Source of the DNA: a virus
Lineage: Duplodnaviria; Heunggongvirae; Uroviricota; Caudoviricetes
Virus record (IMG/VR): IMGVR_UViG_2648501149_000023
Length of the DNA: 48,089 bases
Reading direction: 5' to 3' (one strand)
Part shown: positions 1 to 48,089 of the stretch, piece after piece
How positions within the stretch are numbered: the first letter of the stretch is position 1
How the letters are laid out: each line of letters begins with the position of its first letter
Position numbers and translations under genes: made by a program
Notes under the pieces: generated by a model
What the model was told of the DNA's origin: nothing
The model's input: the letters and a program-made list of their open reading frames with translations, nothing else
Databases searched by the model: none

Positions 1-192
1 TCAGGAGCATTTCTGATTAACGCCACCGTTAAGAATCCACCCTTCAACAGCTTCACGAAGGTATGATTTGGGGTGGGTTCTGACTGGCTTCGGAAATCCG
101 TGCCGTTTGGTATAGTTCCAGATTGTCTGACGTGATGAAACACCGAGCTTGTTCATCACTTCTTTCTCAGGAATCAGGCTGGTATCGGTCAT
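1..192 (-). CDS. AlpA/Xis-family excisionase-like DNA-binding protein (63 aa)
   Basis: ORF MTDTSLIPEKEVMNKLGVSSRQTIWNYTKRHGFPKPV... ; ATG at 192 preceded by GGAGA; stop at 1-3; leftmost position in a lambdoid early-left operon where xis sits next to int (int expected beyond the window edge). Confidence 0.6.
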   Translation of the reverse strand: MTDTSLIPEKEVMNKLGVSSRQTIWNYTKRHGFPKPVRTHPKSYLREAVEGWILNGGVNQKCS

Positions 193-207
193 CTTAATTC
201 TCCAGGC

Positions 208-230
208 AAAAAAAACCGCCATCAGGCGGC
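208..230 (-). terminator. Putative intrinsic terminator (CCGCC/GGCGG stem followed by a U-run on the minus strand)
   Basis: Plus strand reads aaaaaaaaCCGCCatcaGGCGGc; on the minus strand the hairpin is followed by 8 T; overlaps the stop of the upstream minus-strand ORF. Confidence 0.5.
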
Positions 231-389
231 TTGGTGTTCTTTCAGTTCTTCAATTCGAATATTGGTTACGTCTGCATGTGCTATCTGCGCCCATATCATC
301 CAGTGGTTATAGCAGTCGTTGATGTCCTCTGCTTCGATAACCCTGTCGAATGGCTCTCCATTCCATTCACCTGTGACTCGGAAGTGCAT
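222..389 (-). CDS. Hypothetical small phage protein (55 aa)
   Basis: ORF track 222..404; the first ATG (at 389) is preceded by GGAGA; the track start at 404 is a TTG. Confidence 0.4.
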   Translation of the reverse strand: MHFRVTGEWNGEPFDRVIEAEDINDCYNHWMIWAQIAHADVTNIRIEELKEHQAA

Positions 390-424
390 TTGTGATTTCT
401 CCAAAAGATGCTTGAGTGCGCTTC

Positions 425-736
425 TTATTCGATTCGCACACCTGGTATTTCGCCTTTTGAAATGGCTAAGTCATAAATTTGCGCAGCACTATACCCATCT
501 CGCATCCATGAATCTAAGGCGCGAATAGCCTCGCTACGCTTTTTATCTTCTCTTTCATTTTTGATATCAACGAGGACATCAACGCAATTAAGGCAAATGT
601 GGATTTTGTCCTTACATTCGATCATGGCGGCTTTGCCATGATTTCCGCCACACAGTGAGCATAAATCTTCAGGGTCTGGCTGGTATTTCTGTAACGTTAG
701 AGGGTTGAATGTTGAACAGGCCATAATCATCTCCAT
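425..736 (-). CDS. Small zinc-ribbon-like protein (CxxC ... CxxC)
   Basis: Translation contains CSLCGG and CLNC cysteine pairs; several in-frame ATGs (736, 730, 724), the one at 724 has GGAG at a good spacing. Confidence 0.45.
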   Translation of the reverse strand: MEMIMACSTFNPLTLQKYQPDPEDLCSLCGGNHGKAAMIECKDKIHICLNCVDVLVDIKNEREDKKRSEAIRALDSWMRDGYSAAQIYDLAISKGEIPGVRIE

Positions 737-794
737 AAAACAAAACCCGCCGTAGCGAGTTCAGATAAAAGAAATCCCCGAGAGTGCGAGGATT

Positions 795-914
795 GTTAGT
801 TGCGCTCTGCTGCTGCCTTAGCCATTACCATATCCACCCAATTTCACCAGACATGATTCTCGCAATCACTATCATCACCAAAGTGATAATCACAACTTTA
901 ACTGGCGGCATCAT
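795..914 (-). CDS. Possible 39-aa hydrophobic peptide, translationally coupled to the upstream gene
   Basis: Hand translation MMPPVKVVIITLVMIVIARIMSGEIWVDMVMAKAAAERN; its ATG overlaps the TGA stop of the 911..1537 gene (ATGA); below the ORF-track size cutoff. Confidence 0.25.
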
Positions 915-1537
915 TTGCCATCCTGCTGCGGCGGTTCTGGTAGCGGCATCCAGTGTGACGGCTCACATACCCCCTCAACACCATTCATGTAAAAGAATTG
1001 AAATAACCCTTTACCTTTGTGAAACCCTACCATCTGCTCTTTTGTGTCTGAGCAATAAACCAAAACATCTTCTTCGCTTGGCATTCGCTCACTACAGCTT
1101 ATCCAACCATCCGGAGTTACCGGAGAGTTGCCGGGTTCTTTAATGTGCAAGCGAGGCTCACCATCTTTTGGTTCAGGCCACTGGCGCTCCATGTTGATCT
1201 TCAATTTATTTTCCATAGCAGCGGTAATTTCAGCATCACTGATACCAGCACGGCGCTGTGCATCCCACAACAGGAACTGCATATCAGCCCACTCGCTGAG
1301 ATCGTCAGGTTCGGCTGCGGCTTCCAGAGCCTCTTTTGAGAGGTGTTTCAGTGGACCAATGGGGCCAACGCAGCCAAATGTGGAGTCAGACCATTTGGCA
1401 TGCTCGTGGCGAATCTGTTCGCGTTCCAGTAATGCCAGTGCAATTCGTGCCAGTTCCATTTGTTCGCCACGAGTAAGCCCGTTATCAAGCGGATTTTTAA
1501 TGAATAATTCGATACGTTCTTTGGTAATAGTGGTCAT
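911..1537 (-). CDS. DUF551-domain (Eaa-like) early protein
   Basis: C-terminal region with ...CSERMPSEEDVLVY...HWMPLPEPP typical of DUF551 proteins of lambdoid early-left regions (from recall); start overlaps the upstream stop (ATGA). Confidence 0.55.
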   Translation of the reverse strand: MTTITKERIELFIKNPLDNGLTRGEQMELARIALALLEREQIRHEHAKWSDSTFGCVGPIGPLKHLSKEALEAAAEPDDLSEWADMQFLLWDAQRRAGISDAEITAAMENKLKINMERQWPEPKDGEPRLHIKEPGNSPVTPDGWISCSERMPSEEDVLVYCSDTKEQMVGFHKGKGLFQFFYMNGVEGVCEPSHWMPLPEPPQQDGK

Positions 1538-2049
1538 GCCGCGTTTCCTTCTTTCTTATTAACAATTACACCGTCATATATTTCATTAAGGTGCCCTCTC
1601 AACTCCATCCGCCTTAATGCAGATAACATGTAATCGCATTCAACCTGCTTATTCCCGGTAAATGGCTTATCGTCAGGATTACCCCAACAGCAATTACCCC
1701 TGGGCCATCCATGTACTTTCCGAACTCTTCCGTTAACAACGTGAAGTAATCCCCAGCCAGGAGGTAAATCCTCAACTGAAATAATTCCCGGCTCACTAAT
1801 AAAGAATCGCCAGTCGCCCATTCCAAGAGACGGATTTTTACGAAAACGCTTTTTTCTATCTGCCAACAAGTCAGCACGAGAACACTTCGCCTCTATCAGG
1901 CATGATGCTGAATTTCTGAATCCCATAGCATCTGGCTGCTCTCCGGTACTGGTTACAGCAACAAAGCGGTCATGAAAGCAAACCTTGAACCCGTTGCGCT
2001 TAAGGAACTTGTACGCAATCTGACAGAGTTCGCGGTGTGTTAACGCCAT
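1534..2049 (-). CDS. Putative PD-(D/E)XK-fold nuclease-like protein (171 aa)
   Basis: ATG at 2049 with GGAGAG RBS; translation contains ...GEQPDAMGF...CLIEAKCSRADL, which fits a D...E-x-K nuclease motif; the longer ORF-track start (2211) overlaps the upstream gene. Confidence 0.4.
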   Translation of the reverse strand: MALTHRELCQIAYKFLKRNGFKVCFHDRFVAVTSTGEQPDAMGFRNSASCLIEAKCSRADLLADRKKRFRKNPSLGMGDWRFFISEPGIISVEDLPPGWGLLHVVNGRVRKVHGWPRGNCCWGNPDDKPFTGNKQVECDYMLSALRRMELRGHLNEIYDGVIVNKKEGNAA

Positions 2050-2050
2050 A

Positions 2051-2758
2051 TCACTCTCCTTTGATGCGAATGCCTGCGGCGCGCTCGGCTTCGCTTTGTT
2101 CCCAAAACCACTTGTGAAGCTCCATAAGCTTTTCGTCAATCGGTGCATATTTGCAATTAAAGTAGGCCTGAGCATCTTTCTCAGATTCGTCCGGCAATTC
2201 GCCTGGGCCAAACAGTGTGTTATAAATCCATGCCAGTCCGCTCTTAGCGTCGCCAGTTGCCTGCCATTCGATAATGGCAGCCTGCATGACCAGAATGTTT
2301 TTCCCGATTAACAGGTCCAGTTCTTTGTACCGGTTGCGGATGTATGCATTCTCGCTTTGTAATTTTGCGTTGCGCTTTTCTGAGGCTTCAAGTAACGCCT
2401 GCTTATCGCGTAGCGCTTCTTCCAGTTCAGCAACATGGCATTCGCTATCAATAAGGTTGTTCTCTGCTGCTTCAAGCTCAACTCTCAGCTTCCCTACCGT
2501 TAGCGCAATATCCTCGTTCTCCTGATCGCGGCTTTTGATGTATTGCAGGTTTCTTTCCCGTTCATCCAGCAGTGCCAGCACGGTTTCTGGTCCGGTCAGA
2601 AATTTGAAGGCGTTGAGCGCATCAATATCCACACCGTAATCTTTAAGTTCCTGTTCACTTAACAAGTCATCATCAGCTGGCAACATTAACAGGCGTTCCA
2701 TTGCTGGAATTGCACGTTCCGCCACCTCACGCAGTGCCTGGTAATTAATTTCGCTCAC
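2051..2758 (-). CDS. Ead/Ea22-like coiled-coil early protein
   Basis: 235-aa acidic, coiled-coil-rich ORF in the early-left accessory region; GTG start overlapping the upstream TGA; family assignment from recall only. Confidence 0.45.
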   Translation of the reverse strand: MSEINYQALREVAERAIPAMERLLMLPADDDLLSEQELKDYGVDIDALNAFKFLTGPETVLALLDERERNLQYIKSRDQENEDIALTVGKLRVELEAAENNLIDSECHVAELEEALRDKQALLEASEKRNAKLQSENAYIRNRYKELDLLIGKNILVMQAAIIEWQATGDAKSGLAWIYNTLFGPGELPDESEKDAQAYFNCKYAPIDEKLMELHKWFWEQSEAERAAGIRIKGE

Positions 2759-3186
2759 TGGTTGCCTCCTTTGCGAAGCTCAGCGGCGAAGGCTACTGCG
2801 TGATCATGATGTTCAAGTGTGTATGCACACTCCGCAAACATCTCCACGCCCTGCGCACGAATTTCAGCCAGGAAAGCATCGGTGGCTGGGGTTTCAGTAA
2901 CATCATCTTCCCATTCGCTAAACTCCTCACGACAAAAGTCATTAAATTCCTTCTCAGATTGCTTAAGCGAGGTATTTTCAGCAGCCATCTTCGCGCACTT
3001 GGCCTCAAGGTTATCAATCGTGATTCCAGCAGAACTACACTCCCGCAACGCCGTTTCTAGTTTTGATTCAAGTTCACCGAACTTACGCACAAGATATTCA
3101 GCGTTTGTTTCGTTAACCTTTAAATCACATGGGATGCATTTACCTTTCAGAAATCCATCCATCTCAATTAGTGTCATTTGTTTCAT
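2755..3186 (-). CDS. Ea22-like early protein
   Basis: ORF track 2755..3204 (GTG start); the ATG at 3186 ([12 protein letters not shown]...) overlaps the stop of the upstream small gene (ATGA). Confidence 0.4.
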
Positions 3187-3347
3187 TTTTTCCCACTCCG
3201 CCACATCGCATTCAGATATTTGTTTTGATTCACTGATGGAAAAGAATTTCTCTTAAGCAATCCCTCTCTCGATGGCATTGGCTTTACTCGTTGGCGAATA
3301 ATCATTTCTGCCGGAAGAATGCCGGGATTGTATGCAAGTCCTCTCAT
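3183..3347 (-). CDS. Small basic protein (54 aa)
   Basis: [54 protein letters not shown]; ATG at 3347 preceded by GAGGA; fills the gap between flanking genes. Confidence 0.3.
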
Positions 3348-3357
3348 GGTAAATTCC

Positions 3358-3654
3358 TCAGTCATTACTGATAGCGCCATAGCGTGAGCGGTAATTACGC
3401 AGGCGCGGGTCGATATATTCAGGGAAGTGGGTATATGTGGCTTTGCGGAATGGTCGGATTGATGTCTGGTAAATTCGCTCGCGTTCTTCTTTCTCTGCAA
3501 GCCATATACAGTGGCGAAATTCCTTTTCCTCTTTCGTTTCCTGCGGTAGCGACATTATCCGATCGTAGTTTTTTCTGAATTTATCCAGCACCTCCGATAC
3601 GGAATTGCCGGAACAGCGGCGCGGGTCATCCACACCATACAGAGGCACTGGCAT
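3358..3654 (-). CDS. Hypothetical phage protein (98 aa)
   Basis: ORF immediately downstream of ssb on the same strand; no recognisable motif. Confidence 0.4.
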
Positions 3655-3677
3655 GATTAAATCCTTATGTTGCTAAT

Positions 3678-4061
3678 TTAGAAGGGAATTGAATCGTCGT
3701 GTTCAGGATGATTTTGATGATTGCTACTTTGTTGCTGTTGGCTGTTTCCTGAAGTTGCAAATCCAATCTTTGCATTCAGTAATTCAAGAGTGATTGATTG
3801 ACCATTTTGCCCCTGATAAACATCAACCCTGATGTTTTCTCCGGTAATTTCAGCAATGCCACCTTCAACAAGAACACTACGGTAGTAATCCGCTTGCGCT
3901 CCCGGCTTGGCAAATACAACGGCGCTGTAGTTTGTCCATTCTTTCTTTTTTGTCTGGCGATCGTAATACTGAACGCCAGCACGGATGTTGAATCCGATAT
4001 TTTCCCCGGCCTGAAACTCTCTTGCGGGCTTGTTTAGTCTTACAGTAATCGAATGTGCCAT
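3678..4061 (-). CDS. ssb: Phage single-stranded DNA-binding protein
   Basis: 127-aa product MAHSITVRLNKPAREFQ... ending in the acidic SSB tail ...EHDDSIPF; ATG overlaps the erf stop (TAATG). Confidence 0.8.
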   Translation of the reverse strand: MAHSITVRLNKPAREFQAGENIGFNIRAGVQYYDRQTKKKEWTNYSAVVFAKPGAQADYYRSVLVEGGIAEITGENIRVDVYQGQNGQSITLELLNAKIGFATSGNSQQQQSSNHQNHPEHDDSIPF

Positions 4062-4666
4062 TAAGCAGCCGCTCCTTCTAATTCGTCTCGTCTGATGTTG
4101 TAAACGTCCTGCGCTTTGTGCTGCTCCGGTGTGCCTTCGAGCATCTTCCACGCTTTGGCGAACGCCTGTTTAAGCTCTTCTACGGTGTTTTTCTGCATTG
4201 CTGCGTCAGTGAATGCTTTTAGAACCTGTTCAGGTGTAGGTGATGGTTTTGATTGCTTTGCTGCTGCGTTCTGCTGATGTTTATGCTCGTCGGTATCTGC
4301 ATCTTTCGCATCATCAATGCCGAACAAACCATTGAGGCAATACTTGCGTGCATAAGAGCTTGTAGCTCCCGTAACTTGTGCAGAATCCATTCCTTTCTTG
4401 CTTTCTTCCTCTCGTGCAAGAGCGGTTGCCGTATGACTGTTTTCGCCATCGGTAATAGTTGCCGTGGCTTTCACATAATACCGATCACCAATCAACACAA
4501 CTTCATCGCTGATTGATAAAAACAGGCCATTCAGTAACGGCTTAACGCCTTCAAGAATGTCTTCGCAGCTTCTGTATTTATATTTACCGAATGAGTTGTA
4601 CTGATTCTTTGGCGCATTCAGATTCTCCTGAATAGCTGCCAGTCTTGCGTAAAATTCTTTGCTCAT
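4061..4666 (-). CDS. erf: Erf-family single-strand annealing recombinase (P22 Erf-like)
   Basis: MSKEFYARLAAIQENLNAPKNQYNSFGKYKYRSCEDILEGVKPLL... matches the P22 Erf N-terminus from recall; ATG at 4666; the ORF track extends to 4696. Confidence 0.7.
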   Translation of the reverse strand: MSKEFYARLAAIQENLNAPKNQYNSFGKYKYRSCEDILEGVKPLLNGLFLSISDEVVLIGDRYYVKATATITDGENSHTATALAREEESKKGMDSAQVTGATSSYARKYCLNGLFGIDDAKDADTDEHKHQQNAAAKQSKPSPTPEQVLKAFTDAAMQKNTVEELKQAFAKAWKMLEGTPEQHKAQDVYNIRRDELEGAAA

Positions 4667-4755
4667 ATGATTGTTCTCAGAATGGACACGGCCCAAGGAA
4701 ATAACGCTGATTTAATACTTCAGTCTTTGCCGCATTTAAAAATACGCGAACACCT

Positions 4756-4926
4756 TCACGATCTCCCTTCTGGCGATACATTAACGCCTGCTGCGTGTAC
4801 ATGCGTCTCTGTAACTTGCTTTCCTTCACTGTGGTTGCAAGTGACATGAATATCTCCTTCGTTACCGATTAATTCTTTCATCTGACGAATGAATTCTTCG
4901 TCTGACCAGTTATCTGTGAAACTCAT
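4756..4926 (-). CDS. Small protein at the Arf position (56 aa)
   Basis: MSFTDNWSDEEFIRQMKELIGNEG...; ATG overlaps the kil stop (ATGA); position between kil and erf as for P22 arf. Confidence 0.4.
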   Translation of the reverse strand: MSFTDNWSDEEFIRQMKELIGNEGDIHVTCNHSEGKQVTETHVHAAGVNVSPEGRS

Positions 4927-5075
4927 TTCCTGCGATACCACGGAAGGTTGATAGCTGATTTCATCGCTTTATTTGCTTCAAGCCACATTTTGGAATCACC
5001 AATAAATCTGGCTATTACTGCTTTGTTTTGTGCCGCACGAAGCATCTGGTGATTAATGGCTATTTCATTGCGCAT
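4923..5075 (-). CDS. kil: Kil-like host-killing protein (50 aa)
   Basis: Hand translation MRNEIAINHQMLRAAQNKAVIARFIGDSKMWLEANKAMKSAINLPWYRRK; the FIGD-K-M core resembles lambda Kil (from recall); overlaps the cIII stop; below the ORF-track cutoff. Confidence 0.45.
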   Translation of the reverse strand: MRNEIAINHQMLRAAQNKAVIARFIGDSKMWLEANKAMKSAINLPWYRRK

Positions 5076-5191
5076 AATAAGACCTCAACTCTTTTCCATC
5101 CGTCACGTAATTTACGGGTGATTCGTTCAAGTAAAGATTCATTTAATTGGAAGGCACCCATGCGAGCGCCTCCCGCGATTGCGTAAATCAT
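5060..5191 (-). CDS. cIII: CIII-like FtsH-inhibitor protein (43 aa)
   Basis: Hand translation MIYAIAGGARMGAFQLNESLLERITRKLRDGWKRVEVLLCAMK contains the conserved cIII core ESLLERITRKLRDGWKR; below the ORF-track cutoff. Confidence 0.75.
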   Translation of the reverse strand: MIYAIAGGARMGAFQLNESLLERITRKLRDGWKRVEVLLCAMK

Positions 5192-5215
5192 GGGTGGTTC
5201 CTTATGTTGGTTTTA

Positions 5216-6184
5216 TTAGTAGGTTATTTTTGTTGCGAATACTTCGCCTTTTACGATGGCTGTTATGATATTTTTAGCAACATCTTCTGATGCACCAACC
5301 TTGATAAGGTCAGCAAGTATTTTGTTATTTACTTCTTTCCGGTGAGCTTTATCCTTTGCTCTACGCTCTTCTTCGTCCTTGATTCTTTTTTCTTCTGCTA
5401 TTCTGGCTTGCTCTTTTGCTTCAGCCTCGCGACGGATTCGTTCAGCCTCCTCATGTGCTTTTCTGCGTTCTGCTTCAATTGCTGCCTGCTTTTCTCTTTC
5501 AGCTCGTTCTGCTGCCTCTTTTGCTTCGCGCTGTGCTCGTTGCTCGGCTTCAATGCGTTCACGCTCTGCACGTTCCGCTGCGGCCTTAGCTTCTGCTTCT
5601 CGCCTTGCTGCTGCTTCAATTTCGGCTTTTGCCTTTGCTTCGGCTTCTGCTCTGGCTTTCTCTTTAGCTTCTCTTTTTAATCGTTCTTCATGCTCTCGCT
5701 TTTCCTGCTCCGCTTTGAGTCTTGCCTCTTCTCTTTGGCGGTCAAATTCGCGATCCATCAAAATAGCTATTTCATGGTCATACTCAATTTGCTTTGCGAG
5801 AGCTTCAGCTGCTGCCTTAGCTTCTTCTTCGGCTTTAATCCGCGCCTGTTCTTCCTCATAATCAGTAAGAGGCTGGCGCGCCTTGGTTTTCAGTTCATCA
5901 AGGCGATCGCGCACTGTCTTGCGGTTAGCATCAATTAGCTTTGGAATTTCCTTCAGTTCAGCAACAAGGTCTTTGCCAAGACCATCGAGATATGTTTTCG
6001 TCTGCGCAACTTTATACGCCAGAGAAGCGATCTCCTTTCTGCCCTTTGCCGTTGTGATATCAGGCACAAAGGACATAACTTCACGTTCAACCTTTTGAAG
6101 GATTTCTTCAATCTGGTCGGCAGACTGAAATACAGTCATTGCATTTGCTTTTTCAATAACAACTAAATCTGTTACTTCACTCAT
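5216..6184 (-). CDS. Coiled-coil protein with a long E/K/A/R-rich repeat region (322 aa)
   Basis: ATG at 6184 preceded by GGAGGA; N-terminal globular part then about 150 aa of ...EAEAKAKAEIEAAARREAEAK... ; possibly DUF1351-like (recall, unverified). Confidence 0.6.
   Translation of the reverse strand: MSEVTDLVVIEKANAMTVFQSADQIEEILQKVEREVMSFVPDITTAKGRKEIASLAYKVAQTKTYLDGLGKDLVAELKEIPKLIDANRKTVRDRLDELKTKARQPLTDYEEEQARIKAEEEAKAAAEALAKQIEYDHEIAILMDREFDRQREEARLKAEQEKREHEERLKREAKEKARAEAEAKAKAEIEAAARREAEAKAAAERAERERIEAEQRAQREAKEAAERAEREKQAAIEAERRKAHEEAERIRREAEAKEQARIAEEKRIKDEEERRAKDKAHRKEVNNKILADLIKVGASEDVAKNIITAIVKGEVFATKITY
5390..5800. repeat. Low-complexity GC-skewed coding repeat (encodes the KAEAE-type region)
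   Basis: Degenerate reiteration of gcttc/gcctc/ttctgc units on the plus strand; produces several spurious ORFs on both strands. Confidence 0.6.
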
Positions 6185-6195
6185 ATATCCTCCGT

Positions 6196-6222
6196 CAAAA
6201 AATTGCCCTCACATTGGAGGGC
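6196..6222 (-). terminator. Intrinsic terminator (GCCCTC/GAGGGC hairpin plus U-run on the minus strand)
   Basis: Plus strand aaaaaattGCCCTCacattgGAGGGC; sits just upstream of the 5216..6184 gene start. Confidence 0.6.
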
Positions 6223-6339
6223 AAAGAAGATTTCCAATAATCAGAACAAGTCGGCTCCTGTTTAGTTACGAGCGACATTGCTCCGTGTATTCACTCGTTG
6301 GAATGAATACACAGTGCAGTGTTTATTCTGTTGTTTGTG

Positions 6340-6366
6340 CCAAAAATAAAGGCCGACTATGCGGCC
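6340..6366 (-). terminator. Intrinsic terminator after the 6357..6980 gene
   Basis: GGCCGactatgCGGCC hairpin with the stop codon in the loop, followed on the minus strand by TTTATTTTTGG. Confidence 0.55.
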
Positions 6367-6980
6367 TCGGAAGGAAGTCCAATCATCTTATTCAAATCTT
6401 CTACCCGTAAAGCAGGAAGTGCTGCACTTGCTTTATCTGCTTCTTTTGGTAGCAACTCTTTGCTTTCAGGCCAGACCTCAATAAGTCGCTTAACTGTTGT
6501 GACTGAGTTCAAAGCAGCCCATACATTTGATTCGATATCCTTTTTCCTGGCTTCAAGTTTTTGTTGCAATGCGCAGATTTCATCAAACCTTTTTGTTATT
6601 TTGTGTTCTGCGTCAAACATGCATTTATCTTTGTCGGGGGTAGGGAGCAATATATCTTCACCGTTGCCGTCTTTTCCGTATGAATGCCAGCCAACCCTTC
6701 TTCCAGATACAGTCAGATAAATCGAACTTGAACTGACATCGCATGAGTAAAATGAACATCCAAGCTTTTGAAGTTCCTCACTTGCAGCCATTAACTTTGA
6801 TGCCAGCTGGTCCACTTCTTCGGTTTTCTTTTTCCCGCCAAACGCAATAACTCTGGCGTCAAGTGCAAGCTGGTTCTTTAACTTTGTTACTTCTTCAAGT
6901 TCAGTGAAAACCCCAGACTTAATTAAAGCGTTACGAGCGATTTCCTCTTTCATTCTCGTAGTTAAGCGGATTGATGACAT
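6357..6980 (-). CDS. Hypothetical accessory protein (207 aa), own RBS and terminator
   Basis: ATG at 6980 (MSSIRLTTRMKEEIARNALIKSG...) preceded by GAGAGGA; no recognisable domain; occupies the sieB/esc position of P22-like genomes. Confidence 0.55.
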   Translation of the reverse strand: MSSIRLTTRMKEEIARNALIKSGVFTELEEVTKLKNQLALDARVIAFGGKKKTEEVDQLASKLMAASEELQKLGCSFYSCDVSSSSIYLTVSGRRVGWHSYGKDGNGEDILLPTPDKDKCMFDAEHKITKRFDEICALQQKLEARKKDIESNVWAALNSVTTVKRLIEVWPESKELLPKEADKASAALPALRVEDLNKMIGLPSEAA

Positions 6981-7116
6981 ATTAATTCCTCTCAAATAAG
7001 TGGTTTGCTGCCTAATTTCATTTTCTGGCGACCAACACAAGTCACACCCATTTCACTGCGTGGCTTGCGGTAGTAAATACGGTTATTTATGTCATTAAAA
7101 ACCAGCGTGAGCGTGG

Positions 7117-7383
7117 TTATTTTTTCTTTCCAAGAGATGGAAGCCCTCCAGAATAATCTGGACCACTTGAACGATGCATTTGATACAATATTGCGTTTTT
7201 GTTGGCGTTTAGTGGCTTTGTTGCGAAAGAAATTTTTTCTCGTTTTACATCTCTTATCATCATCAACTCACGTTCTGATGCTTTTGGATGATAATCATTG
7301 ATATGCTTCCATGCTGCCTTGGCGCTGAATTTTCTTCCACATAAAGGGCAATAGCATTTATATGATACTTGTTTGCTAGTCAT
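7117..7383 (-). CDS. Small C2H2-like zinc-finger protein (88 aa)
   Basis: YKCYCPLCGRKFSAKAAWKHINDYH has C-x2-C-x11-H-x4-H spacing; ATG lies 2 nt after the N stop; occupies the ral position. Confidence 0.55.
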   Translation of the reverse strand: MTSKQVSYKCYCPLCGRKFSAKAAWKHINDYHPKASERELMMIRDVKREKISFATKPLNANKNAILYQMHRSSGPDYSGGLPSLGKKK

Positions 7384-7385
7384 TT

Positions 7386-7694
7386 CTATCTCGCCGTAAT
7401 TGATTTCATTGACCTGTAACCAGCAGCATACAGTGCAACTTCAGGCAAACAAACGCTTCCGCCATTCGCATCTGTATTTGATTTACTGATGATGCCGAGT
7501 GATATTGCTTTTTCAGAAAGACTTAAACGCTTTCTCGGTTCTTCCTGAACAGCTTCCTCACTGTCTGTGCCGAAGATCGAATCGATGATGTTGCAGATGG
7601 AATCACGCTCGATAGCCAGCTTTCTGCGCCGCTCATGACGGCGAGTTTTGGCATTTCCTGCAAATGTTGATTTTCCGTACACGATTACCGTCAT
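7386..7694 (-). CDS. N: Antitermination protein N (P22 gene 24 type)
   Basis: MTVIVYGKSTFAGNAKTRRHERRRKLAIERD... contains the P22 N arginine-rich motif GNAKTRRHERRRKLAIER; ATG at 7694 preceded by GAGGA; the ORF track extends upstream to a non-ATG start. Confidence 0.85.
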   Translation of the reverse strand: MTVIVYGKSTFAGNAKTRRHERRRKLAIERDSICNIIDSIFGTDSEEAVQEEPRKRLSLSEKAISLGIISKSNTDANGGSVCLPEVALYAAGYRSMKSITAR

Positions 7695-7813
7695 GATGTT
7701 TTCCTCATGTGAAATGGCTTTGGTGGTGATGCGCCAGGTGCTGATCTTCTGGTTGCTGTCGTTGCAGCTGCAATTCACATCACCGCCAAACCCATCTCGT
7801 TTGGTATCTGTTT

Positions 7814-7848
7814 GCGCTTTGTCAGCGCCCCATCGAAGTTAAAGAGCC
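7814..7848 (-). promoter_or_regulatory. nutL (boxA GGCTCTTTAA and P22-type boxB GCGCTGACAAAGCGC)
   Basis: Minus-strand reading gives boxA GGCTCTTTAA at 7839-7848 and the boxB hairpin GCGC-UGACAAA-GCGC at 7814-7828, upstream of N. Confidence 0.8.
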
Positions 7849-7849
7849 T

Positions 7850-7987
7850 GCCAATCTGTTCCGTTTGGCTTCCAGCTTCCTGCTGATGGCTAAATAGTAC
7901 GATGTGTGCTTTATTGAGTCAATACAAAATGTTCTAAATGCGGTTAGTTTTTTATAACACTTTGTATTTTATTGATTTATATTTTGG
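7850..7987 (-). promoter_or_regulatory. pL / OL region (approximate)
   Basis: AT-rich interval between the cI terminator and nutL containing AGTAC-type motifs also seen in the OR region; individual operators not resolved. Confidence 0.35.
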
Positions 7988-8015
7988 AAAAAGAAAACCC
8001 GACGCTAAGGTCGGG
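7988..8015 (-). terminator. Intrinsic terminator downstream of cI
   Basis: CCCGACgctaagGTCGGG hairpin; on the minus strand it is followed by TTTTCTTTTT; the plus strand also has a T-rich tail, so it may be bidirectional. Confidence 0.6.
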
Positions 8016-8047
8016 TTATTGTTGTGTGTTTTAGAGTGGTGAGGCTG

Positions 8048-8701
8048 TTAACTAAATGTCTCTTCAGGCCACTGGCTGGCGATAACTTTCCCTACTACGG
8101 AACAGCTATCATTGCATGGGATCATTGGATATTGCGGGTTTAGTGGTTGTAGGAACACCTGACCGCTATCCCTGATCAGTTTCTTGAAGGTAAACTCGTC
8201 ACCACCAAGTCTGGCTATGCAGAAATCACCTGGCTCAACAGCCTGCTCAGGGTCAACGAGAATTAACATCCCGTCAGGAAAGCTTGGCTTGGATCCTGTT
8301 GGTGCGGTCATGGAATTACCTTCAACTTCAAGCCAAAACGCACAATCACTGGCTTTTTTGGTTGTGCTGACCCATCTCTCCGCATCGCCTTTGGTAAAGG
8401 TTCTAAGCTCAGGCGAGAACATCCCGGCCTGAACATGAGAAAAAACAGGGTACTCATATTGTTTTTTAACGGGGGCAGATGAGTATTCGCCAACAGGTGA
8501 AAATGTACCGTCGTGGTTGAATGAGACGTTATCAATACCAAGGTATTTAAACACCACACCAATCTCGTCAAGAGATGGATGACGAGATCCGCGCAACCAG
8601 TGACCAATTCCACCCTGCGTCATACCAAGCTCTTCAGCTAACTTCTCTTGAGTTATGCCGAGTTCTTTCATTCTGGATCTAGCCAGTTCATACCATTTCA
8701 T
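8048..8701 (-). CDS. cI: CI-type prophage repressor (HTH plus S24 LexA-like autocleavage domain)
   Basis: N-terminal HTH (...[21 protein letters not shown]...) and C-terminal S24 domain with G-N-S-M and F-K-K-L catalytic motifs (...[10 protein letters not shown]...[28 protein letters not shown]...); ATG at 8701 with AGGA at 7 nt spacing. Confidence 0.9.
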
Positions 8702-8818
8702 TTTCATATCCTTATTATTACGCTCTGTACTAAAACCATCCATGCACAAGATGTATTTTTTGTTTGCATTCCAAAAGTACATGTCGTATTATTGTTTCAT
8801 GGTTACTATGGAGGGCAT
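8702..8818. promoter_or_regulatory. OR / pR / pRM divergent control region
   Basis: 117-bp interval between divergent cI and cro starts with repeated AAAAGTACA-type elements; operators not individually resolved. Confidence 0.5.
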
Positions 8819-9034
8819 ATGAGCAACCTACGAAAATATCGAGAGTCACTGAATATCTCTCAAACAACACTTGCTAAGGCGGTTGGATGCACACAGGGAG
8901 CTATCGGACATTGGGAATCTGGTCGTCGCTTCCCAGACCTTAAAACATGCCGTGCTCTTGTTGCGTGCCTAAACAAGTTAGGCGCAAAAGTCAGTCTTGA
9001 TGACGTGTTCCCACCGGAACACAAAGCCGCTTAA
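8819..9034 (+). CDS. cro: Cro-like HTH regulator (71 aa)
   Basis: MSNLRKYRESLNISQTTLAKAVGCTQGAIGHWESGRRFPD...; ATG at 8819 preceded by GGAGGG; divergent from cI. Confidence 0.8.
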   Translation: MSNLRKYRESLNISQTTLAKAVGCTQGAIGHWESGRRFPDLKTCRALVACLNKLGAKVSLDDVFPPEHKAA

Positions 9035-9044
9035 TAAGCGGATC

Positions 9045-9079
9045 CGCTCTTTATCAATCTGCACCGCCGACAACGCGGT
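9045..9079 (+). promoter_or_regulatory. nutR (boxA CGCTCTTTA and boxB ACCGCCGACAACGCGGT)
   Basis: boxA at 9045-9053 and a P22-type boxB hairpin at 9063-9079 just downstream of cro. Confidence 0.8.
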
Positions 9080-9095
9080 AACTAATTAATCACTC

Positions 9096-9132
9096 ATCGA
9101 AAGATGAGTATTAGTGATTATTTACCTATGGA
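9096..9132 (+). terminator. tR1-position hairpin (possible weak terminator)
   Basis: Nested inverted repeat AATCACTCATC-GAAA-GATGAG...AGTGATT followed by a T-rich stretch, between nutR and cII. Confidence 0.3.
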
Positions 9133-9143
9133 AATAGTAAGAA

Positions 9144-9443
9144 ATGGAACAAACAAGTTACAGCAAACTATCACAGAGCGACGTTGATCGCGCAGAAACA
9201 GATTTACTCATCAACCTGTCAACGCTTACCCAGCGCGGTCTGGCAAAGATGATTGGCTGTCATGAATCGAAGATAAGCAGAACGGACTGGAGATTTATTG
9301 CTTCGGTCTTGTGTGCTTTTGGAATGGCATCAGACATCAGTCCAATTAGCAGGGCTTTTAAGTATGCGCTTGATGGACTCACCAATAAAAAACGCCCGGT
9401 GTGCAAGACCGAGCGTTATGAACAAATCCAGATGGAATTTTAA
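9144..9443 (+). CDS. cII: CII transcriptional activator
   Basis: 99-aa product ending ...TNKKRPVCKTERYEQIQMEF, matching the lambda CII C-terminus (...TNKKRP...EQIQMEF). Confidence 0.85.
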   Translation: MEQTSYSKLSQSDVDRAETDLLINLSTLTQRGLAKMIGCHESKISRTDWRFIASVLCAFGMASDISPISRAFKYALDGLTNKKRPVCKTERYEQIQMEF

Positions 9444-9465
9444 CAACATCCAACGAGGTAATTAT

Positions 9466-9609
9466 ATGCGAAAAACGCAGGAAAATAAACGCGTTAATCA
9501 CCGAAAAGATGTGCTACGTGACCAGTTTTATCAGGGGGTTAATCCAGCAATAGCTGTGCCACTGAGAGAAATACTTAACAGGTACAAAACTTCGGAGAAG
9601 TCAAAATGA
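9466..9609 (+). CDS. Small basic protein (47 aa)
   Basis: MRKTQENKRVNHRKDVLRDQFYQGVNPAIAVPLREILNRYKTSEKSK; ATG preceded by GAGGTAA; its stop overlaps the next gene's start (ATGA). Confidence 0.4.
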   Translation: MRKTQENKRVNHRKDVLRDQFYQGVNPAIAVPLREILNRYKTSEKSK

Positions 9610-10409
9610 GCATGAATCTTATGGCTAAGGCCATGAATATAAAGGTTGGCAACCCACTGAGAAAACTGGTTCTGATTAAACTTGCCGATAACGCCAATGA
9701 TAATGGCGAATGCTGGCCTTCATATCAACATGTCGCTGACCAGTGTGAGGTGAGCAGATCGACAGTAAAAAGTCACATTAGGGCACTGGAAGAGATGGGG
9801 CTTTTGAAAAGGGAATTCAGAAGAAAAGGAGAGCTTAACCAGTCAAACGTTTTTTATCTGACGCTGGATAATGCACAACAAATCCAACCAGAATCAGGTG
9901 GGGCAGGAGCTGCCCTAGGGGGTGGGGCAGGAGCTGCCCTAGGGGGTGGGGCAGGAGCTGCCCTAGGGGGTGGGGCAGGAGCTGCCCCCAGAACCTATCA
10001 CTCTTTTGAACCAGTCAATAAACCTAAAAACATTATGTTCGAACATGTCCGAACGGAGTGTGAAAAAACTCCTGACCGTCACGAAGAAACCGACAAGGCA
10101 TTCGAGGAAATATTCTGGTGTGCAGGCATGCGGAAAGCCGGGAAGAAAAACGCAGCTTCAGCATTCAGAACACAGTTCAGGGAATGGCGTAAAACTACCA
10201 GGGGTACGGCAAGCGAGTTTGCCACGATGCTGGCAGAAGACATCGCATGCAGGAATGGTAAGCAGTTCGGATTCGACAGGTTGTTACCATCGAGCTACCT
10301 GAACGGTCAGCGCTGGAACGACGAGAAGCCAGAAACCATTCAACCACAATCCAAACCATCATCCGCAATCACCGTATCGAAAACTGGCTACGTGTTTTTC
10401 GACAGGTGA
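9606..10409 (+). CDS. Replication initiator (O-like; N-terminal HTH domain, internal iterons)
   Basis: N-terminus ...LIKLADNANDNGECWPSYQHVADQCEVSRSTVKSHIRALEEMGLLKRE is a winged-HTH initiator-type domain; the gene contains the 24-bp tandem repeats and is followed by the primase-helicase gene. Confidence 0.7.
   Translation: MSMNLMAKAMNIKVGNPLRKLVLIKLADNANDNGECWPSYQHVADQCEVSRSTVKSHIRALEEMGLLKREFRRKGELNQSNVFYLTLDNAQQIQPESGGAGAALGGGAGAALGGGAGAALGGGAGAAPRTYHSFEPVNKPKNIMFEHVRTECEKTPDRHEETDKAFEEIFWCAGMRKAGKKNAASAFRTQFREWRKTTRGTASEFATMLAEDIACRNGKQFGFDRLLPSSYLNGQRWNDEKPETIQPQSKPSSAITVSKTGYVFFDR
9897..9987 (+). repeat. Four tandem 24-bp iterons (putative replication origin)
   Basis: GGTGGGGCAGGAGCTGCCCTAGGG repeated perfectly 3 times plus a partial fourth copy; each unit holds the inverted repeat GGCAG-gag-CTGCC; followed by an AT-rich stretch (about 9988-10045). 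Confidence 0.7.
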
Positions 10410-10515
10410 ACCATGAAATCAAAAATAAATCGCTACTGGTCGCTGGTTATAACCACGGCTGGTTAAGTATTTCGTTTGTCGATTTCTGGTTTAAAAATCT
10501 CAATCTGAGGGAATC

Positions 10516-12396
10516 ATGACACCAAGTGAACTTAGCGACCTGCTTTGGGCGCAGGTTGACAGGGTGGCTCCGCACCTGTTGCCAAACGGCAAGAAAGAGG
10601 GGCATGAGTGGGTTGCCGGTAACGTCAACGGTGACAAGGGAAACAGCCTTAAGGTCAACCTTAGCGGCAAGAAAAAATGGGCTGATTTCGCTGAGGGAGA
10701 CGGCGGTGACATGCTTGATTTGTGGATGGCATGTCGTGGAATTAACCTGCATCAGGCTATGCAGGAAGCGAAAGCCTTTCTCGGTATCAAGGATGACGAT
10801 CACCATTTCGATGCCAAACGTGAGAAAAAATTCTCCAGACCTGATCGCAAGAAAATCGCCCGCTACGTTACCAGAACAGAATCCCATCTTGAGTACCTGC
10901 AATCGCGTGGCATATCGCCAGAAATCGTAAAGCGCTACGAGGTTGTCAGCGGCAAGGTGTGGAATGGAGAGCTGGAACTGGATGCTCTGGTGATTCCGTA
11001 CAAACGCGATGGTGAGTTGTTGCAGGTCAAGCGAATCAGCACTGAGCGCCCGGACGGGAAGAAAGTCATTATGGCAGAAGGTGATTGCGAACCTTGTCTG
11101 TTCGGATGGCACGCTCTGGACGCTGGCGTGAGGGCGGTTGTACTTTGCGAAGGCGAAATTGATTGTATGAGCTATGCGCAATACGGCATCTCGGCGTTAT
11201 CCGTGCCGTTTGGTGGCGGGAAAGGCGCTAAGCAGCAGTGGATTGAGTTTGAGTATCACAATCTCGACAGGTTTGAGGAAATATTCATCTCGATGGACGT
11301 TGATGATGTTGGTCGTGAAGCCGCAAGGGAAATCGCAAGCCGACTCGGTGAACATCGTTGCCGTCTTGTTACTCTGCCGTACAAAGACATCAACGAATGC
11401 CTGATGAACGGTGTTACCGAGGATGAAATCTGGCAGTACATCGGCACGGCATCCTACTTCGATCCTGAAGAACTCTACAGCGCGCGAGAGTTTTACCAGG
11501 ACACTATCAACGCTTTCTACGGCAAGCAGCAGTATCTGTTTAATCCACCGTGGGAATCTCTGGCAGATAAATTCCAGTTCCGTGAGGCCGAGTTGACGCT
11601 GGTCAATGGTGTGAACGGTCACGGAAAAACGGAGGTTGTCGGGCATATGGCACTTGAGGCAATGCGTCAGGGTGTGAAGACGTGCATCGCGTCACTTGAG
11701 CTGAAGCCTGGTATTCTCCTTAAGCGCCTTACCCGTCAGGCGACGTGCTGCAAGATGCCGCCAGTGCTGGAAATTGACTCTGCATTTAAATTTTATGACG
11801 AAAGACTTTGGGTGTTTGGTCTGACCGGAACGGCGAAAGCCGACAGGCTGATCGAAATATTCGACTACGCTCGCCGCCGATACGGGATCCAGTTATTCAT
11901 CATCGACAGCCTGATGAAATGCGGCATAGGTGACGATGACTATAACGGGCAGAAAGCATTTGTTGACTCGATTTGTGACTTCAAAAACAAAACAAACTCC
12001 CACGTCATTCTCGTTACTCACTCCAGAAAAGGAGACAGCGAAGAAAAACCAACCGGGAAAATGGACGTAAAAGGCTCTGGAGCGATAACAGACCTGACAG
12101 ACAACCTTTTCATCATCTGGCGTAACAAGGCTCGCGAGAGAGCGTTACAAAGAGTTCAGAGTGGTGAAAAGATGTCAGAGAAGGACGAACAGCTACTGGC
12201 GTCTCCTGCATCTGTTTTGATGCTTGAAAAACAACGTAACGGCGAAGGTTGGGAAGGTGGTGTCCCGTTGTTCCTTGACGAGCAATCGCACCAGTTCCTG
12301 CAACTTGAATCAGGATCGCCATATAGCTACATCGCCAATATGCCGAAATCGGAATATAACGAGGCGTGGCGACAGGAAAACGTGACGGAGTATTAA
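10516..12396 (+). CDS. Bifunctional primase-helicase (TOPRIM primase plus DnaB-like helicase)
   Basis: 626-aa ORF with TOPRIM-like motifs (...VVLCEGEIDCMSYAQ..., ...FISMDVDDVG...), Walker A (NGVNGHGKTE) and Walker B (LFIIDSLM); ATG preceded by GAGGGA. Confidence 0.8.
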   Translation: MTPSELSDLLWAQVDRVAPHLLPNGKKEGHEWVAGNVNGDKGNSLKVNLSGKKKWADFAEGDGGDMLDLWMACRGINLHQAMQEAKAFLGIKDDDHHFDAKREKKFSRPDRKKIARYVTRTESHLEYLQSRGISPEIVKRYEVVSGKVWNGELELDALVIPYKRDGELLQVKRISTERPDGKKVIMAEGDCEPCLFGWHALDAGVRAVVLCEGEIDCMSYAQYGISALSVPFGGGKGAKQQWIEFEYHNLDRFEEIFISMDVDDVGREAAREIASRLGEHRCRLVTLPYKDINECLMNGVTEDEIWQYIGTASYFDPEELYSAREFYQDTINAFYGKQQYLFNPPWESLADKFQFREAELTLVNGVNGHGKTEVVGHMALEAMRQGVKTCIASLELKPGILLKRLTRQATCCKMPPVLEIDSAFKFYDERLWVFGLTGTAKADRLIEIFDYARRRYGIQLFIIDSLMKCGIGDDDYNGQKAFVDSICDFKNKTNSHVILVTHSRKGDSEEKPTGKMDVKGSGAITDLTDNLFIIWRNKARERALQRVQSGEKMSEKDEQLLASPASVLMLEKQRNGEGWEGGVPLFLDEQSHQFLQLESGSPYSYIANMPKSEYNEAWRQENVTEY

Positions 12397-12426
12397 ATGA
12401 CCATCTACATCACTGAGCTAATAACA

Positions 12427-12456
12427 GGGGCTATTTATACAGTAGCCCTTTTTTAT
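12427..12456 (+). terminator. Intrinsic terminator after the primase-helicase gene
   Basis: GGGCTatttatacagtAGCCC hairpin followed by TTTTTTAT. Confidence 0.6.
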
Positions 12457-12481
12457 TGGATTAAGAACGAGGGGGATCCTG

Positions 12482-12694
12482 ATGGACACCGTTAACGGAA
12501 TGTGTTCAGACGCACCGCGTGCCAAAAAATGTAAATGCGGAAAATCACCGACAATATTCGACATGGAGAACGGGTGCCAAATCTACTGCGCTAACCACGC
12601 CGCTGTGGCGGCCGCGAATTATAGCAGTGCGGTAACGGAGTGGAATAACCTGAAATCTGTTAGAGAGGGAAGTCATGAAAAAACTAACCTTTGA
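12482..12694 (+). CDS. Small Cys-rich protein (70 aa)
   Basis: MDTVNGMCSDAPRAKKCKCGKSPTIFDMENGCQIYCANH...; ATG preceded by GAGGGGGA; sits between the replication genes and ninB. Confidence 0.35.
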   Translation: MDTVNGMCSDAPRAKKCKCGKSPTIFDMENGCQIYCANHAAVAAANYSSAVTEWNNLKSVREGSHEKTNL

Positions 12695-13115
12695 AATTCG
12701 ATCTCCAGCACATCAGCAAAACGCTATTCACGCAGTACAGCAAATCCTTCCAGACCCAACCAAACCAATCGTAGTAACCATTCAGGAACGCAACCGCAGC
12801 TTAGACCAAAACAGGAAGCTATGGGCCTGCTTAGGTGACGTCTCTCGTCAGGTTGAATGGCATGGTCGCTGGCTGGATGCAGAAAGCTGGAAGTGTGTGT
12901 TTACCGCAGCATTAAAGCAGCAGGATGTTGTTCCTAACCTTGCCGGGAATGGCTTTGTGGTAATAGGCCAGCCAACCAGCAGGATGCGTGTAAGCGAATT
13001 TGCGGAGCTATTAGAGCTTATACAGGCATTCGGTACAGAGCGTGGCGTTAAGTGGTCAGACGAATCGAGACTGGCTCTGGAGTGGAAAGCGAGATGGGGA
13101 GATCGGGCTGCATGA
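12675..13115 (+). CDS. ninB: NinB recombination protein
   Basis: MKKLTFEIRSPAHQQNAIHAVQQILPDPTKPIVVTIQERNRSLDQNRKLWACLGDVSRQVEWHGRWLDAESWK... matches lambda NinB essentially throughout (recall). Confidence 0.95.
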   Translation: MKKLTFEIRSPAHQQNAIHAVQQILPDPTKPIVVTIQERNRSLDQNRKLWACLGDVSRQVEWHGRWLDAESWKCVFTAALKQQDVVPNLAGNGFVVIGQPTSRMRVSEFAELLELIQAFGTERGVKWSDESRLALEWKARWGDRAA

Positions 13116-13639
13116 CTATCAAATCAAATACGCCAGCACACGACAAGGACTGCTGGCAAACGCCGCTTTGGCTTTTTGATGCACTGGATATTGAGTTTGG
13201 ATTCTGGCTGGATTCGGCAGCGAGCGACAAAAATGCTCTGTGCGCTCACTGGCTAACTGAGGCCGACGACGCGCTCAATTCTGAGTGGGTAAGCCACGGT
13301 GCAATCTGGAATAACCCACCGTACAGCAATATCAGGCCGTGGGTGGAAAAAGCCGCTGAGCAGTGCATACAACAGCGACAGACGGTAGTTATGCTTGTGC
13401 CAGAGGATATGTCAGTCGGATGGTTCAGCAAGGCTCTGGAGAGTGTCGACGAAGTTCGTATTATCACTGATGGACGGATTAATTTTATCGAGCCATCGAC
13501 AGGGCTGGAGAAGAAGGGGAACAGCAAAGGTTCCATGCTGCTGATTTGGCGACCGTTCATCAGTCCTCGACGGATGTTTACTACCGTATCCAAAGCGGCA
13601 TTGATGGCGATCGGGCAGGGCGTCAGGAAGGCGGCATGA
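13112..13639 (+). CDS. Phage N6-adenine DNA methyltransferase (Dam-like)
   Basis: ATG overlaps the ninB stop (ATGA); product [26 protein letters not shown]... with the NPPY catalytic motif; the ORF track has a longer non-ATG start at 13052. Confidence 0.8.
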
Positions 13640-13818
13640 GACGACAGCGACGAAGTATCACCGACATCATCTGCGAAAACTGCAAATACCTTCCAACGAA
13701 ACGCTCCAGAAATAAACGCAAGCCAATCCCAAAAGAATCTGACGTAAAAACCTTCAATTACACGGCTCACCTGTGGGATATCCGGTGGCTTAGAGAACGT
13801 GCGAGGAAAACAAGGTGA
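13636..13818 (+). CDS. ninE: NinE
   Basis: [52 protein letters not shown]... matches lambda NinE (recall); ATGA overlap with the upstream gene. Confidence 0.9.
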
Positions 13819-13985
13819 TTGACCCAAATCGAAGTTACGAACAAGAAAGCGTCGAGCGAGCTTTAACGTGCGCTAACTGCGGTCAGAAGCTGCATGTGCT
13901 GGAAGTTCACGTGTGTGAGCACTGCTGCGCAGAACTGATGAGCGATCCGAATAGCTCAATGTACGAGGAAGAAGACGATGAGTGA
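13815..13985 (+). CDS. ninF: NinF (GTG start)
   Basis: Hand translation (V/M)[55 protein letters not shown] matches lambda NinF (recall); below the ORF-track cutoff. Confidence 0.8.
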
Positions 13986-14190
13986 TTACCTGAAATGGTA
14001 TCTCTGCCACCGCTGGTTAATTAAGTTTGCTGTAAAAGACTGGATGACAGCGGATGCCAACAAGCTTAAGCAAAGAAAAGACTATTACTACGCCAGAATG
14101 AAGGAAAACTACTGCTCAATTCGCACTCGCATATTTATTAAAAAAGACCTTCAGTCAATTCTTCAATTGCGAGGGAAGGTAAATGGCTAA
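13978..14190 (+). CDS. Hypothetical protein (70 aa) at the position usually held by ninG
   Basis: [45 protein letters not shown]...; overlaps the ninF stop and the next gene's start. Confidence 0.45.
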   Translation: MSDYLKWYLCHRWLIKFAVKDWMTADANKLKQRKDYYYARMKENYCSIRTRIFIKKDLQSILQLRGKVNG

Positions 14191-14473
14191 CCTACGCAAA
14201 GAAGCGCGCGGCAGAGAATGCCAGGTACGTATTTACGGCGTATGCAATGGCAATCCTGAAACTACAGTTCTGGCACATTACCGGATGGCTGGAATTTGCG
14301 GAACTGGAATGAAACCTGACGACCTGATCGGTGCATGGGCTTGTAGTGACTGCCACGCGGAGATCGACCGACGCACAAGGATTCTCGACAACAAAGACGC
14401 CAGACTTTACCACCTCGAAGGCGTGATCAGGACGCAGGCGATACTGCTGAAGGAGGGGAAGATTAAGTCATGA
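14183..14473 (+). CDS. DUF1364-family protein (YbcO-like)
   Basis: MANLRKEARGRECQVRIYGVCNGNPETTVLAHYRMAGICGTGMKPDD...CSDCHAEIDRR... resembles DLP12 YbcO (recall). Confidence 0.7.
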   Translation: MANLRKEARGRECQVRIYGVCNGNPETTVLAHYRMAGICGTGMKPDDLIGAWACSDCHAEIDRRTRILDNKDARLYHLEGVIRTQAILLKEGKIKS

Positions 14474-14832
14474 ACGAATATCAGTTTGTGCTTCCTTACC
14501 CGCCGTCGGTGAATACCTACTGGCGAAGACGGGGAAGCCAATACTACATCAGCGATAAAGGTCAGAAATACCGAAAAGACGTTCAGCAAATCATCCGCCA
14601 ACTCAAGTTAGACATTTTCACCAAATCACGACTCCGCATCAAAGTCATCGCAGACGTTCCAGACTCCCGCCGCCGCGACCTCGATAACATCCTGAAAGGT
14701 TTACTCGACTCACTTATCCACGCCGGATCTGCGGAAGACGACGAGCAATTCGATGACATTCGCGTAATTCGTGGTGTGAAAGTACCAGGCGGAAGGCTTG
14801 GAATAAAAATCACCGAACTGGAGAACGTATGA
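14470..14832 (+). CDS. rusA: RusA Holliday-junction resolvase
   Basis: 120-aa product with ...VPDSRRRDLDNILKGLLDSL...GGRLGIKITELENV, the conserved RusA catalytic region. Confidence 0.9.
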   Translation: MNEYQFVLPYPPSVNTYWRRRGSQYYISDKGQKYRKDVQQIIRQLKLDIFTKSRLRIKVIADVPDSRRRDLDNILKGLLDSLIHAGSAEDDEQFDDIRVIRGVKVPGGRLGIKITELENV

Positions 14833-15017
14833 ACGCCACAATTCAAACGATACCAGAGCTTCTTATCCAGACACGAGGAAATCAGACCGAAGTGGCGAGG
14901 ATGCTTTCCTGTGCAAGAGGAACGGTGCTCAAGTACAACCGAGACAGCAAAGGCGAACGTCACGTAATAGTTAACGGCGTCCTGATGGTCAAACAGGGCA
15001 AGAGGGGAAGACGATGA
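14829..15017 (+). CDS. ninH: NinH-like protein
   Basis: ...IPELLIQTRGNQTEVARMLSCARGTVLKYNRD...NGVLMV... resembles lambda NinH (recall). Confidence 0.7.
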   Translation: MNATIQTIPELLIQTRGNQTEVARMLSCARGTVLKYNRDSKGERHVIVNGVLMVKQGKRGRR

Positions 15018-15637
15018 GACTCGAAAGCGTAGCTAAATTTCATTCGCCAAAAAGCCCAATGATGAGCGACTCACCACGGGCTACGGCTTCTGACTCTCTT
15101 TCCGGTACTGATGTGATGGCTGCTATGGGGATGGCGCAATCACAAGCCGGATTCGGAATGGCTGCATTCTGCGGTAAGCATGAACTCAGCCAGAACGACA
15201 AACAAAAGGCTATCAACTATCTGATGCAATTTGCACACAAGGTATCGGGGAAATACCGTGGCGTTGCAAAGCTTGAAGGAAATACTAAGGCAAAGGTACT
15301 GCAAGTGCTCGCAACATTCGCTTATGCGGATTATTGCCGTAGTGCCGCGACGCCGGGCGCAAGATGCAGAGATTGCCACGGTACAGGCCGTGCGGTTGAT
15401 ATATCAAAAACAGAGCTGTGGGGGAGAGTTGTTGAGAAAGAATGCGGAAGATGCAAAGGTGTCGGCTATTCAAGAATGCCAGCAAGCGCCGCATATCGCG
15501 CTGTAACGATGCTAATCCCAAACCTTACTCAACCCACCTGGTCACGCACTGTTAAGCCGCTGTATGACGCTCTGGTGGTGCAATGCCACAAAGAAGAGTC
15601 AATCGCAGACAACATTTTGAACGCGGTCACACGTTAG
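15014..15637 (+). CDS. Q: Late-gene antiterminator Q (lambda type)
   Basis: 207-aa product MRLESVAKFHSPKSPMMSDSPRATASDSLSGTDV... matches lambda Q almost residue for residue (recall). Confidence 0.95.
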   Translation: MRLESVAKFHSPKSPMMSDSPRATASDSLSGTDVMAAMGMAQSQAGFGMAAFCGKHELSQNDKQKAINYLMQFAHKVSGKYRGVAKLEGNTKAKVLQVLATFAYADYCRSAATPGARCRDCHGTGRAVDISKTELWGRVVEKECGRCKGVGYSRMPASAAYRAVTMLIPNLTQPTWSRTVKPLYDALVVQCHKEESIADNILNAVTR

Positions 15638-15679
15638 CAGCATGATTGCCACGGATGGCAACATATTAACGGCATGATA

Positions 15680-15708
15680 TTGACTTTTTGAATAAAGTTG
15701 GGTAAATT
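15680..15708 (+). promoter_or_regulatory. Late promoter pR' (-35 TTGACT, 17-bp spacer, -10 TAAATT), with qut expected to overlap
   Basis: TTGACTttttgaataaagttgggTAAATT, the same elements as lambda pR' (recall). Confidence 0.8.
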
Positions 15709-15848
15709 TGACCCAACGATGGGTTAATTCGCTCGTTGTGGTAGTGAGATGAAAAGAGGCGGCGCTTACTACCGATTCCGCCTAGTTGGTCACTTCGACG
15801 TATCGTCTGGAACTCCAACCATCGCAGGCAGAGAGGTCTGCAAAATGC

Positions 15849-15908
15849 AATCCCGAAACAGTTCGCAGGTAATAGTTAGAGCCTGCACAACGGTTTCGGG
15901 ATTTTTTA
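15849..15908 (+). terminator. tR' terminator (end of a 6S-like short late leader RNA)
   Basis: Long hairpin ATCCCGAAAC...GGTTTCGGGAT followed by TTTTTTAT, about 190 nt downstream of the pR' start region. Confidence 0.75.
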
Positions 15909-16446
15909 TATCTGTGCAACAGGTAAGAGCATTGCGCGCCTGACGAGTCCATGAGGGACGAAACGCATTAGCGTCGCGCGGAGTATCCCCAGCCGGGGAA
16001 TAACTGGATACCAGGGGAGTCAACCCTAAGCGCATTTACGAGTGTGTTTAGGGCGTGGGTCGGCAATGACTCCCTGTGCAGCCGACATCTGGCCCGGCAA
16101 CATACAGTGCTCTTTCCGTTGTGCTGAATTAAGCGAATACCGGAAGCAGAACCGGATCATCAAATGCGTACAGGCGTCATCGCCGCCCAGCAACAGCACA
16201 ACCCAAACTGAGCCGTAGCCACTGGCTATCCTGAATTCATCAGTGATAGTTACGCTGCGGCCTTCTACACATGACCTTCGTGAAAGCGGGTGGCAAGAGG
16301 TTGCGCTAACAACCTCCTGCCGTTTTGCCCGTGCACATCGGTCACGAACAAATCTGATTACTAAACACAGTAGCCTGGATTTGTTCTATCAGTAATCGAC
16401 CTTATTCCTAATTAAATAGAGCAAATCCCCTTATTGGGGGTAAGAC

Positions 16447-16770
16447 ATGAAGATGCCAGAAAAACATGACCTGTTAGCCGCCATTCTCGCGGCAAAGGAA
16501 CAAGGCATCGGGGCAATCCTTGCGTTTGCAATGGCGTACCTTCGCGGCAGATATAATGGCGGTGCGTTTACAAAAACAGTAATCGACGCAACGATGTGCG
16601 CCATTATCGCCTGGTTCATTCGTGACCTTCTCGACTTCGCCGGACTAAGTAGCAATCTCGCTTATATAACGAGCGTGTTCATCGGCTACATCGGCACTGA
16701 CTCGATTGGTTCGCTTATCAAACGCTTCGCTGCTAAAAAAGCCGGAGTAGAAGATGGTGGAAATCAATAA
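16447..16770 (+). CDS. S: Holin S (lambda class I holin; dual-start S107/S105 arrangement)
   Basis: [64 protein letters not shown]... matches lambda S, with Met1-Lys2-Met3. Confidence 0.95.
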
Positions 16771-17230
16771 TCAACGTAAGGCGTTCCTCGATATGCTGGC
16801 GTGGTCAGAGGGAACAGATAACGGACGTCAGAAAACCAGAAATCATGGTTATGACGTCATTGTAGGAGGAGAGCTATTCACTGATTACTCCGATCACCCT
16901 CGCAAACTTGTCACGCTAAACCCAAAACTCAAATCAACAGCAGCCGGGCGCTATCAGCTTCTTTCCCGTTGGTGGGATGCCTATCGTAAGCAGCTTGGCC
17001 TGAAAGACTTCTCTCCGAAAAGCCAGGACACTGTGGCATTGCAGCAGATTAAAGAGCGTGGCGCTTTACCGATGATTGATCGCGGTGATATCCGTCAGGC
17101 TATCGACCGTTGCAGCAATATATGGGCTTCACTTCCGGGCGCTGGTTATGGTCAGTTCGAGCATAAGGCTGACAGTCTGATTGCAAAATTCAAAGAAGCA
17201 GGCGGAACGGTCAGAGAGATTGAGGTATGA
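16754..17230 (+). CDS. R: Endolysin R (lambda-type lytic transglycosylase)
   Basis: [50 protein letters not shown]... matches lambda R. Confidence 0.95.
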
Positions 17231-17664
17231 GCAGAGTAACCGCGATTATTTCCGCTCTGGTTATCTGCATCATCGTCTGCCTGTCATGGGCTGTTAATCA
17301 TTACCGTGATAACGCCATCGCCTACAAAGCCCAGCGCGACAAAGCCACATCCATCATCGCTGACATGCAGAAGCGTCAACGTGACGTAGCAGAACTCGAC
17401 GCCAGATACACAAAGGAGCTTGCTGATGCTAACGCGACTATCGAAAGTCTCCGTGCTGATGTTTCTTCTGGTCGTAAGCGCCTGCAAGTCGCCGCCACCT
17501 GTGCAAAGTCAACGACCGGAGCCAGCGGCATGGGCAATGGAGAAACCCCAGGACTTACAGCAGATGCTGAACTCAATTATTACCGTCTCCGAAGTGGAAT
17601 CGACAAGATAACCGCGCAGGTTAACTACCTGCAGGAGTACATCAGGACGCAATGCCTGAAATAA
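17227..17664 (+). CDS. Rz: Rz i-spanin
   Basis: [31 protein letters not shown]... shares the lambda Rz N-terminal transmembrane region, with a diverged periplasmic coiled coil. Confidence 0.85.
17420..17611 (+). CDS. Rz1: Rz1 o-spanin lipoprotein, embedded in the +1 frame of Rz
   Basis: ...[32 protein letters not shown]... has a lipobox (VVSAC) and a Pro-rich mature part, entirely inside Rz in another frame. Confidence 0.75.
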
Positions 17665-17695
17665 TTTTTTTGCAAATCACAAAGTCAATTTAATG

Positions 17696-17720
17696 AGCCT
17701 CGCGATGCGGGGCTTTTTTA
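17696..17720 (+). terminator. Intrinsic terminator after the lysis cassette
   Basis: AGCCTCGC-gat-GCGGGGCT hairpin (one G-U pair) followed by TTTTTT. Confidence 0.6.
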
Positions 17721-17862
17721 TGTCCGCAGTAAACGCGCATCTCACGCGCATATTAACGAGAGCCTTTCAGTAAGCGAGCCTGAGAAATGCCGTTATAGGT
17801 GGCGACCTCTCTCGGGCGGCTTTTCTGTGAGACAGGCTCACTTTCTAAAAGGTAAAGACGCT

Positions 17863-18387
17863 ATGAATAATCATTCAGTTATTCCAGCCTTCGACTTCCG
17901 AGAAATGGTGCAAGCCAAAAACGGAGAGGTCGTTACCACATCCAGAAAAATTGCCAAGTACTTCGGCAAGCGACACGGTGATGTTCTCAGGAAAATCGAG
18001 CAGGTTAAGGCTGATTGCTCGCGTGAGTTTAGCCAACGCAATTTTGCGTCGGCTGATTATATCGATGAGCAGGGCAAGGTTCGCCCGATGTACAGCCTGA
18101 CGAAAGATGGCTGGATCATGGTTGTGATGGGGTTCACCGGGAAAGCTGCTGCGGCAATCAAGGAGAGCTATATCGCAGCATTCAACTGGATGGCAGAGCA
18201 ACTGAGCCGCCGCATGGCAATTGGCGAAGAAATGCAGCACCGCTACGCCATCAAAGAAACACGCTCAAAGCTGAAAGGTACGATCGGCAGTCGGTTAATG
18301 AACGAACGGAAGAAAGAGAAGCGTGTCCTGGCTGTCGAGCATGAATACATTTTGCAGGTGACACAGCCTGAACTGCTGATTAATTGA
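17863..18387 (+). CDS. Rha-family phage regulatory protein
   Basis: ATG at 17863; ...TTSRKIAKYFGKRHGDVLRKIEQV...YIDEQGKVRPMYSLTKDGWIMVVMGFTGKAAAAIKESYIAAFNWM... fits the Rha signature (recall). Confidence 0.65.
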   Translation: MNNHSVIPAFDFREMVQAKNGEVVTTSRKIAKYFGKRHGDVLRKIEQVKADCSREFSQRNFASADYIDEQGKVRPMYSLTKDGWIMVVMGFTGKAAAAIKESYIAAFNWMAEQLSRRMAIGEEMQHRYAIKETRSKLKGTIGSRLMNERKKEKRVLAVEHEYILQVTQPELLIN

Positions 18388-18491
18388 AGATGTCATTACA
18401 AAGCCTATCTACGGGTGGGCTTGATAATGGCTTATACCCTACACGGGATAACTTAACTGATATCCCTTTTAACGGATAAACGGAGCCAACA

Positions 18492-18734
18492 ATGGCAGAG
18501 ATTATTCCCATGACTGAAGAACAGAAATTCCAGTTAGAGATTTACAAACTGGTCATGAACCAGAACGCAGCCGCAGAAGAAGCATTTCAGTTCATTGGTA
18601 CTGACGAGTTGAAGCTTGAGCTATTCAAAATTCACTTCCAGTCAGGCGGCGCTAATTCAGATATCACGATCCGCACATTTGAAGCGGTGCGTAAATCGAA
18701 GGAAGTGTTAGACCTGTTCACCACCGGAGCATAA
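18492..18734 (+). CDS. Hypothetical small acidic protein (80 aa)
   Basis: ORF with RBS GGAG; no recognisable motif; lies upstream of the terminase genes. Confidence 0.45.
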   Translation: MAEIIPMTEEQKFQLEIYKLVMNQNAAAEEAFQFIGTDELKLELFKIHFQSGGANSDITIRTFEAVRKSKEVLDLFTTGA

Positions 18735-18813
18735 ACATGGCAACTCAAGGTTTCGACAACCCATCCAAATTCCGCGATGAATGGGATAAGCAAGCAGAAG
18801 GGAAATAATCAAT

Positions 18814-19239
18814 ATGGCGACTGAGAAAAAGAAAGGTGGTCGCCCCTCTGATTATATGCCGGAGGTGGCTAATGACATTTGCGCATTGCTTTCCTCCGGT
18901 GAGAGTCTGCGCAAAGTTTGCGAACGCCCAGGAATGCCGAGCAAAACATCAGTTTTTCGCTGGCTGGCTGAACATCAGGAGTTTCGTGACCAGTACGCGA
19001 AGGCAACAGAGACTCGGGCCGACTCTATTTTCGAAGAGATATTCGAAATTGCTGACGACGTAATCCCTGATGCCGCTGAGGTGGCAAAGGCAAGACTTCG
19101 CGTTGATACCCGCAAATGGGCGCTGGCCAGAATGAATCCCCGTAAGTATGGCGACAAGGTAACTAACGAGCTTGTCGGTAAGGACGGCGGCGCAATTCAG
19201 ATTGAAACATCACCGATGAGCACTCTATTCGGAAAATGA
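18814..19239 (+). CDS. Terminase small subunit
   Basis: 141-aa ORF immediately upstream of and overlapping the large terminase gene; N-terminal HTH-like segment ...SLRKVCERPGMPSKTSVFRWLAEH... Confidence 0.7.
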   Translation: MATEKKKGGRPSDYMPEVANDICALLSSGESLRKVCERPGMPSKTSVFRWLAEHQEFRDQYAKATETRADSIFEEIFEIADDVIPDAAEVAKARLRVDTRKWALARMNPRKYGDKVTNELVGKDGGAIQIETSPMSTLFGK

Positions 19240-20651
19240 CCTCGATTAATCCTATCTTTGAACCGTTCATTGAGGCGCATCGCTACAAAGTCGCCAAAGG
19301 CGGTCGAGGTAGCGGTAAGTCATGGGCAATTGCGAGGCTGCTTGTTGAAGCGGCGCGTCGTCAGCCTGTGCGTATTCTCTGCGCTCGTGAACTGCAAAAC
19401 AGTATCAGCGATTCGGTAATCCGGTTGCTTGAAGATACCATCGAGCGTGAAGGGTATTCGGCTGAGTTTGAAATTCAGCGTTCAATGATTCGTCATCTCG
19501 GAACGAATGCTGAGTTCATGTTCTACGGCATCAAAAACAACCCGACGAAGATTAAATCGCTCGAAGGCATTGATATATGCTGGGTGGAAGAAGCGGAAGC
19601 GGTAACGAAGGAATCATGGGATATCCTGATTCCAACCATCCGTAAGCCGTTCTCTGAAATATGGGTGAGCTTTAACCCGAAGAACATCCTCGACGATACC
19701 TATCAGCGATTCGTCGTAAATCCTCCCGATGATATTTGCCTGCTGACGGTGAACTACACCGACAACCCGCACTTTCCTGAAGTTCTCCGTCTGGAGATGG
19801 AAGAGTGCAAACGCAGAAATCCGACACTGTATCGTCACATCTGGCTTGGTGAGCCGGTAAGCGCAAGTGATATGGCAATCATCAAACGAGAATGGCTTGA
19901 AGCTGCAACCGATGCGCACAAGAAACTCGGATGGAAAGCGAAAGGCGCTGTTGTCTCTGCGCATGACCCATCAGATACAGGGCCAGATGCTAAAGGTTAT
20001 GCATCGCGTCATGGTTCGGTAGTTAAGCGCATTGCCGAAGGTCTGCTGATGGACATCAACGAGGGTGCTGACTGGGCTACTTCGCTGGCGATTGAAGACG
20101 GCGCTGACCATTACCTGTGGGATGGTGATGGTGTTGGTGCAGGTCTACGCAGACAGACAACGGAAGCGTTCTCCGGTAAGAAAATCACCGCCACGATGTT
20201 CAAGGGCAGCGAATCGCCATTCGATGAAGATGCACCATATCAGGCCGGAGCATGGGCTGATGAAGTCGTGCAGGGCGACAACGTTCGCACTATTGGCGAT
20301 GTGTTCCGCAATAAGCGAGCACAATTCTATTACGCGCTGGCTGACAGGCTGTATCTGACATATCGGGCGGTTGTTCACGGTGAGTATGCAGACCCAGACG
20401 ACATGCTGAGTTTCGACAAAGAAGCGATAGGCGAGAAGATGCTGGAGAAGCTGTTTGCAGAACTGACGCAGATTCAGCGCAAATTCAATAACAACGGGAA
20501 GCTGGAGCTTATGACTAAGGTCGAAATGAAGCAGAAGCTCGGTATTCCATCTCCTAACCTGGCTGATGCGTTGATGATGTGTATGCATTGTCCGGAGTCG
20601 GCTGCGCAACCCGACTATTCCAGTTACTCAATTCCTTGTGGTGTAGGTTGA
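19236..20651 (+). CDS. Terminase large subunit
   Basis: 471-aa ORF with Walker A (KVAKGGRGSGKSWA) near the N-terminus and a C-terminal nuclease-type region. Confidence 0.9.
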   Translation: MTSINPIFEPFIEAHRYKVAKGGRGSGKSWAIARLLVEAARRQPVRILCARELQNSISDSVIRLLEDTIEREGYSAEFEIQRSMIRHLGTNAEFMFYGIKNNPTKIKSLEGIDICWVEEAEAVTKESWDILIPTIRKPFSEIWVSFNPKNILDDTYQRFVVNPPDDICLLTVNYTDNPHFPEVLRLEMEECKRRNPTLYRHIWLGEPVSASDMAIIKREWLEAATDAHKKLGWKAKGAVVSAHDPSDTGPDAKGYASRHGSVVKRIAEGLLMDINEGADWATSLAIEDGADHYLWDGDGVGAGLRRQTTEAFSGKKITATMFKGSESPFDEDAPYQAGAWADEVVQGDNVRTIGDVFRNKRAQFYYALADRLYLTYRAVVHGEYADPDDMLSFDKEAIGEKMLEKLFAELTQIQRKFNNNGKLELMTKVEMKQKLGIPSPNLADALMMCMHCPESAAQPDYSSYSIPCGVG

Positions 20652-20652
20652 T

Positions 20653-22851
20653 ATGGCAGAAAAAAAGATGACTGACTGGCATCGCAAGGTGCTGTGCAAC
20701 TTTGATAATGCCTGGTCAGCAACGCAGGATATGCGTGAGCAGATTATTGAGGCTCAACGTTTCGTCCGGGTGTCCGGCGCACAGTGGGAAGGCAGCACAA
20801 ACGCTGGTTACTCATTTGATGAAGGCAGGTTTGAGCATTACCCGCGCTTTGAACTGAATAAGATTGCCCGTGAATGTGATCGCATCATTGGCGAGTATCG
20901 ACAGAATCGCATCAGCGTTAAATTCAGGCCGAAGGATGACAAGGCATCGGAAGCGTTAGCCGAAAAGATGAACGGCAAATTCCGCGCTGATTATCAGGAA
21001 ACATCCGGTGGCGAAGCGTGTGATAACGCATTTGATGATGCTGTAACGGGCGGATTCGGTTGTTTCCGCATGTGTGCTGATTACGAAGATGAAATGGATC
21101 CGAGTAACGAGCAGCGACGCATCAGCCTTCTTCCTGTTTACGACCCGGCGACATGCGTCTTCTTCGATCAGGACAGCAAGCAATATGACCGCTCTGATGC
21201 TATGTGGGCTATGGAAATGTTCTCCATGACGCCTAAAGCGTTCGAGGCTGAATACCCTGATTCCATCGCGGCAAGCCTTTCTCGTGATGACACTGGTACT
21301 CAGTATGACTGGTCAACGCCTGACGCCATCTATGTTGGACGCTACTACGAAGTCCGCATAGAGAAGGTGAAGCTCACAGCATGGCGTAACCCTGTCAGCG
21401 GAGAAACGGCAATCTATGATGAAGAGCAAATCAAAGATATTGTCGACGAGCTGACCGATGGTGCATTCGAACTGATTGGCGAGCGAACGGTGAAGAAACG
21501 CCGAGTTTATTGCGGTCTTCTGTCTGGCGCTGAATGGCTGGAAGAACCGAAGCGTATTCCGGGCGAACATATTCCTCTCATCCCGGTATATGGGCGTCGT
21601 TCATTTGTTGATAATCAGGAGCGAATCGAAGGCCACGCAGCAAAAGCGATGGATGCACAGCGTCTTGAGAACCTGATGGTTTCCATGATTGCAGATAACG
21701 CCACTCAGGCTGGCGGTGATGGCATTCCTATCGTGGATGTTGATTTCATTCCCGGCCCATTAATGAACCACTGGGCAGAGAGGAATAAGAAAAGACCTGC
21801 AGTTCTTCCTATGACCAGCAAGAAGGACAAAAACGGAACGGTCATTTCAGAGGCTCAGGTTGCTGGCTGGACACCTCCGACACAAATGCCTCCAGCTCTT
21901 GCAGGGCTATTGCAGTACACCGGAACGGCTATTCAGCAAATTACAGGTGCGTCGCAGCTTGAGAACATGCCGAGCAACGTCGCTACCGATACCGTTGATA
22001 GCATCTTTAACCGGATGGACACGCAGTCCTATATCTACATGGACAACATGGCTAAATCCATGCGCCGTGCTGGCGTCGTGTGGCTTTCTATGGCTCGTGA
22101 AGTCTATGGCAGCGATACGCCAATGCGCATCGTTAATGAGGATGACAGCGATGACGTGGCGCTGATGACTGGTGAAGTGGTTGACCGTCAGACAGGGCAG
22201 GTTATCGCGCTTAACGACCTTTCGCAGGGTAACTATGAAGTGACTGTCGATGTCGGTCAGTCGTTCGCTACTCGCCGTGATGCAACGGTTAAGTCGTTAC
22301 TTTCCATGCTGGCACTTATCCCGCCAGGAACGCCGAAGCATGACCTTGTATCGTCGATGATTCTCGACAATATGGACGGCGAAGGGATGGACGACCTGAA
22401 AGAATACAACCGCAATCAGTTGCTTCTGTCTGGCGTTATCAAGCCGAGAACGCCTGAAGAACAGCAAATGGTTGAGCAGGCGAAACAACAACAGGCCAGT
22501 CAGCCAGATCCGGCTATGGTTGCAGCGCAAGGTCAGCTTCTGGCTGGTCAGGCTGAATTGCAGAAAGCGCAGAACGAACAGGCAGCCATTCAGGTTAAAG
22601 CATTCCAGGCACAGACTGATGCTCAGGTTGCAGCGGCAAATGTTGTGAAAATCCTCGCATCTGCCGATAGCCAGCAGAAATCTGATATCCGCGAGGCTCT
22701 GAAACTGCTCGGACAGTTCCAGCAACAGCAAGGAGACAATGCCCGTGCTGATGCAGAGCTTGTCCTGAAAAGTCAGGCACAGGGCCATGCGCAGCGCATG
22801 GACATCAGCAGCATCCTGCAAAAATCAACTCAGCAACAACCACAGCAGTAA
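20653..22851 (+). CDS. Portal protein (P22 gp1-like)
   Basis: 732-aa ORF; segments such as ...GEHIPLIPVYG... and a Gln-rich C-terminal barrel ...TPEEQQMVEQAKQQQASQPDPAMVAAQGQLLAGQAELQKAQNEQ... parallel P22 gp1 (recall). Confidence 0.9.
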   Translation: MAEKKMTDWHRKVLCNFDNAWSATQDMREQIIEAQRFVRVSGAQWEGSTNAGYSFDEGRFEHYPRFELNKIARECDRIIGEYRQNRISVKFRPKDDKASEALAEKMNGKFRADYQETSGGEACDNAFDDAVTGGFGCFRMCADYEDEMDPSNEQRRISLLPVYDPATCVFFDQDSKQYDRSDAMWAMEMFSMTPKAFEAEYPDSIAASLSRDDTGTQYDWSTPDAIYVGRYYEVRIEKVKLTAWRNPVSGETAIYDEEQIKDIVDELTDGAFELIGERTVKKRRVYCGLLSGAEWLEEPKRIPGEHIPLIPVYGRRSFVDNQERIEGHAAKAMDAQRLENLMVSMIADNATQAGGDGIPIVDVDFIPGPLMNHWAERNKKRPAVLPMTSKKDKNGTVISEAQVAGWTPPTQMPPALAGLLQYTGTAIQQITGASQLENMPSNVATDTVDSIFNRMDTQSYIYMDNMAKSMRRAGVVWLSMAREVYGSDTPMRIVNEDDSDDVALMTGEVVDRQTGQVIALNDLSQGNYEVTVDVGQSFATRRDATVKSLLSMLALIPPGTPKHDLVSSMILDNMDGEGMDDLKEYNRNQLLLSGVIKPRTPEEQQMVEQAKQQQASQPDPAMVAAQGQLLAGQAELQKAQNEQAAIQVKAFQAQTDAQVAAANVVKILASADSQQKSDIREALKLLGQFQQQQGDNARADAELVLKSQAQGHAQRMDISSILQKSTQQQPQQ

Positions 22852-22941
22852 TTAACCCATAACGTGCAATGGCTGTCTTTATGAGGCCTGGCACCCTATT
22901 GCCTTCCGATGGGCTGAACATCGAGTAAACAGGGGTAACAA

Positions 22942-23835
22942 ATGGACCAGATGGCAGAAAACACACCAGAAGTTGAAATCGAAACCGACGCGTCAGAGCA
23001 GATTCCTGATGATGTCGAACTGGCTGAAGAAGTCGAAACAGCAGATGGCAGTGAGTCCTCAGGAAATGATGCAGAGGAAGCTACTGACACTGATGACGAC
23101 GAATCAGAACAGGAATTCTACTTTGGTGACGAAAAGCTGGATTCGCCAACCAGCGAAGATGGCGCAGAGCATGGACTGGTAAAACACCTGCGCAAGACGA
23201 TTAAAGAGAAAGACCGTGAGCTGAAAGAGCTGATGCGTCAGTCTCAGAAACCCGTCGAGCAGCAGCCGGTAATCACTCAACCACCGCGAATGCCAAAACT
23301 GGATGATGAGGACATCGGTTTCGATGAAGAAATCTATCAGCAACGCATGGCTAAGTGGGCAGAGGATAACGGCAAATACCAGGAGCAAGTACGAGAGCGG
23401 AAACGAGAGGAAGAGGCGCGTACCGCAACGCTTCAGCAGAAAGCAGCCAATTACATGCATAGAGTAAAAGCACTGAAAGTGGCTGGTTACCAGGATGCAG
23501 AGCAGGCTGTACGCGAAGATGTTCCTGTTCACATTCAGGACATGATCCTTCTTGAGTCAGAGAAGCCGGAAATCGTTGTTCTGGCACTCGGTCGCAACGC
23601 TGAACTGCGCAAGCAACTGGCAGAAGCTACCAACTCCGTAGCAATTGGTCGTCTGCTGGAACGTATCGAATCGAAGGCCAGAATCATGCCAAAAGCAAAA
23701 ACCACGGCAGCCACAACCCCGACAGTTAAGGGGAGCAACGGCGCAGTAATCAATAACCTCGACAAATTGAAAGCCAAGGCGCTGGAAACTGGTGACTGGA
23801 CGCCGTATTTCGCCGCTAAAAAGGCAAAAAAATAA
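22942..23835 (+). CDS. Scaffolding protein (P22 gp8-like)
   Basis: 297-aa acidic/helical ORF between the portal and coat genes; C-terminal ...KLKAKALETGDWTPYFAAKKAKK resembles the gp8 coat-binding helix-turn-helix region. Confidence 0.75.
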   Translation: MDQMAENTPEVEIETDASEQIPDDVELAEEVETADGSESSGNDAEEATDTDDDESEQEFYFGDEKLDSPTSEDGAEHGLVKHLRKTIKEKDRELKELMRQSQKPVEQQPVITQPPRMPKLDDEDIGFDEEIYQQRMAKWAEDNGKYQEQVRERKREEEARTATLQQKAANYMHRVKALKVAGYQDAEQAVREDVPVHIQDMILLESEKPEIVVLALGRNAELRKQLAEATNSVAIGRLLERIESKARIMPKAKTTAATTPTVKGSNGAVINNLDKLKAKALETGDWTPYFAAKKAKK

Positions 23836-23853
23836 CCTATCGGAGCATTAAGC

Positions 23854-25107
23854 ATGGCTAACCAATTAGCAAAAGACCTTGAAATCATGTTCGAAAACTA
23901 CGTTGAAGGCTTTGAGGCCGCCTGCGTAGTTTCCCGTAACGCTAAAAAATTCCGTCCCGGTGATACAGCAATGCAGCGAGCAGGTGATGTTCTGTATCGT
24001 CCGCAGCATTACCACATGAATATTGAGGAAGGCCTCGACCTCAGCAGCAAAACGCCAACAGCACTGGTTCAGCGCCTTGTTCCTTCTGTGTTCAAGGAGC
24101 CGAAAAACATTCTGTACACTCTGGATGCGCGTGAAATGCGTGACCCGGAACATAAAACTGAAGCTGGTCGCGCCGCAGGTATGCGCCTTGCTGCACAGAT
24201 TGACTCTGACCTGATTTCCATGGTCACGCAGCGTGCTACTAACGTGATCACAATGGCTGACTCAACCACTGGTTCACAGGGCCGTGATTTGTGGAACTGT
24301 GCGGCAGGTATTGATGCCACCATGACGGCGATTGGTGTACCACAGGGTATCAACCGCCGCTCTTTCTGGAACCCCTTCAACTACAAAGACCTTGCTGGCG
24401 AGCTTGGTCACCGTGCCTATGCTCAGGGCGCAACCCTGACAGCATACGAAAAAGCGCAGATCCCTCCGGTTGCGTCCTTCGATAGCTACAAGACCGATAT
24501 TTCTGGTCGTGTTCCGAAGGGTACAGCAACTTCCCTGACGCTGGCGGCTGAACCTGCGCACAAGGTTGAAGCGAAAGATGCCAACGATATGCCAGTGGAT
24601 AACCGACAGGGGACTATTACGGTATCTGCATCTGGGTTGCAGGTTGGTGATGCGTTCACCATTGCTGGCGTGAATTCTGTACACCAGATCACCAAAGACA
24701 CCACCGGGCAGCCGCAGGTATTCCGCGTTCTGGCAGTAAGCGGAACGACAGTGACTATCTCCCCGAAAATTCTGCCGCCTGACAACGCAGATGTCGCCAG
24801 CCGTCCATATGCAAACGTTGATGCTAACGCGGCAAATGGTGCAGCAATCACCATTCTCAACAAAAATGCCGCACCGGCTAACCTGTTCTGGGCCGATGGT
24901 TCTGTTGAGCTGATGTACGGCAAACTGGCGTTCCCGACTGGTCAGGGTCCACAGGTAATGACAGCAACCACCGAGCAGGGCGCTACGCTGATCATGTCTT
25001 ACGCCTTCGACCACATCAAAGGCGTAACCACTGCTCGTTTCACCACTCTGTACGGTTGCTCTGTACTTGTTCCTGAATATACGGGCATCGTTATTGCCGG
25101 GCAGTAA
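23854..25107 (+). CDS. Major coat protein (P22 gp5-like)
   Basis: 417-aa ORF in the coat position with P22-coat-like segments (e.g. ...NLFWADGSVELMYGK...). Confidence 0.85.
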   Translation: MANQLAKDLEIMFENYVEGFEAACVVSRNAKKFRPGDTAMQRAGDVLYRPQHYHMNIEEGLDLSSKTPTALVQRLVPSVFKEPKNILYTLDAREMRDPEHKTEAGRAAGMRLAAQIDSDLISMVTQRATNVITMADSTTGSQGRDLWNCAAGIDATMTAIGVPQGINRRSFWNPFNYKDLAGELGHRAYAQGATLTAYEKAQIPPVASFDSYKTDISGRVPKGTATSLTLAAEPAHKVEAKDANDMPVDNRQGTITVSASGLQVGDAFTIAGVNSVHQITKDTTGQPQVFRVLAVSGTTVTISPKILPPDNADVASRPYANVDANAANGAAITILNKNAAPANLFWADGSVELMYGKLAFPTGQGPQVMTATTEQGATLIMSYAFDHIKGVTTARFTTLYGCSVLVPEYTGIVIAGQ

Positions 25108-25148
25108 TTTTGGTGGGGCTTCGGCCCCATTTTTATTGGGAGAAGACA

Positions 25149-25337
25149 ATGGCACGAACAATGCTCTATAAGCCTGGAAACATGATCACCTGTGGTCAGT
25201 TTGCTGTCGATTACATCATTGTTGATGACGAAGAAGTTAAATCTCACCTGAAAAAAGGCTGGGTAAAAACCCCTGAAGAAACCGCAACGAAGCAAAAAGT
25301 GGCTAAGGCGGAAGAAGATGGCGAAAACGAAGGGTGA
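25149..25337 (+). CDS. Small hypothetical protein after the coat gene (62 aa)
   Basis: ATG at 25149 preceded by GGGAGAAGA; MARTMLYKPGNMITCGQFAVDYIIVDDEEV... Confidence 0.4.
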   Translation: MARTMLYKPGNMITCGQFAVDYIIVDDEEVKSHLKKGWVKTPEETATKQKVAKAEEDGENEG

Positions 25338-25779
25338 TCTCGTTCTTAAGGCTTTACGAAAAGCCGGGCTGTATTCCAATGCCACGTTGACAGATGCCGA
25401 CCCTCAGGCAATAGAAGATGCCATTAATGACCTCGAAGACATGATGGCAGCATGGCAGGCGAAAGGTATCGAGCTTGGATATCAGTTTGCGGATACAGAA
25501 AACGGCATCATGCCGTTACCTGACGATGATTCAGGTATCCCTGCATGGGCAAATGATGGCGTCGCTTTGAAACTCGCTGTGCAAGTGTGCATGGATAACG
25601 TCATTCAGCCGTCAGACGCTCTCCTTACCGCTGCTGACAGTGCATATCAGACAATCTGTATCGCTTTAACCAAAATACCACCACTTGAGCGACGAAATGA
25701 CATGCCTCGCGGGGCGGGGTTAAAAAGCGCGTTTACGTGGAATCGGTTTTACATCGAGAAAGATGATCCGAGTACGTGA
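25318..25779 (+). CDS. Head-completion / tail accessory factor (P22 gp4-like)
   Basis: MAKTKGDLVLKALRKAGLYSNATLTDADPQAIEDAINDLEDMMAAWQ... parallels the P22 gp4 N-terminus (recall). Confidence 0.75.
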   Translation: MAKTKGDLVLKALRKAGLYSNATLTDADPQAIEDAINDLEDMMAAWQAKGIELGYQFADTENGIMPLPDDDSGIPAWANDGVALKLAVQVCMDNVIQPSDALLTAADSAYQTICIALTKIPPLERRNDMPRGAGLKSAFTWNRFYIEKDDPST

Positions 25780-25788
25780 GGTGAATAA

Positions 25789-27207
25789 ATGCCGATTCAG
25801 CAACTTCCGCTTATGAAAGGTGTCGGCAAAGACTTTCGAAACGCCGACTATATCGACTATCTGCCAGTGAATATGCTGGCTACGCCCAAAGAAATACTCA
25901 ACAGCAGCGGATATCTTCGCTCATTCCCGGGCATTGCCAAACGTTCTGATGTGAATGGTGTATCGCGCGGTGTCGAGTACAACATGGCGCAGAATGCTGT
26001 TTATCGCGTTTGCGGTGGCAAGCTGTACAAAGGAGAAAGTGAAGTCGGTGACATTGACGGAAGTGGTCGTGTATCAATGGCGCATGGTCGGACATCACAG
26101 GCGATAGGCGTTAATGGTCAACTGGTCGAGTATCGCTATGATGGCACGGTTAAAACCGTCTCAAACTGGCCTACAGACAGCGGATTCACACAGTACGAGT
26201 TAGGTTCAGTTCGCGACATTACGCGCTTACGTGGGCGCTATGCGTGGTCAAAAGACGGAACTGATTCATGGTTTATCACTGACCTTGAAGACGAATCGCA
26301 TCCTGACCGCTACAGCGCACAATATCGCGCAGAGTCTCAGCCTGACGGCATCATCGGCATCGGAACATGGCGAGATTTCATCGTCTGCTTTGGTTCATCG
26401 ACGATTGAATATTTCTCCCTGACTGGTGCAACCACCGTTGGTGCCGCTTTGTATGTTGCACAACCATCGCTGATGGTGCAGAAAGGTATTGCCGGAACCT
26501 ACTGTAAAACGCCATTCGCTGATTCCTATGCGTTCATCAGCAATCCGGCAACAGGTGCGCCATCTGTATACATCATCGGATCCGGTCAGGTTTCACTAAT
26601 CGCCAGCGCGAGCATTGAGAAAATTCTCCGCTCCTACACTGCTGATGAACTGGCTGATGGTGTGATGGAATCGCTGCGATTTGATGCTCATGAGTTGCTG
26701 ATTATCCACCTTCCGCGCCATGTTCTCGTGTACGACGCATCTTCAAGCGCCAATGGTCCGCAATGGTGTGTGTTGAAAACTGGCTTGTATGACGATGTGT
26801 ACCGCGCTATCGACTTCATTTACGAAGGCAATCAGATAACGTGCGGCGATAAGCTGGAATCCGTGACCGGGAAATTGCAGTTCGATATCAGCAGCCAGTA
26901 CGACAAGCAGCAGGAACACCTGCTGTTTACTCCGTTGTTCAAAGCGGATAACGCCCGGGTGTTCGACCTTGAGGTTGAATCTTCAACTGGCGTTGCGCAG
27001 TACGCTGACCGCCTGTTCCTCTCTGCAACCACTGACGGCATCAATTACGGGCGTGAGCAGATGATTGAGCAGAATGAACCGTTCGTTTACGACAAACGCG
27101 TTTTGTGGAAGCGTGTCGGGCGCATCAGGAAAAATGTCGGCTTCAAATTGCGCGTTATCACGAAATCACCTGTCACTCTGTCTGGCGCTCAGATAAGGAT
27201 TGAGTAA
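25789..27207 (+). CDS. Tail accessory factor (P22 gp10-like)
   Basis: 472-aa product [49 protein letters not shown]... closely matches P22 gp10 (recall). Confidence 0.9.
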
Positions 27208-28055
27208 TGGCTGATTCGAATCTCAACACCCCTGTTATTGTGCAGGCGACGCGGCTCGATACATCAATCCTTCCACGCAATATCTTCTCGCAGTCGTATC
27301 TGCTTTACGTTATCGCACAGAGCACTGATGTTGGTAACGTGGCTAACAAGGCCAACGAGGCCGGACAGGGCGCTTATGATGCACAGGTCAGGAACGATGA
27401 GCAGGATGTGATTCTCGCTGACCATGAGCAGCGAATTTCTGCTGCGGAAGCAACGCTTGTTAATCATGAGGAGCGAATCAGCCAGGCAGAATCAACTCTT
27501 CAGGAACATGAAACGCGAATCGCTCAGAATGAAAGCGATATTGCGTCGCTTGATACCAGAGTTCAGTCGCTGGAGTCGCAGGTTTCAGACCATGAATCGC
27601 GCATCGATTCTCTGGAGTATGCCACTACTCGCAAGAAGTCAGAGGTTGTTTACTCTGGCGTATCAGTAACCATCCCGACAGCGCCGACCAACCTTGTTAG
27701 CCTGCTGAAAACGCTCACGCCGTCATCCGGCTCGTTGGCACCATTCTTCGACACCGTTAACAACAAGATGGTTGTGTTCAACGAGAACAAAACCTTGTTC
27801 TTCAAGCTGTCGATCGTCGGGACGTGGCCCAGCGGAACCGCCAACAGGTCAATGCAGCTAACCTTTTCCGGCTCTGTTCCTGACACACTGGTAAGCAGTC
27901 GCAACTCGGCGACAACAACCGACAACATCCTGTTAGCTACGTTCTTCAGCGTGGATAAAGACGGATTTCTTGCCACAAATGGCAGTACGTTAACCATCCA
28001 GTCAAATGGTGCGGCGTTTACTGCCACAAACATCAAGATAATCGCGGAGCAGTAA
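27207..28055 (+). CDS. Tail needle (P22 gp26-like N-terminus with an extended C-terminal domain)
   Basis: N-terminus [43 protein letters not shown]... matches gp26; heptad-repeat coiled coil; about 100 extra C-terminal residues suggest an Sf6-type knob. Confidence 0.8.
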
Positions 28056-28510
28056 TGATTCAGTTCAAACCAACGCGAAACATCGACCTGATCGAAGCAG
28101 TCGGAAATCACCCTGACATTATTGCCGGAAGCAACAACGGTGATGGATACGACTACAAGCCTGAATGCCGTTACTTTGAGGTGAACGTGCACGGTCAGTT
28201 TGGCGGCATTGTTTACTATCAGGAGATTCAGCCGCTGACATTCGATTGCCACGCCATGTACCTGCCAGAGGTTCGTGGATTCAGCAAGGAAATAGGGCTG
28301 GCGTTTTGGCGATACATTTTGACCAAGACCACCGTTCAGTGCGTCACATCATTTGCTGCACGCAAATTCCGCCACGGTCAGATGTACTGCGCAATGATTG
28401 GCCTTAAGCGTGTCGGAACCATCAAGAAATACTTTAAAGGCGTGGATGACGTGACGTTTTACAGCGCCACACGCGAAGAACTAATCGACTTCCTGAATCA
28501 CGGGAGATAG
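28055..28510 (+). CDS. gp14-like head/ejection-associated protein
   Basis: 151-aa ORF at the position of P22 gene 14; assignment by synteny only. Confidence 0.45.
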   Translation: MIQFKPTRNIDLIEAVGNHPDIIAGSNNGDGYDYKPECRYFEVNVHGQFGGIVYYQEIQPLTFDCHAMYLPEVRGFSKEIGLAFWRYILTKTTVQCVTSFAARKFRHGQMYCAMIGLKRVGTIKKYFKGVDDVTFYSATREELIDFLNHGR

Positions 28511-28512
28511 CC

Positions 28513-29205
28513 ATGTTATATGCATTTAAGCTGGGCAGAAAACTGCGCGGCGAGGAACCTTATTGCCCTGAAAAAGGCGGGAAAGGTGGCAGCTCTGATA
28601 AAAGCGCAAAGTATGCAGCAGAAGCCCAGAAGTATGCCGCAGACCTGCAAAATCAGCAGTTCAACACCATCATGAACAACCTGAAGCTGTTTACTCCTCT
28701 GGCTGATAAGTATGTCGGCAGCCTCGAGAACTTATCGTCTCTGGAGGGGCAAGGTCAGGCGCTAAACCAGTATTACAACTCTCAGCAGTACAAAGATCTT
28801 GCTGGTCAGGCTCGCTATCAGAGTCTGGCGGCAGCGGAAGCAACAGGTGGATTGGGTTCCACTGCAACCGGTAATCAGTTAGCAACAATCGCACCAACGC
28901 TTGGTCAGCAGTGGCTGTCTGGTCAGATGAACAACTACCAGAATCTGGCAAACATTGGTCTTGGCGCACTGCAAGGTCAGGCAAACGCCGGGCAGACATA
29001 TGCCAACAACATGAGTCAGATTTCGCAGCAAAGTGCGGCTCTTGCAGCGGCAAATGCCAACAGACCATCAGCAATGCAATCTGCTATTGGCGGAGGTGCG
29101 TCTGGTGCTATTGCTGGGGCTGGACTTGCGAAATTAATCGGTTCATCAACTCCGTGGGGGGCTGCGATCGGCGGCGGTCTTGGTCTGCTTGGCTCGTTGT
29201 TTTAA
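28513..29205 (+). CDS. Ejection protein (P22 gp7-like)
   Basis: 230-aa Gln/Ala/Gly-rich ORF at the gp7 position and of the gp7 size. Confidence 0.6.
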   Translation: MLYAFKLGRKLRGEEPYCPEKGGKGGSSDKSAKYAAEAQKYAADLQNQQFNTIMNNLKLFTPLADKYVGSLENLSSLEGQGQALNQYYNSQQYKDLAGQARYQSLAAAEATGGLGSTATGNQLATIAPTLGQQWLSGQMNNYQNLANIGLGALQGQANAGQTYANNMSQISQQSAALAAANANRPSAMQSAIGGGASGAIAGAGLAKLIGSSTPWGAAIGGGLGLLGSLF

Positions 29206-29214
29206 GGGGTAATC

Positions 29215-30564
29215 ATGGCTACGTGGCAACAGGGTATTAATTCTGGTGGTTTTCTGGCTGGCATCGGTACGCAAAATGAGAATGCGCCAAAGGCAAGCGA
29301 CATTAACGCAACGCTTGGTCTGATCCGCGAAAACAATGAACTGGCTCGCTCAGGTGCAAATAACGTTGGTCTGACCGCGTTACGTGGTCTGGCTGGAGTT
29401 GCTGATATTTACAATCAGGAACAGCAACAGAAAGCGATTAGTGCGTTCAATAAGGTTCACGCTGATGCATGGGCTTCTGGTGATCCATCGGGACTATTTA
29501 AGTTTGCCCAGGAAAATCCAGCGTTTGTTGCACAGGCACAACAGGCGTTTTCTGGTCTTAATGATCAGCAACGCAACGATATGGGCGATTTAGCCATGAG
29601 GGCTAACGTCGCTCTTTCTCAGGGACCGGAAGCCTACAGTAAATTCATTACTGACAACAAGGACAGGTTAAATCGCGTTGGTGCTAATGCTGACTGGATG
29701 ATTCAGACAGGTATCCAGAATCCAGAGCAGCTATCACACATGCTGACTACTATGTCTCTCGGTGCGCTTGGGCCAGAAAAGGCGTTTGCTGTTCAGGACA
29801 AGATGGTTGGTCGCCAGCAGGAGCAGCAAAGAATTAACGAAACCATTCGCAATAATGACATGACGAATGCGAGGGCTATTAGGGGGCAGGATCTTTCCTA
29901 TAAGGCTCAAATGGCAAGACTGAATCACGACAAGTATGTGTTTAAGCAGTCACAGGCGGCCCTTGAAAGAGCAGGACAACTTCAGGATATGGATGTTTTG
30001 TCTCTTAACTCACAGATAGCAGCGACGGGAATTGATCCTCTAACCGGTAAAGCTGCAACGTCAGCCAGAATGTCTCAGGCTAAGAGATGGCTTGATGGCA
30101 ACAATAATTACAACAATGCGTTGATTACTGGTGAGCGAGGGATAGAGAAAATAGATTCTTTGCTTGGTAAGAAGGAGCTTGAAGGTATCGGTCGCTTCGA
30201 AGGAAGAAATATAGATGGCTTCACAAGTGCTGAAGGGCTTGCAAACCGTAATGCGATAGAAGAATTAAAGTCGGGTGCGTTTGTCCAGAACGTGCAGACT
30301 ATGCGAGGTATGGGTAGCCTCTCCAATGCTGAAGGCCAAAAACTGGAAAACCTGATCGCGAAACTCGATATAACACAGCCTGAAGAGGTCGTCAGAAAAC
30401 AGTTATCTGAAATACGATCTCAATATTCTGTATTTCAAAAGGTTGCAGCAAGGGAGGCTGAATCAATGGGATACAGTTCATCAGGTTATGACACATATGT
30501 TAGTGAGCGAAAATCAGGAAGCGACAGCAATAAGTCCGGTTTCTCGTCTTTATGGGGTGATTAA
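29215..30564 (+). CDS. Ejection protein (P22 gp20-like)
   Basis: 449-aa ORF at the gp20 position; synteny and size. Confidence 0.6.
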
Positions 30565-32438
30565 TGGCTAAAGCATGGAAAGATGTTATCGCTTCTCCAC
30601 AGTATCAGGCGTTAACTGAAGAACAGAAAGCACAGGCTCAAGCGCAATATTTTGATGAGGTTGTTGCCCCTAAGGCTGGTGACAAATGGGCTGAAGCAAG
30701 AGATCAGTTTTATGCAGCATACCCTCCGCCTCAGCAGCAGAAAGAAGAACCATCATTGATGCAACAAGCTGGCGATTGGCTCACTGGTGGTCAAAGTGCA
30801 GGGCAAATTGCAGAGCAGGCTGGTCGTGGTCTGGTAAACATACCATTTGACGTATTGCAGGGTGGCGCAAGTCTGATTAATGCAATCAGCCAGGGGCTTG
30901 GTGGCTCCAAGGTTTTGGATGATGTTTATCGCCCTGTCGAGCGGCCGACAGACCCTTATGCGCAAGCTGGAGAAACAATTGGCGGGTATTTAGTTCCAGG
31001 AGTTGGAACGGCAGGAAGCATGGCTATTGGATCACTGGCAGAGGCCGCAAATCAGAAAGGCGATTTCGCACAAAATGCAGCCAAAAATGCCGGAGTTAAC
31101 CTTGCCGCTCAGGGTGTTCTTTCCGCAGCAGCAAAGGGAATAGGGCGTGGAATAACGGCTATAAAAGGTGATATTGCGCCAGAAGTGGCGAAGAAAATTG
31201 CCACATCAGAATCGATGGGCGTGACACCAATGACATCTGATGTTATCCCGCCGAAAAATGCTTTCACTCGTGGCCTTACTCAGGATGCCGAGGGGGCTTT
31301 GCTCGGGACAGGCTCAAAGAGAGCGGAGCAATATGCAACGCGTAGTAAACTGGTAAGCAATTATTTTGACCGTTTTGGTGAGTACAACCCTGATGATGTG
31401 GTGAAATCTCTTACCACCACGTTAAGGGGGCGGAAGGATGCCGCTGGCGCTGTTATCAATGACGTCACCAATAAAATGGGTAATGCCGCAGTTGATACCA
31501 CAAATACCATGAATGCTCTGAATACAGCGATCGCAAGACAGGAACGGCTTGGGACGTCTGCCAATCAAAGCCTGCTTACATCCTTGCGTAACCTACGTGA
31601 AGAATTAGCAAACCCTGCAACTGATTTGGATGTTACGTTTGATCTCTTGCGTCAGCACAGAACAGCATTTAGATCTAATGTTCAGGGAGATGCTATGGTC
31701 TTCCCCAACCAGGCAAAAGCAGCTACCAATATGGTAGAGAATGCAATGTCAAAAGACCTTCGTAACGCAGTTGCTAAAAACCTCGGTGCATCAGACGCAG
31801 CAAAATACCTTAAAGCAAATTCCGATTATGCAAACGTTTATAATAAGGTGCTTAATAAAAACATTGCCAACAAGCTCAACAAGGCAAGCAGTGAAGCCAG
31901 TCCTGAACTTATAAATACCGTTGTATTAAGCAGAAAACCATCTGACGTGAAACGAATCTGGAGCGCACTGGATGATAAAGGGAAAGATGCTATGCGTGCA
32001 GCTTACGTCAGCAAAATAGCGGAAAAGGCCGGCGACTCTCCAGCCAAGTTCATCACTGAAGTTAATAAGCTGAAATCTCAGTCAGGAGGTGAAATTTACA
32101 ACACTATTTTTTCTGGAAAGCACATGAAAGAACTTGATGCTCTTAATGAAGTTCTACAGCAAACAGCAAGGTCAGACACCGCAAATGTAGTAACTCAGAC
32201 GGGGCAATCGCAAGCCAACAGGATAAGGACGATTGGCGCAACTGCGACTCTTGGCGTATCAATGGGGCTTGAGGCTGGTTTCGGTGCAATGATGCGCTTG
32301 TATGAGTCCAAAGCAGCAAGGAATGCGCTCTTACGTCTGGCAAACACTAAAGCTGGAACGCCAGCCTATGAAAGAGCGCTGAATAACGCCGCAAATGCCA
32401 TCAGACCAATACTTGCCAATGATGCAACTGATCGCTAA
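30564..32438 (+). CDS. Ejection protein (P22 gp16-like)
   Basis: 624-aa ORF at the gp16 position; synteny and size. Confidence 0.6.
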
Positions 32439-32459
32439 GGGTTGATGTCATGGATGTTG

Positions 32460-33098
32460 TTAATTGCGAATGGAATCGCGGAACTCTTTGCTTGATAGAA
32501 AAGGATCTGTTCTCCTTAACTCATCATAGTTTTTATTAAACTTTCTTGCTTCACCTGGGTATCTGTTGAACAAAACATTGCAGAAAAAAGAGAGCAATAA
32601 CTCACATATGAATGCTAATACCCTGAAAAATAAAGGTATAAAAAGAAGGGAAGGTTCATTGAAGTCTCTATTCCAAACAAAATAGACAATCATCCCGACA
32701 TACCAAATTGATATCCCTATACTGATGATTGTTCCAACAGAGGTAACTACGATCCCGATTAAGTCGGACAGTCTGTTTGCCAGTAACTCATTTGAGTATC
32801 TTGCAATCATATACCGCCAACATTTTGCAATATCATCCTGATCTGTAGAGTCTTCTGGAATAGCTAGGCTTCTACATATTGAAGTAGCTCTTTTTTTCTC
32901 AACTCTTTTTGAGATCCATCCATTAAAGAGATACATCAACACCTGCGTTGCTATTCCTGCACCAAGTGATATCAAAGACATCCCCAAAAATCTCCATCCT
33001 GGAGATAGTGACTGGTACTGCCAAACAAAAAAAATTAAAAAACCCAATGAGCCTATGACATAGGCTGATGTATCGCTATATATATCTATTTTTTTCAT
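32460..33098 (-). CDS. Four-TM inner-membrane protein (SieA position; possible superinfection-exclusion or Abi effector)
   Basis: ATG at 33098 preceded by AAGGAG; four hydrophobic segments (YVIGSLGFLIFFVWQY, FLGMSLISLGAGIATQVLMYLF, LIGIVVTSVGTIISIGISIWYVGMIVYFVW, LLFIPLFFRVLAFICELLLSFFC); downstream of and co-oriented with the S24-like gene. Confidence 0.6.
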   Translation of the reverse strand: MKKIDIYSDTSAYVIGSLGFLIFFVWQYQSLSPGWRFLGMSLISLGAGIATQVLMYLFNGWISKRVEKKRATSICRSLAIPEDSTDQDDIAKCWRYMIARYSNELLANRLSDLIGIVVTSVGTIISIGISIWYVGMIVYFVWNRDFNEPSLLFIPLFFRVLAFICELLLSFFCNVLFNRYPGEARKFNKNYDELRRTDPFLSSKEFRDSIRN

Positions 33099-33162
33099 TG
33101 AGTAGCCACTCCTTAGTTTTGAGCAGAACACCGGATGATAATGTGTCGCTTCCTAAAGGATA

Positions 33163-33804
33163 TCAAAGCAACGGGATTTCAAGGTAAACTGCGGTTGCCA
33201 AAATACTAACATCTTCATTTCTAACAAGAATATTAGGATACATTGGGTTTAGGGATACTAAGTTTGTCTCTATTTCACCAATGTAAACCTGCTTGAAGCT
33301 CAATATTTGCTCTTTATCCAATGATGCTATTACATAATCTTTGCTTTTAGCTTTTACTAGAGGGCTGAACGTGACAACTGATCCTCTGGGAAAGCTAATA
33401 CCTGAACTTGTAGTCATAGCTTCACCTTCAATAGTCAATGCAAATGCAGAGTCACCAACATTGTATATTGCCGGATGAAATCTAGACGATGAATGTTCAC
33501 CTGTGTTTAGGTAATGCATAACTTCATCTAGTTTGAGGATTGGTATTTGCTTTACCAGAACGTCAGGCATGACGTTTTTTGTTCCAGGCCCCTGACCTTC
33601 ACCCAGAGCTAACCACTCAGCCGTAGTGCCTAATGCGTTGGCTAATGCCTGCAATACACGAAGCCGTGGTTTAGCCTCACCACCCTCGTATGCAGCTATT
33701 TGACGTTGAACAACACCAGCTAATTTTGACAACTGCGCCTGCGTCATACCCCTGGACTGTCTTGCCAGAGATACTCTTGATGGGAATTGATCGTCAAAAT
33801 TCAT
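33163..33804 (-). CDS. Repressor-like HTH plus S24 LexA-like domain protein with the catalytic Ser replaced by Ala
   Basis: N-terminal XRE-type HTH (...MTQAQLSKLAGVVQRQIAAYEGG...); C-terminal domain aligns with this window's own cI: IEGEAMTTS versus VEGNSMTAP (Ser to Ala) and LSFKQV versus FTFKKL (Lys kept); ends ...NPMYPNI like cI ...NPQYPMI. Confidence 0.75.
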   Translation of the reverse strand: MNFDDQFPSRVSLARQSRGMTQAQLSKLAGVVQRQIAAYEGGEAKPRLRVLQALANALGTTAEWLALGEGQGPGTKNVMPDVLVKQIPILKLDEVMHYLNTGEHSSSRFHPAIYNVGDSAFALTIEGEAMTTSSGISFPRGSVVTFSPLVKAKSKDYVIASLDKEQILSFKQVYIGEIETNLVSLNPMYPNILVRNEDVSILATAVYLEIPLL

Positions 33805-33903
33805 TAGTTCACCATAAAAAATTCATTGACTCATACTGAGTGTGAGTGAATAATCAAACTACAAAAAGTGAGATTATGAGTTTTTCAAAAACAGGAGTGC
33901 ATA
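33805..33903. promoter_or_regulatory. Divergent promoter/operator region between the S24-like gene and the arc-like gene
   Basis: 99-bp AT-rich interval with inverted/direct repeats (GACTCATA...TATGAGTT; ACTCA-tac-TGAGT). Confidence 0.4.
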
Positions 33904-34077
33904 ATGACTGAAAAGATATCTTCCATCAAGCCGCGTCAGGTTCGTTTTACAGAAAAGGTTGATTCACATATCCGCGAATCAGCAAAAAGATGCCATAGGT
34001 CAATTCAGGCAGAGATAGCTTATCGAATGGAGTTATTGATGAAACTTGAGGCAAAGGGCGATGTTGTCATCCAATAA
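33904..34077 (+). CDS. Arc/Mnt-family ribbon-helix-helix repressor (Arc-like, 57 aa)
   Basis: Hand translation MTEKISSIKPRQVRFTEKVDSHIRESAKRCHRSIQAEIAYRMELLMKLEAKGDVVIQ has an RHH-type pattern (beta strand, then ...RS...EI...); below the ORF-track cutoff. Confidence 0.55.
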   Translation: MTEKISSIKPRQVRFTEKVDSHIRESAKRCHRSIQAEIAYRMELLMKLEAKGDVVIQ

Positions 34078-34160
34078 AAATAGTGAAGCCCGGCAGTGCG
34101 CGAACACAAACCGGGCCTCTATGTCAGTAACCGTATGCAAGGAAACTAACATGAATATTG
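34078..34160 (-). ncRNA. Possible sar-like antisense RNA across the ant RBS (hairpin plus U-run on the minus strand)
   Basis: GCCCGG...CCGGGC hairpin at about 34084-34112 is followed on the minus strand by TTCACTATTTTTATTGG; the transcript would be complementary to the ant RBS and start codon; a TACAAT -10-like hexamer lies on the minus strand inside the ant 5' end. Start is not mapped. Confidence 0.3.
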
Positions 34161-34777
34161 TAGCAAAATCAGATTACAACTTCCACGGAGTTGAGTTGGT
34201 GCCCACCCGTGATATGCATGGTGTTTGGTTTACATCATCTAATATTGCATCTGCACTTAAATATGCAAATAGCCGTGCAGTAACAATGATTTATAACAAG
34301 TATAGCGATGAGTTTAGCGCCGGAATGACTCAGGTACTCGAAGTGAGTACCTCAGGAAATTATCGCAAAAAAGTGCGAGTTTTCTCACTACGCGGTGCCC
34401 ACCTAATCGCGATGTTTGCTCGCACTCCGGTAGCCAAAGAGTTCCGCCGCTGGGTGCTGGATATTTTGGATCGGCAGGCAGAATGCTCACCGATTGCAAA
34501 ACAGTTTACTGACGAAGAACTGGTTAATCTCTGCTACTTACAATTGTGGATGGAGAAGAGTCAACAAATGTGCAAACACATCTACCCAGGAATGAAGCAA
34601 ATTGGTTCTGAGCTTTCAGGAAGAATTTACGATATTGCATATGAGACTCGCTATATGTCAGAAGAAACCAAGAAATCACTTCTTCGTGAAATGAAGAATC
34701 TTGATACCAACAATTTTGTCGTAAAGAACGCTCAGCCAATGCTGACAAAACTGCGCGGCGAGGAATGGATTCATTGA
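34151..34777 (+). CDS. Antirepressor with Bro-N/AntA-type N-terminal domain
   Basis: ATG at 34151 preceded by AAGGA; ...FHGVELVPTRDMHGVWFTSSNIASALKYANSRAVTMIYNKYSDEF...KVRVFSLRGAHLIAMFARTPVAKEFRRWVLDIL... fits the Bro-N pattern (recall). Confidence 0.65.
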   Translation: MNIVAKSDYNFHGVELVPTRDMHGVWFTSSNIASALKYANSRAVTMIYNKYSDEFSAGMTQVLEVSTSGNYRKKVRVFSLRGAHLIAMFARTPVAKEFRRWVLDILDRQAECSPIAKQFTDEELVNLCYLQLWMEKSQQMCKHIYPGMKQIGSELSGRIYDIAYETRYMSEETKKSLLREMKNLDTNNFVVKNAQPMLTKLRGEEWIH

Positions 34778-34865
34778 TTGGTGCGCCGGACGGCGCAAAA
34801 AGAAAACCGCCAGTGTGCTGCTGGCGGCCTATGTCACACCCTTACTACCACATAAGGAATGCCTA

Positions 34866-35591
34866 ATGACTTTGAAGAATGTAGCAAACATCGGATCCGT
34901 TGTCACGGATAAAACCATTGACAGCCAAAGTCTTCTGATGATGGTTAATGAAGCTCGCAAGTTATGTGGAGAGCCATCAGTACGTAACAACAAATTCATC
35001 GAGAAAATTGAGGATGAATTGGAGGGCGAGACCTACACAAAAAGTGTAGGTCGGAAAAACGGGGCTGACATTGATGTTATCTCCATGACTATCAAGCAGG
35101 CGCTTCGTGTTGCTGCTCGCGAATCTAAAGCAGTTCGCCGAACACTTGTAGACAAACTTGAAAGTATGCAAGAAGCGCACATTAAAAGCGGTAAATCGTC
35201 GAGTGGACTTGTTGAGTATCGCCAGGCTCGAACATTGAAAATGACGGTTGAAGCTGTTACCAATCTGTTAGATTTGATGCCAAATCTTGCGCCGGAAGCA
35301 AAGCAGACTGCGGCAGCAAGCATAATCAACCCGATAGTTGGTTTTAATGCAATACCTCTTCCAGCAATAGAAGAGCATTACTACTCAGCAGGGGAGGTTG
35401 CAGAGCAGCTTGGAGTAACGGCAAACAAGATTGGTCGCATTGCTAACGCAAACAACCTCAAAACTGAGCAGTACGGGAAGTTCTTCTTGGATAAATCTGC
35501 GCATTCAAGCAAACAGGTGGAAGCATTCCGCTACAATGCGGAGGGTGTTAAAGCACTACAACACCTGATTCATGGGAGCAATGTTGCATAA
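34866..35591 (+). CDS. Hypothetical immI-region protein (242 aa; possible antirepressor-associated or Rha-like)
   Basis: ATG at 34866 preceded by AAGGA; weak resemblance of ...EARKLCGEPSVRNNKFIEKIE... to Rha-type N-termini; function unassigned. Confidence 0.45.
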   Translation: MTLKNVANIGSVVTDKTIDSQSLLMMVNEARKLCGEPSVRNNKFIEKIEDELEGETYTKSVGRKNGADIDVISMTIKQALRVAARESKAVRRTLVDKLESMQEAHIKSGKSSSGLVEYRQARTLKMTVEAVTNLLDLMPNLAPEAKQTAAASIINPIVGFNAIPLPAIEEHYYSAGEVAEQLGVTANKIGRIANANNLKTEQYGKFFLDKSAHSSKQVEAFRYNAEGVKALQHLIHGSNVA

Positions 35592-35812
35592 TGGCAAAGA
35601 AAAGATATGGCATTATGCCGCCAAGAATCAAAGGAAGAGCCAGGGTAAAAGGAGATGCTGGAAGGTATCACATTCTTGGAGTTCTGTGGCATGAGAGAGC
35701 TTTAATTTTAAGTAGACCTCATGGGTACATTGAAAAGGTATCTATAGATAGAGTAGAGATTCTTCCCCTTACACCTGAAGAAGAAGAAACGTACGGACTT
35801 TTTGATAACTAA
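35591..35812 (+). CDS. Hypothetical small protein (73 aa)
   Basis: ORF overlapping the upstream stop; followed by a strong terminator. Confidence 0.4.
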   Translation: MAKKRYGIMPPRIKGRARVKGDAGRYHILGVLWHERALILSRPHGYIEKVSIDRVEILPLTPEEEETYGLFDN

Positions 35813-35821
35813 CCAACTAAA

Positions 35822-35850
35822 CCCGCTTAATTGCGGGTTTTTTCTTTTCT
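35822..35850 (+). terminator. Intrinsic terminator (ACCCGC/GCGGGT hairpin plus T-run)
   Basis: ACCCGCttaattGCGGGTTTTTTCTTTTC just after the 35591..35812 ORF; the minus-strand Mnt-like gene ends within it. Confidence 0.7.
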
Positions 35851-36084
35851 AAGGATATCAGCCACAACTTCTTTTACTCGTTCCGAGATTAATGAGGCCA
35901 GCCTCTCTTCTTCATCACGATACCCGCTTACAGGTGATGGTTTGGAGAGTGATTCTTCCATCGTAGCCACAATTTCGGAATTGATAGACCTGTTATTCAT
36001 TTTTGCACGTTGCTTAATCTTAGCGTGCAACTCGTGCGTAAGCCTCAAGTGGAACTGCGCCTCATCGTATTTGCTGTACATCAT
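35827..36084 (-). CDS. mnt: Mnt-like ribbon-helix-helix repressor (85 aa)
   Basis: ...AQFHLRLTHELHAKIKQRAKMNNRSINSEIVATMEESLSKPSPVSGYRDEEERLA... parallels P22 Mnt (...RSMNSELLQIVQDALSKPSPVTGYRND..., recall); ATG at 36084 with GGTGAGG RBS. The longer ORF-track version (to 36558) runs antisense into the tailspike gene start. Confidence 0.7.
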   Translation of the reverse strand: MMYSKYDEAQFHLRLTHELHAKIKQRAKMNNRSINSEIVATMEESLSKPSPVSGYRDEEERLASLISERVKEVVADILRKEKTRN

Positions 36085-36216
36085 CAATGCCTCACCAAAT
36101 GGGTGGAATGGCATCGTAAAACCTACTGTACAAATCAACAATCGTACCATTTCGGTATGCAACAAACACCAACCGTAGCCATGCTTCGGTGATTCCTTGT
36201 ATCTGGAGCAAATTAA

Positions 36217-38382
36217 ATGACAGATTCGATAAATGCCAATGTTGTAGTGAGTATGCCTTCGCAACTCTTCACTATGGCGCGTTCTTTTAAAGCCGTAGCC
36301 AATGGTAAAATTTATATCGGTAAAATTGACACTGACCCGGTAAACCCTGAAAACCAGATTCAGGTTTATATAGAGAACGAAGACGGCTCTCACGTTCCTG
36401 TTTCGCAACCAATCATCATTAACGCTGCTGGTTATCCGGTATATAACGGACAAATTGCCAAATTCGTTACTGTACAGGGCCATTCTATGGCTGTTTATGA
36501 TGCATACGGTGCGCAGCAGTTTTATTTCCCTAATGTGTTGAAGTATGAGCCGGATCAATTAAGGTTGGAGCTTGAATCATCTGGTGGAGCAGGATTGATA
36601 GGTGGTGTTTCGAAGCCTATTACTTTTTTTGGTGCTATTGGTGATGGATTAACAAACAATACGCAGGCATTTAACGATGCAGAGATATTAGAATTCAATG
36701 ACATCTACATTCCTGATGGTGTTTATAATGTAAATAATATTAACTTAAATAAGAGATATTGGGGGCCTGGCATAGTAGTGATTAATTACCAGACTGAATA
36801 TTCTGGCTCTGGTGTTAACGACATGACCGTGTCAGGAATATACAATGGACAGCAAGATCTAAATGCAATTGTAAGAATAAAAGAAGCTTCAAATCCTGAT
36901 AAGCTTGAATTCAGTACAGATAATGGAGTTACATGGCATGACACGATAGACGTGTACAATCCAATCGATGACAGTGTATCTCCGCAACCAATCGTAATAC
37001 TTGCAGGCGGGGTGGATTTTTTCGTGAGTGGATTGAAGATAAACTTTTCTTCAACCACTGGACATACAGTAAATGACTCATGGTCATTTTTCATTCCTTC
37101 CAATCCATCAGTAATAAACACGGGAAGTGGCAGCATCGTTAAATCAGGAAGCGTTATTTTTAATGTTAGCGGAAACAATGATACTAATACTTCCGCTGGA
37201 AAAGACTCATTAGGCGGTGGAAACGTAGGAGCTAACAATACCGCATATGGGTGGAAGAGTTTGCACTCAAACACTACAGGATACGCAAATACCGCGTCTG
37301 GGATTCAGTCTATGGAAAACAATAAGACTGGTAAAAACAATTGTGCATACGGTGCTGATTCTCTAAGAGCTAACGTATCTGGTTCTGATAACGTAGCGGT
37401 TGGGGTCTTTGCGTCCGGAGCAAACACAACCGGGTACGGTAACACTGGACTTGGTAACGATGCCAATAGGTACAATGAAACAGGATTCGGAAATACCGCA
37501 GCGGGTGTGCAGGCACTGTACCACAACAAGGCCGGTAATGAGAACACAGCTTTCGGTGAATACGCATTACGCGGAGGAAATTCCAGCCTACCTACGGGAA
37601 CATCCATTCAGTATTCCGTCGCTGTAGGAGCTAAAGCCGGTTTCAACGCGTTAGGTAATAATAATACAGCTATAGGTTACGAGGCGCTATATTCTGCATC
37701 AGGATCTGATAATGTTGGTATTGGATTCGATGCAGGGTTTAAAGTAACGGCTGGTGCTTTCAATGTATTTTTAGGTTCTAATTCTGGTAACGGGTCAGAG
37801 CAGGCTACAGATGTGACAAACTGCGTCCTTATCGGAGATAATACAAAATCAACCGGAAGTAACGCAGTAGCTATCGGTAGTGGGGTAATTGCCGCTCAGA
37901 ATACTGTAGCTATAGGTAATAGTGAGCATGAATTATTCTTGCATTATGGGAAATTTATACCACAAATTGATAATGCTTTTGATATTGGTGGGCCGGATGC
38001 GAGATATAAAACAATATATGCAACTACAGGAATGATAAATACATCAAATGAAATGTTGAAAACAAAACTAACAGACATTGATGTTGCTGAAAAAAAAGCT
38101 GCACTAGAAATAAAAGATAATATTAAAAAGTTTAAGATGCTGGATTCTGTTGAGGTAAAGGGATTTGATGGTGCTAGGTGGCATTTTGGTGTTGGAGCTC
38201 AAACTGTTGGTAATATAATGAGGAAGCACGGACTTGATCCTAGTAAGTATGGGTTTTGGTGTCACGATAAAACGCATCGCGAACACATGACTGGAAATAT
38301 AGATATCTTTTGTGAAAGTTATGGTATAAGATATGACGAACTTGCAATGTTTATATTGGCATCAATATCTTTATGTGAATAA
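36217..38382 (+). CDS. Tailspike protein (P22 gp9-type head-binding domain, distinct receptor-binding domain)
   Basis: Residues 1 to about 110 ([60 protein letters not shown]...[13 protein letters not shown]...NVLKYEPDQ) match the P22 gp9 N-terminus (recall); the rest is N/G/T-rich repeat sequence (GNTxxG...); C-terminal SNEMLKTKL... segment could be an intramolecular chaperone module. Confidence 0.85.
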
Positions 38383-38408
38383 ACTTTGTAAATGAAGTGA
38401 ATTGCAAA

Positions 38409-38478
38409 TCCTTGTACTTGATTGCAAGGCTTTGTGCTCTTCGATAATGGTTAAGGTGGATCACTCCACCTTTTCATC
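38409..38478 (+). terminator. Two hairpins downstream of the tailspike gene (candidate late-operon terminators)
   Basis: CCTTGtacttgattgCAAGG followed by CTTTGTGCTCTT, then GGTGGAtcactCCACC followed by TTTTCATC. Confidence 0.45.
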
Positions 38479-39105
38479 AATCCAGTCCGCCCACCACTGC
38501 ATCATTTCTCTGCGCTTAACGTAGCGGATGCCTCACTATCACACGGTGATAGTCCATTGCTGCTTTGAAGAATGGATAGAGAACTGAGGATAAAAAGATA
38601 TCCCAAAACCCAAAATCTCATCTTTAGGATTTGCAGAAAGGTAGGCGTGAACAAATACCTGCGCATGAAAACGGAACTAGTCCAGATGTGATGTTTGTGG
38701 TGATCACATACATCATTAACGATGCTCGTTATGGTGAGTTTGATGACTACCCGCTGAAGTGAAAATTGTGTTGTGTACCAAATTGCGTACCAAACTAAAA
38801 TCACAAATCATGAAACCCTTGTTCATGGCGGTTCTTAGGGGTGTTGCGCGTAATCGTGAAACAAAAAGGTAGATTGTTGCTTACCGTCATTCATCATTAG
38901 GTTAAATCCGTTATTTCTGCTGTCTGCCAGAGTATCAAATATCACCGTGCTAATCAGCTTTAGCGCGACAATTTGGCAGCGAGTGGCAACAGATCATGTC
39001 AGATAAAAATGAGGTAGTAGTCACATTTTCTTGCACTTTATTCCAGCCAGTTCATAAGTATTTCCGTAAAAAGAACAGCTATTTGAAACACCTGAGGGTT
39101 TGCTG

Positions 39106-40272
39106 TTGAAACGCCGTCTTATTATTGCTGCTTCTTTGTTCGTTTTTAATTTATCGTCTGGTTTTGCGGCGGAAAACATTCCTTTTTCACCTCAGCCTCC
39201 AGAGATTCATGCCGGGTCCTGGGTATTGATGGATTACACCACCGGTCAGATTCTCACCGCGGGTAATGAGCATCAACAGCGCAATCCCGCCAGCCTGACA
39301 AAGCTGATGACGGGCTATGTCGTGGATCGTGCTATCGATAGTCATCGCATTACGCCAGACGATATTGTCACCGTGGGGCGCGATGCGTGGGCGAAAGATA
39401 ATCCGGTGTTTGTCGGTTCTTCACTGATGTTTCTGAAAGAGGGCGATCGCGTATCGGTACGTGATTTAAGCCGTGGTTTAATTGTGGATTCCGGAAATGA
39501 CGCTTGTGTTGCTCTGGCTGACTATATTGCCGGTGGGCAACGGCAGTTTGTTGAAATGATGAACAACTATGCCGAGAAGCTGCATCTCAAGGATACGCAT
39601 TTTGAAACAGTGCATGGTCTGGATGCACCTGGCCAGCATAGCTCGGCTTATGATTTAGCTGTGCTTTCTCGCGCTATCATCCACGGCGAGCCCGAGTTTT
39701 ATCATATGTACAGTGAGAAAAGCCTCACCTGGAACGGTATCACTCAGCAAAACCGTAACGGGTTATTGTGGGATAAAACCATGAATGTTGACGGCCTGAA
39801 AACGGGTCATACTTCTGGTGCCGGGTTTAATCTCATTGCTTCGGCTGTGGATGGGCAGCGTCGTCTCATTGCAGTGGTAATGGGGGCTGACAGTGCAAAA
39901 GGTCGTGAGGAAGAGGCAAGAAAATTACTGCGTTGGGGGCAACAAAACTTTACTACGGTGCAAATTTTGCACCGTGGGAAAAAGGTCGGAACGGAACGCA
40001 TCTGGTATGGCGATAAAGAAAATATCGCCCTGGGAACGGAACAAGAGTTCTGGATGGTGCTACCGAAAGCCGAAATTCCACATATCAAAGCCAAATATAC
40101 CCTTGATGGTAAAGAACTCACCGCGCCAATTAGCGCCCATCAGCGGGTAGGGGAAATTGAACTTTATGACCGTGATAAACAGGTGGCGCACTGGCCGCTG
40201 GTTACCCTGGAATCTGTCGGGGAAGGCAGCATGTTTTCCCGGCTGAGTGATTATTTCCACCATAAGGCCTGA
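39106..40272 (+). CDS. dacD: D-alanyl-D-alanine carboxypeptidase DacD (PBP6b)
   Basis: MKRRLIIAASLFVFNLSSGFAAENIPFSPQPPEIHAGSWVLMDYTTGQILTAGNEHQQRNPASLTKLMTGY... with the SxxK motif; TTG start at 39106 after GAGGG (the ORF track starts at an upstream TTG, 39100). Confidence 0.9.
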   Translation: MKRRLIIAASLFVFNLSSGFAAENIPFSPQPPEIHAGSWVLMDYTTGQILTAGNEHQQRNPASLTKLMTGYVVDRAIDSHRITPDDIVTVGRDAWAKDNPVFVGSSLMFLKEGDRVSVRDLSRGLIVDSGNDACVALADYIAGGQRQFVEMMNNYAEKLHLKDTHFETVHGLDAPGQHSSAYDLAVLSRAIIHGEPEFYHMYSEKSLTWNGITQQNRNGLLWDKTMNVDGLKTGHTSGAGFNLIASAVDGQRRLIAVVMGADSAKGREEEARKLLRWGQQNFTTVQILHRGKKVGTERIWYGDKENIALGTEQEFWMVLPKAEIPHIKAKYTLDGKELTAPISAHQRVGEIELYDRDKQVAHWPLVTLESVGEGSMFSRLSDYFHHKA

Positions 40273-40358
40273 CCTTTCTTTTGCAGCAGACTGGCAGGAG
40301 TGCGAGTCTGCTCGCATAATCAACACTCATTCCTTGTGGTTTTAATATTGCAACTATA

Positions 40359-40374
40359 CTGTATATAAAAACAG
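40359..40374 (+). promoter_or_regulatory. LexA (SOS) box upstream of sbmC
   Basis: CTGTATATAAAAACAG fits the CTGT-N8-ACAG LexA consensus, about 20 bp upstream of the sbmC start. Confidence 0.7.
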
Positions 40375-40390
40375 TGTTAGTGGAGGCGTT

Positions 40391-40864
40391 ATGAACTACG
40401 AGATTAAGCAGGAAGATAAACGTACCGTTGCAGGTTTCCATCTTGTTGGCCCGTGGGAGCAGACGGTAAAGAAAGGTTTTGAGCAGTTGATGATGTGGAT
40501 AGATAGCAAAAATATTGTGCCGAAGGAGTGGGTTGCTGTCTATTACGACAATCCGGATGAAACACCCGCCGAAAAATTACGCTGCGACACCGTCGTGACG
40601 GTACCGAATAACTTTACGCTCCCCGAAAACAGTGAGGGCGTCATTCTGACAGAAATTTCAGGTGGTCAGTATGCGGTGGCGGTGGCTCGTGTAGTCGGTG
40701 ATGATTTTGCTAAACCCTGGTATCAGTTCTTTAATAGCCTCTTGCAGGACAGTGCCTATGAAATGTTACCAAAGCCCTGCTTCGAGGTTTACTTGAACAA
40801 TGGCGCGGAAGATGGGTACTGGGATATCGAAATGTATGTTGCGGTGCAGCCAAAACATCACTAA
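40391..40864 (+). CDS. sbmC: DNA gyrase inhibitor SbmC (GyrI)
   Basis: 157-aa product [47 protein letters not shown]... matches E. coli SbmC (recall). Confidence 0.95.
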
Positions 40865-41061
40865 TTCATCTCAGGGCGGTGTGTTGACGCGAAGACCACT
40901 CTTTTTTTGAAAGTGAAAAGAGTAAGATGCGCCTTTCAATTTTTTCGCTCCTGCCGGGAAATTACACTGTTCCCGGTTTGTCCGTCGGATAATTCAGAGG
41001 CGCGCCTTCTGGCCGACAGATGAGTTATGAGCGCTTTTAATCTTCATTACGGAGTTTCTGT

Positions 41062-42120
41062 GTGCGTGCCGATAAGTCATTAAGCCCGTTTGAAATCTGG
41101 GTATACCGCCATTACCGCATTGTGCATGGTACTCGGGTCGCGCTGGCATTCCTGCTCACTTTTCTCATTATCCGCCTGTTTACTATCCCGGAAAGCACCT
41201 GGCCGCTGGTCACCATGGTGGTGATTATGGGGCCAATCTCGTTCTGGGGGAACGTTGTCCCTCGTGCCTTCGAACGTATTGGCGGTACGGTGTTGGGTTC
41301 GATTTTAGGTCTTATCGCTCTGCAACTGGAGTTAATTTCGTTACCGCTGATGTTAGTCTGGTGCGCGGCGGCGATGTTTCTTTGCGGTTGGCTGGCGCTG
41401 GGCAAGAAACCGTATCAAGGATTATTGATTGGGGTGACGCTGGCAATTGTTGTGGGTTCCCCGACAGGTGAAATTGATACGGCGTTATGGCGAAGCGGCG
41501 ATGTGATCCTCGGCTCTTTACTGGCAATGTTGTTTACCGGTATCTGGCCACAACGCGCGTTCATCCACTGGCGCATTCAACTGGCGAAAAGTCTGACCGA
41601 GTATAATCGGGTCTATCAATCGGCATTCTCACCGAACTTACTCGAACGCCCACGTCTGGAAAGCCATCTACAAAAACTGCTGACCGATGCCGTGAAAATG
41701 CGTGGGCTGATTGCGCCCGCCAGCAAAGAAACCCGTATTCCAAAATCGATATATGAAGGTATCCAGACCATTAATCGCAATCTGGTTTGTATGCTGGAGT
41801 TGCAAATCAATGCATACTGGGCCACGCGCCCCAGCCATTTCGTGTTATTGAACGCGCAAAAACTTCGTGATACCCAGCACATGATGCAGCAAATACTGCT
41901 GAGCCTTGTTCATGCGCTGTACGAAGGTAATCCGCAGCCGGTTTTTGCCAATACGGAAAAATTGAACGATGCTGTGGAAGAGCTGCGTCAGTTGCTGAAT
42001 AACCACCATGACCTGAAGGTTGTGGAAACACCAATCTATGGTTATGTGTGGCTGAACATGGAAACGGCACATCAGCTTGAGTTGCTATCGAGTCTGATTT
42101 GCCGGGCCTTGCGCAAATAA
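41062..42120 (+). CDS. yeeA: Inner membrane protein YeeA
   Basis: 352-aa product MRADKSLSPFEIWVYRHYRIVHGTRVALAFLLTFLIIRLF... ; GTG start after GGAG; matches E. coli YeeA (recall). Confidence 0.9.
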   Translation: MRADKSLSPFEIWVYRHYRIVHGTRVALAFLLTFLIIRLFTIPESTWPLVTMVVIMGPISFWGNVVPRAFERIGGTVLGSILGLIALQLELISLPLMLVWCAAAMFLCGWLALGKKPYQGLLIGVTLAIVVGSPTGEIDTALWRSGDVILGSLLAMLFTGIWPQRAFIHWRIQLAKSLTEYNRVYQSAFSPNLLERPRLESHLQKLLTDAVKMRGLIAPASKETRIPKSIYEGIQTINRNLVCMLELQINAYWATRPSHFVLLNAQKLRDTQHMMQQILLSLVHALYEGNPQPVFANTEKLNDAVEELRQLLNNHHDLKVVETPIYGYVWLNMETAHQLELLSSLICRALRK

Positions 42121-42291
42121 TTCCTGAACTTCAGAATCATCTTGCTGCTGCTTCGATTCAGCAAGGATAAAGGGTATGATAGTGAAAAGGGATAAAAGCA
42201 TTGTCATCTGCGGCAGCTATGAGTAATGTTGGCCCTAACGAATAGCGGTTGCTTAAACGAATCCGACTCTCACATTATCAGGGGTATAAAA

Positions 42292-42621
42292 ATGGAAACT
42301 ACCAAGCCTTCATTCCAGGACGTACTGGAATTTGTTCGTCTGTTCCGTCGTAAGAACAAACTGCAACGTGAAATTCAGGACGTTGAGAAAAAGATCCGTG
42401 ACAACCAGAAGCGCGTCCTGTTGCTGGACAACCTGAGCGATTACATCAAGCCAGGGATGAGCGTTGAAGCAATCCAGGGCATCATCGCCAGCATGAAAGG
42501 TGACTATGAAGATCGCGTTGACGATTACATCATCAAAAATGCCGAGCTCTCCAAAGAACGCCGCGATATCTCCAAAAAGCTGAAAGCTATGGGCGAAATG
42601 AAAAACGGCGAAGCGAAGTAA
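42292..42621 (+). CDS. yeeX: YeeX (DUF496 / UPF0265 protein)
   Basis: [57 protein letters not shown]...; ATG at 42292; the ORF track extends upstream to 42226. Confidence 0.9.
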
Positions 42622-42721
42622 TTCCTGTTTTATTCAATGAGGGTTGCCCGGCAACCCTCAGTGCTCATTGATTCTTATCTGTGTATCACCGTCATCATTC
42701 TCATCTGAGAACCTATCGAAA

Positions 42722-42904
42722 TTAGCGACAGCCTTCTTCTGTATGCAGCAAGGCAAAAAGTTCTGTAACTCCATTGTTATTAACCGCACTGGTTACTAAC
42801 ACGTTGTGCGCTCCAGCTTCCCGTAACCAACATTTCACCAAAGATGTTTGTTCCATACTGGCTAAATCTGCTTTGGTTACTACTCCAATGACCGGGTGAT
42901 TCAT
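42722..42904 (-). pseudogene. yoeF: Truncated EutP/PduV-like GTPase C-terminal fragment (yoeF-like)
   Basis: ...NHPVIGVVTKADLASMEQTSLVKCWLREAGAHNVLVTSAVNNNGVTELFALLHTEEGCR resembles the C-terminus of EutP-family proteins; the upstream part of the ORF (to 43078) is antisense to the IS66-like fragment and is not genuine coding sequence. Confidence 0.5.
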
Positions 42905-43131
42905 GGCCCGGTAGGGCGTTTTTACCTCTAATTCCTGCTTCAGCGCTGAGATTCCTGCTTGTTGCCGGAAAAGCAGGCACCTGCCGTCTGAACGGTATCG
43001 ATCCGGAAGCGTATCTGCGCCATATTCTGAGCATACTGCCGGAATGGCCCTCCAACCGTGTTGACGAACTCCTGCCATGGAACGTAGTTCTCACCAATAA
43101 ATAAGCGTCAATACGGTGCTCCGTTGACGCT
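42905..43131 (+). mobile_element. IS66-family element remnant (3' end of transposase ORF plus terminal inverted repeat)
   Basis: Plus-frame translation ...GKAGTCRLNGIDPEAYLRHILSILPEWPSNRVDELLPWNVVLTNK* resembles IS66 transposase C-termini; followed by AGCGTCAATACGGTGCTCCGTTGACGCTTAC, ending in a GTAAGCG-type terminus on the opposite strand. Left boundary is approximate. Confidence 0.5.
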
Positions 43132-43518
43132 TACTTTAATCCGTTTTCTGAGCTTAGATTTTTCTGTTCCTACCCAGACCGTGGATTTGGAATTCATTTT
43201 TTGTCAGGTCAATGCTAATCGTTAAAACGGCCATAACGCACCTCCACTGGAAGGTTTATCAGTAATATCCTACCGTTGCTTCATGGTCGGGGCGTCCATT
43301 CCATTATTATCGGTTTTCCTTTCTGTTTATAAATGAAAACGCCAGCTGTATTCAGGCTGGCGTCAGGGGAAATGAAGCCTGTTGAGTGAGATTCACCGGT
43401 TCTGGTGCAGAAGCTGCAGATGGCGCAGGGTAAGGACATCTTCTCTTGCCTGCTTAATACAGGACAACAGTGCTGTTTCTGTGGTTAATGGCACTATACC
43501 CTGCATCACTGCATTGTC

Positions 43519-43713
43519 TTACAGCAACTGGTGAGGGCTGGCATAAGTTGCCGGTGTTTCGGTAGAGTCACGGTCATCCACCACGCGGAGTGAATAACCG
43601 TTTTCAGCGGCCTTATTAATCAGCTCAGTGATATTAACACCATCAATGTCAACGACAATGTGCCCCATATCCAGCGCCTGTACGTTAACGCTGTCGGCTT
43701 CCAGTGTCATCAT
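43519..43713 (-). CDS. yeeW: YeeW (CP4-44-type small protein)
   Basis: MMTLEADSVNVQALDMGHIVVDIDGVNITELINKAAENGYSLRVVDDRDSTETPATYASPHQLL; its ATG overlaps the cbtA-frame stop (ATGA). Confidence 0.7.
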   Translation of the reverse strand: MMTLEADSVNVQALDMGHIVVDIDGVNITELINKAAENGYSLRVVDDRDSTETPATYASPHQLL

Positions 43714-44083
43714 TTCGCCTCCGGATACTTACCCAGGGTAATGTTATTTACCGTTCTGTAATTGTCGCGGGTCATCAGGCCGGTCGCCCTGCGAGCCCGG
43801 AGGATATCGATGCTGTTTATTAACTGAGAGCGGGTACAGGCGCTGAATCCCGGCTGGTCGGTAGCACCAGCGCGTATTTTTCCACGAGAAAGTTCACCGC
43901 ATCACACAGTGAAATGCCTGCCTCAATATGCTGCTCAATCACACGTTCATCGGCAAAAGGTGTGTCATTCTGTGTGAGGCCATAGTGCTGGTCCAGCAGT
44001 CGGGACAGCAGTATCTGCCAGATTTCAACAGGAGACGGGCGAGAACTGGCCGCCTGCCCGGGTAATACAGGTAATGTTTTCAT
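43710..44083 (-). pseudogene. cbtA: cbtA (yeeV) toxin gene disrupted by a frameshift
   Basis: N-terminal 71 codons ([73 protein letters not shown]) then frame change near 43858-43868; the remaining CbtA-like sequence ([49 protein letters not shown]) continues in the -1 frame to 43710. Confidence 0.75.
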
Positions 44084-44171
44084 ACTGAAGATTTTCCTGA
44101 TATGCAGATATAAAAATGGAAAAGTGGCGTGGTGAAAACACCAGGCCGTAGCAGAAGGCTATTCTGGAGAG

Positions 44172-44540
44172 TTAATTTTTCATTTCGGGCGTCGGATAAA
44201 CAGCCAGATAAACGTAACCACAACTGCTGAGGGTATCGGCTTTGCAGGTCAGCCCTTTTGCATACAGCGTGACGGTATGCTGATGGCGGGGATTCAGTTC
44301 ACCGCTGGTGAGCATGAGTTCCAGTTGTTTCATCAGCAGCGGAAAGGCCTGGTCCAGGTGGTACGCATCTGCATCGCTGAACAGGCCTCTGATACCGGCG
44401 CGGTCGGCAAGGTAATGCAACCGGTTACCCTCCTGCACCAGACGTGCCCCGAAACAGGGCGTCACGGTGCAGGGCAGCCCCCACCAGGGGCGGTCGTGAT
44501 TGTCGTCGGGAAGTGTTGTCCCGGGGAGTGTGTCTGACAC
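44172..44540 (-). CDS. cbeA: CbeA (YeeU) antitoxin
   Basis: 122-aa product MSDTLPGTTLPDDNHDRPWWGLPCTVTPCFGARLVQEGNRLHYLADRAGIRGLF... matches YeeU/CbeA (recall). Confidence 0.9.
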   Translation of the reverse strand: MSDTLPGTTLPDDNHDRPWWGLPCTVTPCFGARLVQEGNRLHYLADRAGIRGLFSDADAYHLDQAFPLLMKQLELMLTSGELNPRHQHTVTLYAKGLTCKADTLSSCGYVYLAVYPTPEMKN

Positions 44541-44613
44541 GATAAAATCCTTACAGAAAATCGGCTAAGAATGGTCCGGTAGTGGCGATAATTCTGCTCA
44601 TCAGAATTCCCAC

Positions 44614-44835
44614 TCAGTTCAGGGTGACGCTCATCAGCCGGACATACGGACCAAAACTGTCCTTACGGCGTTCAGCAAACACGGCCAGCACACCGGGAAT
44701 ATCCTGCACTTCACGACCGGTATACGCTTCAGCACTGCCGTGCCAGCGGTATTTACCGGTACAGAACGGAAAAAGACGGGATGTCGGATGTTGTTGGTGA
44801 ATACGCATGGCTTCACCACGGGTGATAATTTTCAT
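44614..44835 (-). CDS. yeeT: YeeT (DUF987)
   Basis: 73-aa product MKIITRGEAMRIHQQHPTSRLFPFCTGKYRWHGSAEAYTGREVQDIPGVLAVFAERRKD... Confidence 0.85.
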   Translation of the reverse strand: MKIITRGEAMRIHQQHPTSRLFPFCTGKYRWHGSAEAYTGREVQDIPGVLAVFAERRKDSFGPYVRLMSVTLN

Positions 44836-44897
44836 AATGGGATACCTCTGAAGACAGAAGATAAAAGTGAAAACAGGTGTGATGTGGTTGTGAAGGG

Positions 44898-45374
44898 TTA
44901 AAGCAGACTATGTTCGGCAAAGGAGAAAACCTGGTTGCCACCGACTATCAGATGGTCCGGCACCCGGATATCCACCAGGCCCAGTGCCTGTACCAGACGT
45001 TCGGTGATAAGCCGGTCTGCCTTACTGGGTGTGACTTCACCGGACGGGTGATTGTGTGCCAGTACCACGGCAGCGGCATTGTGGTACAGGGCGCGTTTAA
45101 TCACTTCCCGGGGATGGACTTCCGTGCGGTTGATGGTGCCGGTGAAGAGGGTTTCACCGGCAATCAGCTGATTCTGGTTGTTCAGATACAGCACCCGGAA
45201 TTCTTCACGCTCCAGTCCCGCCATGTTCAGAATCAGCCATTCCCGTGCTGCACGGGTGGAGGTGAAGGCCACGCCGGGTTCATGAAGATGGCGGTCCAGG
45301 GTTTTCAGGGCCCGTTGAATGAGGCTGCGCTCGCCGGGCGTCATCTCTCCGGGCAGAAAGGAAAGTTGTTGCAT
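44898..45374 (-). CDS. yeeS: RadC-like JAB-domain protein YeeS
   Basis: MQQLSFLPGEMTPGERSLIQRALKTLD...VVLAHNHPSGEVTPSKADRLIT... (JAMM H-x-H...S...D motif); ATG at 45374 with GGAGAG RBS. Confidence 0.85.
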   Translation of the reverse strand: MQQLSFLPGEMTPGERSLIQRALKTLDRHLHEPGVAFTSTRAAREWLILNMAGLEREEFRVLYLNNQNQLIAGETLFTGTINRTEVHPREVIKRALYHNAAAVVLAHNHPSGEVTPSKADRLITERLVQALGLVDIRVPDHLIVGGNQVFSFAEHSLL

Positions 45375-45389
45375 TGTGCTTCTCTCCAT

Positions 45390-45869
45390 TCAGTCGATGA
45401 TGCGCATAATGGCGCTGCATTCCGGATGCTGCAGGGCGTAATCCCGCAACCGGTAATAATGAACCGTCATGGCATAATTCTCCGTACGACAGGCATGATG
45501 ACTGTACGTCATCAGACAGGCGGTAATACCGGCGGCTTCCGGGCTCATTTCTGCGCGGTTACCGTTCATGGCATTGAACAGTACCCATGTTTCGTCATCA
45601 TCATCATCCGGTTCGGGTGCCATAAATGCCCCGCCGTTGTTCAGGGTGTACAGATTCCAGATACCACCGCAGTAGTCTTCGCACAGACGGTCCATCCAGC
45701 CGAAGACACGGGGCTCCAGGGTCACCCACTGTGGAATGAGGCCAAAATGCTGCGGCCAGAAGCTGATGCGCTGTTCATCAGGGACGAGGCTGGCAACCAA
45801 CTGAGGCGGATTATTCTCTGGTGTTGTAGCTGAATAAATTGTGGGGGTATTCTGAGAAACGGTTTTCAT
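45390..45869 (-). CDS. Antirestriction protein (ArdB/KlcA family)
   Basis: 159-aa ORF ...ISFWPQHFGLIPQWVTLEPRVFGWMDRLCEDYCGGIWNLYTLNNGGAFMAPE... matches YfjX/KlcA-type antirestriction proteins (recall). Confidence 0.8.
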   Translation of the reverse strand: MKTVSQNTPTIYSATTPENNPPQLVASLVPDEQRISFWPQHFGLIPQWVTLEPRVFGWMDRLCEDYCGGIWNLYTLNNGGAFMAPEPDDDDDETWVLFNAMNGNRAEMSPEAAGITACLMTYSHHACRTENYAMTVHYYRLRDYALQHPECSAIMRIID

Positions 45870-45950
45870 GAGATAACTCCTTAAATAACAAATAAATGTG
45901 TGTTTTTCAGGAACGAAAGCTGAATGATTCCCTCACTCAGGGAAACGGCA

Positions 45951-46769
45951 TCAGCGCAGGCTCTCCAGCATCGTTTCTGCCATCACCCACAATGCGCGAT
46001 TGAGCTTAATGTCGGTATCAATGCTGTGAATGGCCCGGGTATGGATACGTTTTCCTTTTGCACTGCGACCGGAAATCCCGCCTTTCAGCATATTCTCCTG
46101 GATGGTCTGATATGCGCTCCACAGGTCCTTACCGTAATCCTCCCGGCGTCGCGGCGTCAGAATGTCGGCGGTGGTGACGGGCTGATGTTCGTCACCATAA
46201 CGGTAAGTCAGTGCCGCCTGTGCCAGCGCCTGGCGTGCCGGTGGCGGCAGGACCAGCGACTGCATGGCATCACGCTTCTCCTCTATCCGGTCAAACACGC
46301 CCACCACCTCGTAAGCCCCTTCGATAACTTTCTCCACTACATTTCCCCGGTGTGGAACACGCACTTCCCCCAGAGACTGGCCACAGACGCCCCCGTTCTG
46401 GCAGACGAACCTGAAGTAACCCGGCAGCATCTGGTAGCTGGAGGTACCGTCATGAGAGTTGAGCAGAATAATTTCAGGGACATGTTCTCCGTTTATCTCT
46501 CCGGCCCGCCGCAGACGCAGCATGTGTTTTGTGTATCCCCGGCGGCCCGGGTCGCGCACACGGGTCTGGCAGGCGAAGAACGGCTGAAAGCCTTCCCGCT
46601 GCAGATTTTCCAGGACGGTAATGGTGGGAATGTACGCATACCGTTCACTGCGGGAGGTATGCCGGTCTTCCCCAAAAATACTGGGTACATAGTGCATCAG
46701 TTCTTCGTGTGTCAGCGGACGGTCACGGCGTATCTGGTTTACATGACCAAAACGACTTGCTAATCGCAT
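45951..46769 (-). CDS. DUF932-family protein (YfjQ/YafZ-like)
   Basis: 272-aa ORF at the usual position upstream of the antirestriction and radC genes in CP4-type elements; family from recall. Confidence 0.65.
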   Translation of the reverse strand: MRLASRFGHVNQIRRDRPLTHEELMHYVPSIFGEDRHTSRSERYAYIPTITVLENLQREGFQPFFACQTRVRDPGRRGYTKHMLRLRRAGEINGEHVPEIILLNSHDGTSSYQMLPGYFRFVCQNGGVCGQSLGEVRVPHRGNVVEKVIEGAYEVVGVFDRIEEKRDAMQSLVLPPPARQALAQAALTYRYGDEHQPVTTADILTPRRREDYGKDLWSAYQTIQENMLKGGISGRSAKGKRIHTRAIHSIDTDIKLNRALWVMAETMLESLR

Positions 46770-46979
46770 GATTTGCTCCTTATGAATGAGTTAGCGGTAT
46801 AAATGAAAAAGCTGCGTCTCCCGGAGAAGACGCGGCCTGACGGGTGAAATGAATAAGGTTTATTGTCTGAGAGGCCTTTCACTGGCGAGCCACGCATTAA
46901 GCGGCTTTCCGGTAACAATGGCTGGGGCTGTATTTACCTTTGATATTAATAATGTGCAGAGAAACGCATGGTTTACTCC

Positions 46980-47390
46980 TTAGATTTTAAGTTTGTCCTG
47001 GGCTACAACGACAGGTTTTCCGGATGTGTCGATGACTCCTACCGTCGGTACGCCATTTTTGATTTCGAAGAACGGTTTGTTGCTACCTGAGCACAGTTGA
47101 TTGTCCCCGTATTCAATCATTTGTGCTTTCCCGGTTTTCAGGTTAACTACCGAGACAGTGTAGTCGTAGCACCAGGCACCACCACGTTCAAGCACGAAAA
47201 CATAGCTGTTATCTTTATAGTTGAACTGATTCTTTGTCTGGCAATTCATACCGTCAATTTCGGTACAGGAAAACGCTTCTGTAGTATTAACGTATTTGAT
47301 GTTATTTGGCAGTTTTACTTGTTTCGCAGTAGCGAAGACAGAGAACAGAATAGTTACAGCAACGAGTAAAGTTTTGATAAAAGTTTTCAT
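46980..47390 (-). CDS. Secreted Cys-containing protein of unknown function (136 aa)
   Basis: N-terminal signal peptide MKTFIKTLLVAVTILFSVFATA; four Cys in the mature part; no recognisable domain. Confidence 0.55.
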   Translation of the reverse strand: MKTFIKTLLVAVTILFSVFATAKQVKLPNNIKYVNTTEAFSCTEIDGMNCQTKNQFNYKDNSYVFVLERGGAWCYDYTVSVVNLKTGKAQMIEYGDNQLCSGSNKPFFEIKNGVPTVGVIDTSGKPVVVAQDKLKI

Positions 47391-47405
47391 GATAGACTCC
47401 TTAAA

Positions 47406-47892
47406 TTAGTTAACCGCAGCTACGTAGTTTTTCACCAGATACGCGAATTCATGCACGCCAATTTCACCGAACCAAACCAGGTAGGCCGGGTCATCTAAAC
47501 CAAAGTAACGGTAGCCAACAACTTCATGGGTTTTTGGGTTATAGAGTGTTACGATAAAGTCCCAGCCGCAGGTATTGGCTTTGCAACCGTCGCCCTGGAA
47601 CCAGACTGTACCGTTAATGTTTACTGGCGTGATACCTCCACCAGGGCCATCCATATAGCCGCCTTTACCGAACATGCCGCTCAGTCCGACCGGTTTTAAT
47701 GCTTTGTCGATAGCGGCTTTGTAGGTAGCGTCACCTTCGTACAACTCGTACGTTGATGGACACGCTCCAGGTTGTTCAGCCCAGGCTTCTGGGTTACAAC
47801 TAAGAGCTTGTTTTACGGTAGCCGCTTCTGCGTTAAAGTTAAAGCCCGTGAACAGAACCGCCAGAAATAACATAAGGGTATGTAAACGTTTC
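47406..47892 (-). CDS. Secreted protein of unknown function (about 162 aa)
   Basis: ATG at 47892 (MKRLHTLMLFLAVLFTGFNFNAEA-AT, signal peptide) preceded by GGAAG; the ORF-track version extends in frame to the window edge (48089), so the true start is uncertain. Confidence 0.45.
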
Positions 47893-48089
47893 ATTGTAAA
47901 TATTCTTCCGTTGTAAATGGCGCTGGAAAATTTCTCATCAGTGAAACCTTCCGGAAGTTTCCCCCCCTTGTATGATGTATATCGCCAGTATTTTATTTCA
48001 TCCCGGCTGTAATTTTTATATTCCCCGGCACGTGCAATAACGCTGACCAGAGATATAAGGCTCATTAATAACTTTACAGGTAATTTCAT

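Follow-up and report, generated by a model that had tools for sequence, protein, structure and literature searches.

Conservation across its family and a predicted structure confirm the 171-residue product of a minus-strand gene in an early-left phage operon as a putative PD-(D/E)XK nuclease, as a preliminary description of this DNA had proposed from a D...E-x-K motif. The D, E and K residues are near-invariant and sit at the canonical places on β2 and β3 of the model, structural matches are led by the MmcB-like protein 3dnx, and sequence profiles link the family to MmcB-like proteins and to archaeal Hjc. Together, its nearest characterised relatives and its genomic setting make an endonuclease selective for structure or lesion the best reading: we infer that the protein is most likely a stand-alone enzyme that would act on DNA in the lytic phase, its substrate and biological role being read from those relatives and that setting. 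The window, by which we mean the whole stretch of 48,089 nucleotides analysed here (IMG/VR virus record IMGVR_UViG_2648501149_000023), contains the features listed in the table.

Coordinates of the nuclease gene, its predicted functional codons and its immediate surroundings in the window
Feature	Position	Strand	Evidence and remarks
Upstream operon neighbour, Ead/Ea22-like protein	2051..2758	-	Pfam PF13935, E 3e-31; context, not a functional partner; not conserved across family loci
Shine-Dalgarno AAGGAG, strong	2056..2061	-	6 nt 5' of the ATG (2049-2047); within the 3' end of the Ea22-like gene; junction sequence AAAGGAGAGTGATATG
Stop-start junction TGAtATG, Ea22-like gene/nuclease gene	2047..2053	-	Read from the sequence
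Nuclease CDS, 171 aa, predicted PD-(D/E)XK, MmcB-like lineage, PHROG 9263/631	1534..2049	-	Stop codon included
Predicted active-site codons	1885..1941	-	E37 1939-1941; P39-D40 1930-1935; E53-A54-K55 1885-1893; sequence, conservation, model
Helix motif codons after ExK, S57-R58-x-D60-(F/L)61-x-x-D64-x-x-K67-x-F69-R70	1840..1881	-	HMM alignment to 3dnx, PF06319 alignment, hhalign, conservation counts
ATGA overlap, nuclease TGA/start of dATP/dGTP pyrophosphohydrolase-DUF551 gene	1534..1537	-	Read from the sequence
Downstream operon neighbour, MazZ-type dATP/dGTP pyrophosphohydrolase + DUF551	911..1537	-	PF04447, E 3.6e-42; PF04448, E 6e-19; context; not conserved across family loci

Minus-strand translation of the gene yields a single open frame of 171 codons followed by a TGA stop. 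Its ATG lies one base past the TGA of the upstream gene (2053-2051) and its own stop overlaps the next start, so that the arrangement needed for translational coupling is present at both ends of the gene. The tight coupling to Ea22-like and DUF551 neighbours that had been claimed earlier is thus borne out by both junctions and by the strong Shine-Dalgarno sequence, and the identities of the two neighbours hold as well (PF13935 upstream; PF04447 and PF04448 downstream). A longer, TTG-initiated reading of the gene (1534-2211, 225 aa) is unsupported because homologues start at M1 or within a few residues of it.

The motif on which the nuclease claim was first based (PDAMGF...CLIEAK) is present in the direct translation, at residues 39-44 and 50-55. 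By itself, this motif is no better than chance: 31 of the 67 window ORFs of at least 100 aa contain the loose pattern D-x(8-25)-[DE]-x-K, as do 56% of shuffles of the nuclease protein, while the version that includes the P is found in 5% of shuffles. The claim therefore rests on conservation and on the fold. Across 420 distinct family sequences covering the core, E37, D40, E53 and K55 are each retained in 419, D60 in all 420, and an acidic residue (D or E) occupies position 27 in 411. S57, R58, D64, K67, R70, G78, R81 and W99 are near-invariant too. The near-invariant catalytic set comprises the acidic residue at position 27 together with E37, D40, E53 and K55, and catalytic residues are lost in only two family sequences. 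Given that the PD-(D/E)XK superfamily includes inactive members and RNases, one might imagine that the protein merely has the fold and is a catalytically dead DNA-binding protein, or else an RNA nuclease. We regard this as extremely improbable: such consistent retention of the catalytic positions argues for kept catalysis, and the nearest relatives act on DNA (PMC9578287, PMC1189080).

We built an AlphaFold2 model of the protein with 34 homologues (pLDDT 85, pTM 0.79). Its elements run in the order α(5-18) β(23-25) β(41-45) β(48-54) α(58-64) β(80-85), which is the αβββαβ core of the PD-(D/E)XK superfamily (Pfam clan PDDEXK), and they are followed by a β-hairpin and then by a long C-terminal helix. 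In the model, D40 lies at the start of β2, directly before the strand, and E53-x-K55 at the end of β3; this is the canonical layout, with a catalytic D on β2 and (D/E)-x-K on β3, and it is conserved in homologues. The best structural matches are PD-(D/E)XK nucleases. When the model was compared with the PDB by Foldseek, the sole significant match was 3dnx (E 1e-5, TM 0.58/0.66), the crystal structure of SPO1766 of Ruegeria pomeroyi, which belongs to the same MmcB-like family as MmcB of Caulobacter crescentus. This match extends over the whole chain. In another fold search, 3dnx was followed by SdaI (7.8), AF2093, AF1548, Can2, PaqCI, NgoMIV, NucS, FokI, Hjc/Hje and VRR-NUC, and among the predicted viral structures of BFVD, Foldseek found several phage proteins annotated 'MmcB-like DNA repair protein'.

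Profile searches against PD-(D/E)XK families, which had been suggested as a check, gave a divided answer: the window protein on its own stays below threshold, whereas the family profile and hhalign reach the MmcB-like proteins and, weakly, Hjc. Searched singly against Pfam, NCBIfam, PADLOC and PDB sequences, the window protein had no significant match. It falls under every Pfam, NCBIfam and PADLOC threshold, does not match the PF06319 model even at E <= 1, and matches no defence family of PADLOC-DB 2.0 even at E <= 10; matches among PDB sequences to the lectin PVL and to Toc34 are noise. The archaeal Hjc model (PF01870) is not matched by the window protein either, and relatives reach at most ~17.7 bits against a cut-off of 21.1. 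The window protein does belong to PHROGs 9263 (E 2e-122) and 631 (E 3e-94), neither of which has an assigned function, and PHROG 5429 ('DNA repair protein') is touched by all members, though weakly by the window protein.

At the level of the family, PF06319 (MmcB-like) is touched by 6 of 50 diverse members (best E 2.9e-4), all below its gathering threshold, with a Vibrio phage relative scoring highest among relatives at 18.5 bits against a cut-off of 22; the Pfam Hjc model is likewise touched, below threshold, by 6/50. A profile of these 50 members, run against 177,635 PDB sequences, retrieved 3dnx at E 4.5e-4 and Hjc weakly (E ~0.5). Homology to the MmcB-like family (PF06319/DUF1052) is found at the profile level: aligned by hhalign to 13 PF06319 proteins, which had been gathered with a 51-residue fragment of 3dnx, the family scored a probability of 97.6% (E 4.3e-12, 75 columns), with (P)D, ExK, SRxDFxxDxK and the D-x-R-F strand brought into register. 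Since the fragment search gave N-terminal PF06319 fragments only, this profile-profile test covers the catalytic half of the protein, whereas the structural match covers the whole chain. The signature ExK-SRxDF-x-x-D-x-K after β3 is present, reading IEAKCSRADLLADRKK in the window protein and IECKSSRADFxSDxK in PF06319 sequences. Scores below every threshold lead us to treat PHROG 631/9263 as a divergent sister family and not as a formal MmcB-like member; on profile and model evidence, its predicted sisters are the MmcB-like (DUF1052) repair nucleases, and archaeal Hjc is a putative, more distant relative.

With the MmcB-like proteins (DUF1052, COG5321, PF06319), the family has a layout in common: E..(P)D on β2, ExK on β3, SRxDFxxDxK and, later, a D-x-R-(F/Y) strand. 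The helix motif S57-R58...F69-R70 is found in both, and both are small, single-domain proteins, 3dnx being ~23% identical to the window protein. Unlike MmcB, the window protein has an extra segment, K66-G78 (KKRFRKNPSLGMG), and the C-terminal region conserved in the nuclease family (GWGLL, KPF..NKQ.E, RR) is distinct from that of MmcB. The two also differ in where they are found: our family is carried by phages of Gammaproteobacteria and of other hosts, while MmcB-like genes sit mainly on the chromosomes of Alphaproteobacteria (PMC3424549).

MmcB itself is an SOS-induced PD-(D/E)XK endonuclease to which Caulobacter owes protection against both mitomycin C and cisplatin; a joint action with translesion polymerases at cross-links has been proposed for it (PMC9578287). 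Could the phage protein be its functional equivalent? If so, it would incise at interstrand cross-links or bulky adducts and let damaged phage or host templates replicate after prophage-inducing DNA damage. MmcB-like proteins are the nearest family by both sequence and structure, and just as MmcB protects under SOS induction, DNA damage turns on prophage early genes, via cleavage of the S24-type repressor. Yet the protein stays below the PF06319 threshold and departs from MmcB in the K66-G78 insertion and the C-terminal region, the family also occurs in virulent phages, which are not damage-induced, and this phage does not encode the translesion polymerases proposed as partners of MmcB. We consider functional equivalence very unlikely.

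Much the same applies to a true Holliday-junction resolvase, that is, a dimeric, Hjc-like enzyme resolving the recombination intermediates made by Erf. Archaeal Hjc proteins (PF01870; 1hh1, 4tkd, 2eo0, 1ob8) are comparably small and share the PD-(D/E)XK core, their E…D…ExK residues following one another as they do here; the sequence links are weak but reproducible, as in the sub-threshold Pfam matches and the marginal PDB match described above. DUF1052 has, moreover, been tied to archaeal junction resolvases (P ~1e-7; PMC1189080), a relation that also appears as family 92 in PMC3424549. The gene shares an operon with erf and abc2, and NinB and NinG are neighbours at some loci. Hjc, however, has no counterpart of the conserved C-terminal residues W99-G100, E137 and R146-R147, and at some loci the gene stands right beside NinG, itself a point against a resolvase. 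The same phage encodes a RusA junction resolvase (14470-14832), which would make a simple resolvase role redundant and therefore less likely. Overall, we see only a slim chance that this explanation is correct.

The wider setting of the gene is that of a leftward early operon in a P22-like prophage. On the same strand and upstream of the nuclease lie a cI-like S24/HTH repressor (8048-8782), a pL-like promoter (7922-7894), N, a 322-aa charged protein, Erf (4064-4666) and Abc2 (3361-3654), and the right half of the window holds a P22-type portal, scaffold and capsid. Repressor, pL-like promoter, N, Erf and Abc2 together vindicate the early-left placement proposed in the preliminary description. 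A consensus scan found no promoter-like site of the nuclease's own, and the gene follows pL and N, with terminator-like sites at 6368 and 6224 ahead of it. Under the scenario we prefer, transcription of the gene would follow N antitermination as part of the delayed-early pL operon, and its translation would be coupled to that of its neighbours, so that its product would be present in lytic growth or on induction and not in the lysogen; expression from pL is read here from gene order and consensus scans. The copy in P7 lies in the 'hea' operon, with a predicted operator for the C1 repressor. This setting, along with the gene order and the lack of a promoter-like site of its own in the window, likewise points to expression during lytic growth and not in the lysogen.

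Does the gene travel with a partner? We sought one by clustering 81 close loci, by running Pfam on the neighbours (150 on the upstream side and 150 on the downstream side) at 80 dereplicated, more distant viral loci, and by inspecting seven annotated phage records. No partner gene recurs. The 703 neighbour proteins of the close loci fall into 369 clusters, and no Pfam family appears in more than 3 of either 150 neighbours of the dereplicated loci. Neighbours that can be named include NinB, NinG, DnaB, SSB, Rep-O, RecT, an Rv2179c-like exonuclease, Lar and several DNA methyltransferases. From this replication, recombination and methylase setting, combined with the lack of a recurrent neighbour, it follows that the gene is a self-sufficient cassette within the portion of phage genomes concerned with DNA metabolism.

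The family itself is large and widely spread, with 321 clusters at 90% identity in a word-indexed search and 2,622 clusters at 50% identity (E <= 1e-3) when 1.84 billion representatives were searched. By tblastn, it is found in 643 phage records, among them virulent Ackermannviridae (Vi01, Limestone-type Dickeya phages, Klebsiella May, Serratia phiMAM1), many Vibrio phages and one Riemerella phage. DNA primase is the gene immediately downstream of the homologue in Vi01 and in the Vibrio phages D507 and PVA3. The primases of Vi01 and D507 are 46% identical and represent one lineage, whereas that of PVA3 is barely similar, so that there are approximately two independent primase-adjacent occurrences. 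This adjacency is suggestive and not general: it is absent from the 80-locus survey, and only two or three lineages have a primase neighbour. The large downstream proteins of ValSw4_1 and PG28 were also considered as primases and have no primase match. T7 gene 3 is close to the primase-helicase gene, a placement that the homologues in Vi01, D507 and PVA3 resemble. Apparent fusions of the nuclease with a dATP/dGTP pyrophosphohydrolase, with DUF551 or with a TniB-like ATPase (the ATPase preceding the nuclease) were each seen in one metagenomic case and may reflect errors of gene calling.

A different kind of explanation is that the nuclease serves host takeover, anti-defence or exclusion, degrading host or competitor DNA or the nucleic acid of a defence system, so that the benefit to the phage would be indirect. 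The mosaic slot in which the gene resides speaks for this, its content varying between near-identical prophages: in the closely related P22-like prophage of E. coli LR-24, the slot holds a 63-aa ORF and a pseudogene fragment instead of the nuclease. Hyper-variable accessory slots of this sort are also typical of anti-defence and host-takeover genes, an observation that counts against our main reading. In the same direction point the high variability of neighbours across loci, the frequency of Lar, Ral (restriction alleviation) and DNA methyltransferases nearby, the anti-RecBCD gene abc2 in the same operon, and horizontal spread among lambdoid, P22-like, P1/P7-like and virulent phages. Several observations argue against it. 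No PADLOC defence model is matched, and no conserved immunity, sensor or partner gene accompanies the family. The gene is apparently stable beside primase in virulent Ackermannviridae, which suits DNA metabolism better than an arms race, and among characterised proteins its closest relatives are nucleases of repair and of junctions. We therefore think a role in takeover or anti-defence rather unlikely. The context as a whole favours a role in DNA metabolism during lytic growth, and positive support for defence or anti-defence is lacking, considering the absence of a PADLOC match and of a conserved partner and the presence of the family in virulent phages.

On balance, we lean towards a stand-alone, metal-dependent PD-(D/E)XK DNA endonuclease, selective for structure or lesion, that is made in the lytic phase and aids phage replication, recombination or repair. 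Such an enzyme would cleave DNA in a metal-dependent manner, recognising branched, stalled-fork or cross-linked DNA by its structure or lesion and not by its sequence. Its assistance to replication, recombination or repair would be a dispensable, horizontally mobile accessory function. RusA, NinG/Rap and T7 endonuclease I, to which we compare it by function only, are small phage nucleases encoded in replication and recombination modules, and laboratory growth does not require them. A bolder proposal would see PHROG 631/9263 as a distinct, widely shared nuclease for processing replication forks or lesions, fixed beside primase in Ackermannviridae and some Vibrio phages and a portable cassette in temperate enterobacterial phages including Shiga-toxin phages, or else as a new anti-defence nuclease with a nucleic-acid target; we judge this decidedly unlikely.

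Fold, superfamily and nearest family were all known before, and the protein does not define a new kind of system. What is new is that a very common 'hypothetical' phage protein can be assigned to the MmcB-like branch, with its conserved residues defined, which closes an annotation gap and yields three candidate point mutants (D40A, E53A and K55A). All sources checked (GenBank, RefSeq/PGAP, UniRef, PHROGs) carry the label 'hypothetical', and the P7 copy is gene upf89.0, of 'unknown protein function'. A literature search retrieved no study of the gene, and a review that models the exo-xis region makes no mention of the nuclease. Virulent Ackermannviridae, in which the family also occurs, are used as therapeutic and biocontrol phages. 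In temperate phages, the gene may affect prophage induction under DNA damage. If the bolder proposal of a distinct, widely shared fork- or lesion-processing nuclease were true, its activity at induction would affect phage yield, and hence toxin output, after exposure to DNA-damaging antibiotics. Near-identical DNA is found in 137 phage records, mostly Stx1- and Stx2-converting phages and also TL-2011b/c and P7, and most of the Stx-converting phage records among those matched contain the gene. In E. coli, 931 of 5426 complete genomes (~17%) carry it, and 250 of the places where it occurs are on plasmids, which fits P1/P7-type phage-plasmids such as P7.

The position occupied by the nuclease gene can be compared with that in a close relative, the P22-like prophage found next to sbcB in E. 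coli LR-24, which is approximately 97% identical to the window across 74% of positions 1-24000. In this prophage, the place of the nuclease is taken by a 63-aa ORF together with a fragment of a DUF550 pseudogene (see table); the slot, flanked by the Ea22-like gene on one side and the pyrophosphohydrolase gene on the other, thus acts as a site for exchangeable cassettes. Further up the pL operon, the Nmad5 ('nucleotide modification associated domain 5') gene, which lies between N and the gene for an E/K/A-rich protein, is unusual early-left content for a P22-like phage.

Features of the window and of comparison loci (L-numbers: retrieved loci of other phages or prophages, in their own coordinates)
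Feature	Sequence	Coordinates	Strand	Remark
dATP/dGTP pyrophosphohydrolase domain (PF04447) + DUF551, one gene	Window	911-1537	-	Downstream of nuclease gene, coupled via ATGA
E/K/A-rich protein, 322 aa	Window	5216-6184		PGAP label of homologue: 'TolA'
Nmad5 protein, 227 aa	Window	6357-7040	-	Pfam match, E 1.7e-69
626-aa protein	Window	10516-12396	+	ORF; apparent LR-24 prophage counterpart annotated toprim-domain-containing
RusA junction resolvase	Window	14470-14832	+	PF05866, E 4e-16
Slot content, LR-24 prophage	L247	2536-4037		Between Ea22-like and pyrophosphohydrolase genes
P7 nuclease copy upf89.0	L001	4001-4516		'hea' operon
C1 repressor operator (annotated)	L001	6842-6858		Upstream of upf89.0
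Homologue + primase, Salmonella phage Vi01	L082	4980-6661
Homologue + primase, Vibrio phage D507	L088	3480-5239
Homologue + primase, Vibrio phage PVA3	L083	4869-6607

The domain pair in the gene downstream of the nuclease has a parallel in the phage dATP/dGTP pyrophosphohydrolase MazZ, which likewise carries DUF551 (PMC10834534). Two metagenomic family proteins read as fusions of the nuclease to one or other of these domains, PF04447 in P0188 and DUF551 in P0243, and could be either genuine fusions or frameshift artefacts. A third metagenomic protein, P0142 (428 aa), appears to carry a full-length nuclease domain preceded by an AAA+ ATPase domain of the TniB-like type (PF05621, E 3e-6), an arrangement represented by this single sequence.

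In the virulent phages Vi01, D507 and PVA3, a DNA primase gene lies directly downstream of the homologue, abutting or overlapping it, and the primases of PVA3 and Vi01 are almost unrelated to one another. In P7, the nuclease copy shares the 'hea' operon with a gene of the Ead-like type and one for a putative tyrosine phosphatase.

The phage also encodes both RusA and the 626-aa protein, so that its toolkit for replication and recombination does not depend on the nuclease. Across the family, the D…ExK residues are retained in all but two of the 420 sequences compared; these two, P0154 (where HxV replaces ExK) and P0184, may be degenerate copies.

Follow-up and report, generated by a model that had tools for sequence, protein, structure and literature searches.

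The 207-aa open reading frame (ORF) at 6357..6980 on the minus strand of the window, the whole 48,089 nt stretch of DNA analysed here, almost certainly encodes a full-length member of the Nmad5 family (Pfam PF18757), as judged from its sequence. In this window, which is a prophage of E. coli and P22-like (Lederbergvirus-type), the gene is almost certainly the third one of the N-antiterminated, P22-type pL operon. It forms a self-contained mosaic cassette, comprised of a 65-nt leader, the ORF and an intrinsic terminator, at the place where lambda has ral. The gene is already catalogued, and published work and current annotation largely account for what the sequence-only reading had described as an unassigned accessory gene.

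In an hmmscan search against Pfam-A, the protein matched PF18757 with 234.9 bits (cut-off 27, E=1.2e-69), residues 4-203 of 207 being aligned to profile positions 1-206 of 206. At E<=1 this search returned three further, sub-threshold matches of coiled-coil type and nothing else. The protein also matches PHROG 1965, while a search of NCBIfam gave no match. E. coli genes ~95-99% identical at the DNA level carry the RefSeq/PGAP name “Nmad5 family putative nucleotide modification protein”, so the former view of an ORF without any family match did not hold. Positions conserved in the family, determined in alignments of 77-195 members, are all found in the window protein (R5, R43, G48, G93, T162, W170-P171-E172, L176, P178, N197, G201 and P203). 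Two other leads were discarded: the best PADLOC match, to a type II methyltransferase model (E=0.039), was treated as noise, and the “NMAD” domain of validated DefensePredictor defence systems is Nmad2 (PF18753), not Nmad5, and is not relevant here.

The ORF starts with ATG at 6980, preceded by its own ribosome binding site, GAGAGGAA at 6986-6993, whose AGGA core is separated from the start codon by 6 nt. An alternative TTG start, used in the annotation of phage Kapi1, extends the ORF to 7040 (227 aa). The ATG is preferred because of the ribosome binding site and of the conserved N-terminus (M-x-R-L-T, residues 1-7) common to all homologues. Related loci supplied 20 distinct alleles, all but one of them intact (19), with a median pairwise dN/dS of 0.22; the gene is under purifying selection. 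Selection and homology both favour the minus-strand frame, and thus rule out an ORF on the opposite strand (6319..6720) that is annotated in HK244. The existence of the ORF and of its ribosome binding site, both proposed earlier, is confirmed, and the strand, which had been left unstated, is added. The product is a soluble, roughly neutral protein of ~23 kDa (pI 6.8), in which no hydrophobic or transmembrane segment was detected (maximum of the Kyte-Doolittle 19-residue window, 0.86).

Copies of the locus are common. It was found in at least 196 of 5426 complete E. coli genomes (at least 3.6%), and homologues with at least 90% identity are present in 77 phage records, many of them Stx-converting phages, together with HK244, Kapi1, PhiR12_5 and APC_JM3.2; identical copies of the gene occur in IMG/VR. 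When 1.84 billion cluster representatives were searched with the Nmad5 profile, 2639 clusters (50% identity) matched at E<=1e-3, and the best 150 of them are mostly stand-alone proteins of ~200 aa.

Conservation within the family is densest in the N-terminal helix and in residues 160-203, and the central third is variable both in sequence and in length. The sole invariant residue in the 77-195 members is N197. Near-invariant residues are R5, I14, A18, G23, R43, G48, G93, T162, L166, W170, P171, E172, L176, P178, L188, L196, G201 and P203, and the most conserved element is the C-terminal TT-x-K-(K/R)-L-x-E-x-WPE ... LPA ... DLN-x-x-IGLP. An AlphaFold (AF2) model (pLDDT 84.5, pTM 0.70) describes a soluble alpha/beta protein composed of an N-terminal three-helix unit, a small beta meander, a long helix and short C-terminal helices. 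In the conserved tail (183-207) the pLDDT falls to 45-54, and disorder is predicted there for the monomer. The structure search named as a check in the sequence-only reading disclosed no match among solved structures: comparison with the PDB gave no credible sequence or profile match and no similar fold, and matches in BFVD were only to other Nmad5 or unnamed phage proteins.

From pL to the TolA-like gene, the parts described here lie on the minus strand, as does Erf. A pL-like promoter (7894..7922, TTGACT-17-TACTAT, 9/12 matches in the promoter scan) is located between the gene of a cI-like repressor (8048-8782) and N, and is the positional homologue of the annotated pL in HK244 and HK106. 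It is followed by a nutL site at 7814..7847, read from the sequence, with a boxA-like GCTCTTTAA (7839-7847) and a boxB hairpin GCGCTGACAAAGCGC (7814-7828) which we take to be of the P22 type. Next in order are the antiterminator N gene (7386..7703; PF25694 N_peptide, E=7e-37; PHROG 271), a gene for an 88-aa zinc-finger-like protein with a CxxC...HxxxxH pattern (7117..7383; PHROG 20899, E=2e-64; Pfam zinc-finger matches all below threshold), the Nmad5 gene, and a gene for a 322-aa coiled-coil protein named “TolA” in relatives (5216..6184; PHROG 1376 / 21365), for which no Pfam match was found. Further along are Erf (4061-4666; PF04404) and Abc2 (PF11043), with cIII and kil placed between the TolA-like gene and Erf by homology with an annotated relative, E. 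coli LR-24. Ead/Ea22 and a dATP/dGTP pyrophosphohydrolase gene (911-1537) are still further left, and a Dam methylase gene is distant from Nmad5, at 13052-13639. The position between N and the recombination module, as originally proposed, was therefore confirmed. Where the zinc-finger gene ends (7097..7118), RNA folding shows a weak hairpin followed by U5, absent from the terminator scan; it is a possible tL1-like terminator, so that Nmad5 may be either immediate-early or N-dependent. A consensus scan of the minus strand from 6981 to 7893, which weak promoters could escape, found no sigma70-like promoter between pL and the Nmad5 start.

Two strong terminators follow the ORF on its own strand, and their identity could be specified. 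Terminator 1 (6342-6368) has a 7-bp stem GAGGCCG/CGGCCTT and the loop CATAGT, which contains the TAG stop codon just as had been described, followed by TATTTTT. It also marks where the cassette joins the lambdoid backbone in the mosaic, as homology to lambda begins inside its loop. Terminator 2 (6197-6224), with an 8-bp stem TTGCCCTC/GAGGGCAA and T6, lies 125 bp further downstream and ends 12 nt before the start codon of the next gene. In the 4.2 kb between 5000 and 9200, the terminator scan counted 9 terminator-like sites, compared to 4.8 +/- 2.2 in shuffled sequences; on the minus strand, terminators 1 and 2 rank within the top three, and homologous loci retain both.

The segment at 6200-6363 (164 nt) is 97% identical to lambda 33926-34088, the intergenic region between ral and ea10. 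This identity shows terminator 2 to be lambda tL2a and puts Nmad5 exactly at the position of ral. The segment comprises a homologue of the small RNA LPR1/PreS, of about 88 nt and ending at tL2a (6197..6284; its 5' end is approximate, being counted 88 nt back from the U-run), which differs from lambda in two places only, in the terminator loop and at the 3' edge. Immediately 5' of it there is a conserved long hairpin (6285..6312) with the stem GUGUAUUCAUUC/GAGUGAAUACAC, identical in lambda, and the whole region 6190-6375, this hairpin included, folds at -65 kcal/mol (z=-5.5). Rfam 15 gave no match, either for the whole window at the gathering threshold or for 6100-7200 at E<=1, so LPR1/PreS goes undetected by Rfam 15. 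In lambda, LPR1/PreS is an Hfq-dependent sRNA of ~88 nt that is processed to ~68 nt and has its 3' end at tL2a (bioRxiv 10.1101/2024.10.31.621285; PMC12197685). After induction it is seen from 10 min onwards, whereas lysogens lack it (bioRxiv 10.1101/2024.10.31.621285). Host dnaN is a target whose translation it activates, and replication of the phage DNA is supported by it (bioRxiv 10.1101/2024.10.31.621285; review PMC12197685).

To evaluate which of these parts belong together, we compared 80 close Nmad5 loci from IMG/VR. The LPR1/PreS element is present in 74 of them and directly follows the ORF in 61, and the ~155-nt segment between the two terminators occurs in 331 phage records, with or without Nmad5. 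The segment downstream of the ORF is not a spacer belonging to Nmad5. The second terminator is thus really there at about the distance first reported, and it is not the ORF's own. Terminator 1 is kept in most of the 80 loci, with a T.T mismatch in the stem in 8. The proposal of a terminator-bounded unit stands as far as the terminators themselves are concerned, but an insulated unit is not supported, since the consensus scan gave no promoter-like site between pL and the ORF. For the same reason we rejected a moron, i.e. a unit of promoter, gene and terminator: a terminator was found, a promoter-like site was not. Both terminators represent the normal architecture of a lambdoid early-left operon, the second being part of a published sRNA.

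The same loci reveal what travels with the ORF. The 65-nt leader (6981..7045), which includes GAGAGGAA, is near-identical in most of them whatever the upstream gene, and the scan found no promoter-like site in it, the ribosome binding site alone being evident. Leader and 3' joint are both kept irrespective of neighbours. Nmad5 is downstream of cI/N in all 80 loci, with varying immunity types, while the zinc-finger gene is present in about 7, and the TolA-like gene directly downstream in about 15. These counts rule out a functional operon with either gene, and Nmad5 is independent of both; the link with the adjacent zinc-finger gene that had been suggested is hence unsupported. Ral is directly upstream of Nmad5 in 6 loci, and in loci with Ral the sequence GGCCTTTATTTT is found after ral and again after Nmad5, which reads as a typical mosaic boundary. 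LR-24 has Ral and a different small gene in the slot in place of Nmad5, and lambda has sieB, orf28 and ral there; the slot just downstream of N is variable, and the original description of an accessory gene is upheld. More distant prophage members in IMG/VR, ~30-35% identical to the query from an N4-like phage (B2), keep the same pL position. They are accompanied by a cI-like repressor, the same coiled-coil gene and Erf, and also by a ~113-aa Arg-rich protein, possibly N-like (no Pfam match), and a putative Exo/YqaJ-like protein.

Across the family, Nmad5 is found in other surroundings as well. Carriers include N4-like phages, Dhillonvirus and Hungariovirus, which are presumably virulent groups. 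The order in N4-like phages is DNA polymerase, ThyX, Nmad5, PD-(D/E)xK nuclease, primase-helicase, AAA and SSB; the 328-aa neighbour was considered as aGPT-Pplase/HMUDK by comparison with YuA, and this was ruled out, as it is the PD-(D/E)xK nuclease. YuA and Pam3 have a kinase, the 5-hmdU DNA kinase helical protein (PF18723), Nmad5, dU hydroxymethylase and DNA polymerase. On other sampled phage contigs, Nmad5 adjoins DNA polymerase A, primase-polymerases, Rv2179c-like exonucleases, Sak4-type AAA_24 with DUF669 and a helicase, or NinG, Dam and Lar, and in SPN3UB it is in the nin region. The common denominator of the sampled contexts is an early DNA replication/recombination module, of which base-modification genes make up a subset. 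The survey therefore ties Nmad5 to replication/recombination modules generally and not to base modification specifically.

Taken together, we favour the explanation that Nmad5 is a cassette of the pL operon whose product is a lytic-phase accessory of DNA metabolism acting by binding, and as a whole we consider this reasonably probable. Transcription from pL would begin only once the phage has infected or been induced, and the gene would be silent in the lysogen, as is reported in lambda for LPR1, the next element downstream. Early in the lytic cycle the protein would serve phage DNA metabolism, in replication, recombination or DNA protection, as an accessory that the phage can do without. It would probably work by binding rather than by catalysis, since N197 is the only invariant residue, the middle of the protein is variable and the conserved tail has low pLDDT. 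The candidate binding surface consists of a basic patch (R5, K21, R43, K164 and R165) and the C-terminal TT...IGLP module, and candidate partners are DNA, proteins of the replisome or of recombination, and defence NTPases of the host. Taken by itself, the mechanistic part (binding, not catalysis) is tentative and rather doubtful. A bolder generalization, which we regard as unlikely although worth stating, is that Nmad5 represents a widespread and hitherto unrecognised early phage effector class in which the disordered C-terminal motif and the basic patch dock on a conserved host or phage protein of DNA metabolism or defence. In lambdoid prophages it would then be a stand-alone counter-defence or replication-hijacking factor beside the dnaN-activating sRNA PreS, and not a nucleotide-modifying enzyme; if so, the family name Nmad5 would be misleading.

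No biochemical activity of any Nmad5 member was found reported in a full-text literature search. Genetic information comes from Dhillonvirus, in which the substitution K296E in Nmad5 (K216E in SM_A8) lets the phage escape the Tmn defence system; phages deleted for nmad5 are viable and do not escape, and cloning of the gene failed because of apparent toxicity (PMC11846954). Using the family profile, residue K296 of SM_S22 (PP627283) was placed opposite R165 of the window protein, inside the motif TT-x-K-(K/R)-L-x-E-x-WPE. Only from M81 onwards does the annotated SM_S22 protein (334 aa) match PF18757, and this accounts for the SM_A8 version being “truncated”. Two other phages were tried for mapping of the escape site and dismissed: HK578 (Dhillonvirus) has a different gene in the slot, and C130_2 is a Hungariovirus. 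Location of the escape site within the conserved K(K/R)L.E.WPE motif offers a concrete experimental handle. Within this large family, of ~2600 clusters at 50% identity, one homologue is genetically linked to Tmn escape.

These data bear on the possibility, overlapping with our main view, that Nmad5 is a dedicated early counter-defence protein directed against a host immune system, for example restriction or a Tmn-like KAP NTPase, comparable to its slot-mates Ral and Abc2. It would fit the ral position in an operon that also encodes Abc2 and the behaviour of Nmad5 as a mobile, dispensable cassette. The effect of one substitution in the motif, opposed to that of the deletion, reads as altered interaction specificity, and the apparent toxicity on cloning (PMC11846954) points in the same direction. 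However, wild-type Dhillonvirus Nmad5 gives no protection against Tmn (PMC11846954), no member has a demonstrated anti-defence activity, and the PADLOC search gave nothing better than the match at E=0.039 mentioned above. In addition, the protein is neither acidic nor DNA-mimic-like (pI 6.8), and frequent placement in the replication modules of virulent phages fits the role of a housekeeping accessory at least equally well. We estimate a dedicated counter-defence role as fairly improbable.

A low probability is also assigned to the explanation implied by the family name, that Nmad5 is an enzyme, or an obligate subunit of one, that modifies nucleotides or phage DNA and shields the DNA from host nucleases. 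The family name goes back to the presence of its genes in base-modification cassettes (Iyer et al. 2013, cited in PMC11846954), and in M6-like phages the gene is listed within a thymidine-hypermodification cassette (PMC9476957). Consistent with this, Nmad5 of YuA, Pam3 and SN1 adjoins the 5-hmdU DNA kinase helical protein, a kinase and dU hydroxymethylase, the gene of SPN3UB is near one annotated as queuine tRNA-ribosyltransferase, and a few polar residues (E172, E175, R43 and N197) are conserved. On the other hand, most of the conservation is of a hydrophobic or structural kind, disorder is predicted for the tail motif, most sampled contexts are replication/recombination modules without modification enzymes, and two published reconstitutions of thymidine hypermodification make no mention of Nmad. 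No genes for hydroxymethylase, 5-hmdU kinase or aGPT-Pplase were detected in the pL operon or among the selected larger ORFs scanned, and by the same ORFs and the LR-24 annotation, the prophage has only the distant Dam methylase and the dATP/dGTP pyrophosphohydrolase. Since a base-modification neighbourhood is a contextual feature and not a sequence criterion, its lack leaves the assignment of the protein to Nmad5 intact.

Finally, the earlier idea of a prophage-expressed superinfection exclusion or host-protection gene of SieB/Esc type, possibly working with the zinc-finger gene, takes its appeal from the interval between N and recombination genes where lambda and P22 carry sieB and from the downstream terminators, but it is very improbable, as Pfam-A at E<=1 gave no match to SieB or another exclusion family, the transmembrane segment is absent (hydrophobic maximum 0.86), the gene shares strand and operon with N under pL/nutL and has no promoter-like site of its own in the consensus scan, lambda LPR1 just downstream is silent in lysogens, the zinc-finger gene is missing from about 73 of 80 loci, and family members reside in presumed virulent phages, usually inside replication/recombination modules.

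The lytic-phase accessory that we prefer can be placed alongside several known systems. Lambda Ral occupies the same slot, as the last accessory gene before the LPR1/tL2a segment in an N-antiterminated pL operon, and GGCCTTTATTTT follows both genes; nevertheless, Ral (66 aa) and Nmad5 (207 aa) have no sequence similarity, and their co-occurrence in 6 of 80 loci indicates that they are not simple alternatives. SieB (Esc) of lambda and P22 lies in the same general interval between N and cIII, and differs in that Nmad5 does not match its family, contains no membrane segment, showed no own promoter in the scan and has relatives among virulent phages. LPR1/PreS with tL2a has the same upstream neighbours (T-run joint and long hairpin) and the same place in the operon in lambda and in the window, while the upstream gene is ral in lambda and Nmad5 here, the 3' end of Nmad5 supplying the stronger hairpin, terminator 1. 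The window copy is likened to the lambda sRNA by nucleotide identity, and Hfq binding, lytic expression and dnaN activation are features known for lambda only. Closest in kind are the Nmad5 proteins of Dhillonvirus SM_S22, Shigella phage B2 (gp19) and Pseudomonas phage YuA (gp15), which belong to the same family as the window protein and share with it the N-terminal R-L-T...NA..K.G helix, the GG and G93 positions, and the C-terminal TT.K(K/R)L.E.WPE...LPA...DLN..IGLP module. What distinguishes them is the setting: the window gene is in a lambdoid pL operon without adjoining base-modification enzymes, that of YuA and Pam3 is inside a thymidine-hypermodification cassette, and that of N4-like phages is in a replication module.

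The intergenic region downstream of the Nmad5 gene contains a homologue of the LPR1/PreS sRNA (6197-6284, minus strand), near-identical to the Hfq-dependent sRNA of lambda and ending at its 3' end in the tL2a terminator (6197-6224). The element is shared by 331 phage records, most of which, among the matches listed, carry no annotation over it, and of the 80 close Nmad5 loci 74 have it as well. A search with Rfam 15 also failed to detect the copy at 6197-6284.

Directly 5' of the sRNA homologue lies a long conserved hairpin (6285-6312, minus strand), with the stem GUGUAUUCAUUC/GAGUGAAUACAC, which is identical to the lambda sequence. This hairpin may serve to process or stabilise the precursor of the sRNA. 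Inside the sRNA (6230-6275, minus strand), an ATG within the LPR1-like sequence opens a 27-codon ORF (MSLVTKQEPTCSDYWKSSLPSNVRAIF), which reads through the terminator. A GGAG motif is placed just 2 nt 5' of this ATG, and one of the few variable sites observed, ACT/ACC, is synonymous. The presence of this ORF within the LPR1-like sequence is probably due to chance.

In those of the 80 loci that carry both ral and Nmad5, the short repeat GGCCTTTATTTT occurs after ral and again after Nmad5, at sites equivalent to 6342-6355 and 6981-6995 of the window. It looks like a recombination joint used for cassette insertion. In addition, both arms of terminator 1, the terminator whose loop holds the Nmad5 stop codon, are changed in 8 of the 80 loci (GAGGTCG...CGTCCTT, equivalent to window 6349-6368). 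The change produces a T.T mismatch instead of a compensatory pair; hence terminator 1 is not strictly conserved.

Among the neighbouring genes of the early-left operon, an 88-aa protein (7117-7383, minus strand; PHROG 20899, function unknown) displays a zinc-finger-like CxxC...HxxxxH pattern; all its Pfam zinc-finger matches are sub-threshold. Its gene follows N after a gap of only 2 nt. No more than about 7 of the 80 Nmad5 loci carry this gene, which makes it an independent accessory gene. The 322-aa protein (5216-6184, minus strand; PHROG 1376 / 21365, function unknown), which contains a long Glu/Lys/Ala-rich coiled coil, gave no match in the Pfam search and is called "TolA" in databases; its gene (cluster C11) recurs in pL operons of divergent lambdoid prophages.

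Further genes of the prophage encode a dATP/dGTP pyrophosphohydrolase with a DUF551 fusion (911-1537, minus strand), the anti-RecBCD protein Abc2 (PF11043; 3358-3654, minus strand) and a Dam-type N6-adenine methyltransferase (PF05869; 13052-13639, plus strand). In the second half, a 721-aa ORF (36217-38382) is the tailspike according to position and homology to annotated relatives. Phage homology stops just beyond it, at about 38.5-38.9 kb, and the final ~9.5 kb (about 38500-48089), with several short ORFs, looks like host or other-island DNA.

Finally, the published "Nmad5" CDS6 of Escherichia phage SM_S22 (L171, PP627283; 5005-6009, minus strand) is annotated as 334 aa. Similarity to the Nmad5 family begins at M81 (MRLTKDIK...), and codons 1-80 are probably not translated. 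K296, the residue associated with escape from the Tmn defence system in SM_S22, is aligned with R165 of the window protein.

Follow-up and report, generated by a model that had tools for sequence, protein, structure and literature searches.

The flagged interval of the window (the whole 48,089-nt stretch of phage DNA that was analyzed), taken together with the terminator that closes it, very probably encodes the phage's own copy of PreS (LPR1), the Hfq-dependent trans-acting small RNA (sRNA) of bacteriophage lambda. Judged by its sequence, the element is one already known, PreS/LPR1 with the terminator tL2a, of which the window carries a near-identical copy set among other genes than in lambda.

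An earlier note had described a structured non-coding segment between two minus-strand terminators and had offered it as a small RNA or a regulated read-through element. The first half of that proposal stands, the segment being homologous to the PreS/LPR1 locus of lambda; the sRNA is, however, not the whole segment but its downstream 87 nt including the second terminator, and the limits drawn in the note have to be extended, as the functional unit reaches position 6197 with the downstream terminator included. The inverted repeat placed in this segment is real, but it directly precedes the mature sRNA and is no part of it, and a read-through function of this hairpin found no specific support.

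Terminators, Folding and Coding Content of the Interval

The terminator scan recovered both minus-strand intrinsic terminators that had been reported to flank the structured non-coding segment. The upstream one is a terminator-like hairpin at 6368..6349 (minus strand; GAGGCCGCATAGTCGGCCTT followed by TATTTTT), and the TAG stop codon of the 207-aa Nmad5-domain gene sits in its loop. The downstream stem-loop at 6224..6203 (minus strand; TTGCCCTCCAATGTGAGGGCAA followed by TTTTTT) is the tL2a homologue and putative 3′ hairpin of PreS. It has an 8-bp stem with five G-C pairs and a U6 tail at 6202..6197 (minus strand), and it is placed 19 nt ahead of the start of the 322-aa gene. At both sites a G+C-rich stem-loop is followed directly by a T-run on the transcribed strand, as is required of an intrinsic terminator, and both pass the scan, which returned 10 sites in 4 kb versus 4.8 ± 2.2 in shuffled sequences. 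The record of phage mEp234 annotates both terminators and no other feature there. The terminator that follows ral in lambda is weaker, with 5 pairs versus 7 at 6368..6349.

Folding of both strands agreed with the structured character of the segment, giving z = −5.2 for the minus strand (6348..6225) and −2.6 for the plus strand. When both terminators were included, the minus-strand fold reached z = −6.3, and the hairpin region gave z = −6.1. Between the first terminator and the hairpin (H0, described below) runs a spacer at 6313..6348 (minus strand), composed of a U-tract and then the CA-rich GGCACAAACAACAGAAUAAACACUGCACU; it is the variable, replaceable part of the interval. The CA-rich tract differs in sequence between the window, prophage Sp5 and lambda, being CATAAATAACAG in the last of these. 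Its part at 6339..6328 bears a superficial likeness to the GcvB target consensus CACAACA. Searches of Rfam 15 gave zero matches at the gathering score over the whole window, and over 6100–6450 they returned chance-level hits only (E ≥ 0.6), e.g., RyhB and rliE.

The claim that the interval holds no convincing ORF was borne out, since it contains just one 27-aa minus-strand ORF (6278..6195) and two plus-strand ORFs that extend antisense into the adjoining gene. A coding role for the first of these, with the peptide MSLVTKQEPTCSDYWKSSLPSNVRAIF as its product, is extremely improbable. Its ATG has a GGAG two bases upstream, and two phage records annotate a hypothetical protein there, but the Shine-Dalgarno-to-start spacing is too short, the ATG is replaced by ATA in all ST104-type and some lambda-type relatives, and indels in relatives break the frame. 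The ORF moreover passes through the terminator, and its end shifts with the downstream junction.

Identity with Lambda PreS

The full-length PreS/LPR1 homologue of 87 nt occupies 6283..6197 (minus strand), its +1 being the G at 6283 and its 3′ end the last U at 6197. It is identical to the lambda RNA at 85/87 positions without gaps, and both differences are located in the terminator, one being a loop base and the other a G-to-A change which turns a U·G pair into U-A. The lambda ends used in this comparison were taken from the cloning and in-vitro-transcription primers P810/P1103/P1104 of the preprint (Table S5; bioRxiv 10.1101/2024.10.31.621285), by which LPR1 starts with GAGCAATGTCGC... and ends with ...GAGGGCGATTTTTT. 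The block as a whole aligns with the ral-ea10 intergenic region of lambda (33905–34086), with Sakai Sp5 and with mEp234, and the flanking genes are not the same. The counterpart of the tL2a hairpin was found by the terminator scan of lambda at 33952..33931, and the copy in Sp5, the Stx2 prophage of Sakai, corresponds to the ECs_1179/ECs_1180 intergenic region.

Silverman et al. located LPR1, which they renamed PreS, "between ea10 and ral", assigned its 3′ end to tL2a, and demonstrated the RNA by northern blot, Hfq RIL-seq and genetics (bioRxiv 10.1101/2024.10.31.621285). It is strongly enriched with Hfq, occurs as ~88-nt and ~68-nt species, and is present ≤10 min after induction and absent in lysogens (bioRxiv 10.1101/2024.10.31.621285); a northern blot of a lysogen would therefore be negative. 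PreS raises translation of dnaN ~4-fold through base-pairing 5′ of its start codon that opens the ribosome-binding site, a mechanism backed by compensatory mutations and structure probing, and represses alaS ~2-fold (bioRxiv 10.1101/2024.10.31.621285). When the seed or the whole RNA is deleted, spontaneous phage yield drops 2- to 4-fold, an effect that depends on Hfq, and there is less phage DNA after UV induction (bioRxiv 10.1101/2024.10.31.621285). The same account of PreS is given in a 2025 review (PMC12197685).

By analogy, Hfq binding, lytic ~88-nt and ~68-nt species and the control of dnaN and alaS probably hold for the window phage as they do for lambda. The window RNA carries the U-tail and hairpin typical of Hfq-dependent sRNAs, and its nt 42–56 are identical to the alaS-pairing sequence presented in Figure S3E of the preprint. 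LPR2, the proposed sponge of PreS, was absent from the window at ≤3 mismatches.

PreS is not listed among the Hfq-bound orphan sRNAs of uninduced E. coli O157 Sakai, the carrier of Sp5, which is expected if its expression is lytic-only but does not count as support for the assignment. Likewise, none of the Hfq-CRAC EcOnc peaks of Sakai falls at the Sp5 copy of the block. EcOnc20 (Tree et al.) was considered as that copy and rejected, since its coordinates (1255628–1255753) correspond to the pL leader upstream of N and not to the ECs_1179/ECs_1180 region.

Seed, Internal Structure and the dnaN Target

The seed UGUUCUGAUUAUUGGAAA (PreS nt 36–53; 6248..6231, minus strand) is identical to that of lambda at 18/18 nt. 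In lambda the seed fits the motif common to the RIL-seq targets of PreS, and the lpr1-delta-seed mutation removes 18 nt, TGTTCTGATTATTGGAAA (bioRxiv 10.1101/2024.10.31.621285); primers P970/P971 give the end points of this deletion, and P838/P839 define the M1 mutation.

PreS nt 36–46 pair with the dnaN leader. For nt 35–60 against positions −46..−16 of E. coli dnaN, the predicted duplex consists of two 11-nt blocks with an energy of −25.0 kcal/mol, computed from the seed region, since RNAduplex run on full-length PreS and the dnaN leader produced a whole-molecule duplex that was unrealistic. Shuffled seeds reached −12.6 ± 2.5 kcal/mol with the same leader, and 0/1000 were as low as −25.0. The target site, AAAGAAGAU...UUAAUCAGAACA, is made of the last dnaA codons. 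Among at least 80 Enterobacterales listed, with genera ranging from Kluyvera, Citrobacter, Klebsiella and Enterobacter to Serratia, Erwinia, Proteus and Yersinia (Salmonella not included), this dnaA-dnaN site is almost invariant, synonymous positions too.

Two stem-loops precede or overlap the seed. In the fold of the 87-nt RNA, the 5′ stem-loop SL1 (GAGC-AAUGUC-GCUC) lies at 6270..6283 (minus strand); in a divergent subfamily it is replaced by GAUGC-AAUCC-GCAUC, a compensatory replacement. The ~68-nt form would be devoid of SL1, with its 5′ end near 6264, a position derived from length alone. SL2 (AACAGG/CUUGUU; 6245..6262, minus strand) is predicted in the 68-nt form, and its 3′ strand runs into the seed. 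Covariation among relatives argues for this helix: 98.5% of the alignment cells are paired, pair 68/81 is A-U or G-C (11/33 sequences), and pair 69/80 is G·U, A-U or G-C.

Distribution and Divergent Relatives

The block, which begins in the 3′ half of the first terminator and runs through the second, was found at 95–99% identity in 329 phage records (lambda, Stx, HK, mEp and some Salmonella phages) and in 2239/5426 complete E. coli genomes. Homology to other phages and prophages stops at 6354, 6337, 6327, 6317 or 6283, and the homology blocks that break upstream of PreS nearly always keep H0.

A sensitive BLAST search showed that Salmonella P22-like phages (ST104, ST160, SE10 and others) hold a diverged homologue which starts exactly at PreS +1, and a third PreS-like subfamily was met in IMG/VR contigs. 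The plan common to the three subfamilies comprises H0, SL1 (GAGC..GCUC, or GAUGC..GCAUC in the third subfamily), an (A/G)UAAC linker at which the ~68-nt form would begin, SL2, a seed containing GUUCUG, an optional extra stem-loop and a terminator. The ST104-type and third-subfamily RNAs resemble the window RNA in this architecture, in complementarity to the dnaN leader and in operon place (5′ of gene 17/c3/kil in ST104). They differ from it in being 82–85% identical over PreS nt 1–53 only, in their seeds (CGUUCUGGUUAAU or CUGUUCUGGUUAUUGG), in an extra stem-loop ahead of a different terminator, and in other H0 stems. The diverged seeds are still complementary to the same site of the E. coli dnaN leader, with energies of −19.5 to −28.1 kcal/mol. 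No published experiments on the divergent PreS-like RNAs were found.

These comparisons bear on a reading in which the segment is just a cluster of terminators and a mosaic junction (the tL2 polarity sites), i.e., a recombination linker that yields no trans-acting RNA in this phage. The flanking genes indeed vary among phages, homology ends at a number of separate points around the block, and tL2a was originally described simply as a terminator, to go by the citation in bioRxiv 10.1101/2024.10.31.621285. A linker, however, would keep neither an 18-nt single-stranded seed invariant nor complementarity to dnaN across three diverged subfamilies, and it would not give compensatory changes in three helices; in lambda, deletion of the seed reduces both plaque yield and the replication of phage DNA in a manner dependent on Hfq (bioRxiv 10.1101/2024.10.31.621285). 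We consider the linker reading very improbable and the PreS assignment far better suited to the data.

A Covarying Hairpin at the 5′ Boundary of PreS

The inverted repeat of the earlier note proved longer than had been reported. Perfect 9-nt arms (6285–6293/6304–6312) extend to 22-nt arms (6275–6296/6301–6322) that are 82% complementary. A single 9-bp inverted repeat is not remarkable by itself, the window having 10 of them versus 1.9 ± 1.7 in Markov resamples. On the minus strand the repeat forms H0, a hairpin at 6312..6285 with a 12-bp stem (U·G counted) and a CAAC loop, which ends 1 nt before PreS +1. The "full deletion" of the RNA made in lambda by its authors keeps H0 (primer P969; bioRxiv 10.1101/2024.10.31.621285).

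The evidence that H0 matters comes from its relatives. A survey of 119 full-length IMG/VR loci, anchored on PreS nt 1–19, yielded 39 distinct upstream sequences that fall into four unrelated stem types (GUGUAUUCA.., AUAGCAGA.., AAUGACCA.. and AAUGCGGA..). All four are 11–12-bp hairpins of about −15 kcal/mol that end 1–2 nt before +1. A second scan, this time with the seed as anchor, brought two more stem types and, within the AUAGC(A/U)GA type, an A-U/U-A swap, so that the H0 position in related phages is taken by at least six stems of unrelated sequence. In 118/119 loci H0 lies 1–2 nt from PreS +1, whatever the upstream gene. HK022 alone lacks the 5′ arm of H0, with PreS kept.

In an alignment of 33 sequences (A4), 97.1% of the H0 cells are paired and 8/12 pairs changed on both sides, counts that represent a handful of evolutionary events and not many independent ones; in slid controls, with the partners moved by 1–3 columns, 29–48% of cells were paired. 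Several of the H0 pairs are U·G, valid on the minus (pL-sense) strand only. Even so few events give the pattern of a selected RNA hairpin and not of a DNA palindrome. A palindrome or protein-binding site acting at the DNA level was rejected on three grounds: the stem covaries, its sequence is unconserved, and the U·G pairs work on one strand only.

Operon Context

The setting proposed for the interval, an N-antiterminated pL operon, was confirmed, with a pL-like promoter, a P22-type nutL and N found upstream of it. The promoter scan placed the pL-like promoter (TTGACT-17-TACTAT) at 7922..7894 (minus strand). It is followed by a boxA-like GCTCTTTAA (7847..7839, minus strand) and a P22-type boxB GCGCTGACAAAGCGC (7828..7814, minus strand), which we take, from the known nut sites of P22, to be the elements of nutL. 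The N gene is at 7697..7386 (minus strand; Pfam N_peptide, 6.7e-37), the 207-aa gene at 6980..6357 (minus strand; Pfam Nmad5, 1.2e-69) and the 322-aa coiled-coil gene at 6184..5216 (minus strand); a CI-like repressor with HTH and Peptidase_S24 domain matches occupies 8048..8707. Read along the minus strand, the order is CI repressor, pL, nutL, N, an 88-aa gene, the Nmad5 gene, the interval, the 322-aa gene, cIII, kil and erf. This PreS copy hence sits in the early-left operon after N and before cIII/kil, as in lambda. Taken in full, the window represents an E. coli phage or prophage of P22-like, mosaic make-up, which comes nearest to vB_EcoP-720R6, phiv205-1 and CUS-3.

PreS is probably processed from the pL transcript. 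The opposite view, that PreS is an independent gene transcribed from its own promoter inside the interval, appears quite improbable. It could draw on the terminator directly upstream of PreS, an arrangement usual for stand-alone sRNA genes, and on KilS, the positional analogue in Rac, for which an own promoter has been suggested (PMC8175672). However, no sigma-70-like promoter was detected by the scan in 6190–6370, and none is conserved among the hairpin types; the −10/−35 positions relative to 6283 fall in H0, where the sequence is wholly unlike in the other hairpin types. The lack of an own promoter agrees with the lytic-only expression in lambda, and the absence of lambda PreS from lysogens together with its appearance ≤10 min post-induction is what would be expected of a pL product.

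A Possible Precursor Helix and the Biogenesis of PreS

H0 would be part of a precursor helix that serves in cutting PreS from the pL transcript. Together with its lower stems it is predicted to form an extended helix at 6275..6322 (minus strand) with an MFE of −24.9 kcal/mol and z = −6.1. In the window/lambda type the upstream ACA.CUG..C pairs with PreS nt 1–9, giving 14 + 3 + 3 bp, i.e., 20 bp with two 1 × 1 loops, and the 5′ end of PreS (+1) is predicted on the 3′ strand of this ~20-bp helix. For the mEp043 and ST104 types the fold gives 11 + 1 + 2 + 4 bp with a 4 × 4 loop, the conserved GCGAAUAAGCAC upstream being able to pair with PreS nt 1–12. Part of the GCGAAUAAGCAC motif doubles as the end of the upstream ORF (..GAA TAA). 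No lower stem is predicted for the L012 hairpin type. Pairing between the upstream GCAC and PreS G1/G3/C4 occurs in 31–32/32 sequences, but the pairs are invariant and hence constitute no proof.

In an RNase III site the scissile bond lies within a mostly regular RNA duplex of ~20 bp, about two helical turns. A helix of ~20 bp with the cut site inside it resembles such a substrate, and the modelled resemblance should be treated as a lead and not as a result. The text of the preprint mentions no hairpin, RNase E, RNase III or transcription start, and leaves the mapping of the 5′ end and its origin unstated (bioRxiv 10.1101/2024.10.31.621285).

We tentatively propose, as one possibility, that H0 and the lower stems formed with PreS nt 1–9/12 make up a dedicated biogenesis element, cut by a double-strand-specific or structure-guided endonuclease (RNase III being the obvious candidate), which would release PreS from the N-antiterminated pL transcript. 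H0, PreS and tL2a might then constitute one self-contained cassette that passes from one pL operon to another among lambda-like and P22-like phages, with at least three subfamilies tuned to the same dnaA-dnaN site.

In such a scheme, once the repressor is lost, RNA polymerase would start at pL, become modified by N at nutL and read past the terminator of the Nmad5 gene into the interval. Transcripts ending at the tL2a-type terminator, or trimmed back to it, would acquire a hairpin and U-tail 3′ end to be bound by Hfq. An endonucleolytic cut 1 nt below H0 would yield the ~87-nt PreS, and a second cut near nt 20 would give the ~68-nt form, in which the seed may be less sequestered. The seed would then pair with the 3′ end of dnaA, 16–46 nt 5′ of the dnaN start codon, and open the ribosome-binding site. 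The resulting increase in sliding clamp would help phage DNA replication, and alaS would be repressed by the same region of the RNA.

Alternatively, H0 may serve the upstream message or its transcription, as a 3′ stabilizer of the processed Nmad5- or ral-side mRNA or as a pause or read-through element, with its adjacency to PreS incidental. In the mEp043- and ST104-type phages H0 comes directly after the stop codon of the upstream ORF, where there is no terminator, and this view would also accommodate HK022, in which PreS is kept without the 5′ arm, and the L012 type with no predicted lower stem. Against it stand the nearly constant distance of H0 from PreS +1 next to any upstream gene, its retention in almost all of the blocks broken upstream of PreS, and the pairing of the conserved upstream GCAC with PreS nt 1–4. 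We regard such an upstream role as rather doubtful.

Comparison with Known Systems

The closest known system is lambda PreS itself. The window copy shares with it the seed, the terminator type, the place in the pL operon upstream of cIII-kil and also the upstream hairpin and spacer. The neighbors, in contrast, are ral and ea10 in lambda and the genes for the Nmad5-domain and the 322-aa coiled-coil proteins here. With flanking genes unlike those of lambda, the context of the transcript and its abundance may differ. The window phage is also, unlike lambda, a P22-like mosaic with P22-type N and nutL.

KilS of the E. coli K-12 Rac prophage (b4833) is, like PreS, an Hfq-associated RNA of the early-left operon of a lambdoid prophage, encoded just 5′ of kil, but an own promoter has been suggested for it and its targets are other than those of PreS (PMC8175672). 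Homology to Rac KilS was rejected, as the two have no sequence similarity, and so was homology to Rac RalA, which is antisense within rcbA.

The anti-sRNAs AgvB and AsxR of Stx and other lambdoid prophages resemble PreS in being prophage-encoded, Hfq-binding and short, with a terminator as the 3′ end and a 5′ pairing region that varies (Tree et al. 2014, PMC4104026). Unlike PreS, these RNAs of 51–60 nt come from moron sites downstream of pR′ and work by sponging host sRNAs (PMC4104026). An AgvB-type GcvB sponge was accordingly discarded as an identity of the element: location and length differ, and the motif region at 6339..6328 varies among homologues.

As to annotation, hundreds of lambdoid phage records and ~40% of complete E. 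coli genomes carry this unannotated intergenic block, which can be labelled as a probable PreS gene with tL2a. Few phage sRNAs have had a host target demonstrated, and PreS is one of them, its target being the replication clamp gene dnaN. What the computational analysis adds is a covarying hairpin at the 5′ boundary, diverged PreS-like subfamilies and a near-invariant dnaA-dnaN target across Enterobacterales. These additions make the biogenesis and host range of PreS testable and leave the identity of the element unchanged.

The route proposed for PreS has a model in bacterial operons. Operon-derived sRNAs of the SroC kind are released by an endonuclease from a longer mRNA, and the internal or operon terminator becomes their Hfq-binding 3′ end. 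SroC itself is presented in PMC4474525 as an sRNA that comes from the gltIJKL mRNA. The biogenesis suggested for PreS would be of the same type, with the difference that here the parent transcript would be an N-antiterminated phage operon and that a covarying hairpin stands at the putative 5′ cut site.

Gene content of the pL operon around PreS

The PreS block of the window, encoding a copy of PreS (LPR1), the Hfq-dependent sRNA described in phage lambda, is lambda-type, but both of its neighbours differ from those in lambda. Directly upstream, at the site of lambda ral, lies a gene (6357–6980, minus strand; PHROG 1965, function listed as unknown) for a protein with Nmad5, the 'nucleotide modification associated domain 5' (PF18757, 1.2e-69). 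Downstream, ea10 is replaced by a gene for a 322-aa protein (5216–6184, minus strand; PHROGs 1376/21365/17211, function listed as unknown) whose centre is a long coiled coil rich in Glu, Ala, Lys and Arg. No Pfam match was obtained for this protein, which is annotated as 'TolA' in mEp043. Further upstream, the nutL site (7814–7847, minus strand; boxA-like GCTCTTTAA, boxB GCGCTGACAAAGCGC) and the arginine-rich motif GNAKTRRHERRRKLAIER of the N product (7386–7697, minus strand) are, in contrast to the PreS block, of the P22 type. The pL operon of the window is thus an example of a mosaic one.

Other lambda RNAs and a second copy of the seed core

Silverman et al. (bioRxiv 10.1101/2024.10.31.621285) probed northern blots for lambda 6S RNA with an antisense sequence that matches the window exactly over 35 nt (15785–15819, RNA on the plus strand), which indicates that the lambda-type pR' 6S RNA/tR' region is present. 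LPR2, the lambda sRNA neighbouring 6S RNA and put forward as a PreS sponge, gave no match in the window with up to three mismatches allowed.

The PreS seed core GTTCTGATTA occurred twice in the window, with 0.2 matches expected. The second exact copy (9669–9678, plus strand) reads in the same direction as the rightward operon and was ruled out as a PreS target because it is identical, rather than complementary, to the seed; it is probably there by chance.

Constraint on the target site in the host

Comparison of the dnaA 3' end/dnaN leader (host sequences L004 and L128–L207) demonstrated that synonymous codon positions within the PreS-binding site (−46 to −16 from the dnaN AUG) are nearly invariant across the Enterobacterales sample, a conserved rare AGA codon included. 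This suggests a nucleotide-level constraint independent of the phage, e.g., a structure controlling dnaN translation.

PreS-like RNAs and a positional analogue in other phages and prophages

Diverged PreS-like RNAs were found in P22-like phages of Salmonella, and a third subfamily also has them (L005:1461–1604, L209, L211, L238 and other IMG/VR loci), differing from lambda-type PreS in their seeds, an additional stem-loop and their terminators. Hairpin and body types of the PreS-like loci are combined in a shuffled fashion, suggesting recombination inside the PreS cassette. KilS, the annotated sRNA of the E. coli K-12 Rac prophage (L208:7406–7503 = NC_000913 1418405–1418502), has no sequence similarity to PreS and occupies the equivalent early-left place, upstream of kilR; an sRNA at this position may be common among lambdoid pL operons.

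Follow-up and report, generated by a model that had tools for sequence, protein, structure and literature searches.

The analysed DNA (48,089 nucleotides; hereafter the window, meaning the whole of this stretch) is a P22-like E. coli prophage whose nearest relatives are 720R6, phiv205-1, CUS-3, and Sf101. The gene order is cI, cro, cII, a 47-aa ORF, the repeat-bearing gene considered here, a primase-helicase gene, and ninB (for coordinates, see Table 1). In the Pfam search, residues 17-67 of the product of the repeat-bearing gene matched HTH_36 (PF13730) with an E value of 5.6e-14 and a score of 52.1 bits (gathering cutoff, 25), and the protein also matched PHROGs 4617 (E = 1.5e-75), 270 (E = 5.6e-69), and 8540, which are named "replication initiation protein / O-like". 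Thus, from the Pfam score above the gathering cutoff and the PHROG families matched, the protein belongs to the HTH_36 phage replication initiators. From position 10025 to the stop codon, the gene shares 93-97% DNA identity with the initiator genes of ES18 (gp59), epsilon34 (gp50), Sf101, mEp043, and others (the matches span nucleotides 420-804 of the query), and a primase-helicase gene adjoins every one of these four named initiator genes. No Pfam family was matched by this C-terminal module. A PDB sequence search returned nothing significant (best E = 0.015, an unrelated epimerase), and the AlphaFold2 single-sequence model was unusable (mean pLDDT 36).

The first-pass annotation of this DNA, made from the letters alone, had called the gene O-like. 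The term holds for role and position but not for family: the N-terminal domain is HTH_36, and no match of the window initiator to Phage_rep_O (PF04492) was obtained at E <= 0.01, whereas the same family scored 123 bits for lambda O, 122 bits for ES18 gp59, and 130 bits for P22 gp18. Membership of the lambda O family was thus ruled out by Pfam, and "O-like" is an analogy of position and role, not a homology of the DNA-binding domain. Weak matches also indicated that HTH_36 resembles DnaD_N, a winged helix.

Tandem Repeats Finder (TRF), run on the 48-kb window, reported an array at 9897-9987 (period, 24; 3.8 copies; 100% matches; score, 182) with the consensus unit GGTGGGGCAGGAGCTGCCCTAGGG; this is by a wide margin the strongest tandem repeat of the window, and a second repeat search recovered the identical array. 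The unit borders given in Table 1 were read directly from the sequence, and the centre-to-centre spacing of the units is 24 bp. The 16-mer core GGGGCAGGAGCTGCCC occurs exactly four times in the window, never outside the array; with up to 3 mismatches allowed, 6 matches were found against 0.25 expected, and 0 of 100 shuffles reached 6. Each of the four units contains the perfect dyad GGGCAG-GAG-CTGCCC (4 dyad centres observed against 0.57 expected; note that four identical units make one independent event). The array occupies nucleotides 292-384 of the gene, downstream of the HTH_36 domain and upstream of the shared C-terminal module, and is translated in the frame of the gene as S-GGAGAALG-GGAGAALG-GGAGAALG-GGAGAA-P. 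Thus, both the perfect repeats within the initiator gene and the in-frame Gly/Ala repeat (GGAGAALG)n of the earlier annotation were recovered, the former as four units of 100% identity and the latter as (GGAGAALG)3-GGAGAA.

Table 1. Features of the replication region of the window (positions are those of the whole stretch).
Feature	Position	Strand	Description
cI	8048-8782	minus	
cII	9144-9443		
Replication initiator gene	9606..10409	+	267 aa; HTH_36 N-domain, repeat-encoded linker, C-terminal partner-recruiting domain (putative)
HTH_36 winged-helix domain coding region	9654..9806	+	Presumed recognition helix SRSTVKSHIRALEEMG, aa 50-65
Candidate iteron array	9897-9989	.	Four head-to-tail units, 3 x 24 bp and a 21-bp last unit, 100% identical
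Units 1-3	9897-9920, 9921-9944, 9945-9968		Each GGTGGGGCAGGAGCTGCCCTAGGG
Last unit	9969-9989		21 bp, GGTGGGGCAGGAGCTGCCCCC
Anchor, 29 bp	9990..10018	.	AGAACCTATCAC-TCTTTT-GAACCAGTCAA; abuts the last unit; two GAACCnnTCA copies 17 bp apart
Most AT-rich 40-mer of the gene, candidate DNA-unwinding element (DUE)	9996..10035	.	27.5% GC
Third, degenerate 12-mer within the AT-rich 40-mer	10020-10031		AAACCTAAAAAC
C-terminal module, presumed primase-helicase recruiting domain	10025..10409	+	Shared DNA identity; PHROG 33384
Imperfect palindrome	10037..10054	.	GTTCGAA-CATG-TCCGAAC; start of the C-terminal module
Primase-helicase	10516..12396	+	626 aa; Toprim_2 and DnaB_C/AAA_25 (Pfam); PHROG 239 "DNA primase/helicase", E 2e-171

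The 29 bp that follow the array, which we call the anchor, differ from the family form, AGAACCAGTCAC-TCTTTT-GAACCAGTCAA, in that the first word has TA for AG, and the pattern GAACCnnTCA was matched in the window at the two anchor sites and at one isolated site elsewhere. The anchor was found directly 3' of the last unit in 89 of the 96 family loci, and across 43 distinct N-domains nearly every position was at least 90% conserved, third positions of codons included; for the codons of the HTH domain, the median third-position identity to the window was only 0.44. This conservation at synonymous sites extends from Pseudomonas phages to those of Aggregatibacter, and most of the changes seen in the anchor are non-synonymous. 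Furthermore, each anchor has the word GAACCAGTCA in two frames, translated as RTSH and EPVN, and mEp044 uses a third (NQS). The word is repeated 2.5-3.8 times, with periods of 11-12 nt, in SfV, PseuP_222, and Burkholderia E174, and a similar 15-nt word is present in 3-4 copies in phiP27 and SfIV. Judged from these sequence comparisons, the anchor is a DNA element. Our best guess is that it would serve as an unwinding element, and possibly as a single-strand contact for the initiator, by analogy with the 13-mers that recur in the DUEs of plasmids and chromosomes, at which plasmid Rep proteins can bind one DUE strand sequence-specifically (PMC4081077).

The repeats had also been described as being followed by an AT-rich stretch. 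Such a stretch is present but modest: 40-mers with a GC content of 27.5% or lower make up 1.6% of all 40-mers in the window, and the tracts at the equivalent place in lambda and ES18 are AT-richer (20% GC), which counts against the origin reading discussed below. The palindrome downstream has a counterpart in ES18 at the same place (GTCCGAA-AGTG-TTCGGAC), in which one double change (T.A versus C.G) preserves the dyad. In lambda, a palindrome likewise follows the AT-rich tract, and its sequence was visible in the present comparison.

The comparison of repeat copy number among related prophages, which had been proposed together with the annotation, was carried out. A full-length orthologue was found in 115 of 5426 complete E. 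coli genomes; among the best 60 of these 115 matches there were 14 allele lengths, from 777 to 945 nt, and the differences between them were all sums of 21s and 24s. Orthologues at 95-100% identity contained 1-10 units, always of 21 or 24 nt: one unit in L027 and L028 (complete alleles), two in Stx2_EH2086, SI5, and several IMG/VR prophages, three in phage 24B, four in the window prophage, five in L031, seven in Stx2_EH2085 and WP9-S17, and ten in UTAK-8. Every allele seen (those of 777-945 nt and the shorter IMG/VR alleles) keeps the reading frame; a contingency locus or phase-variable switch was ruled out, as each unit spans a whole number of codons. Among the older relatives (75-85% identity), drift has altered the internal units (to GGGGCAGCAGATAACCC, for instance), and the unit on the AT-rich side is still GGTGGGGCAGGAGCTGCCCCC, the same as the last unit of the window. 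This combination of internal drift and a kept proximal unit indicates that the perfect identity of the units, as far as allele sequences can tell, reflects a recent expansion that began at the conserved proximal unit, and not an unusual constraint; the identity that had been singled out as notable is thus real, but the special significance given to it is not retained, as the repeat is unstable and recently expanded. In lambda, two iterons with the AT-rich tract are enough for unwinding, and the natural iteron number differs between origins, being 4 in lambda and 6 in Stx phages (PMC7466680); such variation speaks for the origin reading. The one-unit alleles are awkward for it, as they have fewer than the two iterons that lambda needs. 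L027 and L028 may, however, be defective prophages or collapsed assemblies.

A tblastn search with the N-domain alone yielded 357 phage records, and 12 distant homologues (32-72% N-domain identity) from phages of Pectobacterium, Klebsiella, Pseudomonas, Vibrio, Shigella, Aggregatibacter, Aeromonas, Burkholderia, and E. coli were compared. All 12 carry a tandem array after the HTH domain in the initiator gene; ten of these arrays have 2-4.4 copies at a period of 20-24 nt, and in the other two homologues, phiP27 and SfIV, the array has a 15-nt period and consists of GACCCGTCA-type words. When 80 IMG/VR loci were added, a TRF array with a period of 18-26 was found within gene nucleotides 230-420 in 70 of 84 distinct loci (the other 14 are mostly two-unit arrays under the TRF threshold or partial contigs), and the flanks of the same loci contained 3 such arrays in 221,894 bp (0.003 per 190 bp), an enrichment of about 300-fold in the initiator gene. 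The repeat peptides encoded are unrelated between lineages (GGAGAAL, PVPPKSTA, PPMPSDGT, GMPADST, and others). Moreover, one DNA unit is read in two frames in mEp044 (period, 23; unit peptides, GSDTESP and GVVTQSH), Aeromonas phage 51 (period, 22; PQILHHT and PAEVAPP), PseuP_222 (period, 22), and a clade in which periods of 23 and 25 occur. Since periods of 22, 23, and 25 nt place one unit in different frames, selection would act on the DNA of the array, not on the peptide. Perfect dyads with 5-bp arms were also enriched in the arrays of 13 lineages (27 versus 4.5 expected, with repeated units counting as non-independent events), although none was found at the tested stringency in the arrays of S1249 and Vibrio D173, and in close relatives with CTGACC the dyad is broken at one position.

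In all 84 distinct loci, the unit type matches the type of the recognition helix. The helix [S/G/A]RSTVKxH[I/V]R accompanies the unit GGTGGGGCAG...CC, SK[S/T]AVRNHID accompanies CCTATGCCA-N5-TGGCA, SKSAVRAHIE accompanies CCTGTGCC...GCATAG, RSVMNHI (SfV and PseuP_222) accompanies GGTAGTGCA-N5-TTCACC, and KRTAMR (mEp044 and Vibrio D290) accompanies GTGAC-N5-GTCAC. Divergence is faster in the 16 helix residues than elsewhere in the domain (identity to Vibrio D290, for example, is 38% versus 66%), and for mEp044/Vibrio D290 and S1249/RothD/ZF40 the unit type is predicted by the helix, not by the overall relatedness of the N-domains. This co-variation would back type specificity of the HTH domain for its units; linkage and common descent confound most of the signal, so that we take it as supportive only.

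The place of the array was compared with annotated origins. The initiators of ES18 and epsilon34 are natural chimeras that join a lambda-O N-domain to the C-terminal half of the window gene; the "lambda-like ori" annotated in them stops about 39 bp short of the shared segment, and for the window array this distance is 36-38 bp. In lambda, nucleotides 349-433 of the O gene hold the iterons, spaced by 20, 24, and 23, and a 40-mer of 20% GC comes next. Salmonella phage SI5 is the reverse chimera: it retains the HTH domain together with two units and the 29 bp after them, and then has a different downstream domain. The mosaic joints thus lie directly after the array and anchor, at 10018 (SI5) and 10025 (ES18 type), from which it follows that the HTH domain and array travel as one module and that the C-terminal domain travels with the helicase type. 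In lambdoid O genes, the specificity module likewise moves as one. The window-type C-terminal domain is common only to phages with the primase-helicase as neighbouring gene, and relatives with other C-terminal domains adjoin DnaB-like helicases or P-like/DnaC-like loaders. From cro to the end of the primase-helicase gene, no other repeat cluster was found; besides the array there were only a weak 12-nt repeat and three inverted repeats.

From the anatomy of the locus, the position of the array, its recurrence across the family, the apparent selection at the DNA level, and the co-variation with the recognition helix, we consider that the array is probably (at a rough probability of three in four) the iteron part of the theta-replication origin of the prophage, nested in the linker-coding region of the initiator gene. 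Repeats at a spacing of about two helical turns, dyads, an AT-rich tract, and helix co-variation, the features of a lambda-class nested iteron origin, were all found, which supports this assignment at the level of sequence. The earlier proposal of a lambdoid-type origin embedded in the initiator gene is thereby strengthened by computation, chiefly by position, family recurrence, helix co-variation, and the out-of-frame periods.

Three other explanations were weighed. The array could be a coding repeat of variable number and nothing else, that is, a slippage-prone Gly/Ala linker selected, if at all, for its length, with the origin elsewhere in the prophage. The hypervariable copy number, with 1-10 units of 21 or 24 nt and the frame kept, the perfect identity that is a signature of recent slippage, the existence of one-unit alleles, and the low complexity of the peptide would all suit such a repeat. 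It does not explain, however, why relatives keep the period and place of the array when the peptide changes completely, why several lineages have a period that is not a multiple of 3 and hence no peptide repeat, or why the arrays are so strongly enriched over the flanks; in addition, the unit type tracks the recognition helix, the position equals that of the annotated lambda-type iterons in the chimeric relatives, and the replication region offers no alternative repeat cluster. We therefore regard this explanation as very unlikely. We attach still less weight to the array being an operator for autoregulation, a transcriptional roadblock in its own gene, or a structured RNA or DNA element, instead of an origin. 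The units are palindromic, the initiator genes of iteron plasmids are commonly autoregulated via their repeats, and the single strand of 9890-10060 folds somewhat better than shuffled sequences (z = -2.4), but the centroid is unpaired across the array, as is expected from many competing registers. A defined hairpin element in the single-stranded array was dropped on the same grounds, and no Rfam family was matched anywhere in the window. The out-of-frame, lineage-specific units, the AT-rich tract, the palindrome, and the equivalence to the ES18 ori fit an origin better, with which autoregulation would in any case be compatible.

The remaining explanation concerns the division of labour within the same segment, and puts the origin at identical coordinates. 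The GAACCnnTCA words (9990-10031) could be the primary initiator sites and origin core, with the array as an accessory that provides type specificity, bending or spacing, initiator titration, or copy control through the handcuffing seen in iteron plasmids. The anchor is far more conserved than the array, synonymous sites from Pseudomonas to Aggregatibacter included, and most of the HTH domain is likewise conserved; the tandem repetition of the anchor word in SfV, PseuP_222, and Burkholderia E174, the similar 15-bp word that is the sole array directly downstream of the HTH domain in phiP27 and SfIV, and the tolerance of 1-10 units, as would suit an accessory element, point the same way. Against it, no part of the HTH domain evolves faster than the recognition helix, and it is the dyad units, not the invariant anchor, with which this helix co-varies; moreover, dyad units at two-turn spacing fit binding by a dimeric winged helix, as in lambda. 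The anchor is equally explicable as an unwinding or single-strand site, comparable to the 13-mers of the DUE bound by plasmid Rep (PMC4081077). On balance we hold primary recognition of the anchor to be rather unlikely. In the phiP27/SfIV subfamily, the HTH domain may read either the 15-bp GACCCGTCA-type words or dyad units, which is a point against the main reading. The winged helix of DnaD, DnaD_N, serves oligomerisation, and the likeness of HTH_36 to it is another such point.

If the array is the iteron part of an origin, initiation may proceed as follows. Dimers of the HTH_36 N-domain would bind the dyad units, which lie about two helical turns (21-24 bp) apart, and the bound dimers would assemble a nucleoprotein complex like the "O-some" of lambda. 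We infer that this complex would strain the 29-bp GAACCnnTCA element and the AT-rich tract (9990-10035) so that they melt, and that the C-terminal domain would then recruit the primase-helicase of the phage itself onto the opened DNA; with such direct recruitment, a helicase loader of the lambda P type would be unnecessary. The Gly/Ala peptide would be a tolerated by-product that serves as a flexible linker, its length following the iteron number, and the array would have expanded recently, by slippage or unequal recombination, from the unit nearest the anchor. As for published work, no origin cloning, footprinting, or replication mapping for the HTH_36 initiator family and no paper on its repeats or anchor were found in our literature search, which covered few subscription journals. 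The papers on the "Eru" replication regions of Stx phages (PMC8044961 and PMC8951638) say nothing of repeats or an origin in this module; when the unit and anchor sequences were looked up in full texts, only unrelated primers matched, and keyword searches yielded lambda and plasmid iteron papers only.

The origin of lambda in O, as well as that of P22 in gene 18, is likewise nested midway in the initiator gene, flanked by the parts that encode the DNA-binding and the partner-binding domain, and cII, initiator, and helicase function likewise follow in order; an origin inside the initiator gene is classical for these two phages and is hence a known arrangement. The lambda origin is likewise made up of four direct repeats with dyad symmetry, spaced 20-24 bp apart, and after them the most AT-rich tract of the gene and a palindrome, in that order. 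The differences are that lambda O and P22 gp18 are Phage_rep_O proteins and the window initiator is of HTH_36; that the window units are unrelated in sequence to those of lambda, GC-rich, perfectly identical, and contiguous; that the window, unlike lambda, has the invariant 29-bp GAACCnnTCA element between the repeats and the AT-rich tract; and that the partner is a fused primase-helicase, as against P and host DnaB in lambda. ES18 gp59 and epsilon34 gp50 agree with the window in the C-terminal module, the place of the palindrome, the type of primase-helicase, and the distance from repeat to module, but carry a lambda-type N-domain and four ATCCCTCAAAACGAGGGA-type iterons. The "O" genes of the Stx2 phages 24B, Min27, and Stx2a_F403/F451 and the HTH genes of E. 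coli prophages are true orthologues (95-99% DNA identity) and share the unit core GGTGGGGCAGGAGCTG[C/A]CC, the anchor, and the primase-helicase with the window; they vary in unit number (1-10) and in the mixture of 21- and 24-bp units, and the C/A polymorphism turns Ala into Asp and weakens the dyad. Their records say "O" or "helix-turn-helix protein", with no origin marked. The iterons of theta plasmids (RK2 TrfA, F RepE, R6K pi, and P1 RepA) are direct repeats of about 17-22 bp that are bound by winged-helix domains and adjoin a DUE of short repeated words. The window likewise has direct repeats beside a candidate DUE, with binding by the initiator predicted; however, plasmid iterons usually lie between genes and determine copy control through their number, by handcuffing, whereas the window sites lie in translated DNA of a replicon that is a temperate phage. 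What appears to be new here, by these comparisons, is a lambda-like origin logic in a second winged-helix initiator family, along with the conserved anchor and the unusual instability of the iteron number.

We also put forward, tentatively and as a possibility that we think more doubtful than probable, a wider proposal: that the invariant AGAACCAGTCAC-N6-GAACCAGTCAA may be an undescribed universal origin core (for unwinding or single-strand binding) of HTH_36 initiators in temperate phages and phage-plasmids, that the dyad iterons may give type specificity, and that the copy number of 1-10 in E. coli prophages, including Stx2 phages, may be a fast-mutating dial on replication vigour or on recognition by origin-sensing defences like Lamassu. 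The Lamassu defence protein LmuB accumulates at palindromic origin repeats on replicating lambda (PMC12663957).

The analysis locates a probable origin for a widespread replication module, which is carried by P22-like prophages of E. coli as well as by Stx2 phages (24B and Min27 among them) and whose HTH_36 family has members in hundreds of phage records. It would also provide a rule for the prediction of origins and their specificity types, in which HTH_36 is followed by lineage-specific 21-24-bp units, the GAACCnnTCA anchor, and a partner-specific C-terminal domain. The polymorphism of 1-10 units would constitute a natural deletion and expansion series for the iterons that an origin needs, and the unit number may influence the replication of Stx phages and hence toxin dose. 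The current understanding is not overturned by this; the lambda paradigm would be extended to a second initiator family.

Of the 96 family loci, 89 had the 29-bp anchor behind their last repeat unit, in the window and at the equivalent place in the compared loci L007-L013 and L022-L101, and its synonymous sites were conserved in phages of Pseudomonas, Vibrio, Aggregatibacter and enterobacteria. A 10-nt word of the anchor was translated in two or three reading frames. The anchor may serve in unwinding or as a second site for the initiator. The positions of this and the other elements are summarized in the following table.

Sequence elements of the initiator gene region and of two distant relatives
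Element	Position	Remarks
Inverted repeat, 20 nt	window 9521-9540 and 9651-9670	arms 90% complementary
Anchor, AGAACCnnTCAC-N6-GAACCAGTCAA	window 9990-10018 (and 10020-10031)	directly 3' of last repeat unit
Palindrome, GTTCGAA-CATG-TCCGAAC	window 10037-10054	start of C-terminal module
Imperfect direct repeat, 19 nt, AAACCATCAACCACAATCC x1.9	window 10333-10370	TRF score 53
phiP27 (L016) arrays	gene nt 351-399 and 469-524	
SfIV (L017) array	gene nt 310-373	

Two IMG/VR prophage contigs (L027 and L028) carried one repeat unit each in otherwise intact orthologues, whereas lambda requires two iterons. These contigs could be defective prophages, or the single unit could reflect a collapsed short-read assembly; equally, one unit together with the anchor could be sufficient.

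In ES18, the counterpart of the palindrome (GTCCGAA-AGTG-TTCGGAC, L006 about 3010-3030) had perfect arms, and the dyad was kept between the window and ES18 by one double (compensatory) change. Because the palindrome moves together with the primase-helicase-associated module, it may be where the helicase enters. The initiator of Salmonella phage SI5 had the same N-domain as the window initiator, two units and the anchor, with a different middle domain; the last 17 residues (PSSAITVSKTGYVFFDR) were common to both initiators (L004 3001-3657 versus window 10359-10409), and the SI5 gene adjoined a primase-helicase equal in size to that of the window. The C-terminal tail of the initiator may be the contact for the primase-helicase. 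Note that the direct repeat in the 3'-terminal part of the initiator gene was translated as PETIQPQSKPSS, and its AAACCAT(T/C)CA words showed a faint likeness to the anchor word.

The start codon of the initiator (9606) was enclosed by the arms of the inverted repeat, one of which lay inside an upstream ORF of 47 aa (9466-9609) that overlapped the initiator start as ATGA. The predicted RNA fold of 9510-9680 had a free energy of -50.9 kcal/mol (z, -3.6). The inverted repeat may couple translation or regulate the synthesis of the initiator.

As for the distant HTH_36 initiators of phiP27 and SfIV, the array 3' of the HTH domain consisted of three to four copies of a 15-nt unit, TCTGACCCGTCAAAA, encoding an SDPSK-type repeat, and phiP27 had a second, 24-nt array farther along the gene. 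Within the HTH_36 superfamily, these initiator genes seem to have an origin of a different layout.

A plasmid collection search found the N-domain family of the window initiator on 59 "plasmid" records, mostly non-mobilizable, 40-55 kb in size and of E. coli, Klebsiella, Pasteurella and Arsenophonus origin. The records are probably phage-plasmids, and this suggests that the candidate origin type also maintains extrachromosomal prophages.

What the first reader, a model, noticed from the sequence alone, without database searches (positions are those of the whole stretch)
32460..33804. Serine-less S24 repressor-like protein in an operon with a 4-TM membrane protein
The 213-aa product of 33163..33804 has an HTH plus S24 LexA-like fold that aligns closely with the cI of this same prophage, but the catalytic serine motif reads G-E-A-M instead of G-N-S-M while the lysine (F-K-Q-V) is kept. 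It should therefore be unable to autocleave in response to RecA, like a built-in ind- allele. Immediately downstream on the same strand is a 4-TM membrane protein. The pair sits where P22 carries sieA and mnt, divergent from an arc/ant module, and is also reminiscent of lambda cI-rexA-rexB, where a repressor is co-transcribed with a membrane abortive-infection effector. It may be a prophage-expressed exclusion or abortive-infection module governed by a non-inducible repressor; both proteins are unclassified here.
Basis: partly seen in the sequence, partly recalled or inferred. Interest (0 to 1): 0.7.

Follow-up and report, generated by a model that had tools for sequence, protein, structure and literature searches.

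The report
Known SieA plus antirepressor-control repressor
The membrane protein is the already-tested SieA superinfection-exclusion protein of the P22-like E. coli prophage HS1, and its serine-less cI-like neighbour is most likely not its regulator but a stand-in for P22's Mnt repressor that keeps the prophage's antirepressor genes switched off.

Summary
The sequence-level observation holds. 33163-33804(-) encodes a 213-aa HTH + Peptidase_S24 protein. It has Ala128 where LexA and lambda cI have the nucleophilic Ser, keeps the Lys (K170), and also lacks the Ala-Gly cleavage site. 32460-33098(-) encodes a multi-pass membrane protein.

The membrane protein is not unclassified: it is type B SieA of prophage HS1. 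Leavitt et al. 2024 cloned this gene alone and showed that it excludes P22-like phages.

The two genes are not a conserved pair. Among 5,426 complete E. coli genomes the repressor gene occurs in 28 and this sieA in 21, and they are adjacent in only 4.

What always travels with the repressor (14 of 15 loci from several genera and phage types) is a divergent operon, usually exactly 99 bp away: a 57-aa ribbon-helix-helix gene followed by antirepressor gene(s). In prophages NC22 and ACN001, the segment [HTH-S24 + control region + RHH57] is replaced by [Mnt-like + control region + Arc-like], between the same sieA and ant genes.

Best reading: a non-cleavable Mnt analogue that represses the ant operon. 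This role is untested. Loss of catalytic residues recurs across the family. Interest is modest.

The parts
32460..33098 (-). sieA, type B (HS1 SieA): 212-aa inner-membrane superinfection-exclusion protein. The mechanical ORF extends to a GTG at 33131.
   Evidence: PHROG 7745 'SieA-like' E 7.5e-21. tblastn to P22 SieA gives 27.7% identity over 159 aa, E 1e-11. The FxRYPxEAxxFNK motif is present as FNRYPGEARKFNK, with hydrophobic segments. It lies directly after the gene-16 homologue. The gene is 100% identical to E. coli HS ECHS_RS01600. Exclusion activity for HS1 sieA (EcHS_A0321) is published in PMC10883804.
33138..33166 (-). Promoter-like element TTGATA-17-CATTAT upstream of sieA, followed by a conserved leader and an AAGGAG RBS.
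   Evidence: Consensus scan. The -10 element, leader and RBS are identical in NC22, where a different gene lies upstream. The whole string is retained in JEP4 in front of a different 62-aa ORF. The leader part resembles that of P22 sieA. Function is not shown.
33163..33804 (-). 213-aa cI/LexA-type HTH + S24-fold repressor with a degenerate active site (Ala128 for Ser, Lys170 kept, no Ala-Gly site). Proposed maintenance repressor of the ant operon (Mnt analogue).
   Evidence: Pfam, PHROG, PDB and AlphaFold2/Foldseek results. Family alignment. Conserved divergent linkage to RHH57-ant. Swapped for an Mnt-like gene in NC22/ACN001. dN 0.13-0.18 against saturated dS versus L004 and L006.
33805..33903 (.). 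99-bp divergent control region. It holds a Pant-like promoter TTGACT-17-AATAAT (33826-33854, plus strand), an ACTCA/TGAGT repeat cluster at 33829-33847 that overlaps the -35 hexamer, and a conserved AAACTCATAATCTCAC element at 33868-33883.
   Evidence: Promoter scan, 10 of 12 matches. The length is exactly 99 bp in 9 of 11 loci, and the motifs ACTCAT and ATGAGTCAA are conserved. Both motifs are unique to this region within the window. Which protein binds which site is inferred, not shown.
33904..34077 (+). 57-aa probable ribbon-helix-helix protein (RHH57), first gene of the ant operon. Proposed Arc analogue.
   Evidence: PHROG 10182 E 2.3e-37. Weak Pfam hits to ParD_like (8e-4) and Arc (0.011). 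hhalign against an Arc/Mnt alignment gives probability 75%, E 2.4e-5, over the strand, helix A and helix B. In NC22 a bona fide Arc-family 57-aa gene occupies the same slot.
34151..34777 (+). Antirepressor 1 (Bro-N + P22AR_C domains).
   Evidence: Pfam P22_AR_C E 4.6e-14 and Bro-N E 2.2e-10. PHROG 245 'anti-repressor Ant' E 1.2e-65.
34866..35591 (+). Antirepressor-like protein 2. It is intact here and interrupted by IS3 in strain HS.
   Evidence: PHROG 1726 'anti-repressor' E 2.2e-100. Comparison with L001.
35591..35812 (+). 73-aa ORF of unknown function, last gene of the ant operon.
   Evidence: Conserved in JEP4 (98.6%) and in NC22. No family hit.
35819..35840 (.). Bidirectional intrinsic terminator (AAACCCGC-6-GCGGGTTT, followed by a T run) that ends the ant operon.
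   Evidence: Inverted repeat, 8 of 8 complementary. Sequence read.
35827..36081 (-). True Mnt homologue (RHH), convergent with the ant operon and divergent from the tailspike gene.
   Evidence: 48% identity to P22 Mnt, E 1e-19. Alignment A4. Annotated 'Arc family' in RefSeq and 'mnt' in JEP4.
8048..8707 (-). Primary immunity repressor (cI/C2 type) with an intact Ser/Lys dyad and an Ala-Gly site. It is the probable SOS sensor of this prophage.
   Evidence: Translation shows VQAG, VEGNSM and TFKKL. The HS prophage is mitomycin-C inducible (bioRxiv 10.64898/2026.05.19.726188).
30564..32438 (+). Gene 16-type ejection (DNA transfer) protein. It marks the left border of the 'ant moron' and is one of the proteins that SieA acts against.
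   Evidence: RefSeq annotation 'DNA transfer protein'. P22 mutants that escape SieA map to gp16 and gp20 (PMC10883804).

Best explanation
The interval is the left half of the secondary-immunity region ('ant moron') of a P22-like prophage, HS1/phiHS4 type. It holds two functionally separate units.

(1) sieA (32460-33098) makes a type B SieA inner-membrane protein. In the lysogen it blocks DNA delivery by incoming P22-like phages, acting against the gp16/gp20 ejection-protein conduit. This is published for this gene. It is probably expressed from its own promoter and leader in the 64-bp gap, with read-through from the upstream gene possible.

(2) The HTH-S24 protein (33163-33804) is the prophage-expressed maintenance repressor of the divergent operon RHH57-ant1-ant2-orf73. 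That makes it a non-homologous replacement of P22 Mnt. I infer the following steps:
- It dimerises through its S24-fold C-terminal domain, as lambda cI does.
- It binds the ACTCA/TGAGT repeats that overlap the -35 hexamer of the Pant-like promoter in the fixed 99-bp control region.
- This keeps the antirepressors silent, so the primary cI/C2 repressor is not inactivated.
- RHH57 plays the Arc role, giving negative feedback on the ant operon after infection.
- Because Ser128 is Ala and the Ala-Gly site is absent, RecA* cannot trigger self-cleavage.
- SOS induction therefore runs through the catalytically intact primary repressor, not through ant.

Shown here or in the literature: the identities, folds, residues, gene linkage, cassette swap and SieA activity. 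Inferred: DNA binding to Pant, the dimerisation role, expression in the lysogen and non-cleavage.
For: SieA:
- PHROG 7745 E 7.5e-21. P22 SieA tblastn E 1e-11 to 1e-20.
- Motif FNRYPGEARKFNK.
- 100% identity to the E. coli HS gene.
- Leavitt et al. cloned HS1 sieA with 106 bp of upstream DNA and found full exclusion of P22, L, MG40, MG178 and LP7.

Repressor fold and residues.

Linkage:
- In L004-L015, L017 and L018 (14 of 15 loci; E. coli/Salmonella-type, Yersinia, Klebsiella, Tatumella, Providencia, Morganella), the homologue sits divergent from an antirepressor operon, which begins with an RHH57 homologue in 12 of the 14. No SieA homologue is found in any of them. Providencia phage PSTNGR2lys has the same gene layout.
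- The control region is exactly 99 bp in 9 of 11 loci, with conserved ACTCAT and ATGAGTCAA motifs.

Cassette swap:
- NC22 is 99.5% identical to the window up to 33144 and 94.8% identical from 34071 onward.
- Between those points it carries an Mnt-like RHH gene, a different control region and an Arc-family 57-aa gene.

Other support:
- Separability in E. coli genomes: 28, 21 and 4.
- Purifying selection: dN 0.13-0.18 with saturated dS.
- Villafane et al. 2008 noted that HS-1 has ant genes but no recognisable arc, and so must control ant differently from P22.
Against: - No direct evidence that the HTH-S24 protein binds the 99-bp region or represses Pant.
- No convincing sigma-70 promoter for its own gene was found.
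- The ACTCA/TGAGT repeats have variable spacing between loci, so the operator assignment is loose. Some of that conservation may simply be the -35 hexamer of Pant.
- A true Mnt homologue also exists in the same moron (35827-36081). It could be the real Pant repressor acting in trans, although no similar palindrome lies near Pant.
- No terminator is predicted between the repressor gene and sieA, so co-transcription is not excluded.
- Leavitt's ectopic construct could have been transcribed from outside the insert.
Confidence: 0.7

Rival explanations
1. First reader's model. The repressor and the membrane protein form one operon (like lambda cI-rexA-rexB), and the non-inducible repressor governs an exclusion or abortive-infection effector.
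For: - Same strand, a gap of only 64 bp, and no terminator predicted between the genes.
- In NC22 the Mnt-like gene occupies the same upstream position, so 'maintenance repressor followed by sieA' is a recurrent layout.
- Read-through from a lysogenically active promoter would be a sensible way to express sieA.
Against: - HS1 SieA works without the repressor gene.
- The pair is adjacent in only 4 of the 28 and 21 E. coli genomes that carry one or the other.
- JEP4 has an identical repressor with a different cargo gene behind the same promoter-like string and leader.
- No candidate operator motif lies upstream of sieA.
- P22 sieA has its own annotated promoter, placed after a terminator.
- SieA blocks DNA entry and is not abortive infection.
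- No RexA/RexB or PADLOC hits.
Confidence: 0.15
2. The true Mnt homologue (35827-36081) is the Pant repressor. The HTH-S24 protein has some other role, for example a heteroimmunity repressor aimed at other phages, or a regulator of late or tailspike read-through.
For: - An Mnt homologue 48% identical to P22 Mnt is present in the same moron.
- cI-type repressors can confer immunity in trans.
Against: - The Mnt homologue lies 2.2 kb from Pant, beyond a bidirectional terminator. The only palindrome seen near it (CACCAAATGGGTG, 36093-36105) sits at its own 5' end.
- Mnt-like genes next to the tailspike gene occur in P22-like phages with no ant at all, such as L and ST64T.
- NC22 has both this distal Mnt homologue and a second Mnt-like gene in the slot the HTH-S24 gene occupies here. 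The slot, not the distal gene, therefore corresponds to P22 mnt.
- The HTH-S24 family is tied to ant operons in phage backbones that lack the distal Mnt.
Confidence: 0.1
3. The S24-like gene is a decaying relic of a once-cleavable repressor and no longer has a function.
For: Catalytic residues and the cleavage site have been lost repeatedly in the family.
Against: - The ORF is intact and 98-100% conserved in 28 E. coli genomes.
- The helix-turn-helix segment RQIAAYEG is invariant or nearly so across genera.
- dN is far below saturated dS, including in the C-terminal domain.
- The fixed 99-bp architecture is maintained.
Confidence: 0.05

Closest known systems
P22 SieA, and specifically the type B SieA of E. 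coli prophage HS1 (Leavitt et al., mBio 2024, PMC10883804)
   Same: It is the same gene, 100% identical to the E. coli HS locus. It holds the same position after gene 16, has the same FxRYPxEAxxFNK motif, and has the extra N-terminal transmembrane segment typical of type B.
   Different: Nothing material. It is about 24-28% identical to P22 (type A) SieA. In this window the flanking ant2 gene is intact, whereas in strain HS it is interrupted by IS3.
P22 immI region: Mnt | Arc - Ant (with sar RNA)
   Same: - A maintenance-repressor gene lies divergent from a small RHH gene followed by antirepressor gene(s).
- It sits between gene 16/sieA and the tailspike gene.
- There is a strong Pant-like promoter in a short shared control region.
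- The repressor, control region and RHH segment is swapped directly for Mnt/Arc in sister prophages.
   Different: - The repressor is an HTH + S24-fold (cI/LexA-type) protein, not an RHH protein.
- RHH57 is only remotely Arc-like.
- There are two antirepressor-type genes plus a 73-aa ORF.
- An additional true Mnt homologue sits at the far end.
- A sar-like antisense RNA was not looked for.
Lambda cI / P22 C2 / LexA (MEROPS S24 self-cleaving repressors), and their engineered non-cleavable mutants such as LexA S119A (PDB 1jhh)
   Same: Two-domain architecture. The C-terminal fold matches at TM 0.84 to the lambda cI CTD. The G-x-x-M and F-K motifs are kept.
   Different: It is naturally Ser->Ala, has no Ala-Gly site, and is modelled with a helix (residues 92-101) where the cleavage-site loop would be. 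It is encoded in the secondary immunity region, not the primary one.
Antirepressor circuits controlled by host LexA, recalled from my own knowledge and not checked here (Gifsy-1/3, 186 Tum, N15 AntC, SPC32H Ant)
   Same: A LexA-superfamily repressor sits over an antirepressor gene.
   Different: In those systems the repressor is host LexA and the point is SOS coupling. Here the repressor is phage-encoded and appears built to be SOS-blind.

Membership tests
SieA (P22-type superinfection exclusion), membrane protein 32460-33098 | Sequence homology to P22 SieA | tested here: met
   PHROG 7745 E 7.5e-21. tblastn 27.7% identity over 159 aa, E 1e-11. E 1e-20 in the small database.
SieA (P22-type superinfection exclusion), membrane protein 32460-33098 | Located in a P22-like prophage between the gene 16 and gene 9 homologues | tested here: met
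   It sits directly after the gene 16 homologue, with the tailspike gene at 36217.
SieA (P22-type superinfection exclusion), membrane protein 32460-33098 | Conserved cytoplasmic motif FxRYPxEAxxFNK (PMC10883804) | tested here: met
   FNRYPGEARKFNK at residues 177-189.
SieA (P22-type superinfection exclusion), membrane protein 32460-33098 | Multi-pass inner-membrane topology, with an extra N-terminal TM in type B | tested here: inconclusive
   A Kyte-Doolittle profile shows three strong segments plus a weaker N-terminal one. No dedicated topology predictor was available. The paper reports TMHMM predictions for type B.
SieA (P22-type superinfection exclusion), membrane protein 32460-33098 | Excludes P22-like phages by blocking DNA entry | not testable with these tools
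   Published for HS1 sieA (EcHS_A0321) cloned into Salmonella. The window gene is 100% identical to the HS gene.
LexA/cI S24 self-cleaving repressors, protein 33163-33804 | N-terminal DNA-binding domain plus C-terminal S24 fold | tested here: met
   Pfam HTH_3 and Peptidase_S24. AlphaFold2/Foldseek match to 3bdn and 1f39.
LexA/cI S24 self-cleaving repressors, protein 33163-33804 | Nucleophilic Ser in G-x-S-M | tested here: not met
   Ala128 (codon GCT) aligns with lambda cI Ser149.
LexA/cI S24 self-cleaving repressors, protein 33163-33804 | General-base Lys | tested here: met
   Lys170 aligns with lambda cI Lys192.
LexA/cI S24 self-cleaving repressors, protein 33163-33804 | Ala-Gly (or Cys-Gly) scissile bond in the linker | tested here: not met
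   VQAG of the prophage cI aligns with ILKL, and the linker contains no AG or CG.
LexA/cI S24 self-cleaving repressors, protein 33163-33804 | RecA*-stimulated or alkaline self-cleavage | not testable with these tools
   Needs biochemistry. Predicted to be absent.
P22 immI-type antirepressor control module | Repressor gene divergent from an operon that starts with a small RHH gene and continues with ant | tested here: met
   The layout is present in the window and in 14 of 15 related loci.
P22 immI-type antirepressor control module | The maintenance repressor is an Mnt (RHH) homologue | tested here: not met
   It is an HTH-S24 protein. It is therefore an analogue, not a member. Mnt/Arc occupy the same slot in NC22 and ACN001.
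P22 immI-type antirepressor control module | The first operon gene is an Arc-type RHH protein | tested here: inconclusive
   hhalign probability 75%, E 2.4e-5. Pfam Arc E 0.011, below the cut-off.
P22 immI-type antirepressor control module | Antirepressor homologous to P22 Ant-type proteins | tested here: met
   P22AR_C and Bro-N domains. PHROG 245 E 1.2e-65 and PHROG 1726 E 2.2e-100.
P22 immI-type antirepressor control module | The repressor binds an operator that overlaps Pant | not testable with these tools
   Only candidate motifs are available, at 33829-33847 and 33868-33883.
Lambda cI-rexAB-like repressor/effector operon | Conserved co-occurrence of, and homology to, the effector genes | tested here: not met
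   The genes are adjacent in 4 of the 28 and 21 genomes. No Rex or PADLOC hit.

The most novel reading that the evidence does not exclude
[HTH-S24 | 99-bp control region | RHH57 - antirepressor] may be a self-contained, horizontally mobile secondary-immunity cassette.
- It has inserted into unrelated temperate-phage backbones: the P22-like ant moron, a lambda-like tail cluster, and integrase-adjacent and tail-fibre-adjacent sites.
- Within it, a cI-type protease domain has been converted into a pure dimerisation module.
- The catalytic dyad has been lost independently at least twice. One loss is Ser->Ala in the HS1 clade. The other is Ser->Ala plus Lys->Arg in the Providencia/Morganella clade.
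- Within the HS1 clade there is a single-nucleotide TCT/GCT Ser/Ala polymorphism, which might toggle residual SOS sensitivity of antirepressor expression.
Probability: 0.35. Interest if true: 0.5.

Novelty: new variant of a known kind. Interest (0 to 1): 0.3.

Why it matters
The SieA half adds nothing new, because the gene has already been characterised.

The repressor half offers an answer to a small open point raised in 2008: how HS-1-type P22-like prophages control their antirepressors without a recognisable arc/mnt pair. It also gives a natural example of an S24 pseudo-protease retained as a DNA-binding repressor. If confirmed, this shows that Mnt/Arc and cI-like/RHH57 are interchangeable regulatory cassettes. 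It also shows that secondary-immunity modules move between phage types as units. That matters for predicting prophage inducibility, for example when P22-like phages such as JEP4 are used in phage cocktails.

Tried and rejected
- PADLOC and NCBIfam scans of all seven proteins in the moron gave only generic HTH hits and no defence-system membership.
- A promoter scan found no acceptable sigma-70 promoter for the repressor gene. My hand-picked candidates (TTGATT-16-TATGAG, and a CATAAT inside the conserved element) are weak or not conserved, so I do not commit to either.
- I tried to define a single palindromic operator. ACTCA-3-TGAGT is perfect in the window, but its left half and the spacing vary between loci, so I report it only as a candidate.
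- dN/dS could not be given as a ratio because dS is saturated.
- Literature searches for a described LexA-like or serine-less ant repressor in P22-like phages found nothing specific.
- The N-terminal 'MSQ...' extensions in some database homologues start at the conserved ATGAGTCAA DNA motif. In the window that frame stops after three codons, so I treated them as gene-calling artefacts.
- The terminator-like hits on the minus strand at 33066-33050 and 33007-32979 lie inside the sieA ORF and were disregarded.
Full report
**Origin and observation**

Region 32300-34200 of the window is 100% identical to E. coli HS (NC_009800.1 325302-327202). It lies in a P22-like (Lederbergvirus-type) prophage, between the gene-16 ejection-protein gene and the tailspike gene.

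The 213-aa product of 33163-33804(-) hits Pfam HTH_3 (E 9.3e-13) and Peptidase_S24 (E 1.3e-12), and PHROG 4 'transcriptional repressor' (E 7.5e-30). Alignments to lambda cI structures put Ala128 (G-E-A-M) opposite Ser149 and Lys170 (F-K-Q-V) opposite Lys192.

The prophage's primary repressor at 8048-8707(-) has VQAG, VEGNSM and TFKKL. The two proteins are homologous but only 24% identical, so 'aligns closely' is an overstatement. In that alignment the VQAG cleavage site of cI faces ILKL, so the scissile Ala-Gly bond is missing as well as the nucleophile.

An AlphaFold2 model built on 22 homologues (pLDDT 84.9) finds full-length lambda cI as its best PDB match. Its C-terminal domain superposes on 1f39 at TM 0.84 and 2.1 A. 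Its N-terminal domain superposes on the 434 and P22 C2 HTH domains. The model has a helix (residues 92-101) where cleavable relatives carry the cleavage-site loop.

It is established knowledge that LexA S119A and lambda cI S149A do not self-cleave. Non-cleavability is therefore a sound inference, although it is not tested here.

**The membrane protein is a known, tested SieA**

- The product of 32460-33098(-) starts at an ATG with an AAGGAG RBS. The mechanical ORF runs on to a GTG at 33131.
- It matches PHROG 7745 'superinfection exclusion SieA-like' at E 7.5e-21 and P22 SieA by tblastn (27.7% over 159 aa, E 1e-11).
- It carries the family motif FxRYPxEAxxFNK as FNRYPGEARKFNK, together with the expected hydrophobic segments.

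Leavitt et al. (mBio 2024, PMC10883804) define three SieA types and name the HS1 prophage protein of E. coli HS (EcHS_A0321) as type B. They amplified that gene with 106 bp of upstream DNA, placed it in the Salmonella chromosome, and found full exclusion of P22, L, MG40, MG178 and LP7, indistinguishable from P22 SieA. [quoted passage not shown] It is not an abortive-infection system.

So this half of the finding is already known, and SieA needs no HTH-S24 protein to work.

**The two genes are not a cassette**

Among 5,426 complete E. coli genomes:
- The repressor gene is present in 28.
- This sieA is present in 21.
- Both are adjacent in only 4, three of which are copies of strain HS.

Phage JEP4 carries an identical repressor gene but no sieA. 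In the sieA slot it has an unannotated 62-aa two-TM ORF. That ORF sits behind the same promoter-like string, leader and RBS (TTGATA...CATTATCATC...CTGCTCAAAACTAAGGAG) that precedes sieA here and in NC22. The leader part also resembles the one upstream of P22 sieA.

This looks like a conserved expression signal for an exchangeable cargo gene. It argues for independent expression of sieA. Read-through from the upstream gene is not excluded, because no terminator is predicted between them.

**What the repressor is really linked to**

Homologues found in the protein database and in GTDB genomes were placed in their contexts. In 14 of 15 loci the HTH-S24 gene sits divergent from an antirepressor operon, that is, one or more antirepressor genes (Bro-N/P22AR_C, P22_AR_N or PHROG 1726 type), preceded in 12 of the 14 by a homologue of the 57-aa protein. 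These loci come from Escherichia/Salmonella-type contigs, Yersinia, Klebsiella, Tatumella, Providencia and Morganella. No SieA homologue occurs in any of them.

The backbones differ:
- A lambda-like tail cluster, between the tape-measure and minor-tail genes (L004).
- A tailspike phage with a different tape measure (L006).
- A site next to an integrase (L007).
- A site next to a tail fibre, in Providencia phage PSTNGR2lys.

The intergenic control region is exactly 99 bp in 9 of 11 loci. It contains two conserved elements...AAACTCAT... and ...ATGAGTCAA.... The second is the reverse complement of TTGACTCAT, which includes the -35 hexamer of a strong Pant-like promoter (TTGACT-17-AATAAT, 33826-33854, 10 of 12 matches).

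In the window the ACTCA/TGAGT pentamers cluster at 33829-33847, including the perfect palindrome ACTCA-TAC-TGAGT. A second conserved element lies at 33868-33883. Neither recurs elsewhere in the window beyond chance, and neither lies upstream of sieA.

The 57-aa protein is a probable ribbon-helix-helix protein. hhalign against Arc/Mnt gives probability 75% and E 2.4e-5 across the strand, helix A and helix B. Pfam gives ParD_like 8e-4 and Arc 0.011.

**The cassette swap**

Prophages in E. coli NC22 and ACN001 have the same sieA (99.5% identity up to window position 33144) and the same ant genes (94.8% identity from 34071 onward). Between those points they carry an Mnt-like RHH gene, a different control region and a bona fide Arc-family 57-aa gene.

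The segment [HTH-S24 + 99-bp region + RHH57] therefore occupies the place of [Mnt + operators + Arc]. This is the strongest evidence that the HTH-S24 protein is the functional analogue of Mnt, the maintenance repressor of the ant operon, and that RHH57 is the analogue of Arc.

Villafane et al. 2008 had drawn this HS-1 'ant moron'. They remarked that it has ant genes but no apparent arc, and so must control ant differently from P22. I found no later paper that assigns this role.

**Catalytic decay is a family trait**

| Group | Nucleophile motif | Lys position |
|---|---|---|
| HS1 clade (window, P0002, P0004, P0005/L006) | GEAM or GDAM (Ala) | Lys kept |
| L004 (81% identical, nested in the HS1 clade) | GDSM (Ser) | Lys kept |
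| Providencia/Morganella clade (L017, L018, P0022) | DPAM (Ala) | Lys->Arg |
| P0012 | Ser kept | Lys->Arg |
| L016 | Ser kept | Lys->Met |

- In L004 the Ser codon is TCT, against the Ala codon GCT in the window and in L006.
- Only P0016 keeps an Ala-Gly at the expected position.
- The protein is nonetheless under purifying selection. dN is 0.13-0.18 with saturated dS against L004 and L006, including the C-terminal domain. The recognition-helix segment RQIAAYEG is invariant or nearly so.
- The simplest reading is that the S24 fold is retained for dimerisation, as in lambda cI, while self-cleavage has been dispensable for a long time.

**Mechanism proposed**

In the lysogen, HTH-S24 dimers occupy the repeats over Pant and silence RHH57-ant1-ant2-orf73. 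The primary cI/C2 repressor is then not attacked by antirepressor. After infection, or on escape from repression, RHH57 gives Arc-like feedback.

SOS induction proceeds through the catalytically intact primary repressor. The HS prophage is mitomycin-C inducible. The ant circuit stays blind to RecA*. SieA is made independently and excludes related phages.

Shown here or in the literature: the identities, residues, fold, linkage, swap and SieA activity. Inferred: DNA binding, the repression target, dimerisation, expression in the lysogen and non-cleavage.

**Caveats and rivals**

- A true Mnt homologue (48% identical to P22 Mnt) sits at 35827-36081(-), beyond a bidirectional terminator at 35819-35840. 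It has a palindrome at its own 5' end and could also act on Pant.
- Against that, such distal Mnt genes occur in P22-like phages with no ant at all. NC22 has both the distal Mnt and the slot Mnt.
- PADLOC and NCBIfam gave no defence-system assignment.

**Verdict**

SieA is already known. The repressor is an uncharacterised but unsurprising variant: a cI-type pseudo-protease standing in for Mnt. Interest is about 0.3.

Noticed in passing
L002 (phage JEP4, MT740315) 4141-4329, minus strand: An unannotated 62-aa ORF with two hydrophobic segments occupies the sieA slot. It sits behind the same promoter-like string, leader and RBS as HS1 sieA. It may be an alternative exclusion or cargo gene. Of the 28 E. 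coli genomes carrying the repressor gene, 24 lack the adjacent HS1 sieA.
   Followed up: partly
window 35827-36081 (-), 35819-35840, 36093-36105: A true Mnt homologue (48% identical to P22 Mnt) lies convergent with the ant operon, behind a bidirectional terminator. A palindrome, CACCAAATGGGTG, sits just upstream of its start, between it and the tailspike gene. This may reflect autoregulation or control of tailspike read-through.
   Followed up: partly
window 34866-35591 versus L001 8567-10521: The window is not strain HS itself. The second antirepressor-like gene is intact here, whereas in E. coli HS it is split by an IS3 element.
   Followed up: yes
window 33805-33903; L004, L006, L007, L009, L010, L011, L017, L018: The divergent control region is exactly 99 bp long in 9 of 11 loci from several genera, despite substantial sequence divergence. 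This implies a strict architectural constraint.
   Followed up: partly
L007, L009, L010 versus window 33904-34077: The 57-aa RHH protein is 81-88% identical in loci where the adjacent HTH-S24 protein is only 44-46% identical. This suggests either a recombination boundary inside the control region or much stronger constraint on the small protein.
   Followed up: no
L004 2121-9355: The HTH-S24 | RHH57 - Bro-N - pRha cassette is inserted inside a lambda-like tail gene cluster, between the tape-measure and minor-tail genes. This moron position parallels the P22 gene16/gene9 slot.
   Followed up: no
window 33826-33837 (minus strand ATGAGTCAATGA): The conserved ATGAGTCAA motif is called as an N-terminal 'MSQ...' extension in several database homologues. 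In the window that frame stops after three codons, so those extensions are probably gene-calling artefacts over a DNA-level regulatory motif.
   Followed up: partly
window 35591-35812 (+): A 73-aa ORF of unknown function overlaps the ant2 stop codon by one base. It is conserved with ant2 in JEP4 and NC22 and has no family hit in Pfam-independent libraries.
   Followed up: no

Follow-up and report, generated by a model that had tools for sequence, protein, structure and literature searches.

The window (the whole stretch of DNA analyzed, 48,089 nucleotides) probably harbored, at a rough probability of 0.7, the secondary immunity region (immI or "ant moron") of a P22-like (Lederbergvirus) Escherichia coli prophage of the HS-1/JEP4 type, composed of two adjoining modules: (i) a self-contained antirepressor operon and (ii) an independent orphan mnt. 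Within the operon, ant and the gene following it each faced a predicted cis-antisense RNA of its own. The evidence came from gene content, homologies, and the conservation of RNA structures and promoter elements, all directly observed.

Identity and relatives of the locus

The region was flanked by the DNA-ejection gene 16/sieA on one side and the tailspike gene on the other. It was found in about 26 complete E. coli genomes, and more than 20 viral contigs carried its cassette at 100% identity; the cassette was also present in JEP4 (a deposited complete phage genome). E. coli HS matched 88% of the query at 99% identity, with IS3 interrupting the rest in that genome. Related loci contained IS3 insertions and one truncated mnt-like gene. 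The HS-1 "ant moron" type of region has already been catalogued, and for the HS-1 and CUS-3 types arc was described as apparently missing and a control unlike that of P22 was proposed (Villafane 2008, PMC2629481). The preliminary description had recognized an immI-type antirepressor region with three repressor-type genes: the flanking genes and the HS-1 type in the literature bore out the former, the S24-like protein, the 57-aa ribbon-helix-helix (RHH) protein, and the Mnt homologue (see below) bore out the latter, and the positions that it gave for six ORFs, a minus-strand hairpin, and a U-run were all correct. P22 immI, against which it had proposed an alignment, displayed no nucleotide collinearity with the region, and phage JEP4 was about 97% identical across it.

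Module 1 is extremely improbable as a decaying, nonfunctional remnant that is passively carried: the ant moron changes rapidly, several phages carrying truncated or degraded genes there (PMC2629481), and the IS3 insertions and truncated mnt-like gene of related loci would suit such decay, but every ORF of the module was intact with a good ribosome-binding site, the cassette was identical in the contigs counted above and present in JEP4, and the compensatory changes in both RNAs (see below) indicate ongoing selection.

Divergent S24-like and RHH genes

The leftmost gene (33163..33804, minus strand) encoded a CI/LexA-like repressor according to Pfam and PHROG matches, with HTH_3 (48.4 bits) and Peptidase_S24 (47.9 bits) domains both above Pfam cut-offs, and it occupied the slot held by mnt in P22. 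Aligned with P22 C2 and the lambda-CI-like immC repressor of the window itself, and also in a family alignment, the protein had Ala in place of the catalytic Ser (IEGEAMT, the GEAM of which aligned with GNSM and GDSM), while the Lys was retained; at the aligned cleavage position, LDEVMHY stood against VQAGMF with no Ala-Gly, the linker alignment being unreliable. A homologue with 39% identity (locus L068) had neither Ser nor Lys. GDSM plus Lys persisted in the majority of relatives that were 40-50% identical and in one that was 81% identical; on these alignments, Ser loss is confined to the clade of the window protein. Since the 81%-identical relative has GDSM, the S24 domain may have other roles.

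RecA-stimulated self-cleavage of the S24-like protein is unlikely because its catalytic Ser is Ala, and the LexA S119A mutant is known not to cleave. This bears on the possibility that the protein is a RecA-cleavable LexA-like switch, through which DNA damage would lift the repression of ant and lead to induction of this prophage or of others in a phage-encoded version of the Gifsy/186 Tum logic. Such a switch would fit the above-threshold HTH plus S24 architecture and the GDSM plus Lys of most 40-50% relatives and the 81% one, but we hold it very improbable given the missing nucleophile and the lack of an aligned Ala-Gly; moreover, the C-terminal domain of the main (immC) repressor of the prophage was of lambda-CI type, carrying QAG and GNSM, so that this repressor is probably RecA-responsive in its own right.

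The divergent control region (33805..33903) contained a Pant-like candidate promoter TTGACT-17-AATAAT (33826-33854, plus strand; promoter scan, 10/12 matches), a palindrome ACTCATACTGAGT (33829-33841) found by a palindrome search of this region, four TGAGT/ACTCA boxes against 0.19 expected (a post hoc count), and a candidate leftward promoter TTGATT-16-TATGAG (by eye only). The S24-like protein would, from its position, act on this region. The region and both flanking regulator genes were exchanged as a single block among relatives.

The first gene of the ant operon (33904..34077, plus strand) encoded a 57-aa protein, the Arc-like assignment of which was upheld by profile comparison: hhalign gave 95.4% probability (E 1.7e-8) against aligned sequences of P22 Arc and other same-position alleles, with 47 profile columns covering the strand, helix A, and helix B (P22 Arc residues 2-48), and AmrZ was the top PDB profile match (E 0.017). 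The protein scored under Pfam cut-offs for Arc (PF03869; 16.0 versus 20.4 bits) and ParD_like (19.8 versus 23 bits), its PHROG Arc match was also sub-threshold, and BLASTP against P22 Arc gave no match. The AF2 monomer was a single long helix with no strand (pLDDT 84); the fold needs a dimer. By these profile matches, the protein is a diverged, cryptic Arc-family member, whose target is suggested by position.

The S24 and 57-aa RHH genes co-occurred in every locus having either; other loci had an mnt-like/arc pair in this slot, and the boundary of the exchange coincided exactly with the RHH stop codon. From this arrangement, the S24/RHH pair is best read as an allelic swap for mnt/arc, and it does not stand as the "extra" regulator that the preliminary description had placed in a single circuit (see below).

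A predicted, diverged sar RNA opposite the ant ribosome-binding site

The predicted antisense RNA 1 (34073..34150, minus strand; about 75 nt) was delineated by P22 sar anatomy, covariation, and a leave-out model. Its predicted 5' end was G34150, adjoining the ant ATG; its 5' hairpin presented the anti-Shine-Dalgarno UUCCUU inside a 16-nt loop; and its terminator hairpin GAGGCCCGGUUUGUGUUCGCGCACUGCCGGGCUUC (34119->34085, from sequence and fold) was followed by ACUAUUUUUAUU, which overlapped the stop codon of the 57-aa ORF and in which the U-run was interrupted and began 4 nt past the stem. The built-in terminator scan did not report this hairpin because its loop rule permits 3-8 nt only. Over a 141-nt stretch, the minus strand folded at -44 kcal/mol (z -3.5; 0/200 shuffles as good) and the plus strand at -33.4 kcal/mol (z -1.5).

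The structure was kept with compensatory changes across 30 distinct spacers of related phages (spacer alignment A4 plus RNAalifold): 6 of the 14 pairs had compensatory changes, these events, like those for RNA 2 below, not being independent because most of the sequences are related prophages. Paired cells made up 98.3%, against 28-60% in slid controls; canonical cells numbered 413/420 on the minus strand and 347/420 on the plus strand, and 68 G-U cells would be A-C mismatches if read on the plus strand. Chance alone does not account for the feature. Model R2, built from P22 sar plus 19 non-window-type spacers with the candidate excluded, gave RNA 1 as the sole significant match in 48 kb (56.2 bits, E 2e-8). 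The Rfam sar model (RF00262; gathering threshold 43 bits) found no match in the window at E<=10; it scored 97.8 bits on P22 as a positive control, and intermediate spacer types in this slot scored 59, 48, 39, 29, and 28 bits.

In the P22 annotation, sar lies at 15021-15090 and Psar at 15097-15125. The predicted Psar-like promoter in the window (34157..34186, minus strand; ant codons 3-12), drawn from likeness to P22 Psar and synonymous-site conservation, comprised an extended -10 TGCTACAAT (34165->34157) and a weak -35 GTGGAA (34186->34181), and its place and spacing matched those of P22 Psar (TGCTATACT + ATTCAT + G). The simple promoter scan did not call it because its -35 is weak. Third-codon positions of ant were conserved at 0.91-1.00 in codons 3-7 and at about 0.5 from codon 12 (47 distinct sequences). 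The window and P22 had in common (i) TGCTAnAnT plus ATTCATG, (ii) a 5' stem of 5-6 bp with a 16-nt loop, and (iii) a terminator at the stop codon of the upstream gene. Leave-out model, covariation, and conserved promoter agree with the earlier proposal that the arc-ant hairpin terminates a sar-type RNA over the ant ribosome-binding site, and they identify RNA 1, as a prediction, with a divergent sar family member that the Rfam model does not reach.

ant, the downstream genes, and a predicted second antisense unit

The ant gene (34151..34777, plus strand) encoded a predicted antirepressor of Bro-N/P22AR type: Bro-N (41.7 bits) and P22_AR_C (53.4 bits) were both above the Pfam cut-off, and phrog_245 "anti-repressor Ant" matched with E 4e-54. 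Its resemblance to P22 Ant was limited to the C-terminal 69 aa (29% identity). The two genes at 34866..35812, earlier left as unassigned, did have PHROG matches, with no Pfam match for either. The first (34866..35591, plus strand) encoded a 241-aa protein matching phrog_1726 "anti-repressor" (E 1.7e-100), with 1970 homologues, mostly unnamed and a few labelled "KilAC" or "antirepressor C-terminal"; its C-terminal part of about 63 aa was modelled as a MerR/RacA/Xis-like winged helix (AF2 pLDDT 72 plus Foldseek). An ant-type gene lay directly upstream of the homologue in 62 of 68 distinct contexts, the other six upstream ORFs having matched neither reference Ant or being too short to match. The second (35591..35812, plus strand) encoded a 73-aa protein matching phrog_4977 (E 1e-53), a PHROG with no function label; its start overlapped the 241-aa stop (ATAATG), which suggests translational coupling. 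The ant operon was closed by an intrinsic terminator (35819..35850, plus strand; terminator scan) between the convergent 73-aa and mnt genes, with an 8-bp stem followed by TTTTCTTTTCT.

The predicted antisense RNA 2 (34797..34871, minus strand; about 75 nt), drawn from the terminator scan, fold, and covariation, would be complementary to the start codon and ribosome-binding site of the 241-aa gene. It displayed a 5' hairpin closed by GUC/GAC and a terminator hairpin (34830->34804; terminator scan and fold) followed by UUUUCUUUUU, and this two-hairpin fold was seen again across sequence types. Across 28 distinct homologous spacers, all cells of its nine pairs were paired (100%), three pairs had compensatory changes, and G-U pairs appeared on the minus strand only; the covariation covers the terminator stem, the 5' hairpin being backed by per-sequence folds. 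The predicted promoter GTGACA-17-(TGC)TACATT (34878..34906, minus strand; promoter scan) lay in codons 5-14 of the 241-aa gene. Among 61 distinct sequences, GTGACA and TGnTAnAnT were retained; the spacer was constant in length at 17 nt and free to vary in sequence except for the TGn before the -10, and the residues encoded over the promoter varied (NVA, NLA, SLP, and NLS). No Rfam family matched RNA 2, and sar model R1 did not detect it. As predicted here, RNA 2 is a new family separate from sar with the same architecture, and the 241-aa family is a widespread, antirepressor-associated one with its own predicted antisense unit.

Both hairpins lay exactly at mosaic junctions, the CUS-3 record places a "boundary sequence" where its tailspike gene begins, and the RNA 1 promoter escaped the simple scan, all of which would suit hairpins that are merely leftward terminators or recombination "boundary" linkers with no discrete regulatory antisense RNA. 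That account is nevertheless unlikely, since extended -10s (and for RNA 2 a -35 too) stood at fixed distances inside coding sequence, promoter conservation persisted at synonymous sites and through amino-acid changes, the architecture equaled that of P22 sar, which was mapped experimentally, and the 5' hairpin with its anti-SD was conserved too.

The tailspike-proximal mnt module

The gene at 35827..36084 (minus strand) encoded an Arc-family RHH protein with an Mnt-type C-terminal tetramerization region, and its earlier labelling as Mnt-like was corroborated by a Pfam Arc domain (54.6 bits) and 43% identity to P22 Mnt end to end, SKPSPVxGYR..ERLA included. It was convergent with the ant operon and divergent from the tailspike gene. 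Mnt in P22 is divergent from Pant, with an operator overlapping Pant, whereas the window gene converged on the ant operon. The mnt-tailspike intergenic region (36085..36216) was conserved in cross-phage comparison: about 60 nt hardly varied between the window and the phages VSe13 (Salmonella) and Sf101 (Shigella), despite an identity of only 62% for the Mnt protein of Sf101. This region probably holds the mnt promoter and operator; a candidate Pmnt TTGTTG-17-TACGAT (36141->36113, minus strand) was located by eye only, and the homologue would, from its position, act here.

All three repressor genes lay within 3 kb and bracketed the ant operon, and Mnt represses Pant in P22 (annotation), so that the Mnt, S24-like, and RHH proteins might all act on the same ant promoter as one circuit with an extra layer relative to P22 immI. 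We consider this quite unlikely: mnt was convergent with the operon and 2 kb from the ant promoter, the same mnt plus control region also adjoined the tailspike gene in phages that lack ant (in Sf101 and VSe13, mnt lay there without an ant operon), the tailspike-side mnt occurred beside either left-hand cassette type, and 36085..36216 shared no 7-mer with 33805-33903. In locus L016 cassettes were in tandem, the mnt position being followed by its own arc-ant. The single circuit of the preliminary description accordingly gives way to a two-part layout, in which the Mnt homologue is taken, from these comparisons, to belong to a separate tailspike-proximal module that is also present in phages without ant.

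Proposed mechanism and significance

From sequence, we infer both transcripts, all binding events, and the following regulatory logic. In module 1 (33163-35850), the sigma-70 promoter at 33826-33854 would drive the 57-aa RHH gene, ant, the 241-aa gene, and the 73-aa gene; the S24-like protein, in the place of Mnt, would hold the ant promoter off in the lysogen and, having no nucleophile Ser, would give no RecA response through self-cleavage; and the diverged Arc would regulate its own operon after infection. Two cis-antisense RNAs of about 75 nt would start at extended -10 promoters within the first codons of their target genes, cross the target's start codon and Shine-Dalgarno sequence, and stop at a hairpin plus U-run, located at the RHH stop codon for RNA 1 and in the spacer about 20 nt 3' of the ant stop for RNA 2. 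Pairing with mRNA would block translation of ant and of the 241-aa gene, as in P22 sar, for which a translation block by mRNA pairing has been demonstrated. Module 2 (35827-36216) would be an orphan mnt that lies immediately upstream of the tailspike gene, has a conserved control region of its own, and is independent of module 1. More broadly and only tentatively, at somewhat less than even odds, the antirepressor operon core of many enterobacterial temperate phages may be ant plus a phrog_1726 gene, each silenced by its own cis-antisense RNA (a dual lock with separate control, the second RNA family being undescribed and absent from Rfam), with sister lineages carrying a Ser-Lys S24 repressor being directly SOS-inducible.

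P22 immI is a textbook case of repressor-operator recognition (Arc and Mnt), and sar was among the first antisense RNA controls. The HS-1 type suggests that P22 logic was retained with its parts diverged beyond recognition or replaced (a dead-protease CI-like protein for Mnt, a cryptic Arc, and a sar beyond the Rfam model), and that the antisense logic was duplicated for a second widespread, uncharacterized gene after ant. If confirmed, this would allow the Rfam sar family to be widened, would define a new family of small RNAs from prophages of Klebsiella, Salmonella, Serratia, and E. coli, and would provide naturally interchangeable repressor/operator cassettes that drive one conserved operon. 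Because antirepressors are able to induce other resident prophages, the way they are controlled matters for the induction of prophages and for gene transfer in enteric bacteria.

Comparison with known systems

P22 immI and the window shared the slot between gene 16/sieA and the tailspike gene, a layout in which a divergently transcribed maintenance repressor and a small RHH gene come first, followed by a sar-type RNA (predicted in the window) over the ant ribosome-binding site and then by the antirepressor, an Mnt at the above identity, and a P22AR_C domain in both Ants. They differed in that the window had no nucleotide collinearity to P22, its divergent repressor was an HTH plus S24-like protein instead of Mnt, its RHH protein had no BLASTP similarity to Arc, its Ant had a Bro-N N-terminus, its ant was followed by two further genes and a predicted second antisense unit, and its mnt was moved to the tailspike side, convergent with the operon. 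RNA 1 resembled sar (RF00262) in position, orientation, promoter type (TGnTAnAnT in ant codons 3-5), the identical ATTCATG start context, and two hairpins with the anti-SD in the first loop, but its terminator stem was longer and rich in G-U pairs, and it had no RF00262 match at E<=10.

The HS-1 ant moron (PMC2629481) was essentially the same locus as the window, to which the cryptic Arc analogue, the predicted sar homologue, and the predicted second antisense unit are added here. Orphan mnt in L/ST64T, Sf101, and VSe13 likewise placed the gene and the intergenic block directly upstream of the tailspike gene; there no arc-ant was present, whereas the window had a complete antirepressor operon of another type before mnt. 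The LexA-controlled antirepressors Gifsy GfoA/GfhA and coliphage 186 Tum share with the proposed circuit an antirepressor gene held off by an S24-family repressor, but the S24-family protein of the window was phage-encoded and had no nucleophile. In P1 immI (c4 RNA-icd-ant), an antirepressor is likewise held off by an antisense RNA; c4 is processed and trans-acting, whereas the predicted RNAs of the window would be cis-encoded opposite the ribosome-binding sites of their targets.

Repressor-type gene pair at the left end of the ant operon

All ORFs named in the preliminary description of this region were found where it had placed them, and an NCBIfam search of all six encoded proteins added nothing. 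The S24-like protein (33163–33804, minus strand) contained HTH_3 and Peptidase_S24 domains, both above Pfam thresholds, and it was aligned with the immC repressor of the window (8048–8707, with a lambda-CI-like C-terminal domain carrying QAG and GNSM) and P22 C2: its active-site motif was GEAM, versus GNSM or GDSM in the other two, the Lys was kept, and no Ala-Gly aligned with the cleavage site. In the family alignment, GDSM was retained in most relatives at 40–50% identity and in one at 81%, and the Ser was gone from the window clade and, independently, from relative P0172 and the 39%-identical homologue of viral contig L068. Since this Ser was lost and LexA S119A undergoes no self-cleavage, the S24-like protein would not be expected to be RecA-inducible.

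Relatives P0162–P0171 (40–46% identical to the S24-like protein) kept the Ser-Lys dyad and had an extra C-terminal extension of ~60 aa; these may be regulators of antirepressor operons that can truly be cleaved. The immC repressor, the main repressor of the prophage and encoded on the minus strand, had C-terminal domain motifs (QAG cleavage site, GNSM, and FKK) almost identical to those of lambda CI; the prophage is probably able to respond to RecA without any antirepressor.

The first gene of the ant operon encoded a 57-aa RHH protein (33904–34077, plus strand), which had only sub-threshold Pfam matches to Arc and ParD and gave no BLASTP match to P22 Arc, and this is why arc had earlier been reported missing. 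When a profile of homologues of the 57-aa protein was aligned by hhalign with an Arc profile (made from P22 Arc and nine further small proteins from the same position in related phages), the match spanned the strand and both helices (95.4% probability; E = 1.7e-8), and the best PDB profile match was the Arc-like regulator AmrZ. The AF2 model, a monomer only, was one long helix and uninformative on the RHH fold.

The divergent control region contained the predicted promoter at 33826–33854, which was overlapped by TGAGT/ACTCA boxes (four observed versus 0.19 expected, counted post hoc). The direct repeat AAAATTCATT was present in two copies 22 nt apart, one (33796–33805) overlapping the S24-like gene start codon and the other (33818–33827) abutting the -35 of the ant-operon promoter. 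Neither a LexA box nor a P22-type Mnt operator was found by eye or by k-mer and palindrome search in this intergenic region (33805–33903) or in that preceding the tailspike gene (36085–36216).

Predicted sar-like antisense RNA in the RHH–ant spacer

A minus-strand hairpin plus U-run in this spacer had previously been noted and read as a possible sar-type antisense RNA. The long hairpin was present at 34119→34085 (minus strand) and followed by ACUAUUUUUAUU, overlapping the RHH stop codon, and the minus strand of this region folded far better than the plus strand. In the P22 annotation, sar occupied 15021–15090 (minus strand) and Psar 15097–15125 within ant. The window and P22 loci shared (i) an extended -10 in ant codons 3–5 (P22 TGCTATACT; window TGCTACAAT), (ii) an identical ATTCATG up to the mapped P22 sar 5′ end, (iii) a 5–6 bp 5′ stem and a 16-nt loop carrying the anti-Shine-Dalgarno sequence, and (iv) a terminator finishing at the upstream stop codon. 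The predicted window promoter, Psar1, had a weak -35.

The comparison was extended to 80 viral contigs encoding Ant homologues, which yielded 30 distinct spacers alignable with those of the window and P22. RNAalifold recovered two helices with 14 pairs, six of them with compensatory changes, from these spacers of related sequence; 98.3% of the cells were paired, versus 91% in shuffles and 28–60% in slid controls, and 68 cells held G-U pairs, which would turn into A-C mismatches if read on the plus strand. All 30 spacers folded better on the minus strand (mean -31.3 versus -20.6 kcal/mol). Third-position conservation was 0.91–1.00 in ant codons 3–7 and ~0.5 from codon 12 on, consistent with an opposite-strand promoter.

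The Rfam sar model scored 97.8 bits on P22 and 59, 48, 39, 29, and 28 bits at the same position in intermediate spacer types, and it had no match in the window at E ≤ 10. A leave-out covariance model built from P22 and 19 spacers, none of window type, matched the window at 34067–34150 (minus strand) with 56.2 bits (E = 2e-8), the sole significant match in 48 kb. This match, the covariation, and the P22-like promoter and 5′-end context bore out the sar-type reading, and it is concluded that a diverged sar RNA, itself a predicted transcript, terminates at the hairpin at 34119→34085.

The Rfam scan of the window also returned symR at the sar position (E = 0.77) and, at the terminator of the operon, Trp and Leu leaders, all rejected as chance-level matches. 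Weak matches of sar-derived covariance models (E = 0.4–1.6) were obtained at 9373–9444 (minus strand), where a hairpin plus U-run coincided with the 3′ end of a cII-like ORF (9144–9443), which is where lambdoid phages have an oop-type antisense RNA.

Probable second antisense RNA facing the 241-aa gene

The antirepressor Ant (34151–34777, plus strand) carried Bro-N and P22AR_C domains, and its resemblance to P22 Ant was confined to the C-terminal 69 residues. Two plus-strand genes followed, encoding a 241-aa protein (34866–35591; phrog_1726 "anti-repressor") with ~2000 mostly unnamed homologues and a 73-aa protein (35591–35812). A moderate-confidence model suggested a MerR/RacA/Xis-like winged helix in the C-terminal ~63 residues of the 241-aa protein; Foldseek matched only this small domain of the model, with weak E-values, and a PDB sequence search with the family gave nothing meaningful.

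Scanning of the minus strand identified a terminator in the ant/241-aa gene spacer (hairpin 34830→34804, then UUUUCUUUUU) and a promoter inside the 5′ end of the 241-aa coding sequence (GTGACA-17-TACATT, TGC directly 5′), with its -10 TGCTACATT at codons 5–7; together these predict a ~75-nt RNA complementary to the start codon and RBS of the 241-aa gene. For comparison, a homologue at 66% identity served as the query for retrieving 80 further loci. Across 61 distinct 5′ regions, both promoter elements were retained, GTGACA at -35 and TGnTAnAnT as the extended -10, the promoter spacer being constant in length (17 nt) and free in sequence except for the TGn just 5′ of the -10, and the overlapping codons varied (NVA, NLA, SLP, and NLS). 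The terminator stem was paired in 100% of 250 cells, with compensatory changes in three pairs and G-U pairs on the minus strand only, and the fold of every sequence type had a GUC/GAC-closed 5′ hairpin and then the terminator. Of the 68 distinct upstream contexts, 62 had a neighbor that matched an Ant of the Bro-N or P22 type; in the remaining six, the upstream ORF was too short to match or resembled neither reference Ant.

A sar paralogue was rejected as the identity of this predicted RNA: the broad sar model R1 had no match to it at E ≤ 10, and it was thus treated as a family of its own that shares the sar architecture. No Rfam family matched it, and no account of an antisense RNA facing the gene downstream of ant turned up in the searchable literature. 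By these comparisons, a second antisense RNA is probably encoded in the region too, belonging to an undescribed family of a familiar type. A small GC-rich hairpin (GTGCGCCGGACGGCGCA) was located at 34781–34797, just past the ant stop codon and upstream of the second terminator, and its sequence differed among otherwise identical loci.

Modular structure of the region and position of mnt

The gene at 35827–36084 (minus strand) encodes, by its sequence, a true homologue of Mnt: identity to the P22 protein is 43% and extends over the full length, C-terminal region included. In ACN001 and LCP17S3, all sequence left of the RHH stop codon was exchanged, leaving the sar spacer and ant unchanged: the replacement comprised a (truncated) mnt-like gene, another control region, and another 57-aa Arc (24% identical). 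The census of the 80 Ant-encoding loci disclosed that the S24-like and window-type RHH proteins always co-occurred (a diverged pair, 39% and 37% identical, was present in L068), that the mnt-like/arc pair was the alternative at their position, and that the downstream Mnt homologue was found with either left-hand cassette. In viral contig L016, a P22-type mnt–arc–ant came after S24rep–RHH–ant–241aa–73aa, the gene at the mnt position there having an arc and ant of its own; this locus therefore has two tandem immI cassettes with two different antirepressors. In Sf101, nothing but the mnt homologue separated gene 16 from the tailspike gene; in VSe13, it lay directly before the tailspike gene, and a ~60-nt block of the mnt–tailspike intergenic region was almost invariant among the window, Sf101, and VSe13. 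This intergenic region had no 7-mer in common with 33805–33903. An orphan mnt-like gene is likewise present in phage L (PMC8022706).

The preliminary description had counted three repressor-type regulators, one of them extra relative to P22, in an immI-like region. The three regulators were real; a reading of them as one circuit was not supported, since the cassette swaps, the census, the orphan mnt genes of Sf101 and VSe13, and the unshared 7-mers favor two units, namely an antirepressor operon that would be controlled by the S24/RHH pair and a separate mnt module beside the tailspike gene.

In the alternative cassette (L002 2655–2801; L003 2058–2210), the mnt-like gene was annotated as truncated and lacked the C-terminal tetramerisation region, and the arc–sar–ant part was intact despite this truncation. 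Within the invariant mnt–tailspike block, two inverted ATGGYA..CG boxes around a central TGTACA palindrome were recognized by eye only at 36109–36150, a candidate operator for the orphan Mnt. Promoter scanning and reading of 36085–36216 gave no convincing sigma-70 promoter facing the tailspike gene.

Proposed regulation and comparison with known loci

In P22, sar blocks translation of ant, and Arc exerts feedback on its operon. In the window lysogen, the S24-like protein would keep the 33826–33854 promoter off; upon infection or derepression, the operon would be transcribed, and the RHH protein would feed back on it in an Arc-like manner; as sense transcription drops, the two antisense RNAs would prevent ant and the 241-aa gene from being translated. 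Mnt would be autoregulatory and possibly also act on transcription entering the tailspike gene.

The region was preceded by genes for a 624-aa DNA-transfer protein (30564–32438) and a SieA-like protein (32460–33131; phrog_7745), and it was followed from 36217 by a gene whose product has the head-binding N-terminus of a P22-type tailspike. It thereby occupied the slot where P22, annotated as gene 16–sieA–mnt–arc–sar–ant–gene 9, holds immI. The 3.2-kb stretch was matched by Escherichia phage JEP4 (a Lederbergvirus) at 97% identity, and at least 80% of it was covered in 26 complete genomes of E. coli, with E. coli HS (99% identity) among them, where an IS3 breaks the copy. The IS3-family element lay between the 73-aa gene and mnt in both E. 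coli HS and LCP17S3 (L003 4267–5480) and was absent from the window.

Literature searches found no experiments on the HS-1/JEP4 cassette. The slot was named the "ant moron" by Villafane et al. (2008), whose comparison included the E. coli HS prophage HS-1 (PMC2629481); because arc seemed to be missing from the CUS-3 and HS-1 types, which nevertheless had putative antirepressor genes, that study suggested a control mechanism differing from that of P22 (PMC2629481). The locus type is thus already catalogued. The region is of a known kind, the HS-1 type of immI/ant moron, in a variant form: its maintenance repressor has been replaced, its Arc is cryptic, and its sar has diverged.
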